Shown: positions 1 through 64,000 of the stretch, piece after piece
Position numbering within the stretch: the stretch's first letter is position 1
Layout of the letters: each line of letters starts with the position of its first letter
Assembly: GCF_018977255.1 (NCBI RefSeq)
Contig: NW_024704743.1
Span: 1,550,001-1,614,000 of the forward strand
Reading direction: 5' to 3'
Length of the DNA stretch: 64,000 nucleotides
Origin: Callorhinchus milii
Taxonomy: Eukaryota
Position numbers and translations under genes: made by a program
Notes under the pieces: model-generated
Seen by the model: the letters and a program-made list of their open reading frames with translations, nothing else
The model's database searches: none
Told to the model about the DNA's origin: nothing

Positions 1-219
1 GTACACCCATAAACACACCCAGAAACACACGCGCGCAAACACTCACAGATACACACAGACACATGTACACGCAGTACGGTGTGATTTCAGCATTAGCTGA
101 TTTTTATTCTGGTTTTAACCCAAACCCTCATCGATAAGACGGTATCATGACAACGGCTTCTCCTGCAGTCGCTCAGATTCTTGCGTTTAAAATTTCCTGT
201 TCTGTACAGAGGGAGAGAG

Positions 220-490
220 ACAGACACACCCACACACACACACACACATACACACCACATTCACATGGGCACACACAGACACAGACACACACACACACGC
301 ACAAGCACACACAAAGTGCGCACACACACACACACACACACACACATGGACGCACACAAGACACAGACACACACATACACACACAGGCACACACCCAGAC
401 ACACACACACACATGGACGCACACAAGACACAGACACACACATACACACACAGGCACACACCCAGACACACACACACAGGCACACACCCA

Positions 491-521
<31 letters not shown>
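220..521. repeat. Compound (CA)n microsatellite with a ~67-bp higher-order repeat
   Basis: atggacgcacacaagacacagacac... recurs at 346 and 413. Confidence 0.9.
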
Positions 522-525
<4 letters not shown>

Positions 526-940
526 TCAGCAATAGCATCCACAGCAACTGACCGAATAACAGAACAATTCTGGGACACTCACCGATGCTGTCGTCTCTGC
601 TCACAGCTTCTTCTGTTGCAAATAATGTGGCTTCGCTCCTCCAAAATATCCTTAATATTAAAAGGCTCCTCCCTGCCTCCCCCCCTCCCTGCCTCCCCCC
701 CCTCCCGCCCTCCCTTAGTTGAGTAGACAGAACGGCAGGTCCAGTAGGGAACAAGATCTCAGTGTAAAATTGCCTGGTGATGGGGAATGGCGAGCTCGGC
801 TGTAAGCTTCACTCTATCACAATCTGTCTCGTAACAGGAAATTTTGGTCTGGAAAGACTCTCAGTAATTTGTCAGTCAAAACCTTCCACGACAGCGACAG
901 GGAGGAATTGCATTTATACAGCGTCTTTCACGTCAATTCA

Positions 941-1345
941 AGTCCTGCGGCTCAGCGGTTAGAGCCCTCGCCTCGCGAGCGAGAGGACCCGGGTTCGATT
1001 CCCGGGCAGGTCAGGGCGAGACATTGGGCAAGTTTCCTCACTCCACACACACACACACACACACACGCACACACACACACACGCGTGCCTCTGTTTACCG
1101 GCAGTCAGTGGGAACCCGGTTCTTAGTCGATCGGCGAATCCCTTTTCCGAGGAATAATAACCTTAAAAAATACAGCATAATCACTCAACCCGCGGCTGTT
1201 TGCGGGGGGACGCCGCTGTGCGCAGTCGGCCGCCGCGTTTCGCCCACAAAACACGCAGTCAATTCACTTTGCAGTGTACCCTGTGAAGCGCTTTGAGACG
1301 TCTCGAAGACGGTGACGAGGCGCTGTGTCAAATGTAATTTGTCGT
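941..1345 (+). mobile_element. tRNA(Ala)-like-headed SINE with internal (CA)n, Deu-like 3' part and L2-type tail (representative full copy)
   Basis: A/B-box head gctcagcggttagagc...gggttcgattccc; gctgtgcgca...gccgcgtttc core; tail aagcgctttgagacgtctcgaagac...ggcgct. Dozens of related copies and fragments occur across the window. Confidence 0.9.
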
Positions 1346-2363
1346 CGCCGTTGTCATTGTGGCTCTGTTCCCCAGTCGTGGTGAGGCTAAACTATTAGAA
1401 ACCCAGCAGCAAAGTGGAGGTGATTGTCAGTGGGGACTGAGTGGGTGGGAACAGTTAATTACAATCCCGTTGCTGTGTGCTGTGAGAATGTTAATTGACG
1501 CCACCAAAGGAATTGCTGGGTTTCGACATGAAAAGAATAATAATAATCCCGGCATTTTATACAGCGCCTTATCACGTCTTCGGGACGTCTCAAAGCGCTT
1601 CACAGGATACGCTGTAAAGCAAAATAACCGTATACTTAGTGGGCGAAACATACAAAATATTATTAAGAGCAGTAACATAATAATCGTGGCATTTAGTCCA
1701 GCATCTGTAATATCCCTGTGTTTTACGGGTAATGTCGCTGTAAAGTGTAGTGACTGTGTATTTTTAATGGATGAACGCAGCAGCCAATTCGCACGCAGTG
1801 AATACACAGTAAATTCTACAGTCCAACCCTTACGACGTGAATGATCAACAACAAATTGTATCGTGGGAACGCCTTCCGCGTCCCGGATCAATTGATTTTG
1901 TGACCAATTATATCTGGTGGGGGGGGGGGGAGATTGTTGGCCAGGACACCGAGAGAGCGAGAGAGAGAGAGGGAGAGGGAGAGAGAGAAAAAGAAAAACC
2001 CTTTTCTTTTCGAACAGTGCCACGGGAGATCTTTAACGTCCACCTGCACCGACACAAACAGGACCTCGGTTTAACGACTCGTTCGAAGGACGGCACCTCC
2101 GACAATTCAACACACACACCCTCCCCCTCAAGACCCTCCTCTTCGACAATGCCTTCGGTCACCCTCCTACCCTACACCCTCCACCCCCTCCTGATCCCAA
2201 ACCACCCCCCCACCCCCCAATCCCCCCCACGCCCCCCCCCCCACCCCAGCTCGGGTGCAAATCCTTGTCTGTCCAGGGCTTTGGAGCGACAGCTTAGACT
2301 GTGCGATTCCAAGCACTGACGTGGTGGTAGGGGCTTGAACCCACAACCTTCTGACTCAGAGGC

Positions 2364-2401
<38 letters not shown>

Positions 2402-3315
2402 TGAGAGCGAGAGCGAGAGAGAGAGAGAGAGAGAGCTACCCACTGAGCCGGGCTGAGCAGCACCGTGTTGGCTCGAAGGGCAATGAGGAGCTGTACTGGA
2501 TTGCTTGAGGCTGTCATCACCAGCGTATAATTAAGATATTTGTGATTGTTAATCTGCACAAGTGATATTTCAGGGCGAGGAACCTTCCTCCGCCTCTGCA
2601 GCCCCCGATGGATAATTAAGTTCAGACTTAAAGTGTCAGCCTGGCTCTCTCGCGCTCTCTCGCTCGCTCTCTCTCTCTTTCTCTCTCGCCTCTGAGTCAG
2701 AAGGTTGTGGGTTCAAACCTCCCCCCCCCCCACCACCCCCCTCTCCCACCACCACGTCAGGACTTGGAGCTCAGGGTTGTGCTGGGGAAGGGAAGGCGTG
2801 AGGGGGACTATGGCGCGGGCAGGCAATTAATGGCGATTAACAGGCAGACAGACAGGACCTGGGTTTAACATCACAGCTCAAGGATAATGTGCAATAACAC
2901 AGCTCTCGCTTCCAGTTCCCCCCCTAAGCATTGGACGAGAGCCTCAGTCTAGATTGTGAGCTCAAAGCCAACCTCGGGCATGAAGCCACAAACCTTCTGA
3001 CCCAGAAGCGCGCGTGCGAGAGAGAGAGAGAGAGAGAGAGCCACCCACCCACCCAGCCAGGCTGAGACCAGTGCTTTAATGAGCGACATTAAGAAGGCTC
3101 GTTTAAAGTGATGCCTCGTCTCGGTGTGACAGGAGGTGAAATGGCACAGACAGAGAAGGCAATCTGCTGGCTGTTGAGCTGCGTTACTCTGGCTGCAGGG
3201 CTGCGTGGAGTGTCAGAGGTATCAGCTTGCTGATCTGTCTGCGTTTCAACCCTGCAGCAATTAATGTAACGGCAGCCACACACACACACGCACACACACA
3301 GCAAGATACAAGTCA

Positions 3316-3417
3316 AGTCCTGGAGCTCAGGGGTTAGAGCCCTCGCCTCGCGAGCGAGAGGACCCGGGTTCGATTCCCGGGCAGGTCAGGGCGAGACATT
3401 GGACAAGTTTCCTCACT

Positions 3418-3453
<36 letters not shown>

Positions 3454-3710
3454 GCGGCTCTGTTTACCGGCAGTCAGTTAGGAACCCGGTTGTTGGTCGA
3501 TTGGGGGAATCACTTTTCCGGGGGGGAATCATCCAGTAATACAGTAATAATAATAATAATAATTTGGTCACCGAATCCACGACGTTGTTTGTGGGACGTC
3601 GCTGTGCGCAAAACACACCGTCACTATACTGTACAGCGTATCCTGTGAAGCGCTTTGAGACGTCTCAACGACGCGATAAGGCGCTGTGTCAAATGCCGGG
3701 ACTATTATTA
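3316..3710 (+). mobile_element. Same tRNA-headed SINE family
   Basis: Same head, (CA)n, core and tail as 941-1345. Confidence 0.88.
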
Positions 3711-3740
3711 TCCACTCGATGAGCCAATGTTGAGAGAGAA

Positions 3741-3824
3741 AGTGAGTGAGTGAGTGAGTGAGTGAGTGAGTGAGTGAGTGAGTGAGTGAGTGAGTGAGTG
3801 AGTGAGTGAGTGAGTGAGTGAGTG
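3741..3824. repeat. (GAGT)n microsatellite
   Basis: Perfect tetranucleotide run. Confidence 0.95.
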
Positions 3825-5433
3825 AAAGACTTTGCCTGTGGTTTATCGCCGTGTGTTCAGTTGGATAAAATTTCACGTGGGTGAAACCTTTTATTGATCA
3901 GCCGCAAGAAAGAAAAAAAAAAAGCCGACGAGAGGAAAGGATCTTAAGCACAGCGTGGAAATCTGCGGGGGCTCTGATCTGGGATGGAGATTCACTTAAA
4001 CCCTCGTGGAAGCGAAGCCGGGGTTTGACAAAAGCACGTCTGGGTCAAGAAAACACAGGGGAAGAACTTTGGACACTTACACACTCGATGCGTCGATCCT
4101 CGAGAGAGAGAGCGAGAGAGAGAGAGAGAGAGAAAGAAAGAAAGAATGAGAGAATAGGAGAGAGAGAGAGAGAGAGAGATTGCCTTTGCTTGTGTTTTGT
4201 CATGACAATAATAATAATAATCCTTGCATTTGATACTGTAAAGTGAATCGGCTGTGTGTTTTGTGGGCGAAACGCGGCAGTCAGTTGCGCACAGCAGCGT
4301 CCCCCGCAAACAGCCGCGGGTTGAGCCACCAGTTTTATTTTGAGGGGTGGGGGGGGGGGAAGGGGGATAGTCGGCCAGGACACCGGGAGCGAGAGAGAGA
4401 GAGAGAGAGAGAAACTCATTCAGTTGCCAAACGTGGCACCTTGGATCCAGTTCAGCTTCAGAAGGAAGAGACCATCACAGAAGGAGAGAGCTTCACAGGT
4501 CGGGGGCACAGAGTCAGGAAGCGTCTCGCGTTCGAATTCCACTGGAATACCCTTCATTGAAGGTCTCAATTGTTAGTTGATTAAAAGGCAGTGCCACCTT
4601 CACCGTTTCCAGCCTCACCTCACCCCTTTCCCGCCAACAACAAAAAAAATCATTCCGACCCCTTACGTTGCCTTAATGGGATTTACACGCACAGCTCCCA
4701 AATCCTCAGCAAATCCCGCTGTCAGCTGTCCTGCTCCACCTCCGATTTCATTCCGCCAGCGACCGTAACATCTCATCAGTCCGCGTATCCTCGTGTGCTC
4801 AAGTCATTTACATTCTCCTTCTTTTAGGTTCAAGTCGGTTTCCTGACGATAAGGATAATCCGTGATATAACGCCTTTCGCGTCAGGAGGACGTCTTAAAG
4901 CACTTTGCGGGATTTTATTGTAAGAATTCTATTCCGTGGGCAAACGTGGCGGCTAATTGCACGCAGCGAAGTCCCACGCAAACAACAACAACAACAACGC
5001 AACAACAAGAAATTACACATCATAGAGCGCCTTTCACGTCAGGAATCATGAAGGTGATGACCACCTTCACACAACACAACTTACATTTTACATTTACACC
5101 CCCAGAGGTCTGTTCATTGTGTTGCTGGGGGGGTGGGGGGGTGGGGGGGGGGTGAGAGGGAGGGGGGTGGTGGGAGGTGTGGGAGCCAAGTGGGGTGGTG
5201 GGTCCTTTCTGAAATATAATATAATAATAATCTTGATATAGCGCCTCATCATCATTGCAGGGTGAATCGACTGTATTTTGTGGGCAAAATTGTGGCAACC
5301 GATCACGTACAGCAGTTTCCCACAAACAGTTGTGGATTGAGTGCACAATTTTTTTTGAGGGGATTATTCCCCCCGGAAAAGCGATCCGCCAATCGACTAA
5401 CAACTGACTGCCGGTAAACAGGGACGTGTGTGT

Positions 5434-5466
<33 letters not shown>

Positions 5467-5559
5467 GAGTGAGGAAACTTGCCCCACGTTTCTCCCGGAC
5501 CTGCCCGGGAATCGAACCCGGGTCCTCTCGCTTGCGAGGCCTCTAACCACAACGGTCTG

Positions 5560-5870
5560 GGGCTCCAAAAGGAAGAGGTGCGGGAGAGGACATGAGCTGC
5601 AAAGTTCTGGATGGCCTGCGGCTTGTGGAGGGGAGGGTTGGGGAGGCCGACAAGCAGGGAGTTGGCGTAGCCTCGATGTAATAAGCGGGTGCGATGAGGG
5701 TCTCGGAGGCCTGAGCTGTGAGACAACGGCGGAGCCGGGCGAGGTGGCGGAGGTTGGGGGAAAGGCAGAACGGATCACGGTGTGGCTGGAAGGACATTTG
5801 AGGGTCAAGCAAGACGCCAAGTTTCCGTAACGGCTCGGTGAGGGGGCAGAGTGGTGCCACGAGCGGTGAC
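5560..5870 (-). mobile_element. Degenerate L2 ORF2 fragment
   Basis: Translates to LRKLGVLLDPQMSFQPH...LRHLARLRRCLT...ETLI, homologous to the 16-18 kb L2. Confidence 0.8.
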
Positions 5871-8800
5871 GCTGCCGGCGCCTGAGGCGTGAAGACGCGG
5901 ACCCACAACCTTCTGACTCAGGAATCGAGAGCATCGCTGACCGAGCCAGGCTGACACCCAGGAGGAACATAACCCGGTTACTGATTATACCAATTATGTT
6001 CCCATTGCTGACTGTAATTTGATGTGCGTTTGGGAATTAATGAAGGTAGCGTGAGAGGCCTAATCCGGGAGCAGTATCACTTACCTGTGTTTTTTCAATT
6101 AAGTGACATTAAGGCCTGTCCTCTCGGCCCGGAGTAAATAACATTTTCGTAACTTGATTATTATGAATCGCCTTTGGAGAGTGAGATTGTTTCCTGTTAC
6201 TTTCTGTCGCCTCTAATTGTTCGGCTCATAATTAAACAATTAAAGGCCTTCTGACTCCTGTTTAGCTCCTGCAGAGAAATCATCCGACGGGCTCTTACCT
6301 TATAAGACATCAGGTTGGCTCGGTTGGTAGCATTCCCTCTCTCTCTCTCTCTCTCTCTCGCCTGTGACCGAGCCTCTTTGACCGAGCCTTCTGCTCCCCT
6401 CTCGACTCTCTACCCCCTCCTCGCTCCCTCCCTTCCCTTCCCTCCCCTCCCCTCACCCTGACCATTTCCCCCCAATGCTCGGGTCCTGACCCAACTGTAC
6501 AGCTCCTTGGGACGTCCTCCTGACGTGAAAGGCGCTCTATAAATTGTTGTTGTTGTTGTTGTTGAGTCGGAAGGCTGCGGATTCAAGCCCGACATCAGGA
6601 CACAGTCTAAGCTGACGTTCCAACGCAGCGCTGGGGGAGGTGTGTTGCGTTGTCGAAGGCGCCGGCCTTCGGATGAGACATTAAACCGAGGTCCCGCCTG
6701 CCCGTTCAAGTGGACGTTAAACGTCCCGAGGCTCTACTTGCCGGGTTTATTGTGGCGTGTTCGATTCCCGGGCGGGGGGGGGTGCAAACCTGAGGCGGGT
6801 TCCCTCACTCCACGCGCGCGCCTCTGTGTACCTGGCAGTCAGCAGGAACTCGGTTTATCGAGGATTACTATTAATAAGGAGAACACTATAAACCAGAAGC
6901 CTGGCGTTTCCGCTGACAGAGTTAATGGTGGTCCAACCTGACAGCGATTAACATGTGAAAGCTTGAGGCCTCGTCGCTCTCTGTCAACTGTTGTATATTT
7001 TCCCCTTTGCCCTGTTTGCTTTAAGCGGACTCTTCCAAACCGATGTTTATTGTACCTTCAAAAGCTGAATCTCAACGCGATTCCCTTCGCATTGACCTAC
7101 AGATTGCCTTGAGCCGTACCTTTCCGCAAAGCCTGACACGTGCTGTCAAACCATTCCCGCAGGCACCGGCAAAAAGCCACCGGATTACAGGCACTTCCCG
7201 AGTGACTGGCTCATCGATCGATCGACCTGTGTCCTTAGCTCACAGCTAACTGGGCTGAAACAAAGCGACGCCTGGAAGCGTAGCAGTTAGAGCCCTCGCC
7301 TCGCAAGCGGAAGGACGCGGGCTCGATTCTCGGGCAGAGCTAAACCTTAGGCAAGTTTCCTTACTCCGCACACACATCGTTCTAACGTCTCACACGAAAG
7401 GACGACATCTCCGCCAATGCAGCTCTTCGAGACAGTCAGGGAGCTGGAGGGAGACTTCCAAGGAGTGGCGAAGATGCGAATAGAACATCCAACTCCCCCC
7501 ACACCCCCCCCCCCCACCTCCCAATTGCCTTAACTCATCTTCAATAGGGAGACCATATACCTTCAGCATTGCTGAGTTTTCACGAGGTATTGATTTGCTG
7601 CCACCGGGGTATGAGATAATTACTGTTCTATAGAGTGTTTCCAAGCAGCACAGAACGTACAGCGATAAATCCAGGCCTTTTCATCCCTCTTATTCCTGTC
7701 CTGGGGATGTTATCAGTTATACACCCACCCACCCACCCAAATAAATTGGGTCGCTCAACCCACGGCTGTTTGTGGGGACGCTGCTGTGCGCAATTGGCTG
7801 ATGCGTTTCGCCCACAAAACACACACACACAGTCGATTCACTTTACAGTGTGTTCCGTGAAGCGCTTTGAGACGTCTCGAACAGCTAAAACCGCATCGAT
7901 GTCACTGTCTGGCCAGCTTTCCCGCTGCTTGTCCGGCTGGGACCACCCTCCCCGTTAGTCAGGGCTTTGGCTGTGGGGTTACCAGGAGCCGAGGGGGAGG
8001 ATTTCCTGCCCCCAGTGACCGGTCGGCCCTTCCAGGTCCTCCCGATGGATGAGCTGAGCCGGGCTGTGCCGCCATCAGCAGTCAGTGCCCTGGGATACCG
8101 CGGCCCCTCCTGGCTCAGGACCCGGGGGCTGGAGACCGGCACAGAGGGTGGGGGTGGGGGGAGAGGGGCTCGATTCTGACATTCTGTTGGCAAAGATGTC
8201 ACCTCGGCGCTGGCTCATACATTAATGGACTAAATTAAGCAGGTTTTCGGTCTCCATAGAAACAGACTCTCGACAAAATGCGGAGCTCTGGAAGTTTGGT
8301 GATATTTTTAGCTCTCTCCTGCTTCAGACAGACACCAAAACATGATGTGGGGAGGGGAGGGGTGGGGGGGAAACCTTGTCACTGACGCCAGTTGACCAGT
8401 GAAGGCAAAACAGCTGGAGGACACTCAATTTTTATTCTTCCCCCCCCAACCCCCCCCACCCCACCACCTCGCCCCACAAGCCGACTAGAGGGATCATTGA
8501 GCTGCTGGTTTAGGCTGGTGCTGCTCTGGTGCGATGCCGGGGGAACGCTGCTTAATCCCACCAGCGACTTCCTTCAGATGAGACGTTAAAGATCTCGCGG
8601 CTCTGTCCGAAAAGAGAAAGGGGCTTCTCTTTCTCTCTCTCTCTCTCTCTCTATCTCTCCCCCACCCCCCCGTGTCCTGTCTTTGCAGAGTGTCCTGTGA
8701 AGCGCTTTGAGACGTCTCGAGGCGCTGTAGCGAAGGCGAGGATGATCAGTCTTGGGAACGATATAACAGTATACAGTTCTGGGGGGTGGGGGGGGGGGGG

Positions 8801-9534
8801 GCGCTGTATTTTCGGAGGTGCTGTTCATCGAGTAAGGCTTTAAACCAAGGTTCCTGTTCAGGTGGACGTTACATAACCCTCGGTGGGGAGAGGGGAGTTT
8901 CTCTCTCTCTCTCTCCTGCTGTCCTGGCCAACAAATCCCCACCCAGATCCCCCCCCACCCCCCCCCCACCTCCCCAAATCAGTTCATTTCACTTCCCGGC
9001 TGTTTGTGGGACGCTGCCCCGTTCAAATTGGCTGCCGCCTTATAGCGATCCTCGCATTTGACTCAGCCCCTTATCACGTCTTCGAGAACGTCTCAACGCG
9101 CTTCGCGGGACAACGCTGCAAAAGTGTAGTGACTGTGTGTTTCGCGGGCGACACGCGGCAGCCAATTGCGCACAGCAGCGTCCCCACAAACAGTGGCGGA
9201 TTGAGCGACCGCGTTATTAAACAATCGATAAATAGTCACTCAACAGGACACACACTCTCTGCCTTGCAAAGTATCCTGCAAAGCACTCTGAGACCTCCTC
9301 TCCACGTGAAAAAAAGGCTCTGCATCCGATGCCGGGGTTACTAACTTGTCCGGTTCATAACTAAATCAGCGACTGATGAAATCTAACGCTTCGCTTTACC
9401 AGATGTGACACCAGGAGCCAATCTAACCTAATCTTCTCTCCAGTCACACGATAGTCTCTGTCTCCCCTCGCTCTCTGTCGGTAACGGTCACTAGACCGTG
9501 TGTGACCGACACAAACGATTCACCGTGTCCCCTT

Positions 9535-9865
9535 ATAATAATAATAATAATAATAATCCTTGCATTTGATATAGCGCTTTTCACGTCAGGAGGACGTCCC
9601 AAAGCGCTTCACAGAACACACTGTAAAGTGAATTGACTGTATATTTGTGGGCGAACGCGCAGCCAATTGCGCACAGCAATGTCCCACAAACAGTCGTAGA
9701 TTGAAAATGACCAATTTATTATTGTTTTTGGTTTTTTGGAGGGATTATTATTAGGCTCTGTGTGGAGTAAGGAAACTTGCCCGAGGTTTGGCCCTCTGCC
9801 TGGAATTGAACTCAGGTCTCTCGCTTGCAAAGCGAGTGCTCTAACCACTGAGCTACAGGACTCCA
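9535..9865 (-). mobile_element. tRNA-headed SINE, internally deleted subfamily with L2-like tail
   Basis: Closely matches 38593-38915. Confidence 0.88.
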
Positions 9866-10313
9866 CTTATTGGGTCAGTCCAGTGACACATACAGAAACC
9901 CATCCCCGTGCTTAAGAGTCTCCAAACCGGGCAACAAACGATTGCAACCTACACACGAAAATCTCCCCGTGACTGGAATGGAATGGAATGAGCACTCACA
10001 CTCTCTCTCTCTCTCGCTCTCTCCCTGGAGGGACCCACCCTACTTACCTAATTCCAGAGAGTATTAGGGCCCGGGTGAGCGACAGACAGGTTTTGTGGAG
10101 GTGAGGGGTTGGGGGGAAGCCCAGAGTGTGCGTTGGGGTTAACAGCTGGAGTCTGACCGGCTAAAAATGCTTGTCATTGATATTGGTGTCTGGCAAACCT
10201 TCCCATTGCTTGTCCAGCTCGGACCACCCTACCATTAGGGGGGATTATTACCCCCAGATGATCTGCCAATCAACTAACAACCGGGTTCCTGCCGACTGCT
10301 GGTAAACAGAGGC

Positions 10314-10346
<33 letters not shown>

Positions 10347-10816
10347 GAGTGAGGAAACTTGCCCAATGTCTCGCCCTGACCTGCCCGGGAATCGCCCCCG
10401 GGTCCTCTCGCCTGCGAGGCGAGGGCTGTGAGTACGAGGATTATTTAACTCTTTGTTAATATGAAACCCGTCTGTCCCGAGTTCAGGTGGACTTTAAGAT
10501 CCAGCGACTGTGTTGAGAAAGAGAAGGGAATTCGTGTGTCCCGGTTTCCCGGCCAACAATCCCACTCCGATCAAAAAGAAATACTCATGCACCGCTGGCT
10601 ATTTGTGGAACATTGCCCGGTGCAAATTAGCTGCTAATATACAGTCGGTAGATTGACTGTGATGCCCGGTTTGGCCGGTTAGACTCCAGCAGTGTTACCC
10701 CAACGCACACTCTGGGTCCCCCCCCCGCCCCCCCCCACCACCACCCCCCAAGCCTCGGCTCTCGCCAACCTGCGCCGAATACTCTCTGGAATTAGGTAAG
10801 CAGAGCGCGTCCCTCC

Positions 10817-10852
<36 letters not shown>

Positions 10853-12127
10853 TGCATTCCATTCCGACAATCTATCTCTGGGATTCCCACGTGTCGTTGG
10901 GAGGTCTGGAATTCTCAGTTGGGGTTTGGAGACTCTTAAGCGACGGTGACGGGTTTCCGTGTGTGTCAGACACCCACCAGCCCCCCCACCCCACCCACCA
11001 CCCCACCCCACCCACCCACCACACACCCGTCCGACCACAAAAACACGTAGCATTGACACCCCATTTTTGCCCGGGAAGGTCCTGGAGGGCAGTTTGTCGA
11101 GCGAGATGAGACGCTGCGTAAAAAAACGCGGTCGATGTAGATGTCTTCCGTTCTTATCAGGAAAGGAAACTGGAAGCGTTGTTAACGGGGCGGAGCGGGG
11201 ATAAATATACCAGGGGTCTCGGCGACGGACCGGCGGAGACCAGGAATAAGGCAGCCTCGGAATAAGCCGCGGGTGGAACCACACCGCAGATTCTGGTCCT
11301 GTTGTTAAAATGATTTCTGTCCTGAGGCAGGAAGCTGTGTTACTGTCTGACACGTCTGCTCAATCAGTCATTCATTCTCTCTCTCTCTCCCTCCCTCTCC
11401 CTCTGCAGCAAGTGGGGGGGGGGGCGGGGTTGCGGAGGGGGTGAGAGGGAGCGGACGGGTGGGTCGGGGTGGGGGTGGAATTGATGGGGAGGGATTGAGG
11501 AAATGCTTTTGCATCGATGCTGACAAGTGGGAGAGCGAGTGGGTGGGGGAGCATTTGGGAGGGGGCGGTGAGTGAATGTGTGTGTGTGTGGGTGGGGGGG
11601 GGGGGGGAGAGAGTGCGCGTGTGCGTAGAGGGGGAGGGGGAATAGGCTCAATTTGGAGCTGAGAGGCGTGCGTGGGAGGGAGGGAGGGAGGGAGGGAGGG
11701 GTGTCCCGTGTTATTCTCCGCAAGTCACTGCGAATTGAGAATGGCTTAACGTTGCCTCGCAGTCAGACGTGTGTAAATATTCCCTCACCGTCACCGGCTC
11801 GGCCTCCTTCGGCCCATCTTTTTTTGGCCGCGTGTCAGCAGTGGGTAGCGCTTTCTCTCTCTCTCTCTCTCTGTCTCTCTCTCACTCCTCTGAGTCAGAA
11901 GGTTGTGGGTTCAAGCCCCCCCCCACCCCCGCCCCCCCGGGTCAGGACTTTGCGCTCGCATCCCTCCGTCCTCCCTAAGCGGTTCCTCGAGACCGTCCCG
12001 AAGCGCTTCACGGGATACACTGTAAAGTGTAGTGACTGTGCGGTTTCGCGGGCGAAAGGCGGCGGCCAATCGGGCCCAGCGACGTCCCAGCTACAACAAA
12101 CAGCCGTGGACCAAGTGACCGATTTAA

Positions 12128-12178
<51 letters not shown>

Positions 12179-13612
12179 CTGTTTCGTATCAACGACACGG
12201 AATGGCTGTAGCGGTACAGTAAACGTCCCTCACACGCTGTGACTGCCCGAGAACAAGTCGGTCGGATTGCAGGGAGTCCCACCAGGACTCCGGAAACATG
12301 GGGTCAGACGTTCAAGCCATTTGCCGCTCGGGCGCGTGGAGTGCGACGTGGCGTTGGCTGACGGGGTTTGACTGCGCAGCCTTGCCGGTGCGGCGGGGGA
12401 ACGTACTCTCGCCAGCCGGAGGACCTGGGTCCGATTCCCGGCCGGGTTCCGGGCGAAGCCTTATAGCAAGTTTCCTTACGCCACACTTTACTCCGCCGTC
12501 TTGCTCTGCCCCACCTCGGTGACCGAGTTAAACCTCCACCAAACTGTCCCCCACCCTCCCTCCCTCCCTCCCTCCCCACCTCCCTCTGCTCTGCATGCAC
12601 TGGCCTGCTCTATGTCCCCCCCGACACCCACCCCCCCCCACACCCACCGCCCCGCCTGCTCCACCATCCTCAGTCAGGCCGTCAGCCTTTCTGCTCCCAA
12701 ACTCTGGAACTCCATCCCGGAGTGGGGGTGGGGAGTGGACAGGTCTGGGTGGGGTTAGAGGGTCACAGAGATAGAGAGGACCTTCCTCTTTGACTGTGCC
12801 TTGGGAGTACCTGTCCCTAAGCCCCCACCCCCACCCCCGCCCCACCCCAAGCTCAGGTATTTAGTTTACAAGCACTCAATCCGCGACACTGCTGTGCGCA
12901 AACGACCGCCGCGCTTCGCCCACGAAATACACAGTCACCACACCTCCTGCGAAGCGCTGCGAGACGTCTCGACGGCGCGATAAGGCGCTGCGTCGAAGCG
13001 CGAGGATTATTATGTCTTCCCGCCGACGTGAAAGTCACTGCATCGATATAAATCTCATATTGTGTATCAAGCAGAAGCAATATTTACTTTATTAAGGGGT
13101 AGGAGGCAATTAACAGTAAATTGGGCCCTTCATTGGCTCTCACGTTACCTCCACTGAGAGTTCTAACAGTCAGGAGCGAAGCACTTTGCTCTGGTAAACG
13201 TGACCGTATGATTTATGCCACTGAGAGTGCTGCCAGTTAAACTGTAATCATTATCAGGATTTAATTTGTTGTTTAATAACATCGAAACAATTTTTTTTTA
13301 ACCCACAAGCCACGTGTCAGTTTGCTGTTTGGCTCCTGGCCTTCCTGCCCAACAAACTCGCTCCTTCGCTCACGACAATAAGAATACTATTAGTAATAAT
13401 AACAATCCTTGCGTTTGATACAGCTCCTTTTCACGGGAATTGATTGTATATTTCGTGGTACGCTGCTGTGCGCAATTGGCTGGCCGCCATGTTTCTTTCG
13501 CCCATAAAAATGTCGACAGTCACTACACTTTTGCAGCGTGTTCCGTGAAGCGCTTTGAGATGTCGCGATGATGTGATCAGGCGCTATATAAAATACAAGG
13601 ATAATTATTGTC

Positions 13613-13650
<38 letters not shown>

Positions 13651-15231
13651 GGTCCTGATGGTGATGTGAAGCTCCTGTTGATTAACATTACCCGGAGGTT
13701 CCTGACCTGCTTTGCCAGCGTCCGACATTCGAGAGCTGTCTCGCACCTGTCTTGAGTTGGCGAACGTTTGCCAATGTGAATTCTAACGAGGCGACGGCTT
13801 CCTCCAGGGGTTCACGTCATCGCTGGATACAATCTCCGGATCGCACGGACCCTGGTTAATGAGTCTCCGATACAGACTCCCTTCAACCGTGGACGGAAAG
13901 AACCTCCACTTATATCACGGCCCATCTCATCACAGAGAACCTTCCCAAAACACCTCGATTGGAATAATACCAATCCTTGGATCCGGGAAGGTCTCATCAC
14001 TACGTCAAAACGTCTCGAGGGGCTTTGTGGGCTGCGGCGTACAGTCGTGGTGTTTTGCGGGTGAACGCAACAATTGTGCAGCCGTGAAAAGCAACACGAC
14101 CGCATTTTATTTGGGGGATTGTTGGCCAGGACACCCGGGGAGAGAGAGAGAGAGAGAGTGAGAGAGAGAGAGAGAGAGAGAGGGGGGGGAGAGAGAGAGG
14201 GAAAAACTCCCTTCGCTTTTCAAGCAGTGCCGTAGGATTTTTAATGTCCACCTGAACAGGCAGAGTCAAGACCTTGGGTTTAATGTCTCATCCAAAGGAT
14301 GGTCCCTCCCTCCCTCCCTCCCTCCCTCCCACACCGGTCTCAAGACCCTCCTCTGCGATGAGACGTGCCTTTCGGTCGCCCCCCCTACCCCCCCCGCCCT
14401 CCAGTGCCTTGGAAGCTACGTCCACCTGAGGCGTGTAAATGGCGTGTGTTTTGTCGTTGTTGCTGTTGTCGTTTGTTTACAGCGATCGGAAGAGCTGCGG
14501 CACTCTCCGGACGCAGCGATCACTGCAGCATTCGCTCCCTCGCCTTTGCTCGCAGCGTCGGAGTTGACCCGGTGGTCTCGAGAGGGTTGCCGTGGAATCA
14601 CCCCAGGCTGACTAAGCTCTCAGCTCGGCTCAGCTCCGAGCTCCCTCTGCACCTCAGCCGCGCTCGAAACGCACCGTGGGGGGGGGTTCTTGGTGGGCCG
14701 GCAGGAGCCGAGGGGGCCAGCGATCAAGAGCAATAACAATAACGTCCCTGGAGACGTCCCAAAGCTCCTCGCGCAATCCACGGGGAGTTGGGGAGTGAGT
14801 CAAGGTGGGAGAGGTGGGGAGGTGAAGGGATTTGAGGCCGAGTGTGAGGATCTTGAAAGGGGTCCTTGGGAGCCGGTGGAGGCTGGCGGGGACTGGGGCG
14901 ATGGGGGTACGGAGTTTCGGGCGGGTGGAGTTATGCGGGCGGCGGTGTGTGGCTGGTGGGGCTGGGGAGAGGGTCAAGGAGGGCGTTGGAACGGTCGAGC
15001 CAGGAAGGTGACCAACACGCGTTGGGGTACAGTGCGTCGTAATGAGTGGATTTGCTGGGTATTTTGTGGGCCGAACGCGGCAGCCAATCGCGCACAGCAG
15101 CGTCCCCACAAACAGTGGCCAAATTATTATTATTAATTTTGAAGGGATTATTACCCCCGGGGAAAGCCATCCTCCCATCGACTTACAACCGGGTTCCTAC
15201 CGACTGCTGGTAAACAGAGCCGCGCGCGCGC

Positions 15232-15262
<31 letters not shown>

Positions 15263-16174
15263 GAGTGAGGAAACTTGCCCAACGTTTCCTCCCGCCCGGG
15301 AATCGAACTCGGGTCCTCTCGCTTGCGAGGCGAGTGCTCGAACCACTGAGCTCCGGGGACTCCAGAGGGAGCGGTGTTCTGTGATATCTGGTCTGCCATC
15401 TACCAGCTCCACCTGCTGGAACATGGCAAAGTTTCCTTTATTTAGCACAAACTCACGGGCGCTGATCGCCCTTTGACGGACGGACGGACGGGGTGCGTCT
15501 GACACCCGTCAGCGTTGCTTGAGAGTCTCCCAAACGACAGGTGACATTCCCGTGGGTCGGAGCAGCAATGGTGAGGGCCCAGTCGCTCGCGGGATTAAAG
15601 GCTAAGGATGTGCCGACAACCACAACAACTTGCATTTTACACGGCAATCCTCTCACTGGGCGAAGAGGAAGGTCTTCGGGTGCGACCTGAAGATGAGGGA
15701 GGAAGGGGGCGAGGCAGAGGGAAGGATATACAGAGAGAGAGAGAGAGAGAGAGTTTCGGGGCATAGCGGCTGAAAGCCCGGCCGCGGACGGTGGAACGGA
15801 GGGGGCGAGGGATGGGTGGGGGGGGGGTCAAGCAGGAGGCCGGAGCCGGTCACGGAAACGGTGGGTAGACTCCGCGAAAATAAACCAAGGTTAAACTACA
15901 GCAACAAATTGCGATGCAAAATCCACATTTATATAGGGTTTCGGAGGGCAAGTCAAAGGGGTTTAAAAGGCCTGGAGTGGGCAAAAGGGGGAAGGGGATT
16001 AATGACAACTGTACACAGTAAAATCTCACGCAGGTTTTATCTTTATACGTCTTATCGTGTAAGTCATAAGTGCACCCGAATCAGCTTCCTACCGAAAAAC
16101 ACTTCGATTCCTTCGCACTTCGTATTTTTACGAAGCGAATCATCTCCTAACTCGTAATGCCGCCGTAATAATAA

Positions 16175-18304
16175 CAACAACAACAACAACAACAAGATTC
16201 CATTTATAGAGCGCCTTTCACGTCAGGAGGACGTCCCAAGGCGCTGCACAGTTGGGTCATGACCCGAGCAGGGGGGAAATGGTCAGGGTGAGGGGAGGGA
16301 AGGGAGGGAGAGAGGAGGGGGAAATGGTCAGGGTGAGGGGAGGGAAGGGAGGGAGCGAGGAGGAGGAAGAGAGTCGAGAGGGGAGCTGAAGGCACGGTCA
16401 AAGAGAAAGGTTTTGAGACCGGCCTTGAAGGAGGAAAGGGAGGAAGCAAGGCGAAGGCACTGGGGGATGGAGTTCCAGAGCCTCGGGGCTGAGAGGCTGA
16501 AGGCCCGACCACCGATAGTAGGGCGGTTGGGGCGGGGGACGTGGAGCAGACCGGAGCCAGAGGAACGGAGGGTACGGGCAGGTAGGTAGGGGGATAGTAG
16601 GTTGGAGAGGTAGGAGGGAGCAAGGCCGTGAATGGCCTTGTAGGTGAGGATGAGGATCTTGAAATCAATCCTCTGGGGGATGGGGAGCCAGTGGAGGCGA
16701 GCGAGGGTGGGAGTGATGTGGTCCCGAAGCCTGGTGCGGGAAAGTACACGAGCTGCAGAGTTCTGAATGACCTGCAGCTTGTGGAGGGAGGTGGCGGGAA
16801 GGCCGGCGAGGAGAGAGTTCCCATAGTCCAGCCTTGAGGTGACAAAGGCGTGAACCAGGGTTTCAGCAGCGTGAGGGGTGAGGTAGTGCCGTAGTCTGGC
16901 GATGTTCCGGAGGTGATGGAAGGCGGTGCCAGTTGTGGTGCGGATGTGAGGGAGAAAGGACAGCTCAGGGTCGAACAAAACGCCGAGGTTCCTGACTGGC
17001 TTTGAGAGGTGGAGAGTGCAGCCTTGGATGCTGATGGTGTCAGCGCCTGAGGTGCGGAGGCGCTGACGTGAGCCAATCAGGAGGGCCTCGGTTTTTTGCA
17101 CGTTGAGCTGAAGAAAGTTGTCTCTCGTCCAGGACTCGATGTCGGACAGGCAGGCTGTCAGGACATCGGTGGTCGTGGAGTTGAGAGTAGAGGAGGAAAG
17201 GTAGAGTTGGGTGTCATCCGCATACATGTGGAAGTTAACCCCATGTTTGCGGATGATGTCACCAAGGGGGAGCATATAGAGGGTGAAGAGGAGGGGACCG
17301 AGGACAGAGCCCTGAGGGACACCACATGAGACAGTACGGGGGGTGGAGGAGAAGCCATTCGTTGAGACGAAGTGAAGACGGTGAGAAAGGTACGACCTAA
17401 ACCATTCAAGGACAGTGCCTTGAAAGTTGAGGTGGGAGGACAAGCGGTGGAGTAGGATAGTGTGGTCGACCGTATCGAATGCTGCCGATAGGTCGAGGAG
17501 GACGAGGAGACAGAGGGAGCCCTGGTCACAGATGGTCAGGATATCATTGGTGACCTTGACCAGGGCAGTTTCTGTGCTATGAGCAGCACGGAAACCTGAC
17601 TGAAGGGGTTCAAAAAGAGAATGGGTGGAGAGGAAAGAGCGCAGTTGGGAGGCGACAACTCTTTCCAAGACCTTGGAGAGAAAGGGGAGGTTGGAGATGG
17701 GCCGGTAGCTTGATAGCTGCGACGCATCAAGGGAGGGTTTTTTCAGGGTGGGCGTGATGATGGCAGTTTTTAATGGAATGGGGACAGAGCCAGAGGAGAG
17801 GGACAGGTTTATGATGTCAGTGATGTGTGGGACAAGAAAATGGAGCTGGGAGATAAGGAGTGGAGTGGGGATGGGGTCAAGGGAGCAGGTGGTTGGTTTT
17901 AGGGATAGGATGAGTTCAGTGACAGAGGGTGGGGAAACGGGTACGAAGGTGTGTAGGGGAGGATGGGTAGGAGTCGGAGTGTGGGAGGGAAGGGGTGGGT
18001 GGTGGGTGGAAGTTGGAGGGGAAGTGACCGCGGAGCGGATTCCCTTGATCTTGGATTCAAGGAAATCCAGCATCTCCTCGCAGTGAAGGTTGGAGGAGAT
18101 GACCTGCGCGGGGTGGCGGGGGGGACGGAGGAGTCGGGATGTGGTGGAAAACAGTAGCCTGGGGTTGTTCTTCGCCTCCAGGATTATCCTGGAGTAGAAG
18201 GACGACTTGGCCGAGGCTAGAGTGGAGCGGTAAATTTTGAGGAGGTCCAGCCAGATTTGTCGGTGGACCGTTAAGCCGGATTTGACAAAGGTGCGCTCAC
18301 CTTT
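16175..18304 (-). mobile_element. Young 5'-truncated L2-clade LINE with uninterrupted ORF2 (reverse transcriptase)
   Basis: The frame is open from ~18298 to the stop at 16328 (~656 aa; the track ORF is 581 aa from the first Met). Motifs [53 protein letters not shown]. It has a 3' stem-loop and a (TTG)n tail. Confidence 0.95.
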
Positions 18305-19392
18305 ATTATTATTATAATAATAATAATAATAATAATAATGATGTCGCTCCTTATCACATCATTGAGACAACAACAATAACAATAACAACAACGACAGCGA
18401 CATGAACTTATATACCCAGCTCTCAGAGGCGTCTCGAAGCGCTTCACAAAATATACTGTAAAGTGAATTGACTGTGTACGTTGCTGGACCGAGGTACCCC
18501 CTCGCAGTTTAGACTACTGATTAAGTCGGATTTTATACCACTCACGCACGTTTGCCTGCAATAATAGCCATAACAATAAATAAATAATAATAATAGTCCT
18601 CGCATTTTTACACCGCGCCTGATCACGTCTTCGAGACGTCTCAAAGCGCTTCGCAGGATACACTAAACTGCAGTGACTTTGTGTTTTGTGGGTGAAACGC
18701 GGCAGCCAATTGCGCACAGCGACGTCCCCGCCAACAGCCGCGGGTTGAAGAAGTGACCGCATTATACGAAACAGACAGATATTTTGCGATGTGGAGGTGT
18801 GTGTGTGGGGGGTGTGGTGGGGGTGAAGGGGGGATGGGGGTGATGGGGGGGTGAGGGTAGGGATCGAAGAGGAACGAGCTGAAGATGGGGGAGGAAGGGG
18901 GCGAGGCGGAGGGATTGAGGGAGAGGGTCTGGAGCCTGCACGGCGGCAAAAGGCAAAAAAGATCTTCGATGAAAACCTTCGTCAACTGGTTCCTGGTTTC
19001 GGAGTCTGGAGGACAGGGATGGGTGGAGGAGGAAGAGGAAGAGGAGGGAGCAGAGTGTTTAGACCACGGTGTCAGTTCACAGCGCTCCAAGTCTGGACGC
19101 ACTCACCTGCAATGCAAACAGTTGGGAAGAAATAGGTTACAAATACTATGTATTTTTGTGGCTGAAACGCTGCAGTCAACAGTGGGTTGAGTCACTACAT
19201 TTTCCTTGAGGGATTATTCCCTGCCCAGGAAAGCGATTGTATACCCCATACTCGACCCTCCCCCCCCTCCCTCCCCGTCGAAGATTTCAGACCGGTGAAC
19301 CTTACTCACCCAAACCAGTTGCATCCCCCTCAGGAAGTAACTGGTGCAAACTCTGTTCTGATTGAATCCGTTAAAAGATTTGGTAAAGGGAG

Positions 19393-19423
<31 letters not shown>

Positions 19424-19599
19424 AGAGGTGGGAGGAGGGGCAGAGGGGGAGACGGGGGTGAGAGAGTGGGGTGGGAGTGGGGTTGTGGGGCGCAGTGGTG
19501 GGGGAATGGGGTGAGGATCGTTCCTCCAAATCGCAGGGAAGTGTAGTCCAATCTGTTGATGGGACAGGAAGGAAATGAGGCGACACAGAATGGCATCGA

Positions 19600-20615
19600 T
19601 CAACAAGGGGTGTCCATCTGGCTGTTGGCCACCACTGGGACAGCTCCGTAACTGTCCACGTGGCGTCTCAGCCATCTTCGCTGCACTTCAGACTGCACCT
19701 GTCCGGGCACAACAACAACAACAACAGCAGCTTGTACTTATATAGCGTCCCTCCACACAGGGCAGGGTCTCAGAGCACTGACTCCGAGCCGGGGGGTGTG
19801 GGTGGGGGGAGGGGGGAGGGGGGGAGGTGGGCGTAAGTACGGTCGAAGAGGAAGGTTTTCAGGCGGGACTTGAAAGAGGGGAGAGAGGGGGGGGCAGGTG
19901 GAGGGATTCAGGGAGAGCGTTCCAGAATCTCGGGCGTAGCGGCTGAAAGCTGACCGGGTGGTGGATTGGGGGGAGTGAGGAGGTCGGACAGGGAGGGAGG
20001 GAGGGAGGGGCCGGGGAATGAAAGGGAATTGAACACGAGAGCGAGAGGATCTTGAAGTGGACCCGTTGGGTGACGGGGAGCCAAGTGGAGCCTGGGCCAG
20101 AACTGGTGAGATGTGGGGGACGGAGTTTGTTCCGGGTCAGTATTGCGGGACAATAAACTGGTCCACTTACCTCTTGGTTGAGAAAGCAATACAGGACTCC
20201 CACTATGAAACCCTGTACACAGAGAGAGAGAGAGAGAGACACAAACTCAGAGCCTCGTCGGGAACAGGAAATTACTGACTGTATCTGGGAGAATATCGGC
20301 CAGAACACAGGGAGAAACTCGCTTAACGTCTCATTCAAAGGACGTCACCTCCAGTAATGTCGAATTCCACCCCCTCCCTTCCCCCTTCCCCCCAGCTCTG
20401 AACTAGAGCATCAGTTGACGTCCTAAGGCACTGGACAGTCAGGGGTTTGGATCCGAGCAGTGGGTGCGGGGGGGGTGGTGTATGGGAAGGTGGAGGGCTA
20501 GGATTGGGACTAGGGCAAGGACGGTCGAAGAGGAGGGTCTTGAGATGTGCCTTGAAGGAGGCAACAGAAGGAGCAAGATTATTACCCCGGGGAAAGCGAT
20601 CTGAGGCGCGCGCGC

Positions 20616-20646
<31 letters not shown>

Positions 20647-21413
20647 GAGTGAGGAAACTTGCCCAACTTTTCCTCTGCCCCGGGAATCGAACCCGGGTCC
20701 TCTCGCTTGCGAGGCGAGTGCTCTAACCCCTGAGCTCCGGGGACTCCACACAGGACCTGTTGCTATGACTGTACCTGAAATGATCCGATGCAGAGATCAA
20801 GGTAGAGCTTGACAGCGTGGACGACGTGATCGGGTGGGAAAGCACATATGATGTAGTGCACCCCGAATAGGGGGATCAGGAGCAGAGTGGACTTTACCAG
20901 TCGCCTACCGGAGAGGTATTAAAATATCAATTATTATATCAAACAGCAACAACGACAAAATTAGAGTTACACAGGGCCTTGGAGGAGGCGAGGGAGGGGA
21001 CGAGGCGAAGGGGGCAGAGAAGCTGAAAGCCCGAACGCTGATGGTGGGGCGGGCCGGGCGGGGGGGGGAGACATGAAGCAGGTCGGAGCTTGAACGGAGA
21101 GGAGTATCAGGAGTATCACTGAGGTGGGAGGGGTCAAGGCCGTTGAGGGCTTTGAAGGCGGGGATGAGGATGTTGAAACTCTATCCTCTGGGGGATGGGG
21201 AAGCCAGTGGAGCCGGGCGAGGGTGGCCGTGATGGGGTGATGGGGGGTGGTGCGGGAGAGGACACGAGCTGCAGAGTTCTGGATGGTCCGCAACCTGTGG
21301 AGGGAAGAGCTGGGGAGGCCGCCAAGCTGGGAGTCATCTTGGAACATCAACCCAGGCCTTCGCCTACCTGTACTGGGAGGAGTTGACCATGTGGATCTCC
21401 CGAGGGTTAAGCT
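19600..21413 (-). pseudogene. GHRHR: Partial inverted duplicate of GHRHR: last 46 nt of exon 10 (21368-21413), exon 11 (20775-20904), exon 12 (20171-20212), exon 13 (19600-19698)
   Basis: The reverse complement matches the + strand exons, and splice sites are retained. Exons 1-9 are absent. It may be the other haplotype rather than a true paralog. Confidence 0.8.
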
Positions 21414-22060
21414 CTCTCTCAGTCTCTCTCTCTCTCTCTCTCTCTCCCCCTCTCAGTCTCTCTCTCTCTCCCTCTCAGTCTCACTCTCGGATAGAAAGTT
21501 TACGCTAAGGTGACCCCATTTTCCGGTCAAGTCAGTACCTGGGCGAGGTCACAGGTTAAGGCCACCTCTCTCTCCCCCCTCTCTCTCTCTCTCCCTCTCC
21601 CCCTCGCTCTCCCCCTCGCTCTCTCCCTCCCTCCCTCTCTCGCTGCGCTTGACATCTTTATAAGCTGTTGTTTCACGTTTATTGGGAAGTAGGTGGTTCC
21701 GCTTGTGTGTGTGTGTGTGTGTGAGAGCGTATGGGTAAGGGTTCCGTCTACCTTCCCATCACCGCCCACTGAGTATAACAGAGCCCGAAGCAGAGTGTAT
21801 GTGTGTGGGTGGGGGTGGGTGGGTGGGTGGGCGCGTTGGTGGGTGTGTGTGGGTTGGGGTGGATTGGAGTGAGTCCGACTGGGTTAGACGAGGTTGCGTT
21901 GGGTGAGAGCAGGTCAGGGGTGAGGGTCAGAGTCAGAGTCAGGGTCAGGGTGGGGTTGTGATGGGTTAAAGAGCGAGGCTGATTCCCCTCTCGCCCCCTC
22001 TCTCCCCCTCTCCCTCTCGCTCTCGCTCGCTCGCTCGCTCGCTCGCTCGCTCGCAACGGA

Positions 22061-22111
22061 ATGATCTCCGTCGGACTGAGCTGGACGTTGTGCAGTTTGT
22101 TCGTTTTCGGA
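22061..22111 (+). CDS. GHRHR: GHRHR exon 1 (signal peptide [17 protein letters not shown])
   Basis: ATG plus 17 mostly hydrophobic codons, ending at a consensus GTAAGT donor in phase 0 that joins exon 2 (VNSILHPEC). Confidence 0.8.
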
Positions 22112-24015
22112 GTAAGTACAACATAATGACCTTTACAGTGTCCGGACCGCGACTCTGCTAACTTCCCCCCACCCCCAACGCACTCCCACTCCCACCTCCC
22201 ACCCCTGTCCCCCTCGCCCCCCCCCCCATCCCCCACACCCTAAACACCGTCTCTGCGTCTCTTCGTGCCTCACTCACCCACTCAGGTGAGTAAGTTCCTC
22301 TTTTACGGTCAGGAATGCCCCCCCAAAAAATCCTTGATCCATTCCTACCCTCAGGATCTCTCTCTCTGGCTCTCTCTCTGTCTCTCTCTCTGTCTCTCTC
22401 TCTGTCTCTCTGAGAGAGACAAAATAATAATAAGTTGGTCACTTCAACCCGCGGCTGTTTGCGGGGACGCTGCTGTGCGCAATTGGCTGCCGCGTTTCGC
22501 CCACAAGACACACAGTCACTACACTTGACAGTATATTCTGTGAAGCGCTTTGAGACATCAAATGCAAGGATTATTATTATTATTATTATTATTATTATTT
22601 CGGGATTCAATCTCAGTTTTGGTTACTCCACAACTTAACCTGCCCCCTTTTTCTCTCTCTCGTTGTTTATTTCCCTTTCTCTCTATCCCTCTCTCTCTCT
22701 TTCTCTCTCTCACTCTTTCGGTTTCTTTTTCTTTTTCGTATTTGACAGACAGTTCACTTTACAGCGGGTTCTTTGAAGTGCTTTTTTTTTTAAAAATCCG
22801 AACGCCGTGGTCTGAATACTTAAAGTTGCGCAGAATTTTTGGGGGTTTATTTGAAATCCTTAATTTGAGATGTTTTAATAATAATAATAATAATAATCGC
22901 TGCGTTTGATTTAGCGCCTTATCACGTCTTCGAGACGTCTCAAAGCGCTTCAGAATATACTGTAGAAAGTGAATTGACTGTACAGTTGTGGAAGAAACAC
23001 CACAAATACACCTGGACGAGCAGCGGCGAAAAAAATGCCAGACAGAGCTCCAAATGGCCGAGCTGCGTGTGGGTTTGGCTGGTTCGACTCCAGCAGTTAC
23101 TCCAACTCACTCTCTGGGCAGATTGGGCAAGTTTCCTCACTCCACACACACACACACACACTCACACGCACACACACACACACACACACACGCGCACACA
23201 CACACGCGCGCCTCTGGTTACCGGCAGTCAGTAGGAACCCGGTTGTTAGTCGACGGGCGGATGGCTTTTCCGGGGATAATAATTGCTTTAAAAAATAATA
23301 ATAAATCGGTCACTCAATCCACGGCTGTTTGTGGGGGGCGCTGCCGCGCGCAATTGGCCGCCGCGGTTTGCCCACAAAACGTGCAGTCAATTAACTTAAC
23401 AGTGCACCCTGTGAAGCGCTTTGAGGCGTCTCTAAGACGCGATCAGTCGCTGTGTCAAAGGCGAGGATTAATATTATTATTGGTGGTGACCCGGAGTGCT
23501 CTTCCGCTCTTTCAGGTGAACAGCATTCTGCACCCAGAGTGTGAGATCGTCAAGGGGTTGAAGCGTAACCAGGACAAGTGCTTAAGAGGCATTCGAGACA
23601 ATCGGAATACATCCGTGCAAGGTAGGCAACTCTTTAAACCACACGTCACACTGCTCGTGACCGGTTAAACCCCCCCCACCCCGAAAAAGCACTTCGAAGC
23701 CCAATTAAATTAATAGCGCTTCACAAACGAGCTTTTAATTCCCCCAAAAAGTGGCGTTTCAAAACCCTCATGAAGTTTATTGCCTCCTCCGTTCAGCTTT
23801 TAACTTCCTTAAAGACCGCGGTTTTGACCCAGTAAAATTAACAGCTTAACATCCTGACTTATTCATTGCCCCTCCGCAGCCCCCCCCCCTCCTCCCTCCC
23901 ACTCGCCCGTTAATTGTGTCCTGTTCAACAAACCATCTCCCACCCCCCCACCCACTCAAATAATTATTGGTTGTTCACTCCATGGCTCTCTGTGGGCAAA
24001 ACTGGCTGCTGCCTT

Positions 24016-24046
<31 letters not shown>

Positions 24047-24906
24047 TCATCCTTGCATTTAGTACAGCGCCTTTTCACATCATTGAGACGTACATAGGAA
24101 GGAGTGTTGAGGGGAGGGAGTTGGAGGAATCCAGGATGCAGTTATAGCCAACACACGACAACTTGCCACAACAATTTACACAGCGCTCTTTATGCGAGGC
24201 AACGTCTCGGAGCGATGAACAGCGACTCCGAGCCGTGGTGGGGTAGTTTGGGGGGGGGGGGGAAAGGAAAGCGGAGTTGACCGTATGTACGGTCGATACA
24301 GAGGGGCAGAAGGACTGAAAACCTGTCCCCTCTTCTCCAACCACCTGCCCAGGACACGTGAAGCATTTTGAGACTTCCACTCTGCTTTGGTCACTCAATC
24401 CACCACGGTTTGTGTGTTTCTGTGTGTGTGTGTGTGTGGGGGGGGGGGAGGAGACGCTGCTGTGGGCAATTGGCTGCCGCGTTTCACCCACAAAACGCAC
24501 AGTCACTTTACGGTGTATCCCGCGAAGCGCTTTGAGACGTGTCGAAGGCGTGATGAGGGGCTGTATCAATTGGAAGGGTTATTATTATTATTATTACTAA
24601 TCGCGCGAGGTGAAGAACGCTGTATATCAATGTAACTTGCGTTGCCTCTTGTGTTTCTCCAGGTTGTAGGAAGCTATGGGACGGAGTGGTGTGCTGGCCT
24701 CATGCTCCTCGTGGGGCAACAGTTAATGTCTCCTGCCCGGCTATCTTCTCCCACTTCACCGCCAACACAGGTAAAAAAAATATACATCTGCTCAACCGGG
24801 TGTCTGACCCAACACGAGGAAACCCACCACCGTGGCTTCAGAGTCTCCCAAGGCAGTCTGAGACCTCCACCCCCGGGCATCGCCTACACGTAGAAACCTG
24901 GATATG

Positions 24907-24944
<38 letters not shown>

Positions 24945-27900
24945 GGAGGGACGCCCCCCTGTTTACCTAATTCCGGAGAGTATTAGGCGCAGGTTGGCGA
25001 GAGCCAAGGCTTGTGGGGTGAGGGGGGGAATCCAGAGTGTGGGTTGGTGGTGGGTAACGGCTGGAGTCTAACCAGCATGGCTTGTCCGGCCAGCTTTCCC
25101 GCTGCTTGACGGGCTGGGACCACCCTCCCCGTTAGTTAGTTAGTTAGTTAGTTAGTTAGTCAGGGCTTTGGCTCCGGGGTTACCAGGAGCCGAGGGGGAG
25201 GATTTCCTGCCCCCGGTGACCGGTCGGCCCTTCCAGGTCCTGCCGATGGATGGGTCAGGGCCGGGCTGAGCTGCCGTCAGCCGTGAGTGCCCTGGGATAC
25301 CGCGGCCCCTCACCATCACAGGAATTTCCATTGCATTTATAAAGGGATCTGAATGAGTCTGGGTGACAGGGATGGCAAGCTATTTAAAGAGGTAAATTAC
25401 CTGTTAAACAGCCATTGCCTTTGATGGCTTTAATATCTCACGCCAATAGCACTTAACAGTGAATTGTAAATAACTTTATGTATTTGCTCACTGTGTGACC
25501 ATCTGTCCTGGATCATAATAAATAACCTTTTGGAGAGGGATTACATTAAATCTGTAAAGCCCTGAGCAATAAAAGGTTTCTGTTAACCTTCAGGCTTGAT
25601 ATGGAAGCGAGTTGGTTAGAGCAGCGTGAAACCTGAGGCAAGTTTCCTTACGCCACGCGCGCCACACACACACACGCACACACACACACGCGCACATACA
25701 CGCGCACACACACGCACACACACACACGGCTCTGTGTAGGAACCCGGTTGTTAGTCATTTGGCGGATCGCTGTTCCGGGGGTTAACAATAACCCCTTCAA
25801 AAAAAAAAAAAAATAATAATAATAATAATTTGGTCATTTCAATCCACGGCTGTTTGTGGCGGACGCCGCTGGGCGCAAGTGGCTGCCGAGTTTCGCCCAG
25901 AAAAATGCACAGTCACTACACGTCGCAGTATGTTCTGTGAAGCGCGTTGTCGAATGGTATATCGGGTCCGCGGTCCAGTTACTCAGACAGTTCCGAGGGC
26001 CACCGCACCACAAACCACCCGTCGCCTTTTAGAAGCTATGTCAGTTCTTTTTCTTGCGGCTCGCAAGGGTCCGTCAGCAGGAACTGCACCCGCAGGGGCT
26101 GGTCCAAGGTCTTCCCGGCGTATCTCTCCGCCTGCATCGTGGACGATGATCTGCCCACTGATGAGGTAAGACCCTCACACACGTCTACACATCCCTTCGT
26201 GGCCCCCCCCTCCCTCCCTTCCCTCCCTCCCTCCTTCTCTCTCTCTTTCCCTCCGACCTCCTTTCTTCCCACCACTACCACCCACACTCCACCACACGTC
26301 CCCTTAAAGATCTCCTGTTCGAAACGAGAAGGGAGTTTTTGGTCGCGGCAAATTCAGTCACTACACTTCACGAAAAAAAATCCTCGTGAAGCGCTTTGAG
26401 ACGTCCTCCCGACATGAAAGGCGCTCTACCAACCGCAAGGAGTATCATCCTTATTATTCTCGCAATGGATATAGCAACTCCATAAGGTAACACCTCACTA
26501 ATAATGATAACAATAATCATAATAATAACCCTTCGCACGTGATTATATCTCAAAGCACTTCACGGGACACACTACCACCGTGGATTATCTGGTGTGTTTG
26601 GTTGGGGTGCGCAGCGATGCGAGTGAGTCTGTGACACAGGGAGAAAGGTTTCAAGTAGTTTTCGTTCCTAAATTGATTAATCAATCAATCAATAAATAAA
26701 TAAATAATGTCCACGTTTTAATTCATAAGTTAAAAAAATAGTTTTCATTCGTAAATCAAAAATAAATTGTTTTAGTTGAGTAAACAAAAAAAAACTTGAA
26801 ACCCCCCCCCCCGCCCCACAACCTTCTGACTCAGAGACGAAAGAGAGAGAGAGAGAGAGCGAGAGCGAGAGCGAGAGCCAGGCTGTCGCACAGCCAAATA
26901 TTGTTGTTGTTGTCACTATTGCAGGTCTCCTACTTTGGGACGATAAAGGTGATCTACACAGTGGGACACTCTGCGTCTCTGCTCGTGCTCACGGCGGCTG
27001 TCATCATCTTACTGCTATTCAGGTGAGTTGGTCCTGGTTCACCCTCCGAGCCAAAGCCCTGACTAACGGGTGGTCGGGTGGTCCTCGCTGGACAAGCAGC
27101 GGGAGAGCTTGGCCAGACAGCGCCCTCGTCGGCCAAGCCCTGTGGGTTTAGCTGGTTAGACCCCAGCAGCGAGAGCAGATGTAATAAATGCAAGTTGTTG
27201 TTGTTGTTGTTGCTGCTGTTGTTATCGAATGCCAGGATTACCCGTGTCTCTGTGTCTCCGGATCATGCAGGAGATTGCACTGCACGAGAAATTACATCCA
27301 CATCCAGCTCTTCATCACCTTCATCCTGCGCGGCGTCTCCGTGTTCGTTAAGGACGCTGTTCTCTTTGGCGATGGGGACATTGACCACTGCACGTTTTCT
27401 ACGGTAACGGTTTGGTACCGCCCTCACCTCCTGAGTCACCGGGTGGCGGGTTCAAGCCTCGTGTCTTGAGATCTCCCCTCCCCTCATCTCCTCCTCACCA
27501 CCCCAGTCCTAGTGCTTTGGGACGTCCTTCTCATACTCGGGTTCAAAACCCTTCACTCCCTGGACCCTCCCTCCCTCCCTCCTTTCCTCCCTCCCTCCCC
27601 CCAATCCACCACCCGGTCAGCGCCTCTGCTCGACTGGCCCCGGCTCCTGCCCGTCCCTCAAGGGACGATAATAATAATAATCCCTTGAAATGAAAATAGT
27701 AAATCGGTCGCTTCAACCCATGGCTGTTTGTGGGGAATACGGCAATCGGCTGCCGCGTTTCGCCCAGAGAACACGCAGTCACTACACTTGGCCGTGTTAT
27801 CCTGTGAAGCGCTTTTGAGGCGTCTCGAAGGCGCGACGAGGCGCCGGGTCGAACGCAAGGATTACAAGGACCGTGTTTGACACCTTTGCCTCCCACCCCC

Positions 27901-30517
27901 AGGCCGGCTGCAAGACCTCGGTGGTGTTCTGCTACTTCTGTGTCATGGCCAATCACTTCTGGCTGCTTGTGGAGGGGCTGTACCTCAACTCCCTCCTCCT
28001 GGCCTCCTTCACGCACAGCAGAAATACTTCTGGTGGTGGAGCGTGCTTGGTTGGGGTAAGTATTGATATGCCCCCTTCCCCACACCCACACACACCCCCC
28101 CCCCCCCACTCCCTCCTTCCCTTCCTCCCCTCTTTCCCCCTTTCCCACCCTTTCCACCTCCGTTCCTTGGTCCCTTCCCCTTCCACCACACTCCGCCCTC
28201 CCACTTTCTTGGTCCCTTTCCCCCCCCCCCCCACCCCACTATTCTCTCTCACGGACGCAGGGACTTATTTAAGAAGCAGCTCGATGATGGGATGTAACAG
28301 GATAGTGATTCGGGAGGGTTGAGACCGGATCCGAACCAATCCTATGACCCAGATAAGGGAGTTTCTTTTTCCCTCTGTGCTCTGGCCGACAATTCCCCCC
28401 CAAATAAGATCAGTCACTCACTTTCGCGGCTGTCTGTGGGGGACGCTGCTGTGCGCAATTGGCTGCCGCGTTTCGCCCACAAAATATACAGTCAATTCAC
28501 TTTACTGTTTACTCTGTGAAGCCCTTTGAGACGGCTCAAGAATGTAATAAAGCGCTGTATCAAATGCAATGATTATTATTATTATTATTATTATTAACTG
28601 TGGAACGGAATTCTATTGCTCTCTGAGTTTGGTTAAAATGTACCTTTTCTTTGAGGTGTGCCTGCTGTTTGCCTGACGGGTTGGGTGATTGCAAAGTCTT
28701 GCTTCGAAGACACTGAGTGAGTATAATAATAATAATAATAATACTGATAACAATCCTGCCATTTGATCCGGCGCCTTATCACGTCTTCGAGACGTCTCAA
28801 AACGCTTCACGGGATAGAAGGGTGACTGAAGGCGCGGTCGAAGAGGAGGGCCTTGAAGGAGGCGAGGGAGGGGGAGGCGAGCGAGGCGGAGGGACTGTGG
28901 GATGGAGAGACACGCTGGATTCCTTGCTAAGTCTCTGCTGTTGTGACCAGGTGCTGGGATGTGATTGAAGATTCTCCGTATTGGTGGATAACAAAGGCCC
29001 CAATTGTCATCTCCGTCATGGTGAGCGGTCGCCTGTTAAACCCTTCACACCGAGACTCTCAACACAGTATAGTGTCAGAACGCACTGCCTGGAGGGTGGG
29101 GTGGGGTGGGGTGGGGGGGTTGGGGGGGGGGGGGTTGGGGGCGGGCGTGGAAGCAGAATTGAGAGCAGCTTTCCAAAGGGAATTGGGGAGGTATGTGAAA
29201 AGGAACGGCTATTGGGGTAGGAGCGGGAGGAGTGGGACTGGTTGGGTGGCTCTTTCGAAGAGTATGGCACAGACACAATGGGAGGAATCCTTCTGCGCTG
29301 CGAGTATCTATGATTCTAAGAATACTACAGTCTGCGGTAACATTATTTACGTTTGTTGAGAGGGGTTCTGGACTATAACAACGACAACAATAAAATTACA
29401 TTTGTATAGCGCCTTTCACGTCGGGATGGGTGGGGGGGGGGAAAGCACGGTCAAAGAGGACGGTCTTGAGATAGGTCTTGAAGGTGGCGAGGGAGGGGGG
29501 GGGATTGGATGCGAGAAGGAGGGACTGTGGGATGGAGTTCCAGACTATCAGAGCTTTGACTGGTACAAAGACCTTGCGGTCGAAGGGGAGGGTAGGTCTT
29601 CGATCGGGAATTGTAAAATGGGGAGAGAAGGGGCCAGGCCGTGGGATTGAGGGAGAGTACTCATCAGAGTCAGGTGTTCTCATGGGAATCTCCTCCCCAT
29701 TTCCTCCCACAGGTAAACTTCGTGCTCTTTTTCAATATCATCAGGATATTGTTCCAGAAGCTTAACCCTCGGGAGATCCACATGGTCAACTCCTCCCAGT
29801 ACAGGTAGGCGAAGGCCTGGGTTGATGTTCCAAGATGACTCCCAGCTTGGCCTCCCCAGCTCTTCCCTCCACAGGTTGCGGACCATCCAGAACTCTGCAG
29901 CTCGTGTCCTCTCCCGCACCACCCCATCACCCCCATCACGGCCACCCTCGCCCGGCTCCACTGGCTCCCCATCCCCCAGAGGATAGAGTTCAACATCCTC
30001 ATCCCCGCCTTCAAAGCCCTCAACGGCCTTGACCCCTCCCACCTCAGTGATACTCCTGATACTCCTCTCCGTTCAAGCTCCGACCTGCTTCATGTCTCCC
30101 CCCCCCGCCCGGCCCGCCCCACCATCAGCGTTCGGGCTTTCAGCTTCTCTGCCCCCTTCGCCTCGTCCCCTCCCTCGCCTCCTCCAAGGCCCTGTGTAAC
30201 TCTAATTTTGTCGTTGTTGCTGTTTGATATAATAATTTATATTTTAATACCTCTCCGGTAGGCGACTGGTAAAGTCCACTCTGCTCCTGATCCCCCTATT
30301 CGGGGTGCACTACATCATATGTGCTTTCCCACCCGATCACGTCGTCCACGCTGTCAAGCTCTACCTTGATCTCTGCATCGGATCATTTCAGGTACAGTCA
30401 TAGCAACAGGTCCTGTGTGGAGTCCCCGGAGCTCAGGGTTAGAGCACTCGCCTCGCAAGCGAGAGGACCCGGGTTCGATTCCCGGGGCAGAGGAAAAGTT
30501 GGGCAAGTTTCCTCACT

Positions 30518-30553
<36 letters not shown>

Positions 30554-31571
30554 GCGCGCGCGCCTCAGATCGCTTTCCCCGGGGTAATAATCTTGCTCCT
30601 TCTGTTGCCTCCTTCAAGGCACATCTCAAGACCCTCCTCTTCGACCGTCCTTGCCCTAGTCCCAATCCTAGCCCTCCACCTTCCCATACACCACCCCCCC
30701 CGCACCCACTGCTCGGATCCAAACCCCTGACTGTCCAGTGCCTTAGGACGTCAACTGATGCTCTAGTTCAGAGCTGGGGGGAAGGGGGAAGGGAGGGGGG
30801 GGGTGGAATTCTATATTACTGGAGGTGACGTCCTTTGAATGAGACGTTAAGCGAGTTTCTCCCTGTGTCCTGGCCGATATTCTCCCAGATACAGTCAGTA
30901 ATTTCCTGTTCCCGACGAGGCTCTGAGTTTGTGTCTCTCTCTCTCTCTCTGTGTGTACAGGGTTTCATAGTGGGAGTCCTGTATTGCTTTCTCAACCAAG
31001 AGGTAAGTGGACCAGTTTATTGTCCCGCAATACTGACCCGGAACAAACTCCGTCCCCCACATCTCACCAGTTCTGGCTCAGGCTCCACTTGGCTCCCCGT
31101 CACCCAACGGGTCCACTTCAAGATCCTCTCGCTCTCGTGTTCAATTCCCTTTCACTCCCCGGCCCCTCCCTCCCTCCCTGTCTGACCTCCTCACTCCCCC
31201 CAATCCACCACCCGGTCAGCTTTCAGCCGCTACGCCCGAGATTCTGGAACGCTCTCCCTCAATCCCTCCACCTGCCCCCCCCTCTCTCCCCTCTTTCAAG
31301 TCCCGCCTGAAAACCTTCCTCTTCGACCGTACTTACGCCCACCTCCCCCACCTCCCCCCCTCCCCCCACCCACACCCCCCGGCTCGGAGTCAGTGCTCTG
31401 AGACCCTGCCCTGTGTGGAGGGACGCTATATAAGTACAAGCTGCTGTTGTTGTTGTTGTTGTGCCCGGACAGGTGCAGTCTGAAGTGCAGCGAAGATGGC
31501 TGAGACGCCACGTGGACAGTTACGGAGCTGTCCCAGTGGTGGCCAACAGCCAGATGGACACCCCTTGTTGA
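22061..31571 (+). CDS. GHRHR: Growth hormone-releasing hormone receptor (class B1 GPCR), 13 coding exons; ~413 aa if the 1-nt deficit in exon 7 is corrected
   Basis: Hand-spliced exons: 22061-22111, 23516-23621, 24663-24770, 26068-26165, 26925-27022, 27271-27403, 27903-28055, 28656-28716, 28951-29020, 29713-29804, 30262-30391, 30961-31002, 31473-31571. All introns are GT-AG, and phases are compatible except at exon 7. Motifs [68 protein letters not shown] and [18 protein letters not shown] match GHRHR as I recall it from amniotes. Adjacency to MINDY4 matches the human GHRHR locus. Confidence 0.9.
23516..23621 (+). CDS. GHRHR: GHRHR exon 2 ([35 protein letters not shown])
   Basis: ttcag acceptor, gtagg donor; HPEC motif and first extracellular-domain cysteines. 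Confidence 0.9.
24663..24770 (+). CDS. GHRHR: GHRHR exon 3 ([36 protein letters not shown])
   Basis: ctccag/gtaaa boundaries; class B hormone-binding domain C..WD..CWP..V..CP motif. Confidence 0.93.
24795..25310 (-). repeat. Unclassified interspersed repeat, long copy in GHRHR intron 3
   Basis: Reverse-complement similarity to 40665-41185 and 10670-10975; internal (TAGT)n. Confidence 0.82.
26068..26165 (+). CDS. GHRHR: GHRHR exon 4 ([33 protein letters not shown])
   Basis: aag/gtaag boundaries; RNCT..GWS..FP.Y..AC motif. Confidence 0.93.
26925..27022 (+). CDS. GHRHR: GHRHR exon 5, TM1 ([33 protein letters not shown])
   Basis: ttgcag/gtgag boundaries; YTVGHS TM1 motif. Confidence 0.93.
27271..27403 (+). 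CDS. GHRHR: GHRHR exon 6, TM2 ([44 protein letters not shown])
   Basis: atgcag/gtaac boundaries; LHCTRNYIH class B signature. Confidence 0.95.
27903..28055 (+). CDS. GHRHR: GHRHR exon 7, TM3-TM4, with a 1-nt frameshift near 28021-28025
   Basis: [40 protein letters not shown] is in one frame and [10 protein letters not shown] follows in a shifted frame. The exon is 153 nt; 154 nt are needed to join exon 8. Confidence 0.9.
28656..28716 (+). CDS. GHRHR: GHRHR exon 8 ([20 protein letters not shown])
   Basis: cttttctttgag/gtgagt boundaries, 61 nt; G.P....W...K..FEDT motif. Confidence 0.9.
28951..29020 (+). CDS. GHRHR: GHRHR exon 9 ([23 protein letters not shown])
   Basis: accag/gtgag boundaries; CWD and WW..K.PI motifs. 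Confidence 0.93.
29713..29804 (+). CDS. GHRHR: GHRHR exon 10 ([31 protein letters not shown])
   Basis: cccacag/gtagg boundaries; VNF.LF.NIIRIL motif. Confidence 0.93.
29835..30200 (+). mobile_element. L2 3' fragment in GHRHR intron 10 (mirrored at ~20970-21335 on -)
   Basis: [12 protein letters not shown]...[15 protein letters not shown] homology to the L2 ORF2 C-terminus. Confidence 0.8.
30262..30391 (+). CDS. GHRHR: GHRHR exon 11, TM6-TM7 ([43 protein letters not shown])
   Basis: cggtag/gtaca boundaries; [14 protein letters not shown] and GSFQ motifs. Confidence 0.95.
30961..31002 (+). CDS. GHRHR: GHRHR exon 12 ([14 protein letters not shown])
   Basis: gtacag/gtaag boundaries; the typical 42-nt class B TM7 exon. 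Confidence 0.95.
31473..31571 (+). CDS. GHRHR: GHRHR exon 13 coding part ([32 protein letters not shown])
   Basis: ggacag acceptor; helix 8 VQ.E..RRW motif; TGA at 31569-31571. Confidence 0.85.
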   Translation: MQSEVQRRWLRRHVDSYGAVPVVANSQMDTPC

Positions 31572-32835
31572 TCGATGCCATTCTGTGTCGCCTCATTTCC
31601 TTCCTGTCCCCATCAACAGATTGGACTACACTTCCCTGCGATTTGGAGGAACGATCCTCACCCCATTCCCCCACCACTGCGCCCCACAACCCCACTCCCA
31701 CCCCCACTCTCTCACCCCCGTCTCCCCCTCTGCCCCCTCCTCCCACCTCTCTCCCGCCCCCCCCCCCCCCCCCCCCCCCTGCTCTCCCTTTACCAAATCT
31801 TTTAACGGATTCAATCAGAACAGAGTTTGCACCAGTTACTTCCTGAGGGGGATGCAACTGGTTTGGGTGAGTAAGGTTCACCGGTCTGAAATCTTCGACG
31901 GGGAGGGAGGGGGGGGAGAGTCGAGTATGGGGTATACAATCGCTTTCCTGGGCAGGGAATAATCCCTCAAGGAAAATGTAGTGACTCAACCCACTGTTGA
32001 CTGCAGCGTTTCAGCCACAAAAATACATAGTATTTGTAACCTATTTCTTCCCAACTGTTTGCATTGCAGGTGAGTGCGTCCAGACTTGGAGCGCTGTGAA
32101 CTGACACCGTGGTCTAAACACTCTGCTCCCTCCTCTTCCTCTTCCTCCTCCACCCATCCCTGTCCTCCAGACTCCGAAACCAGGAACCAGTTGACGAAGG
32201 TTTTCATCGAAGATCTTTTTTGCCTTTTGCCGCCGTGCAGGCTCCAGACCCTCTCCCTCAATCCCTCCGCCTCGCCCCCTTCCTCCCCCATCTTCAGCTC
32301 GTTCCTCTTCGATCCCTACCCTCACCCCCCCATCACCCCCATCCCCCCTTCACCCCCACCACACCCCCACACACACACCTCCACATCGCAAAATATCTGT
32401 CTGTTTCGTATAATGCGGTCACTTCTTCAACCCGCGGCTGTTGGCGGGGACGTCGCTGTGCGCAATTGGCTGCCGCGTTTCACCCACAAAACACACAGTC
32501 ACTACACTTTACGGGGTATCCTGCGAAGCGCTTGGAGACGTCTCGAAGACGTGATCAGGCGCGGTGTAAAAATGCGAGGACTATTATTATTATTTATTTA
32601 TTGTTATGGCTATTATTGCAGGCAAACGTGCGTGAGTGGTATAAAATCCGACTTAATCAGTAGTCTAAACTGCGAGGGGGTACCTCGGTCCAGCAACGTA
32701 CACAGTCAATTCACTTTACAGTATATTTTGTGAAGCGCTTCGAGACGCCTCTGAGAGCTGGGTATATAAGTTCATGTCGCTGTCGTTGTCGTTGTTGTTA
32801 TTGTTGTTGTCTCAATGATGTGATAAGGAGCGACA

Positions 32836-32869
<34 letters not shown>

Positions 32870-33774
32870 GGCGGCATTACGAGTTAGGAGATGATTCGCT
32901 TCGTAAAAATACGAAGTGCGAAGGAATCGAAGTGTTTTTCGGTAGGAAGCTGATTCGGGTGCACTTATGACTTACACGATAAGACGTATAAAGATAAAAC
33001 CTGCGTGAGATTTTACTGTGTACAGTTGTCATTAATCCCCTTCCCCCTTTTGCCCACTCCAGGCCCTTTAAACCCCTTTGACTTGCCCTCCGAAACCCTA
33101 TATAAATGTGGATTTTGCATCGCAATTTGTTGCTGTAGTTTAACCTTGGTTTATTTTCGCGGAGTCTACCCACCGTTTCCGTGACCGGCTCCGGCCTCCT
33201 GCTTGACCACCCCCCCCCCCCACCCATCCCTCGCCCCCTCCGTTCCACCGTCCGCGGCCGGGCTTTCAGCCGCTACGCCCCGAAACTCTCTCTCTCTCTC
33301 TCTCTGTATATCCTTCCCTCTGCCTAGCCCCCTTCCTCCCTCATCTTCAGGTCGCAGCCGAAGACCTTCCTCTTCGCCCAGTGAGAGGATTGCCGTGTAA
33401 AATGCAAGTTGTTGTGGTTGTCGGCACATCCTTAGCCTTTAATCCCGCGAGCGACTGGGCCCTCACCATTGCTGCTCCGACCCACGGGAATGTCACCTGT
33501 CGTTTGGGAGACTCTCAAGCAACGCTGACGGGTGTCAGACGCACCCCGTCCGTCCGTCCGTCAAAGGGCGATCAGCGCCCGTGAGTTTGTGCTAAATAAA
33601 GGAAACTTTGCCATGTTCCAGCAGGTGGAGCTGGTAGATGGCAGACCAGATATCACAGAACACCGCTCCCTCTGGAGTCCCCGGAGCTCAGTGGTTCGAG
33701 CACTCGCCTCGCAAGCGAGAGGACCCGGGTTCGATTCCCGGGCGGGAGGAAACGTTGGGCAAGTTTCCTCACTC

Positions 33775-33805
<31 letters not shown>

Positions 33806-33927
33806 GCGCGCGCGCGGCTCTGTTTACCAGCAGTCGGTAGGAACCCGGTTGTAAGTCGATGGGAGGATGGCTTTCCCCGGGGGTAATAATCCCTTCAAAA
33901 TTAATAATAATAATTTGGCCACTGTTT

Positions 33928-33957
33928 NNNNNNNNNNNNNNNNNNNNNNNNNNNNNN
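33928..33957. other. Assembly gap (30 N)
   Basis: Run of N. Confidence 1.
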
Positions 33958-34529
33958 CCCAATCCAGAGCATCGAGCAAATATCTGCGCGTCTTCTGCGA
34001 CGAGGCTAATATCTGGGTTTAGCGGTTGTTATTAACCCCCGGAAAAGCCATCCGCCAATCGGGTTCCAACACACAGAGGCGCGCGTGTGTGTGTGTGTGT
34101 GTGTGGAGTGAGGAAACTTGCCCAATGTCTCGCCCTGACCTGCCCGGGAATCGAACCCGGGTCCTCTCGCCCGCGAGGCGAGGGCTCTAACCCCTGAGCT
34201 CCTGGGACTCCTGTTGGTCCATGGCGTCTCACGCAGGAAACAGCTTTGTCAACACAAACTGCAAACTGATTGTGTGCCGAACAAATACAAATCTGGGCTT
34301 GAAGGTCCTTAATTGAGAGGAAGTGGTCATTAGGCACCGACCGCACGTCCTGTCCTCTCCGGCCGGGCTCTCACGGAATGGCGTGGAGTTGACCGGCGCA
34401 GGAAGCAAAAAAAAGTTCCCTCGAGAAGGTCGTTAAAACCCAACACAGTGGACTGTTGTTGATTTCCCTCCATACCCCGGCACCTCCCTTCCTCTCCGAC
34501 CTGCTTACCCCCCCCACCCAAACCCACTA

Positions 34530-34612
34530 CCCGCTGCCTCCGCTCCACCGGCTCCGGCCTCCGCTCCACCGGCTCCGGCCTCTGCTCCACCGGCTCCGGC
34601 CTCCGCTCCATG
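34530..34612. repeat. 21-bp tandem repeat (ccgctccaccggctccggcct), about 3.5 copies
   Basis: Directly visible; produces PEPVERR repeats in the ORF track. Confidence 0.9.
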
Positions 34613-34689
34613 ACCAGTGGACGCACTTTCAGCCACATCGCCCCCGAAACTCTGGCACTCTGTCCCCACGTGTGTTTTGAGGGCGAAAC

Positions 34690-35030
34690 GCGGCAGCCAA
34701 ATGGGCGTCGTTAGTGGAGAGTAAGCAGATCGGAGAGATAGGTGAGGTGTCAGGGCGTAAAGTCACTTCTTTACGTGATTGCGAGGATCTTCCAAATTGG
34801 AATCGTTCTGCAACGGGGGAGAGCCAGCGGATCCTGGTAGGAACTGGGCGATGGCGCCACGGAGTCTTGGTGCTGATGAGGATACAAGCAGCGGAGCTTC
34901 GAATGCATTGGATTTTACGAACGATGGAGTGTGAGGGACACCGGCAAGGAGCTCGCTCCGGAATAATCGAGGCGGGAGGTGAGGAATGCATCGATAAGGC
35001 TTTCGACCGCGTTGGGTCTCAGGTATTTCT
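34690..35030 (-). mobile_element. Old degenerate L2 fragment
   Basis: Remnant similarity to the AF.TSRLDY and R.HW segments of L2 ORF2. Confidence 0.55.
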
Positions 35031-36119
35031 GTGATAAACCACTCGGAGATCAGACAATGTAACTTTGGCTTCGGGATTGTGGCTCGAACAATAATTAACT
35101 TGGAATTTCCATTCTTTCCTCGGTGCTGCGTGTGTGTGTGTGGGTGGATGGGAGGGGGGGGGGGGGGTGGAACGCTGAAGGTAGAGTTACAAAACTATTT
35201 GACATTAATATTTACAAAGTAAAACCAGCCACTTATTTATCTTGAAGGGATTATTATTACCCCCCCCCCTCCCACTTCTTGGAAACAATCCACCAAACGG
35301 GTTCCTACCGACTGCTGAGTGAACAGAGGCGGGTGGGAGTAAGGAAACCTGAACTAAGGATTTTGCCCCACTCGGGGATCGAACCCGGGTCCTCCCGCTT
35401 GGAAGGCTCTAACCACTACGCCACAGGACTCCACTGTGGAAGACTGTACACTGTAGGGAATGGTACGGCGCCGTATGCTGTGTTGGACGTGACGCTATCT
35501 CAAACTGTTACAATCCTCATCATTAAAACCGCGGCGGGAGAAATGTGGCTCGTGATGGGACGATGATCACAGGCGGGTGTGGAACCCCAGGGTCCACTTT
35601 TGACTGAGGCGCAGGAGGATTTTTAGAGGCGGTTTTATACGGAGATCGCTTTCTCGCTGCGTTTGCATCGACAACGGGCGATCAAAAAGGGGCCGTTAAG
35701 TCCCGTTGGAACAACTGGCTCTATCTGGAGCTCCATCATCCAAGTGCCCTCAATCGTCTGCAGGAGGTGAGAACACACGCAGCAGAAAAGCTTCCAAAGA
35801 AAAGTGAAAGCTCTATTTAAAAAAAAATTCTCCTCCCCGACTCACCCCCCAAACTGCTCTGATGAAACTCTGTGAACTTCCGACTCTTCCATCATTCAAC
35901 CTTGAACAGTTGTATTGAATGGATGACATTTCCACGGGCCCCGGCAGCACATTCTGTTTCCGAACGCTTTCCGTGATCCATATCAGTATTTACTGCTGCA
36001 ATCCCTCACCAGAAATGTATCGAGGGGTATCGGGATAACGGGAGCTGCCTCGTAATTCAGAGAATACGTCGCCTTTCACGTTAATTAATGATAAACGTAA
36101 CCAAACTCTTTGCAAAATG

Positions 36120-36460
36120 TCAGCCCGGCTCAGTTGGTAGCACTCTCACCCCTGGGGTCAGAAGGTTGTGGGTTCACGCCCCGTTTCGGACTCAATCTCC
36201 GTCGTCTAAGGTGACCCGACAATGGAGCGCTGGGGGAAAAGGGCGGTGTTGCATTGCTTTGAGCTGCCGTCCTTCGGATTAGACGCCAAACCGAGGTCCC
36301 GTCTGCCCGTTCGGGCGGACGTGAAAGACTCCCGTGACGCTGTTTGAAAAGGGAGGTTTTTTTCTCTCTCTCTCTCTCTCTCCCCCACCCCGGGGGCCAG
36401 GCCAACCATCCCCCAAATAAAATGGGTCACTCACTTCACGGGCTGTTTGTGGGACATTTG
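36120..36460 (+). mobile_element. DeuSINE-superfamily SINE (SacSINE1/AmnSINE1-like)
   Basis: Head ctcagttggtagcactctc...gtcagaaggttgtgggttca, then gccgtccttcggat..gacg..aaaccgaggtcccgtctgccc. I recognise this from memory of shark DeuSINEs. Further copies lie at ~1950-2460, 6310-6730, 14100-14300, 48190-48500, 50500-50640 and 62460-62790. Confidence 0.75.
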
Positions 36461-38592
36461 TTTGCCTCTGCATTTGTCCTCAAAGAAGGCCGTCTGTCGT
36501 TAAGCTTACGTCCTGGGAAACATTTCGAATGAGCTGCATGTACCAAGTGCAAAGGTTATTATTGTTATGATTCACGATGGGGGGGTGGGGGGGGATAGAG
36601 CAGAGTTGACGTGCTATACCTGGGGACCTTGTACCAGCAGACTCTTAAAGGGCAGCAGCCTTTCACCGCAAAAAGTGCTCGTCAAAAGGCTTTCTCTTAC
36701 TGTTAGGAAAACTTTCGGTAAGAAGTAAATAATAATAATAATCCTCGCATTTGATTTGCAGCGCCTGATCACGTCTTCAAGACGTGGGGGTGGGCTTCTG
36801 TGCTCCAAACCTTCAAGACAATAAAGTACTAAAACATTCACTCAATCGGTATCTATTAAACCCCTATTACAGGACGCGCGCACACACACTCCCTCAGGAA
36901 CTCTTTAACTTCAGGATGTAGTAAGAGGATGCGTTGGTGCTGATCGCCGCTTCGCTGCAAACAGCCCTCGGAGTTCAGGAAGAGACGTGCCAGGCACAAG
37001 AGGCTGTCTGTCTCCAGCGGCTCTCGGCTGGAACTGGGAATAAAATATGTCCGGATGTCATTGCGGGAGCCAGAGGCGCCGTGTGGCATTGGGGGGTGGG
37101 TGGGGGTGGGGGAATTGTCCTGCATTGTCCCCTGAGGCGGTGGCTAACAGCGCTTGGAGGGGTTAATTACATTTCCACCCAAACAACAGCCACATCGACC
37201 ACGATGTCAGTCTGATCAATACAGAGCTCCGGGCAGGACGGTGAATTTACAGCCACTTCTCTGGGCTTTTGTACCGGGAGCATTTTTTTTAATCCATTCT
37301 CTTTCAGAGAGGAGAGAGCACAAGACTGATAGCTCCCCCCCCCCCCCACAACCCCCCCCCACCCCGAGCCCCCCCCATGCTGGGCTCTGAATACACTTAA
37401 ACATGGCAATTGGCAGCATCGCATGACAACCGCACGCTCTTAAAGGGCAGAAGAAGCCCTTTCACCGCAAACGTGCTTGGCAGACGTCATTTCTTTTTTA
37501 CTGTTAGGAAAACTTGCGGTAGAGATAAATAATAATAATCCGGGCATTTCGATACGGCGCCTTATCGGGTCTTCAAGACGTCTCAAAGCGCTTGAAAGGA
37601 TGCACTGTAAAGTGTATATTTTGTGGGCGAAACGCGGCAGCAGCGTCCCCACAAACAGCCGCGGATTGAGCGACCAAATTATTATTTTTTTTTGAAAGGG
37701 ATTAGTACCTGCATCTAATCCTCTCTGGAATTAGGTTAGTGGGACGTGTGAGTCCAGAGAGAGAGAGAGAGAGAGAGAGTGCGTACGTATTCCAATCCGA
37801 TACGTGGGAATTTCCACGTGTGGCTGGGACGCGCGGAAGCCTCAGTTCGGTTTGGACGGCCACGGGTTTGGGCGCGTGTCGAGGCAGCCGGCTGACGGGA
37901 AAAAAACAAAACAATGGAGATTAAGAACAGCGATAAAACTAAGACTGCTCAAAGACCACCGCAACCGATGTACGTCAGACAGCGAAGGCCACTTGAGGAC
38001 AGCGGTCGCAGGAATCCGTAGTCAATTAGCAGCGTTTCCTGCAACAACTGGTTGAGAGCAAGGTGGAGCACAGTGGGACAGGAAACCGCTTTGTTTTTGA
38101 CTTGGTCCAGTGGAACTCAAGGCAATGTCTCCCATTTTTTTTAATATACAAACTGCGTTTGAGGAAAACATCAATCGCCACAATATTAATATTCCTCGCG
38201 CTTTGATAGAGCGCCTTTTGACGTCAAACATCTCGCACTGCTCGACTGGTAGCTGCTGTCAAGCGAGGAGGTACGGAGTAGCTCCAGGCGAACGCAGTAG
38301 CACAACTTGCACTCAGCAATGTCCCACAACAGCCACAATAATAACTACAATAATGATAATAAACTGTTAATGATTAACTGGCCCTGTTAATAAGACGAGT
38401 CGTGAAATGGCTGGACAAAATAGCCGGCGAACAAACAAACTACCAGCCCTCCGGCCACAAGCAACGATTTTAGTTAGGAAGTTCAAACAGATTTAAGAAC
38501 CGTTCATTCATATGTAACATGGCAGTGTTATGGGTCTGATTGACCATCACTTAGAAATTACCTCTACAGATTGACTTAAACTGCAATAACTT

Positions 38593-38915
38593 ATAATAAT
38601 AATAATAATCCTCGCATTTGATATAGCGCTTTTCACGTCGGGAGGACGTCCCAAAGCGCTTCACAGAACACACTGTAAAGTGAAGTGGCTGTATGTTTGT
38701 GGGCGAACGCGGCAGCCAATTGCGCACAACAATGTCCCACAAACAGTCGTGGGTTGAAAATGACCAATTTATTATTGTTTTTGGTTTTGGAGGATTATTA
38801 TTAGGCTCTGTGTGGAGTAAGGAAACTTGCCCGAGGTTTCACCCTCTGCCTGGAATTGAACTCAGGTCTCTCACTCGCAGAGCGAGTGCTCTAACCACTG
38901 AGCCACAGGACTCCA
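38593..38915 (-). mobile_element. tRNA-headed SINE, internally deleted subfamily with L2-like tail
   Basis: Closely matches 9535-9865. Confidence 0.88.
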
Positions 38916-39289
38916 GGACTTCAACATCATCGTCATATCTTATCACAGTAGTTTAAAGGTGCACTTGGAACTCTCATATTATTATGCAGAGTACCAAGTA
39001 CACCTTTAAATAGTGAACAGCCCTTTCTGCCATCCCTGTTTCACGCCATTTGCGGCTGAGCTCCCACCACTTCTATTTCTTTCTGCTATTAAGTTCTGTC
39101 CAAACTCCCTTTCCATTTCTCTTCGGTTCCTAAATCCTACCTCTCCGACCAACTTGCCTCCAACCCCCACTTCCCAGGTTGCCAGGTCGTAAACACCGTC
39201 CCTTGTAAAGGGCACTGTACCATCTCCGAAGTTAATAATAATTAACTTAATTATAATAATAATAATAATAATTAACTAATAATAATTAA

Positions 39290-39640
39290 CTCAACGCCTT
39301 ATCACGGCGTTGAGACGACTCAAAGCGCTTTGCAGGATGTAGTGAATTGACTGTATAGTTTGTGGATAAAACGCAGCAGCCGATTGCGCACAGCAGCGTC
39401 CCCACAAACAGCCGTGGATTGAGTGACCAAATTATTATTTATTTGGAGGGATTATTAGCTCCAGAAGGCAACCTGCCAATCGGACTATCAACCAGGATCC
39501 TACCTACTGCTCGGTAACCAGGTGTGTGTGCGTGTGTGTGTGTGGAGTGAGGAAACTTGCCTAACATTTTGCTCTGCCCAGGAATTGAACCCAGGTCCTC
39601 TCGCTCGCGAGTGCTCTATCCACTGTGGGTGCAAGGCTCC
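39290..39640 (-). mobile_element. tRNA-headed SINE
   Basis: Family head, core and tail. Confidence 0.82.
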
Positions 39641-39819
39641 GCAGAACTCTACCTTAAAGAAAAATGGTTTAGTACAATACAATTTACATTTACACAGCGG
39701 GGGATGAGGAAAGATGGCTGAAAGCGCGGTCGGGGGGTGGGGGGGGAATCCTTTCACGGAAACAACAAAAAAAGGAAATTTGAACAATTAGCCTCACGCA
39801 CACACTTTGAAACATAATA

Positions 39820-39825
39820 TTTATT
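39820..39825 (-). terminator. Candidate polyadenylation signal, possibly ending a long MINDY4 3' UTR
   Basis: AATAAA on - followed by GU/U-rich sequence (gtgtgtgcgtg...tttttttgttgttt) in unique sequence. Confidence 0.35.
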
Positions 39826-40664
39826 AAAATATACAGAATTATAATACACTGTATTCACACTTACTGGGCTGGCGTACATTTTAGAGACTGAACACAAACG
39901 GTCAACGAGAAAAGCTGAAGTACTGGCGGGTGACAACACAAGAGGGTATGCCCTGGTTTTGTGGCAAGCGCAAAAATACCGTAATTTGCCTCGTCAAAGC
40001 AAAATACTTCCAAGGCGAAGTCATTAATTACCGGATGTAAACGGGCATACCTTTGTGCGTGGAGCAGTCTGCAACCACCTGAATTAACCTTTTGCCTCCA
40101 TTGCCCAAAGCTTCAGTTTGATTCCTGATAAAAACGTAGCCTTCATTGAAATGGAAGTGTAACATATCCAGGTGTACGGTTCAACAGCCAAACGAGACAG
40201 GCGTCACGATATTTGTGTTACTGAGAAATAATAAAGGATGAGGAGGGTGTTTTTCCAGGTCTAATTCTACCATACGATAGGTACATATGATATAATAATA
40301 ATCCTTGATTTGATACAGCGTCTTATCACGTCTTTGAGACGTCTCAAAGCGCATCACCTTGACCGGTTAGTCAGTGCGCTCTATCGATGTGAACAGAGTG
40401 AATACCGGTGGTGAGTTCAGAATGAACACACAGAGAAACTCGGACTACAGCCCTGATAGTACACTGGTTAGAAATGGGAGCTCTGTCTGCTGTTTGCTGC
40501 TCTCTTGTCAGGTCTGTATCGCGAGGGTAAATTTGGACTGAACTTCCCAGTTTTGAACGGCAAAACAAAGCCAAGATTCCTGCTCCTGGTCCCTGTGCAG
40601 GACACGCCACTGGTAGCGTGTGTTCGTGTGTGTGTGTGTGTGGGAGGTAAGCAGGGTCTCCTCG

Positions 40665-41185
40665 GGGCTGAACTGGCTGCAAGGTGACATGTATGGAATG
40701 AAGTCCACCCTCTGTGATGGTCTCTAGTCCTGTTTCTGAGCCAGGCAAGTCCACAGATTGCCAGGGCACGGCTGGTCTCAGCCCAGTCCAGCATGGCTCA
40801 TCGGTAGGACCTGGAAGGGCAGACCAGTCACTGGGGGTAGGGATTCCTCCCATTCAGCTCCTGGTAACCCTACAAACCAAAGCCCTAACGGGTAAGGTGG
40901 TCCTAGTTGGATTAGCAATGGGAAAGCTTGCCAGACAGCGCTCTCAATGGCAAGCATTACGGTTTTAGCTGGATAGACTCCAGCAGTTACCCCAACATAC
41001 ACTCTGGGTTCCCCCCCAAGCCTTGGTTCTTGCCAACCTGCAATGGAGACTTTCCCTCTCGGGAGAGAGAGAGAGAGTGCGCGTTCCATTCCAACAAATA
41101 TTTCCATGTGTAGTTGGGAACAGATGGAACTCTCAGTTTGGTTTGGATACTCTAACACATGCTGATGGGTTTCCGAACGTGTCAC
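40665..41185 (+). repeat. Unclassified ~550-bp interspersed repeat (longest copy)
   Basis: Homologous segments at ~7905-8218(-), 9870-10238(-), 10670-10975(+), 23010-23118(+), 24795-25310(-), 27045-27170(+), 37715-37882(+), 41960-42105(-) and 59198-59480(-). Confidence 0.85.
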
Positions 41186-43892
41186 CTGCACGTGGGGAGG
41201 GGAAGGTTGACGGAAGAAGCAAAAGCGGCTATAAGGTGACAAAATTTTTGCCGTATGACAAAAAAAAAAGACATTTGTATAGCGTCTTCCACGTCGGGAG
41301 AATCAATCGTTTAACTCAATTGCTTATTGGTTATTTTATGTTTTATTGAATTCCGGGGGTCTTTCCTGGTCGGCCTTGTTCTGTGGCTGTTAGGGATGGC
41401 ACCATTTACACTTCTCTATATAAAACATAGCAGCCAACACTGCTGGTATCTGTTCCCCTCCCCCCCGCCAATATATTATGGGAGCAATAATAGTGGGAAG
41501 AGTTTTCAGGACGTGGATGGCAGTATCAATGGTAGACAGGCTATTGCACTATTGCCTGTTTAAAGCGGAGGCTTGTTCCCCCGTTGATTTATTCACTGCA
41601 CGTTCCACTCTGCTTGGTCAAAAGAACTAACTGGATAAAGGAGAGGTTTTGCTTCCCACGGGTCCCCAGCGATATGCTTTAACGAGAAAGCCTAACTCAT
41701 CTTTGTCAGGCTATTCAGTGAAAGTGGACTTGGCTTTCACCCTTGCCATTGTGGAGGAGGCTCCTCTCTCCTCTGCGGGGTCTAATTGCCAAGGCCAAGC
41801 AGGAGGGAAGTCAATGCGCTGGCACTCTCCAGAGTTGCTCCCAGCGCCTCCCTCCCTCCTTGCACACAAATTCCTGAATCAGGCACCAACTGATTTTTTT
41901 TCTTTTAAAAACAGGAACTCAACAAATCTTTGGAAATTGAATGAATTCAGGATTAGGGAGCCCAGGGTGTGCGTTGGGGTAACTGCTGAAGTCTAACCAG
42001 CTAACACCGCATAGCTCGCCATTGATAACGCTGTCTGACAAGCTTTCCCGCTGCTTGTCCAGCTAGGACCACCCTCACCATCAGTTAGGGCTTTGGCTTG
42101 CAGGGTGATGAGTTGAAAATGTCACAGGAGATTTTTGGGCAGTTGGATGAGGAGCTGGATGGATCAGCTACTGACTGAAACTGTGACTGAGTTACAACTA
42201 AAATAATAGATGACCACGCCCTGGGCAAGCACGCAATTCATTTCATTTGCTCTCTAAAAGGTATCAAATATATAAATATATATTCTTTTAACTCGTAACT
42301 GCTTACCTAAACTCACCTGATGAAGTGGAAGCGGCCTAACCTGAGTGCTGACGATCAAAGCGTTACGTGACGGTAACTTATCGACATACAGTACGTTTCA
42401 CAAAAGTGCAGCATTTATAAATCAGTATTTTTCTGACCTCCGAAATATCTATAGTCTTAGCCTGAAGACCGTTGTATTTTAGAAAATTCTTGAAGCCAGT
42501 GTTAATTCTGGAGCTGATTTTCTGCAGGTCCTATCAATCAGAGAACACACTCGACCCACAGTATATTGAGGTGTGCAAGAGAGAGAGTAGAGTGTGAGAC
42601 AGACAGAGAGGTAAGGACTCACCAGGAAGTGCAGGTACTCACCATGAGTGACGAACCTGACACCCCCTGTGGGTGTTGACCAGCTCTATAACACACTCCA
42701 ATCATAACACAAGGTCTTATTCCAAGGACCTCACCTGTTATAACTGAGCGGATCTCTATTCTCTATCCTGTGATTATATTCTGACACTGGTCTTAAGGCT
42801 AATACTGTGAGGTATTTTGGACCTCGGGTTTGCCCACACAGCTCCCAGGTGGGTCTGCCTTCACAAAGCTATTGGAGGTTTGGGGTTTGCTACAATACTA
42901 AGGCACAGGAAGCGAATGAACATCCCAAGATCCCTATTATTCTGCGGCGTTTGAGGGACATTACAACCACTGAAAAGCTCATACCTACATGAAACGGCTG
43001 CTTTCAGTTCATTGAGACGAAGCCAATGGCACATTCAATACAGCAACATTGGCTCAACGCTAACAGCTTGCACTTAATACAGAGCCTTTCACATAAGATA
43101 CATGTCTTCACGCCCTGTACAAAGACATTGAGCATGGAGGAGAGAAAGGGTTTGAGTGTGGACCAAAGGCACGGTCGAAGAGGTACATGTGTGAAGGCAG
43201 GAAGAGAAAGCGGGCAAGGCAGAGGGATTTGGGTGAGTTCCACAGAGTGGGGATAGATAGGGGAGGGAGGGAGAGTGAGGGAAAGGGGCGGAGGTGCAAA
43301 AGTAATTGCTTGCGATCAAATAACTGATCGCGGTTCAAGTTCCTATCTCGGCACGTTTCAAAAATAAGATTTTTTAAAAAAAAACTTGACCCAAGTGTGA
43401 GCCTCTCAAAATGCTGTTTTCCAACAAAAAAAATCCTGTCCAGATCATCCCTTAACACCTCCTGCTATTACCGCAGGGAAAGGGGAGTCATTGTCCACCC
43501 CACCATCATCTATAAAACATCCCCTCACCTGTAACCGTGGAAAAAGAAGTCTCTGCTCCCTGGGAACAGATGGCTTAAAGCACCCGTGTACAGAGCGAGA
43601 GAGAGAGAGAGAGACTGTAATGTTAGAGATGTGTCTGCGAGCTGGCGAGGGTACATTTTACCCCGATGGCTGACAATACAAGAGGCCTTCTGCCCCCTTC
43701 CCTTTCCAGCCTCCGGGGGCGTTTGGAAGAAAGAGGGGGTAGAGAGTGCGTCAGATGCAAGCTGTTATTCCGAGCCGTTCTGATATTATCTACAGCGAAA
43801 TGAAGGCTCGCTTATTGACTCATGCATCCAATAGCCCCATGGCCGTGTTCCACGCTTGATTTCACAGGTACATGCAATGCAGTCCATGTGGT

Positions 43893-43941
43893 TTACAGGA
43901 TTGGCTCTGTTCCGTTCCAGTCTATGACTGCTCCCTTCCAC
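43893..43941 (-). CDS. MINDY4: MINDY4 terminal coding exon ([15 protein letters not shown])
   Basis: ttgtgcag acceptor; TAA at 43895-43893. Confidence 0.92.
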
Positions 43942-46900
43942 CTGCACAAAACAAATCAAAGACGTATCAAAGCAGATTATTATAGTTGCTGCTAAATTAT
44001 TTTACTTTCAAGTCGACCCAATGTACAGTCACACCACTTTACAGCGTATCCTGTGAAGCGCTTTGAGACGTTCCGAAGACGTGATAAGGCACTGTATCAA
44101 ATGCCAGGATTTATTATTGTTATTATGTTATGTACACTTGGCGCCCAGCAAGAGAAATCATGAGAATCCCACCTGATATTACGCACACGGAATTCTCTAC
44201 TGCCAAGGCCATCCATCAATTCTTTTTATAATAATAAAATAGAATAATCCTTGCACTAGATTCAGTGTCTTCAGTACACTCTACCCTTTTCCCTTTCAAA
44301 CAGTGTACGTGAAATAATGAATAAAAATAATCCTTGCATTTGATACTGTACGTTTTGCATTACGAGGACTTCTCAAAACACTACACAGGATTTACTGTAA
44401 AGTCCGGGTTCAAATTAATTTGCTGGTGGCATCGTCCCACAAAGTGCAATTGAGTGAATGATTCATTTTATTTTGGGGATTGTCGGCCAGGTCACCGGGA
44501 GAGAGAAACTCCCTTCCTCCAGCGCTTTGGGACATCCTCCTAATGTGAAAGGCGCGAAACAAATGTAATGTTAATTTGTTGTTGTTCGCTTTTCAGCTTG
44601 TGTCACCAGATCTTTAACCTCCACCTGAACAGACAGACGGGACCTTGTTTTAATGTCTCATCTGAAGGATGGACAGCACTTCCAACATTGTAGTGAGTTC
44701 CCCAGCCCTGTTGTGCAGTGCAGCCTAGACTATGTGAATTCTAAGGGGCTTGAACCCCAACCTTCTGACTCAAGAGGCGAGAGTACAACTCACTGAGCCA
44801 GGCCAACACAAATAGATTAGAAGAGACTAAATGCCAACTAGCACCTCAGCCAAGTATCTACTATTCATGTGTTAGGCTTGACTTTGGGTGTCACAGCCAA
44901 GCCAGAGATCTCTCCAGGTGGTCTTAGTAATAATAATTATTAAGGTGCCACATAAAAGGTTAGTCCAAAAGATAAGGACCCATGGAATTGGGGGGAGCAT
45001 ATTAACGTGGATTGGGGAATGGTTAACGGGTAGGAAACAAAGAGTAGGGATAAACGGGTCCTTTTCAGATTGGCGGGATGTGACTAGTGGAGTGCCACAA
45101 GGATCAGTCCTTGGGCCTCAGCTATTTACCATCTACATCAACGATCTTGATGAGGACATCGAAGTTAATACATCTAAATTCGCAGATGACACAAAACTAG
45201 GAGGAAGTGTCAACACAGAGGACGACATTAAAAAAATGCAGTGAGACATAGATAGGTTAGGTGATTGGGCAGGTAGGTGGGACATGAATGTAGGGAAGCG
45301 TGAAGACATCCACCTCGGTAGCAAAAACAGTAAAGCAGGTTATTTTTTAGAAGGGGAGAGACTGGAATGTGTTAGCGTCCAGAGGGACTTGGGTGTCCTT
45401 GTACACCAATCACAGAAAGTTAGTCTGTGGGTGCAGCAGCAATTAGGAGGTGAACGGTATGTTAGTATTCATTATGAAAGGATTAGAGTATAAGAGTAGG
45501 GAAGTCTTGCTGCAACTGTATAGGGTCCTGGTGAGACCACACCTGGAATACTGTGTGCAGTTTTGGTCTCCTTATTTAAGGAAGGATGTACTTGCCTTGG
45601 AGGGGGTGCAGCGTAGATTTACTCGGTTAGTGCCAGGGATGAAGGGGATGAGTTACGAGGATAGGCTGACCAATTTGGGGCTATATTCTCTAGAATATAG
45701 AAGAATTAGAGGGGATTCTTATAGAAACCTATAAGATCATCAAAGGGCATGATAGAGTAGATAGTGGGAGATTGTTTCCCCTGATTGGAGAAACTAAAAC
45801 CAGGGGTCACAACCTTAAAATCAGAGGCCAACCCTTTCGCACTGAGTTGAGGAAGAACTTCTTCACTCAAGGACAGTGAATGTATGGAACTCACTACCCC
45901 AAAGGGCTGTTGACGCTCAGTCCTTGAACATAGTCAAGACTGAGATAGATAGATTTCTTATTGCTAAAGGGATTAAGGGATATGGGGATAAGGCAGCGTC
46001 AGGTTATTAGATGGAGTTAGATTAGAAGATCAGCCATGATTGAATGGCGGGGCAGGCTCGAAGGGCCGAATGGTCCACTCCTGCTCCTACATGTTATGTT
46101 ATCATGTCATTGAGACGTCTCAAAGCGCTTCACAGGATTTAAAGTGAATTGACTGTCTATTTTATGGGAGAAACGCGGCAGCCAATTACGCACAGCAGCG
46201 TCCCACAAAGTCATGGATTGAATTGATCAAATTGTTATATTTTTATTTGGCAGAATTATCACCCCCGGCAAAAGCGATCCGCCAATCGACTAACAACCGG
46301 ATTTCCACTTACTGTTAGGTACAGAGTAAGGAAATTTGCCCAACGTTTCGCCCTGGATGGGAATTGAACTCAGGTCCTCTCGCTTGTGAGTGCTCTCTCT
46401 AACCACTAAACTACAGGACTCCACCGAGCTCAGTGGGGCTGAAGAACCCAGTTGCAATGAAATCAGTTAACTCAACAGGGTTATGAACCCAAGACCCTTC
46501 TGTGTGGCCCTTGCTGCAGCAGCACTAGTTCTGGAATGAATAGACTGTAAACAGAATGCAGCATGGAATTGCTTATCTGGCTTTACCACTGTACCCCTGC
46601 GCCTGTTCAAAGGGATTCAAGTCACTCCATCATGATGGGCCGAATGGTTCTGTGCTGCAAATCTTCTAAACATGACACCACTGGGACCAGTGGAGATATT
46701 TCTTATATCAACAGACTTGCCATGTGTTAAACGTGCTTAAGGTGTCTGGAATTTGTCCAGTGTGGAAAATCTATAACAGGGAGCCTTTAATGTTTGGCAG
46801 ATAAATGCACTCAGCAAGGGATGTGGTAAATAACGTCACCATTCTCTCTCCCCTGACAGCCTTGATATCTTTAGATAGGAAACAAAAGGTTAGCTGAAAA

Positions 46901-49900
46901 GGTAAGACTTAATAACGATTATGATAATCCTTGCAGTTAACGCAGCGCCTTATCACGTCTTCGAGACGTCTCAACGAACACGCTGTAAAGTGAATCTGAC
47001 TGTATATTTTGTGGGCGAAACTTAGTGCAAAAATGTCCCCACAGCTGTTCAAACTGTGTCTATAGGTCACTGGCTGTACTGAGGCAAGTCACTCACTTTG
47101 TCCTGATGCAGTTTTCGAGTGGCGGAATCAAATCATCTTCCCTGGTCACCACGCACGTCTGAGGCGCATCTGATAGAGACAAATAATTATCCTAATAATT
47201 AACCTCATCGAATGCTCCCGAGAATAGCAAAAGCAACGAAAAATGAGAACTCGATTCTTAACTTGTTAGCTTGATCTCCGTATCCTCGACCCCTCTACTA
47301 CCATCGGAGGTCGAGCTTTTATTGACTAAGCCACTAACTAACTAAGCTATGGAACTCCCTGCCTCAATCCCTCTGCCTTTCCACCACCCCACCGCCATCT
47401 ATACCAACAATAATAATCCTCTGCTGTACTTTGAACTGAGATTTAACTGAGATTGAAGATTTAAGTGAACACAGACCTATTGTCAGTCGGATTTCATCCT
47501 GTTGGTTCGCCAGGCCGTCATAGTAGTACATGTCAAATTTCCTCTCGAATTTCCAGTCGTTCATTAACTCCTTCTTCAAGCTGAACAACACACTGAAGTG
47601 ACTTTCACTGCAGACCACCCAAATCGGAAACCTTGGAGTTTTCAGGTAGGATCCCACCTATACAATAAATACAATAACAAAATTACAATGTCCAAGGCGC
47701 TGGACAGAGGGATTTGGACCCGGGCAGGAGTTGATGAGGTCTGTGAGTAGAGGGGCAAGGAGGTGAAGCTGGGCTCCACCGCATGTAACCCTCTTGGGCT
47801 ACATGACTCAGTTCCGCAAAGGACAATACATACCCTTTACCAACTGAGTCATCAACTGAGAGTCTGGCTGATACCGATGCAGTATTGCTATTTTACAATG
47901 TTGAAGTATCTTTATAGTCAGTATCAGCACTGATCAGATATCTAGTATTTATGTTAATTTGCCAAAGAAAATCAGAACACTGAGGTACTATGTTATGAAA
48001 TAGTTATCACATTTGCCAGAAACATTGTGCAACACAATAGACAATCAATACGTAATAATAAAAATAAATAAACCTTGCGTGTGATACAATGCATATAAAG
48101 TAGAAATGTTTCAAACCATTTCATTGGTTGAGATGTGATCTCTGGAATCAAAAGTTTGACTGCAAATTGGGATAATAATAATAATAATAATCCTTGCATT
48201 TGATATGCCGCCTTTCACAATGAGCCCAAACCACTTCATTGCTTACTGGCATGCAATGCTTGTGTGTTTTGTGGGGGAAACACGGCAGCCAATTTGCGCA
48301 CAGCAACGTCCCACGAACAACTACGGAGTGAGTGACCAATTTATTTGTGGGATTGTTGACCAAGACACTAAGGAGAGAGAAACTCCCTTCTCTTTTTTCG
48401 AAAAAAGCTAAGGGATCTTTTAACGTTCTCCTGAACAGGCAGTCAGCTTAGCATCTCAGTTTAACATCTCATCCGAAGAATTGGCACCTTTGACAATCAG
48501 AACATCCGTTGGATGCAACTACAAACCAGCAAACCATCCAGTTCAATCCTCAACTCTCCTTGTTCCCTCACATCTGTTCTTTGACCAAGACCAAGACTGC
48601 ACTATTCAAATGTGCTACTTGCTGGTGCCTCCACCATCCATAAAGTCCACAAAACTCCACCACCCTAATCCTCCACAGGACTAACTCCACATTGCCTCTC
48701 ACTCCAGTCCTCTGTCTCCCAGCAGATCAATTTCAAAGCCTCACCTACAAATCCCTTCCCACTCCAACACTGCCCTATCTCACTGATCTCTTACCCCACA
48801 CCCTGTCCTCATCCCCTCTGCTCGGCTAATTCAAGCTTGCTGCACGTTCATTCCAAACATCTCTGGTAGCCAAGTTTTCACCTACGGTGCCCCTAATCTC
48901 TTGAACTGCCTCCCATTATGCTCTATCCCTCCCCATCTTGATCTGTCTTCATGTGCTGCCTTGAAACCTAGCTCTTTGACCTTTGAGCACATACCGAAGG
49001 AGAGAAAGTGGCATGTGATATTATCATCAGCATTAATTATCACCACAAAAAATGCAGTCAAGAGCAATCAGTAATTATTACAGTGCTCGGGGAGAGGGTT
49101 GAACTCAACTGCGGATAGTACTGTGAACACAGGGCTAGAAATATAAGTGCAAGTTGATGTTGTTGAAATAATCATCAACTACTTCTGCCCGTAGTTTGTG
49201 ACCAATACGATAAATATCGCTGATATCACATGGTGTATTTTTATGTAGAGATATAAGTGATAAGTGACATAAGTGATGGCAGTCCAATTCTCTCGTCCCT
49301 TAGAAAGGTTTTGCAAGAGTATTAAGGGATATGGAAGTGGGATGGGGGAAGTGATGTGCTCTATTGGACCAAAATATATCTTTGCAATCTACACGACAGA
49401 CCACAGTAAAATCAGATCTCACTATCTCAATGACAAATCCCAAAAGGTGGGGGCAGAGAGGCTGAGGCCCGACTGCCAATGGTTGGGCCGACCGGGCTGG
49501 GGACGTGAAGTAGAGGGAGCAGACGGATCAATATGGAAGTACTCTCTGGGGACTGCACCCCTGGAAACAAGTATAGGGGTACTTGGAGGAGAGGGCTTAA
49601 CTCCCGAACTATTACCCGCTTCGGACTACAGTTCTGGTCAATGTGCTAATTAGCACGTGCCACACTCTCTCCCACAGAGTTACAGAAACATCGGGGAAAA
49701 GGGGGCTCGGAAGTTGGATTGATCCGGTCAAAAGGTGGATTTAGAAAAAAAACAGGTACAACACCTTCTCTGCTGAAAAATGCGATGATTCTATTGAGGT
49801 TCTCTGCCCAATGAGGGTGGGTGGTGTGGGAAAGACAAAAGAGAGATCGTAATCAGTGATTGGGATCTTAACTGCATTTTTCCAGCTCTTTCTGGTTCTC

Positions 49901-52900
49901 TTAGAATACTGGATTGTCAGGTCCGACCGGATCAGTCAGGTGGACAAATGAGATATACGAGTGAGTCGCTACTCTTTCATAAAACTGATACCATCACACA
50001 TAGCAGATTCCCCATGCCCCCCAGACTCATTATAGGCCACACAAAGTCTTATCTACGGGCACAGCTCACCTCACTCACACCCAGGAGAAAAGAGGGGGAA
50101 TAGAATCAGAATTTATCTCCCTAAAACAATACAGGAAGGTAGAAAATAATATCTCAGATACAGTACATAGTTTGGGACACGGCATGTCAAGCGCGAACCA
50201 AATGGACCTTGGTCTGCTTTCGCCAGCAAATTCTTATGTTCTTAAAAATTCCTAATCTTATCACCTTTCCGATGCTCGATCCATCTCCAACGATGACAAC
50301 AAATCTCCAATGGCTATTAAAGTCAAATGGAGTTCATCTTAACCTTTCTGGTCACTGCTCAAAACTTCCAGTTTGACTGTGGCGGTGCGTTGTTTAGGCA
50401 AACTCAGCCGATTAGCGCGCAGCAAGATCCCACAAACAGCCATGAGATGAATGACCAATTAAATCTGGAGGATTGTAGGTCATAGCATTTCAAATCAGTG
50501 CTGGAGGGTTATAGTATTGTCGGAGGTGCCGTCTTTCAAATGTGACATTAAACCGAGGTCCCATATGCTTGTCCAGGTGGCTGTGAAAGATCCCATGGTG
50601 CTCTTCGAAAAGAGAAGGGAGCTTTCACCTTTCCTAGGAGTATGTCTCAAAATACTTTACATGGACATTGTGGGACATCAAGATCGAGGAGAGGGTAAGG
50701 GGGAAGGTGATACATTTTCAAAGAGGAAGATTTTTTTTTATTGGTTTGAAAACCATTGTGAGCTGCATGTTTCTGACTGATTCAATGGCAGCAGTACAAC
50801 AATGGGCACCTTGGAGTTTCCAATGTCATGGCTTCCATCAAACCTCAGTGGTCAGAGCACTCGCCTTGCAAGCAGGCTGTGTCCACCTCCCAGGGGGTGG
50901 GGGTGGGAAGGGAAGAGGGTGAATATTTTAGTTCAGTTCCGGCACGCAGACGTCTTGACTACGAGTACTCACTACCTAGAACGGATGTGTGTGCCCTGGT
51001 TGGCTAAATACACACATCTGCCAATTGCATTTAACCACAATGTTGTATTGTTCGAAGCTTCATCTGCGTATCGTCGATAATTATTAACTCGCGCTTGTTG
51101 CTTGAGCTAAATTTACCAAAAACTGGCAGGTTTTGTGATGATGAAGAGGAATAAATTTGGGCACATTTCGGAATTTCAAATGGGGTGCAAGGCTTACAAC
51201 AACCACAAATTACATTTATATAGCGTCCATCACTTCGAAAGGCCGCTCGCTCTAAGTGACTTGATAATCACACCCTTTTCAAAAACAGTTACCTCTTTGA
51301 CCTACGGTCCTTTCCATCTCCAGTCCGCGGAGTCTGACCCCCCCCCCCGTCTCTATGAAGCACCCCAAAATGTCCGATACAAAGTACGCTACAGAAATAA
51401 CTTGTGGGTCATTGCTGTGCACTGTATTTTCCTACAAATACAGTTCCTTTACAAAGATTGAAAAGAATGCACTTCACTGTAAAATGCTTAGAAAATACTT
51501 TGAGATGGTCTGACAATGTGATAAGGCACTGTAGCATAGAATTATAAAAAAATGACAGCACAGAAGGAGGCCATTCGGCCCATCAAGTTTTCTCTCAGAG
51601 CAAGCTGTTCGTTCAGTCCCAATTCCCTGCCTTACTCCTATACCTATATCCTTTATGTATCTGTGTACTCCCTCTTGAAACCCACCACCATACTTGGCAC
51701 ACTATTCTCCATCCCACACTCACACACAGCGCTCGAGATGCTGCTCCGGGTAAAAAAAAGCACTATATAAATGCAATTCGTTCTTTTTGTTGTTGAAAGC
51801 ATTTCTTCTAAGCTTTCCTTTCTGTGTTCTTGTGACCGTCATATCAAATGCAAGCGGTTACGAATCATGACAAATTCAGTTAAAAACCATCATTGAAAAA
51901 ATAATTAAAAGGGAGGTTAGTCACAGGGTTTTTTTTTTTGCACAGAGGTTGGTTGGAATGTGGAATTCTCTGCCCCAAAGCGTCGCAGATCTTTTAAAAG
52001 TGCCTTGGGACATCCTCCCGACATGAAAGGCGCCATAAAAATGTAGTTTGTTGTTGTCAAAGAGAATCAGATTGAAGAGGAATATTAAAATAGCCCTGGG
52101 AGCGAGCAGGAGAATGGGATCAGATTGGGAAATACGCCTATTGTGGAAAACAAACAACAGCACACAATCGATGCCCGAATGTTCTGTGCTGGAACGTCCT
52201 GATTCTTTAGTGCAAATAATGCTACTCACCTTTTAGTATAGTGCCTTTCACATCAGGAGGACATCTCAAAGCACTTCATGGAATTCACTGGAGACTGTGT
52301 TTTGTGGGCAAACACGGTAGCCAATGTTGCACAAAGAGCCATGAGCAATTTTGTTGGAGGGTGGGTGTGGGAATTATTGGTCAAGACACCATTCTCTTTT
52401 CAAATAGCGCTGTAGGATCTTTAACGTCCACCTAAACAGGCAGGCAAGACCTCGGTTAACATGTCAGCTGAAGGACGGGTGAAATTCGCCACTCTCTCAA
52501 AAGAGTTACTCCGAAAAGCTGACAGAAAAGCTTGTCTCTGAAAAAGTTTTAAAAGAGTTGGCACAGGCACGATGGGCCGAATGGCCTCCTTCTGTGCTGT
52601 AAGATTCTATGATCAGCTCTAAGCACACTCAAGAGTTCAATTTAGGCACAGATCCCCATAGCCACTGACATCTACAGACAAAAGATCTGTTTTGTAAACT
52701 CTGCCGTTTCCTGTTGCCAGCAATTTGACTGTTTGTAGCAAATGATTCTGCTTGTGTTTGTGGGTGTGTATGCTAAAAAGCACAGGCATGTAAATCCAAG
52801 GAGCAGAGAGATTCAGGAGAGGTGAATAGGAGGTGGGCTTGGTTAGGGGTTCGTGCCATATCATTTACATAATCCTTGCATTTGATAAAGCGCCTTATGA

Positions 52901-54738
52901 CATCTTCGAGACGTCTCAAAGCGCCTCACAGAATACACTGTAAAGTGAATTGACTGCATATTTTGTGCGTGAAACGCAGCAGCCAATTGTGCACAGCAGC
53001 GTCCCCACAAACAGTTGTGGATTGAATGACCAAATTTTTATTTATTATTTTGAAGGGATTATTACCACTGGAAAGCGACCACTAATTGATTAACAACCGG
53101 GTACCTACTTCCTGCTAGGTAAATAGTGGCGTGTGCGTGGAGTAAGCAAACTTGCCCAACATTTTGCCCTGCTCGGGAATCAAACCGAGGTCCTCTCGCT
53201 TGCGAGGTGAGGGCTCTAACCACTGAGCTACAGGACTTCTTTAGTATAAAGAAGTGTTTTTACCCACTGAAGCACTGGGAACAAATGATCAAGAGAGGAA
53301 CAAATGATCAAGAGAGGAACAAAGTGCTGGTAGTTTAGCAGCTATCTCAAGCCGCTGTACAAACCCAGAACAATGCCACCATCAGCCCTGTGAAACATAC
53401 CTTGCATATGCTGTAGTGCTCAAAGAGTGAAAGCAATCCAATGTCGCTACGCCCTGTGATTCCTTTGAGCACGGTGATGTTCCCGTTGCCAGAATCAAGG
53501 TCTACAACATCATTGAAAACATTGGAAACAGCCCTGCCAGTCAACAGCAAGTTCACTAGCTCCTGGGGAGACACAATCCACAAATATCTGATGAATTTAA
53601 CATTCTACAGAACTAGGACTGAAGTTTTATCAACGTAGCTTAAAACAACAACTTGCCTTTATATAGGGTTGCCTCTCAGAGCACTTTACAGTGACCAAAT
53701 TATTATTATTTTTTTTTGCATGATATAATCTGAAAAGAGAAAGGGGTGAAAAATCCCCCCCCCCCTCCCACAAAATACAGTCACTCCATTTTGCAGTATG
53801 TTCTGTGAAGTGCTTTGAGATGTTTCAACGACATGATAAGGGGCTGTATCAAATGCGAGGTCTGTTATTCCGAGACGTTAAACTTCAGACTTTTTTCAGC
53901 TTTTGGTTAACGGAAAAGCTGGTGGTGGAAGATTACATATTTAAGTTGTTGTTATATTGAGCTGGAAATCCATCCATTGCTTTTCCGATATCACCATTGA
54001 GAAATGGTGATTCAATACGATTAATATAAATAAAAATCCTTGTATTTTATATAATACAGCACATCTGTCCTCAATTAATTTCATTGAGGATTAGGAACCA
54101 ACGCATGAGCTTATTCTCTTTTCGAATAGTTTCACAGGATCTTTGACGTCAACTAAATGGGTCCTTGGTGTAACTTTGTATTGTATCTTCAACAATGCAG
54201 GGCATTGAACAGCCCTGCATTGGAGTGTCAACCTGGATTGTCAACTCAAGTCCCAGTATGAGTAATAATAACTCATGCATTGATATAGCGCCTTATTACG
54301 TTGAGAAGTCTCAAAGCGCTTCACGGAATATATTGTGAAGTGGATTTATGGTGTATTTTGTGAGCAAAACATGGCAGCGTCCCACAAATAGTCGTGGACT
54401 GAGTGACCACTTTTTGGGGGAGAGATTATTTTCCCAATCCGCTATTTGACTAACAACCGGGTTCCTACTTACTGCTAGGTAAACAAAGGCGGATGGAGTA
54501 ACGAAACTTGCCTAAGATTTCCCTGCCCGGGAATCGAACCCGGGTCCTCTCGCTTGAACCAGTGGGGGTCTGACTACGAGATAAGACAGCTGGAGAACAA
54601 ATCTGACCCCTAGACTTCAGCAAAAGTTCTAAGGCTGCTCTCGAGACTGCCTCGACGGCTTGAGCTTCACTGACCTGTGTGCAGTATCCATGTGCTCCAA
54701 TCAGTGAACTTGCAGGGACGTCAAAGTCAGATATCACC
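43893..54738 (-). CDS. MINDY4: MINDY4/FAM188B probable ubiquitin carboxyl-terminal hydrolase, last five coding exons (upstream exons not found in the window)
   Basis: Exons 54675-54738, 53401-53562, 47477-47657, 47097-47169 and 43893-43941 splice in frame to ...[35 protein letters not shown]...[33 protein letters not shown]...[18 protein letters not shown]...[27 protein letters not shown], matching the MINDY4 C-terminus as I recall it. Confidence 0.93.
44330..44810 (-). mobile_element. DeuSINE-like SINE, near full length, interrupted by an L2-type tail fragment (~44520-44590)
   Basis: Same head and central motifs as 36120-36460 on the reverse strand. Confidence 0.72.
44941..46103 (+). mobile_element. 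5'-truncated CR1-clade LINE (RT C-terminal half plus 3' UTR) in the last MINDY4 intron, antisense to the gene
   Basis: KVPHKRL...[21 protein letters not shown]...KFADDTKL and [15 protein letters not shown] motifs; premature stop at 45242 and frameshifts; tail gaatggcggggcaggctcgaagggccgaatgg...atgttatgttat. Confidence 0.93.
46105..46422 (-). mobile_element. tRNA-headed SINE abutting the CR1 tail
   Basis: Family head (ggagtcctgtagtttagtggttagag), core and partial tail. Confidence 0.85.
47097..47169 (-). CDS. MINDY4: MINDY4 penultimate exon ([25 protein letters not shown])
   Basis: ctatcag/gtgagt boundaries, 73 nt; PPLE.CIRTK motif. Confidence 0.92.
47477..47657 (-). CDS. MINDY4: MINDY4 exon with the SESHFS motif (putative catalytic His)
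   Basis: tatag/gtctg boundaries, 181 nt; [25 protein letters not shown]...YYYDGLANQ. Confidence 0.94.
52870..53238 (-). mobile_element. tRNA-headed SINE, full length
   Basis: Family head, core and tail. Confidence 0.88.
53401..53562 (-). CDS. MINDY4: MINDY4 exon ([54 protein letters not shown])
   Basis: ccccag/gtatg boundaries, 162 nt, phase 0-0. Confidence 0.94.
54675..54738 (-). CDS. MINDY4: MINDY4 exon ([21 protein letters not shown])
   Basis: tttccag acceptor and gtcagt donor on -; [10 protein letters not shown] motif. Confidence 0.92.
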
Positions 54739-56039
54739 CTGGAAAGAATCCAAGAGTAAGCAGTTCAGAGTTTTGTTCAGAATGCCTGTGTAGCTGTTGT
54801 TTGTGATCCCTCAGCTGTGAATGCCTTGACACCAATCAACGGGATAGCTTTCCCATATTGACTTCACTTTCAGGGTGTGACCACTCTGTAATGCAGAACA
54901 CTCTGTTCAAGTGGCTCAGAAACTGCCCACTTGGCACTTTGTGAGTTTATCCAGGTGTGTGTGTGTTTGCCTTTCCTTGGGAAACAATAAGATTAAAAGC
55001 TGTGACAATGGTTTATAAAATCAAGAAAACAGGTTCTGTAGTGACACAAGTAGGAAAGGTTACAGGACACTCACATACCAGGCTCCACATCGCCATCACT
55101 CCCCATACTTGGCCAATAAGAAAAAGAGAGAACTTGTATTTTGATAACGGCAAAGCATCTCATTTGTAGTGACTTTTATTGTAGGCTGTTTTGGGCACCG
55201 CAAAGCCAATGTAGCAACCAATTCAGCTGGAAGATTGTTGGTCAGGACAGTGAGCGAAACGACCTTCGTTTTCAAAAGGATCTTTTATGACCCCGTGAAG
55301 AAAAAGTAACCTCTGGTTTTATGTCTTGGCACCTATGATAATAGTACTGCCCTGGAGTGTCAGCTGTGACTCAAATCTTGGCAGTGAGCTCACAGTCCCA
55401 ACATGAGGCTTGAACCCACAACCTTGTGTTGCGGAGAACTGTCAATGAAGCCAAGCTAACACACTGAATTACTGGTCAGTAATTACTGGTCTTCGCATTT
55501 GAACGCATTGGGATCAACGGAACATGCTTCAACCTGGGACCTTTACTTGAACCATGAACCTATCTGTCCAGGTGGTTCGTTAAAGACCCCTATTCGAAAA
55601 GAGTAGGTGGTTTCTCTGTCCGTGTGTCCTGGCCAACAAACCCCACCCCCACCAAATAAAATTGATTGTTCAGGCCTCGGGCTGTTTGTGGAACCCAAAA
55701 ATAAGCGTGCTACCAAGGGAAGACATAACAACAACAACAACAAGCATCTCAAGAATGCTTAAAACGCTTCCGCCACTAAGGAGGAAGCAGCAGATTTTTG
55801 CTGAAGGTTACATTTTTGTCATTCCAAATTATAAATCGCACAGGACAATGCTAGGCTGATTTCTGAAGTTATGAGGACAACATAGAGATAAACAAATTAT
55901 TTTTGGTTTTGGTGCAGAGATAAGACCCATTTCCTATTTCCATGTTTGATTGTTTTCCCCGAAAAGGAAGGACACCAATCTGACTGTGAAATCTCCAATT
56001 AACTTTTTTACTTTCAAAAGAAAATTCAGCACTAATCAT

Positions 56040-56390
56040 TAACAACAACAACTTCGATTTATACAGCCTTTCAGAGCACTTTACAGTAATGGATCCCGGG
56101 GCCGAGCCAGGGGGAGGAAGGTGACCAAAGGTGCGGCCGAAAAGAAAGGTCTTCAGCAGGGACCTGAAAATAGGAAGAGAGGGGGCGAGGTGAAGGGAGT
56201 GAGGAAGGGAATTCCAGAGCCTCGGGGTATAGTGGCTGAAGGCACGGCCGCTGAGGGTGGAGCAGAGGACTCGGGGAACGAGGAGGAGGCCAGGAATGAA
56301 GGCAACGGGTACTGTTTTGAGGAGAGAGGAGGTCAGAAAGGTCGGGGGGTGCAGAGGAGTGCAGGGACTTGAATTCAAGGGTGAGGATTC
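56040..56390 (-). mobile_element. L2 3' end fragment
   Basis: GRAFSHYTPRLWNSLP...LKTFLF plus L2-type tail. Confidence 0.8.
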
Positions 56391-57377
56391 AAATCGCCGT
56401 AATCACAGTGCCAAGACATTTAAGGTGAAAAATGCAGTGAGTGATAATACTTATTGGACTAATTATCATCCACCGGTGACAATTATCAGCAGAAATTGCA
56501 CCAAATGCCATCCTATCCAGTGATAATTATCACCCTCAAGTGTTAGATTTGACCTTGCTGCAGATCGATTGATTCAGAAATGAAGGAAAAATATACTTTC
56601 CTCTTGCAGATGGTTTGCAATAAATGATAATCCATGGAGAGATTGGCGGGATGCGAGGGTGGGTATCCTGGAAGGATGAGATTGGATGGACCAAAGTGTC
56701 TTCTTCATGCAAACCGATCTTGTGTCTTGTGAGTCAAGGATACGATCCAGATGGGTGTATGTTTGGATCACACGGCAGAAGTTATTCCTGCTAACTGGCT
56801 GGATATCTGGATGCCCATTGATCCTGATAAGACACAGGCACCAGTAAAGTACTGAGGAAAAAAACTGATGGGCGAGTTACCACCTGAAATGTCCTACAAA
56901 AAGCCATAGAGCGAGTGCCCAACTCTATTTGGGGGATTTGTTGACCAGGAGAAACACCCTTCACTTTTTGATTCGTGCCATGGGAACTTTCACCTCTACC
57001 CGAACAGGCAGACCTTGCTTCCTGCAACATGGCAGCCAGATTGATTTTGGACAGGAATGATAGGGAAAATTCCTTTGTTTGTAAACATGAGGAAACATCC
57101 CAGGCCTGAATCCTGAGGGTTGCTATGCACTATTTTAGAATTCCAACACTGCCTGAGATCGCTCTCCCCACCACCACCCCCAGCAGCAGCAGCAGCAGCA
57201 AAGAACTTGTGCTGGGGCAGCACATTTCACATGCTCTCTCAATTGTGTAAAAAGACTTGTCCTAATCCCCTTCACACCAATTGGCATTCCTGAGTTCCTG
57301 AGGATTTCACACACTTGGAAACACACAGATACCTCATCACCACTTTGATCAGTCTTAAGCTGCGTTTAAGAATCATA

Positions 57378-58779
57378 ACAACAAAATTACATTTATAGAG
57401 CGCCTTTTACATCGGGAGGATGTCCCAAGGCGCTGGACAGTCAGGGTTCAGGACCCGAGCATGGGGGGGGCGGGGTGGGGTAGGGGTGAGGGAAGGCAGA
57501 GAGGTGGGAGGGCAACTGAAGGCACGATCGAAGAGGAGGGTCTTGAGACCGGCCTTGAAGGAGGCAAGGGAGGAAGCGAAGCGAAGGACTGTGGGGTGGA
57601 GTTCCAGAGTGTGGAGGCAGAGAGGCTGAGGTTGGGCGGGAGCCATGGAGCAGGCCGGAGCCCGCTGGAGGGAGCGGGCAGATTGGTAGGGAGGCAGCAG
57701 GTCAGAAAGGTAGGAGGGGGCAAGACGATGGATGGCCTTGAAAGTGAGGACGAGGATCTTGAATTCGATCCCCTGGGGGATGGGGAGCCAGCGGAGTCGG
57801 GTGGAAGTGATGGAGTCACGGAGCCTGGTGCGCGAGAGTACACGAGCTGCAGAGTTTTGGATGATCTGCAGCTTGGGAAGGGAAGAGTTGGGAAGGCCGA
57901 TGAGGAGGGAGTTTCCATAATTGAGCCTTAATGTGACGAATGTGTGGGTGAGGGCTTCGACAGCCTGAGGGGTGAGGCAGTGGCGGAGTCTGGCAATGTT
58001 GCGAAGGTGGTGGTAGGCAGTGCCGGTCATGGCGCGAATGTGGGGGAGAAAGGACAGTTCAGGGTCAAACAAGACATCCAGGTTCCTGACTGGCTCAGTG
58101 AGGTTGAGTGTGCAGCCATGGAGGCTGATGCTGCCAGCGCCCGAGGTGCGGAGGCACTGGCACGAGCCAATTAGGAGGGCCTCGGTCTTGCTGACGTTCA
58201 GTTGGAGAAAGTTGTCCCTCGTCCAGGACTTGATGTTGGACAGGCAGTCGGTCAGGATGCCAGTGGTCCTGGAGTTGAGGGTGGAGGCAGAGAGATAGAG
58301 TTGGGTGTCATCTGCACACATGTGGAAATTTACCCCGTGTCTGCGGATGATGCCACCAAGGGGGAGCATGTAGAGGGTGAAGAGGAGGACAGAGGATAGA
58401 GCCCTGAGGAACGCCGCATGAGACGGTGCGGGGGCTGGAGAAGAAGCCATTTGCTGAGACGAAGTGGAGGTGGTGTGAAAGGCAGGACCTGAACCAGTCA
58501 AGGACAGAACGTTGAAGGTTGAGGTGGGAGGAGAGATGGTGGAGGAGGATTAAGTGGTCCACAGTATCAAAAGCGGCAGAGAGGTTGAGCAGGACGAGGA
58601 GGCAGAGGAAGCCCTAGTTACACATGGTCAGGATGTCGTTTGTGACCTTGACCAGAGCAGTTTGCTTGCTGTGGGCAGCACGGAAACCCGATTGGAGGGG
58701 CTCATGGACAGAGTGGGAGGAAAGAGCGAAGCTGGGAGATAACGGCTCTCTCAAGGACCTTAGACAGAAAAGGGAGGTC
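57378..58779 (-). mobile_element. Older 5'-truncated L2 LINE of the same family, degenerate
   Basis: Homologous to the 16-18 kb copy; YADD has become CADD, with frameshifts and deletions; same 3' tail. Confidence 0.92.
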
Positions 58780-60396
58780 ACAGCTCGTCACAGCTCCCTA
58801 TACATGTTAACATTTCAGTGCAGGGCTGTAGGAGCACTGATCATCGTAGATGTCATGCTTCGGGTGAGGCCTTCAACTAAGGTCACATCTACCTGTTCAA
58901 GGCCCTTATATTTTAAAAAAGCCCTCATGTGTCGAGAACACCCTTATTTTCCACTACATTCTGCCTACGTGCGGTTCCTAATGTGGTTTGAGCTGGAAAG
59001 AACAAAGTCAAGGTGTGAAATTCCACTGGGTTATGAGGGCCCCGTTGACAGGTGTTAAACTGTCAGCCACTTTGCAAAGCGACTATCAGCACGTACAAAA
59101 TGGGACTTGTAGCGTCCTTTCTACTGTATTTGCCTGCAAAAAAAAGTTACTGACTTCCTTCAACGGGCTGTTCTTTTTGGGGCGCGGGGGGGCGTCAATT
59201 GGATGTTTGACACATGCAGAAACCTGGGCCATCACCTAATCCAAGAGTTCCATTCATCCCACCTATACGTAGAAATTCCAGAGATGTTTATTGAAATGAA
59301 AATGCGCTCTTTCTCTCTCCCTCGAGGGACACAACCTGCTTAGGGACTATTAGACTTGGGGACCCCAGAGTGTGCATTGGGGGTACAAATGGCATCCAAC
59401 CAGCTAAAACTGGATAGCTTGCCATTGAGAGCACTGTCTGGCAGGTTTTCCCACTGCTTTGTACAGCGAGGCCCCTAGGTAACACCTTCCAACAGCTGTC
59501 AGCCCCCAGCCTCAGAGTTTCATCAGCAGCTACCTGACAGAAATCTCCTTTAGCATGGAGGGGGCGGACCTTGACAGGAAAGCGTATGACATTCCAGCCA
59601 CCTTGATATTCTCGAAGTCCAAGTCCAGGCTGACTAAGCACCAGCTGCTTTAATCCAGGTCCTCATGTGAGGGGCTTTGGTAAATATGCACGCAGCGCCC
59701 GCTATGAACTCGATTCTGCCTCCGGTGTGCTCTGGGACACTACCCTGCGTGAGGGACGCCATATCAATGCAAGTTGCTGTTGTTGCTCAGCCTTAGGTCA
59801 GTGCAGGCCAGTGACCAGATACCCCACAATCCTCTCTGGAACAGATACAGTAAGACCGTCCCCCTTGATGGCGTCCAACACATTGATGAATATGGAATAG
59901 GATGGATAACAATGGCCGGCCTTGCTCACCCCCGCCCCACCCCCTTCAAGAGAGATGGACTCAGTGAGTCCGCCTTCAACCCTTACACGGATACCGGGAT
60001 CTGGAAAAAGATTCTGTTAAAATTCCAAGATTTGGGCATGTAGTTCCAGCATCCTTCACACAGAAATGCAATGACCAACTGAGATATCATTTGGTGAATT
60101 TGGATGAGGGAAGAACACAGGCCAGAAGAGGTGGTTGAGACGTCTCGAAGCGCTTCACAGAATATAATGTGAAGCGGAGTGACTGTATTTTGTGGGCGAA
60201 ACATACTAATGAACTTACAACCTTCTGTTTCAGAGGTGAGAGAGCTACCAACTGAGCCAATGGGCTCTTTCTTGCTCACAAATTTATTGCTTTTCAGGGG
60301 GTAATAATTCCTTAAAAAAAATAATAAATTGGTCAGTCAATGCATGACTGTGTGTGAGACGCTGCTGTGCGTAATTGGCTGCTGCATTTCGCTCAC

Positions 60397-61394
60397 AAAA
60401 TACATAGTCAATTCACTTTACAGTAATATTCTGTGAAGTGCTTAGAGACAGTTCAAGGTGATAAGGTGCTGCATCAAATGCAAGGATTATTATTATTGTT
60501 ATTATTATTAAATGCTTATGTAGAAAACAGCTCTGAGTGGAACTCAGTGAACCCAGAGCCATGTTGCAAAGAGATTAAATTCAGCGCAGTTTCCCAAGAT
60601 CTGACTCTGGTCACATTATTGGCTGTACATCAACAACATTGGGTGATGTAGGACATGACATGTTTACAACTTCCCTCTTGCTCCCAGAAGAAATAGCCTG
60701 CAGAAATACCGATTCCCTCCTTTTCAATACAGGCAAAGAAACGGGGCTATTTTACTGCCGAACTTTGCACGCTTTGACAACCCATTGTGTAAGCGAACCT
60801 TGGGATTCATTAAAAACATCCGGGTATTGTGCTCTCTAATCACAACAACAACAAATCTGACACAGTTTGATGGTAGACCTGAAATTAGCATTTTCCACAA
60901 TTCTGCAACAACTTAAAAGTTTAGACCATAGCTTGATTTATTGGAATTTCAGGCATTCCAAGGCATTTCTGCCTCAATATCCTTTTCAGGCATTCCACTC
61001 TCTGACACCTTTTCGTTAGCGATCTCGCTAAAAGCATTTAACATGGCCAAAGTGTGGACAGCGGTTGTTGGAAAATGCCTTTGCTGTGATGTAAAATATA
61101 TAGTCAATTCACTTTACAGTAATATCCTTTGAAGCGCTTTAAGACGTCTCAAAGGTGTGATAAGGCGCTATCAAAGGCAAGGATTATTATTATTATTAAA
61201 CGCTCATGTCGAAAACAGCCCTGAGTGGAATTCAGTGAACCCAGAGCCATGCTGTAAAGAGATTAAATTCAGCGCAGTTTCCCGAAATCTGACCCTGGTC
61301 ACTTTATTGGCCGTACATCAACAACATTGGGTCATGTTTACAACTTTCCTCTTCCTCCCAGAAGAAATAGCCTGCAGAAATACCGATTCCCTCC
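60397..61394 (+). repeat. Local direct duplication of ~310 bp (60397-60720 and 61093-61394)
   Basis: A SINE 3' tail plus ~200 bp of unique flank is repeated, with 14 substitutions in the unique part and a 14-nt indel. Confidence 0.92.
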
Positions 61395-61587
61395 GAATGG
61401 TGTGATGTAATATCATCACAGGTTCCCATCACAAGCTGCAGATCATTCGTACATCTGCAATTAGCTCTTCTTCAATCCCTCCGCCTTGCCCCACTCGCTC
61501 CCCCTTTTCAAGTCCCGCCTGAAAACCTTCCTTTTCGACCATGCTTATGGTCACTAATAATTATTATTAGTGTTCAAAATCCTACTA

Positions 61588-61905
61588 TCCTGTAGTATAG
61601 TGGTTAGTATGCTAGCATCACAAGCGAAAGGCCCCAGGTTTGATTCCCGGGTGAGGCAAAACCTTAGACATGTCTCCTTACTCCACACGCCCTCTGTTTA
61701 CATAGCAGTAAGTAGGAATCCGGTTGTTAGGCAATTGATGGATAGCTTTTCCGTAATAATCCCATTTTATAACTCCACAACCGTTTGTGGGACACTTCTA
61801 TGTGTAATTGGCTGCTATATTTTACCCACAAAATATACAGTCAATTTATTTTGAGACCTCTGAACAACGCGACAAGGAGATATCAAATGCAATTAATTAT
61901 TATTA
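61588..61905 (+). mobile_element. tRNA-headed SINE, older diverged copy
   Basis: Family head, core and tail with many CpG-to-TpG changes. Confidence 0.8.
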
Positions 61906-64000
61906 TGATAAATTGCCTGCCATGTTCGCCCACAAAATACACATTAGTCACAGTATATCCTGTGAAGCAATTTGAGACATCTAGACAATGCGACAATGTG
62001 CTATTCCAAACAGAAGGGTTATTGTTTACAATATCCCGGGCACCTTACAACTCATCCACCAATCTCATCTCAACAAAATGATATCGTTTCCATGGGATTT
62101 GTACCATTATCCAGAATTGAGTTACAATGTGTGGGAATTGATGTACCAGGCATTCTCAGTCCCTATGAAATGGGAAGCATCTATATTTTCAGACAATTTT
62201 TGTCCTATGAATGTGCACAATAATAGGAAATCCTGTAACACAATGAATCTAACCCAAGGTTAATAGCAGCATTGCATCCCATTTCCACAACCACTGACCC
62301 GTGGACTTTGAGATCTTCACCTACCGTGTAGTTGGACTCGCTCGCACATAAGATAAATTACTATTAACAGATAGAAAAAGCTCACGAGCAAGCTGAAATT
62401 ATTGTGGAATTAATAATCCTTGCACTTGAAACAGCGCCTTATCATGTTGTCGAAACAAGAAATTACATTTGTATAGCGCCTTTCACATCTCAAAGTGCTT
62501 TGCAGGATTTACTGTAAAGTGCGGTGACTGTGTCTAATGCAGCAGCCACTTTGCACACAGCAATGTCCCATAAACAGCCATGGAGTGAATGAACAATTTT
62601 ATTTGGGGGGGGATTCTCCAATCGTACCATGGGATCTTTAATCTCTACCTGAACAGGAAGACAGGAGACAGGACCTCAGTTTAATGTCTCATCTGAAGTA
62701 CGGCACTTCTGACAAATCCCCCAGCATTGCAGTTGTCAGACCTTGAGCTCAAAGTCCTAAAGTGGGGCTTGAACCCACAAGCTTCTGAGTCAGAGAAGGG
62801 AGGGAGCCTGGTAAGTTGGTAGCAATAATAATCGTTAATAATAACGACTGTATTTCATATAGCAGCCAGAATAGGCTGCCGTGTTTCACCCACAAAATAC
62901 AGTTAATTTGCTTCAGTATAGTCTGTGAAGGCGCTATACAAATGTAATTTGCTGTTGCCGTGTGCAAATTAACCAAAAGGGTCATCATGAGACCCAAAGA
63001 GGAGCAAATAATGTACCATTGAAAAGCCATCAATAATTAACGAATGGAAGGGTTAGGAATACCGCAATTTTACAAAGAGTGATATAGCGTGGAAACAGGC
63101 TATTCAGCCCAACATGTTGTGATGTTCCTTCGACAACTTCAGAGTAAAATAATTTCTTCAGCAGTGCCTATCTAATCCAGTGTCTCTGCAGCCTGATGTT
63201 AGGAAGTAGATTTCACACTTTGTGAAACCTGGGAAGTAATGTCATCCTTTACCTCCTAACATCAAATATTTTCAAAAAATTAAGATCCAGGATGTCAACC
63301 CTCATCATAAATAACCCATCAAAATTGTTACTGCGTAGAACCATAGTAATATACTGCAAGGCTGGAGGCTATTCAGACGATCTTGTCTGTGCCCGGTTCC
63401 CTCAAGAGCAATCCGTTCAGTCCCTCTTACCTGCTCTTTCCCCACATACCCCAGTAGCTGACTCTTCTTCAGGTAACTATCCTGTCCCTCTTTAAGGTCA
63501 ATATGGATTTTACCTGAATTGCCATTAAACCATCTTAACATCTCATCCAAAGGCTGGCACCTCGGACAAGCCAGTGCTTCCCCCACCCCCTGCACTGCAG
63601 TATCAGGTTGTACTATGCAAATTCCAAGTCTCAATGTGGGGCTTGAACCCACAACCTTCTGCTCTCAACTGTGAACACCTTAAGTTAAATGCTCGGTGCT
63701 GTTGTCAGACCTGCAATGGATTGTTTTGTGTAAAGTGGTCCTTTAGAAAATTGTCCAAGCATCCCACTGTTTGCAAAGAGGGTACCAACTCAACATGTTT
63801 ATCATACCATTTGTACTCTGGTATTTTAAGCCTCGACATTTTTCCCACACTCCTCTCACATATTGAACATTTTTTTTCAGATCATTGCTTTGATTTGGGG
63901 GGGGCTTGAATACCTTGCCCGGAAAATACCATCTCAGATGCTTTGTTTATAGATGTCTTGATCCCCAACTGTGCATTGTCAGATCGTCTAGTCTAAGCGC

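What the first reader, a model, noticed from the sequence alone, without database searches (positions are those of the whole stretch)
15110..33927. Near-identical inverted copy of the GHRHR 3' half: flipped-haplotype misassembly or recent inverted duplication
Seen: 15110-21413 is the reverse complement of 29759-33927, apart from scattered SNPs, homopolymer differences and a 2.1-kb L2 found only in the left arm. The right arm ends exactly at the N gap, and the left arm ends in the middle of exon 10. Inference: flipping 21414-33927 makes it overlap the left arm and collapse into a single minus-strand GHRHR, co-oriented with MINDY4 as at the human locus. A heterozygous L2 insertion would explain why the haplotypes did not merge. 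Otherwise this is a real, very young inverted duplication enclosing exons 1-9, which could recombine to invert them.
Basis: partly seen in the sequence, partly recalled or inferred. Interest (0 to 1): 0.75.

Follow-up and report, generated by a model that had tools for sequence, protein, structure and literature searches.

The report
False mirror copy of GHRHR end
The back half of an elephant-shark growth-hormone-releasing-hormone receptor gene appears twice, mirror-wise, in this sequence, most likely because the assembly kept both parental versions and placed one backwards, an ordinary kind of error rather than new biology.

Summary
Observation confirmed. 15110-21413 is the reverse complement of 29759-33927, with 22 SNVs in 4,146 nt (0.53%), 20 small indels and a 2.1-kb LINE in the left arm only. 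The right arm stops at a 30-N gap; the left stops inside exon 10. The gene is a 13-exon GHRHR orthologue of Callorhinchus milii.

The arms behave as alleles. Contigs of four other runs differ from the window's single-copy DNA by the same 0.53%. Two arm differences segregate between runs. One contig carries a left-arm indel in cis with intron 9. Database gene models join exons 3-10 to left-arm alleles in one collinear gene. Contig depth on the arms is not doubled (weak). Flipping the middle block gives one 13-exon gene co-oriented with MINDY4.

Best reading: heterotype false duplication with a flipped contig (0.8). A real duplication-flanked inversion on one chromosome of the sequenced animal is not excluded (0.15): its reads were not available, and the middle-plus-right block carries private alleles. 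A fixed duplication is very unlikely. The scan noted similar cases on other DNA of this genome.

The parts
15110..21413 (-). Left arm: GHRHR 3' part (last 46 nt of exon 10 to beyond exon 13), likely haplotype 1 in its true place and orientation
16170..18310 (-). 5'-truncated LINE (L2-like; clade label recalled) with an open 673-codon frame, in an (ATT)n run, absent from the right arm; ends approximate because both lie in short tandem repeats
19600..19698 (-). Exon 13 copy (coding part)
20171..20212 (-). Exon 12 copy
20775..20904 (-). Exon 11 copy
21368..21413 (-). 3' half of exon 10, without its splice acceptor
21412..21488 (.). Gap-free inner junction (21413/21414) into a (CT)n microsatellite; 2-nt overlap
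21414..29758 (+). Middle block: promoter region, exons 1-9 and 5' half of exon 10; likely flipped by the assembly
22061..31571 (+). Complete 13-exon GHRHR coding sequence (413 aa when exon 7 is read through with X): 22061-22111, 23516-23621, 24663-24770, 26068-26165, 26925-27022, 27271-27403, 27903-28055, 28656-28716, 28951-29020, 29713-29804, 30262-30391, 30961-31002, 31473-31571. Exon 1 is inferred from sequence only
27903..28055 (+). Exon 7 is one base short near 28018-28022 (frameshift), likely a consensus error
   Evidence: model P0003 reads in frame there
29759..33927 (+). Right arm, likely haplotype 2, with the empty LINE site at about 32838-32868; cut in mid-SINE at the gap
33928..33957 (.). 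Assembly gap, 30 N
43893..53562 (-). Last exons of MINDY4 (context; gives the neighbour's orientation); stop at 43893-43895
   Evidence: PF13898 at 47478-47657 and 53401-53562, E 2e-28 and 2.5e-20; for the last exon

Best explanation
The window holds one 13-exon GHRHR gene whose 3' part is present twice in mirror orientation, and the two copies are likely the animal's two alleles, kept apart by the assembler, with the 12.5-kb piece 21414-33927 likely placed backwards. Shown: the layout; allele-level divergence; arm differences that segregate between other runs; left-arm alleles in cis with the 5' half of the gene in other data. Inferred: the contig from the left (haplotype 1, with the LINE) ended in exon 10; a second contig (haplotype 2, without the LINE) held exons 1-13; the 2.1-kb indel and the scattered differences kept them from merging; scaffolding set the second contig in the orientation that avoids the overlap; one join was closed without N and the other stayed a gap. 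The true locus would be a single minus-strand GHRHR downstream of MINDY4.
For: (1) Arm-to-arm SNVs are 22 of 4,146 (0.53%). The 27 listed contig pieces of runs X3-X6 on single-copy DNA differ from the window at 48 of 9,105 letters (0.53%; Fisher p=1.0; only the pieces that the tool listed, 8 a run a call). (2) The 3-nt indel at 29848 is left-type in X6 and right-type in X3, X4, X5; site 31155/20018 is right-type in X6 and left-type in X4. (3) X6 record 25 (399 nt, 29515-29910) runs from intron 9 through the whole of exon 10 and carries the left-arm indel, so a left-arm allele sits in the intact gene. (4) Three C. milii UniRef models (P0001-P0003) hold middle-block exons and a whole exon 10, then read into intron 12 with the left-arm residue at 31078 and the left-arm stop codon at 31260. 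(5) Weak: per-contig depth on 22 arm pieces is 0.88 of the single-copy median and far from doubled; the tool warns that contig depth is no copy number. (6) The right arm ends at the gap in the middle of a SINE that runs on intact across 15109/15110 (8 family copies span it). (7) The middle block has an exon-7 frameshift that model P0003 lacks, and 3 of 3 covering runs add an A at 34406: the assembly has consensus errors here. (8) Flipping yields 13 exons once each, in order.
Against: No reads of the sequenced animal were available, so half depth and the absence of junction-spanning molecules are untested. The inner junction has no N gap, and the N gap lies outside the pair, not between the copies as in the textbook case. 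The other runs are nearer the left arm than the right (same six contigs: 7 versus 15 differences in 2,376 nt; left-arm pieces 8 of 2,651, 0.30%). At 30812, 30814, 31919 and 33066 all 3 of 3 covering runs show the left allele only, and the middle block also has letters that 4 of 4 runs lack (24778, 25365, 26017, 26588). So middle plus right arm is a rarer haplotype, which a recombination-sheltered real inversion would also give. The 0.53% baseline comes mostly (24 of 27 pieces) from that same middle block. The four runs are one study, and such contigs usually show one allele per site.
Confidence: 0.8

Rival explanations
1. A real duplication-flanked inversion on one chromosome of the sequenced animal (rare or private haplotype): a template switch in exon 10 copied the whole gene backwards and left the 3' stub in place. 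The stub would still recombine with standard chromosomes while the inverted gene is sheltered and gathers private changes.
For: Gap-free junction with a 2-nt overlap into a (CT)n run. The middle block and right arm carry private alleles, while the left arm looks like the common type. CNV-flanked inversions are the largest class of complex SV in humans (PMC5338099, passages).
Against: It needs its second breakpoint hidden in the gap, exactly where the right arm is cut in mid-SINE. Nothing in the four runs or the three gene models points to it, and right-arm alleles occur on ordinary-looking contigs in other runs (29848 in X3-X5; 31155 in X6). An uncollapsed divergent haplotype explains the same private alleles with fewer events, and false duplications favour heterozygous regions (PMC9516828, passages).
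Confidence: 0.15
2. Homotype artefact: a chimeric fold-back long read, or error-laden reads, duplicated one haplotype.
For: Gap-free turn-around; 12 of 20 small indels are 1 nt; palindromic chimeric reads are a described cause (PMC9516828, passage).
Against: The arms differ by a whole LINE insertion and by variants found in other runs on both sides; an 8.3-kb single-copy spacer is not what a simple fold-back gives.
Confidence: 0.03
3. A species-wide fixed inverted segmental duplication that brackets exons 1-9 and can flip them by recombination between the arms.
For: The layout alone would allow it; coding exons are identical in both arms (0 SNVs in 317 nt, chance 0.19).
Against: Arm differences segregate between runs and no listed single-contig row shows both arm alleles in one run (contigs can hide an allele); contig depth is not doubled (weak); database models join left-arm alleles to the 5' exons.
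Confidence: 0.02

Closest known systems
Heterotype false duplication with false exon gain (Ko et al. 2022, PMC9516828; passages seen)
   Same: Two near-identical copies of part of a gene on one scaffold, at allele-level divergence, beside an assembly gap, in a more heterozygous stretch; the paper also describes joins without N caused by wrong gap filling.
   Different: Here the copies are inverted (the word 'inversion' occurs 0 times in that paper's main text), and the N gap borders the outer end of one copy. The defining read-depth and read-pair tests could not be run.
CNV-flanked inversion, dupINV/INVdup (Collins et al. 2017, PMC5338099; passages seen)
   Same: Literal layout of the assembled sequence: an inverted segment with a duplication at one breakpoint.
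   Different: No read support for either breakpoint was found; one breakpoint would lie in a gap; the copies differ like alleles.
Vertebrate GHRHR (named 'ghrhr, like' in sharks and ray-finned fish databases)
   Same: HRM plus 7tm_2 domains; 66-69% identity to shark and ray proteins, sister to them with 100/99 support, inside a 100/99 clade with tetrapod GHRHR; best solved-structure match of model P0002 is human GHRHR.
   Different: No PRPR or GHRHR2 rows were in the tree; no AQP1 was found between it and MINDY4; ligand untested.

Membership tests
Heterotype false duplication (Ko et al. 2022) | Copies differ as two alleles do (haplotype-specific variants in both) | tested here: met
   By proxy in other runs, not by k-mers of the sequenced animal: 0.53% versus 0.53%, two segregating sites, left alleles in cis with the 5' exons
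Heterotype false duplication (Ko et al. 2022) | Half read depth on each copy in the sequenced animal | not testable with these tools
   Only assembled contigs were offered, none holding half of the stretch's words
Heterotype false duplication (Ko et al. 2022) | [quoted passage not shown] | tested here: inconclusive
   The N gap abuts the outer end of the right copy; the inner join has no N and its read support is untested
Heterotype false duplication (Ko et al. 2022) | Discordant read pairs across the copies | not testable with these tools
   No paired raw reads were offered
CNV-flanked inversion (dupINV/INVdup) | Inverted segment with a duplicated flank | tested here: met
   In the assembled sequence only; that the middle block is the inverted part rests on the two gene halves pointing opposite ways
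CNV-flanked inversion (dupINV/INVdup) | Both breakpoints supported by molecules | not testable with these tools
   No reads of the sequenced animal; the second breakpoint would lie in the gap
CNV-flanked inversion (dupINV/INVdup) | Raised copy number of the flank in carriers | tested here: inconclusive
   Not raised in X3-X6 by contig depth (weak), but these need not be carriers
GHRHR orthologue | Class B GPCR domains (HRM, 7tm_2) | tested here: met
   (E 5.7e-11 and 1e-09 on single exons)
GHRHR orthologue | Groups with tetrapod GHRHR in a tree that follows species order | tested here: met
   29 rows chosen by me; outgroups SCTR and PTH1R
GHRHR orthologue | Excluded from the PRPR and GHRHR2 clades | not tested
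   No such rows among the hits used; P0003 is labelled GHRHR2 and P0002 VIPR2 by their source, labels that look automatic
GHRHR orthologue | Lies next to the PAC1 receptor gene (PMC3537680, passage) | tested here: inconclusive
   No other class B GPCR exon in the window; PAC1 could lie left of base 1

The most novel reading that the evidence does not exclude
The sequenced elephant shark carries a real, old structural allele in which the whole GHRHR gene is flipped against its neighbours and sheltered from recombination, with a 3' stub left behind as a 4-kb inverted repeat that could re-invert exons 1-10. If the exon-7 frameshift were real too, this would be a natural GHRHR null allele in a wild cartilaginous fish.
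Probability: 0.12. Interest if true: 0.5.

Novelty: not a real feature. Interest (0 to 1): 0.1.

Why it matters
As an artefact it matters for curation only: the assembly would yield a frameshifted GHRHR, a false partial second copy and a wrong gene orientation in a species much used as the outgroup for jawed-vertebrate synteny. By-product: if the arms are alleles, a 2.1-kb LINE with an unbroken reverse-transcriptase frame is present on one chromosome only, which points to recent LINE activity. If the rival is right, it would be a structural allele of the growth-axis receptor that can be tested by PCR.

Tried and rejected
No whole genome is held for this window, so no second assembly copy or flanking contig could be searched. 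A first protein search used the wrong frame of exon 6 and found nothing; repeated in frame. Inner junction in X3-X6: no listed piece crosses 21413/21414, and mean depth in bin 21393-21773 is 0.31-0.45, what one contig ending at 21413 would give. I do not count this as evidence, because a filter removes some records and the stretch is CT-rich. State of the LINE site in other runs: unreadable, as the tool skips the (ATT)n run. What precedes 33958 in other runs: no loose end listed among 24 shown of 2,168. No overlap between 21414-22060 and 33958-35500 beyond simple repeats, so unknown DNA would lie between them after flipping. The joints tables were dominated by SINE noise and were not used. AQP1 between MINDY4 and GHRHR: 0 of 145 frames of 42 aa or more in 33958-43890 hit Pfam at E 0.01; shorter exons would be missed; the 156 frames listed for 1-15109 were not scanned. 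Literature: searches listed no paper on this locus's structure (listings and abstract starts only); subscription papers are not covered. The supplementary synteny figure S6 of PMC3537680 was not opened and may bear on gene order and on PRPR.
Full report
Observation. Self-BLAST shows two minus-strand matches, 18311-21413 with 32866-29759 (98.4%) and 15110-16195 with 33927-32839 (98.3%), and one N run at 33928-33957. A global alignment gives 22 SNVs in 4,146 columns (12 transitions, 10 transversions, none in coding exons), 20 small indels (12 of 1 nt) and a 2,143-nt left-only insertion in an (ATT)n run. The insertion has a 673-codon open frame with an RVT_1 domain; 'L2' is my recalled label for it. 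No target-site duplication can be called inside the microsatellite. The left arm ends in exon 10 and passes without a gap into a (CT)n run with 2 nt shared.

The gene. The plus strand from 22061 to 31571 holds 13 coding exons with canonical splice sites (exon 1 inferred from sequence alone). Exon 7 is one base short; read through with X the product is 413 aa without internal stops. The exon-6 peptide is 100% identical to three Callorhinchus milii UniRef models, and the next hits are shark and ray GHRHR-like proteins. In a 29-row tree the protein is sister to these (100/99) within a 100/99 clade that also holds ray-finned fish 'ghrhr, like' and tetrapod GHRHR; PRPR and GHRHR2 were not in the tree. 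MINDY4's last exons lie on the minus strand, ending at 43893. Flipping 21414-29758 onto the left arm gives all 13 exons once, in order, on the minus strand. That human GHRHR is co-oriented with MINDY4 is recalled; PMC3537680 (passages) says only that GHRHR lies next to PAC1, with AQP1 nearby in mammals.

Are the arms alleles or paralogues? Fourteen runs were listed; four (X3-X6, one study, contigs only, 38-41% of words) hold the stretch. They cover introns and differ from the window and from each other, so I take them as genomic DNA of other animals. I laid them on 18345-29758 (likeness 90) and on 29400-34600 (likeness 96). The 27 listed pieces on single-copy DNA differ from the window at 48 of 9,105 letters, 0.53%, equal to the arm-to-arm 0.53%. 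Two arm differences segregate: the 3-nt indel at 29848 is left-type in X6 and right-type in X3, X4 and X5; 31155/20018 is right-type in X6 and left-type in X4. Site 30238 is left-type in X3 and X6, and X5 shows cover without the left letter; the 1-nt indel at 31608 is right-type in X3, X4 and X5. In 4 of 4 runs one contig reads straight through exon 10 across 29758/29759, which both hypotheses expect; but X6's contig (29515-29910) does so while carrying the left-arm indel, so a left-arm allele lies in an intact gene. The three UniRef models give the same answer from another source: they hold middle-block exons and a whole exon 10, then run into intron 12 with the left-arm residue at 31078 and end at the stop codon that only the left arm has at 31260. 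P0001 also differs from the window's middle block at 24778, as 4 of 4 runs do, and at 29695. Per-contig depth on 22 arm pieces is 0.88 of the single-copy median; the tool warns that this is no copy number, so it is weak support.

Results against the simple picture. The other runs are nearer the left arm: on the same six contigs 7 differences against 15; at 30812, 30814, 31919 and 33066, 3 of 3 covering runs show only the left allele; and the middle block has at least four letters that 4 of 4 runs lack. The middle block and right arm are therefore a rarer haplotype, or partly consensus error. Also, 24 of the 27 baseline pieces lie in that block. A real inversion that shelters this block from recombination, with the left stub still recombining, predicts the same pattern. 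The inner junction has no N. These points keep the real-rearrangement reading alive.

Mechanism. Shown: layout, allele-level divergence, segregation, cis linkage of left alleles with the 5' exons, a right arm cut in mid-SINE at the gap while the SINE runs on across 15109/15110, and signs of consensus error nearby (exon 7; 34406). Inferred: two haplotype contigs overlapping by 4.2 kb failed to merge, likely because of the 2.1-kb LINE and local heterozygosity; the 12.5-kb contig was set in backwards; one join was closed without N. I give this 0.8, a real private or rare duplication-flanked inversion 0.15, a single-haplotype chimera 0.03 and a fixed duplication 0.02.

Comparison with known cases. 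It works like the heterotype false duplications of Ko et al. 2022 (PMC9516828, passages), whose marks are half depth, a gap or depth gap between copies, discordant pairs and single-copy k-mers; only the last could be tested, by proxy. Taken literally the layout is a CNV-flanked inversion (PMC5338099, passages). Searches listed nothing on this locus (listings and abstract starts only). Earlier notes of this scan report similar inverted copies or flipped blocks beside gaps on other DNA of this genome; they are unchecked notes and I do not count them as support.

Verdict. The sequence feature is there, but it is most likely not in the animal: interest 0.1. Long reads of the sequenced animal across 21413/21414 would decide it.

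Noticed in passing
window 16170-18310 (minus): 5'-truncated LINE with an unbroken 673-codon frame and RT domain, on one arm only, inserted in an (ATT)n run; its 3' tail is (TTG)n and its 5' junction has a short (ATA)n run, the reverse complement of the target. Suggests recent LINE activity; the other long copy in the window (57377-58778) is 77% alike and broken.
   Followed up: partly
window 28018-28022: One base missing in GHRHR exon 7 (frameshift); model P0003 and shark orthologues read in frame. Likely a consensus error.
   Followed up: partly
window 33958-43890: No aquaporin exon found between MINDY4 and GHRHR (0 of 145 frames hit Pfam), although AQP1 is near GHRHR in mammals; it may lie in the gap, elsewhere, or be lost here.
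   Followed up: partly
window 576-660 (minus): Exon-like stretch ending in a strong splice donor near 583, co-oriented with MINDY4; could be a first exon of the next gene (PAC1 receptor by expected gene order). Unverified.
   Followed up: no
P0001-P0003: The three database models of this gene miss exons 1, 2, 8, 9 and 13, read into intron 12, and bear three different names (unnamed class B receptor, VIPR2, GHRHR2); the window gives a fuller 413-aa model.
   Followed up: partly
window 1-34000 versus 38000-64000: GC falls from about 50-58% to about 43% right of 38000, with CpG counts per 2 kb roughly halving.
   Followed up: no
window 44882-45800: Fragment of a CR1-like retroelement (label recalled) inside the last MINDY4 intron, on the plus strand.
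   Followed up: no
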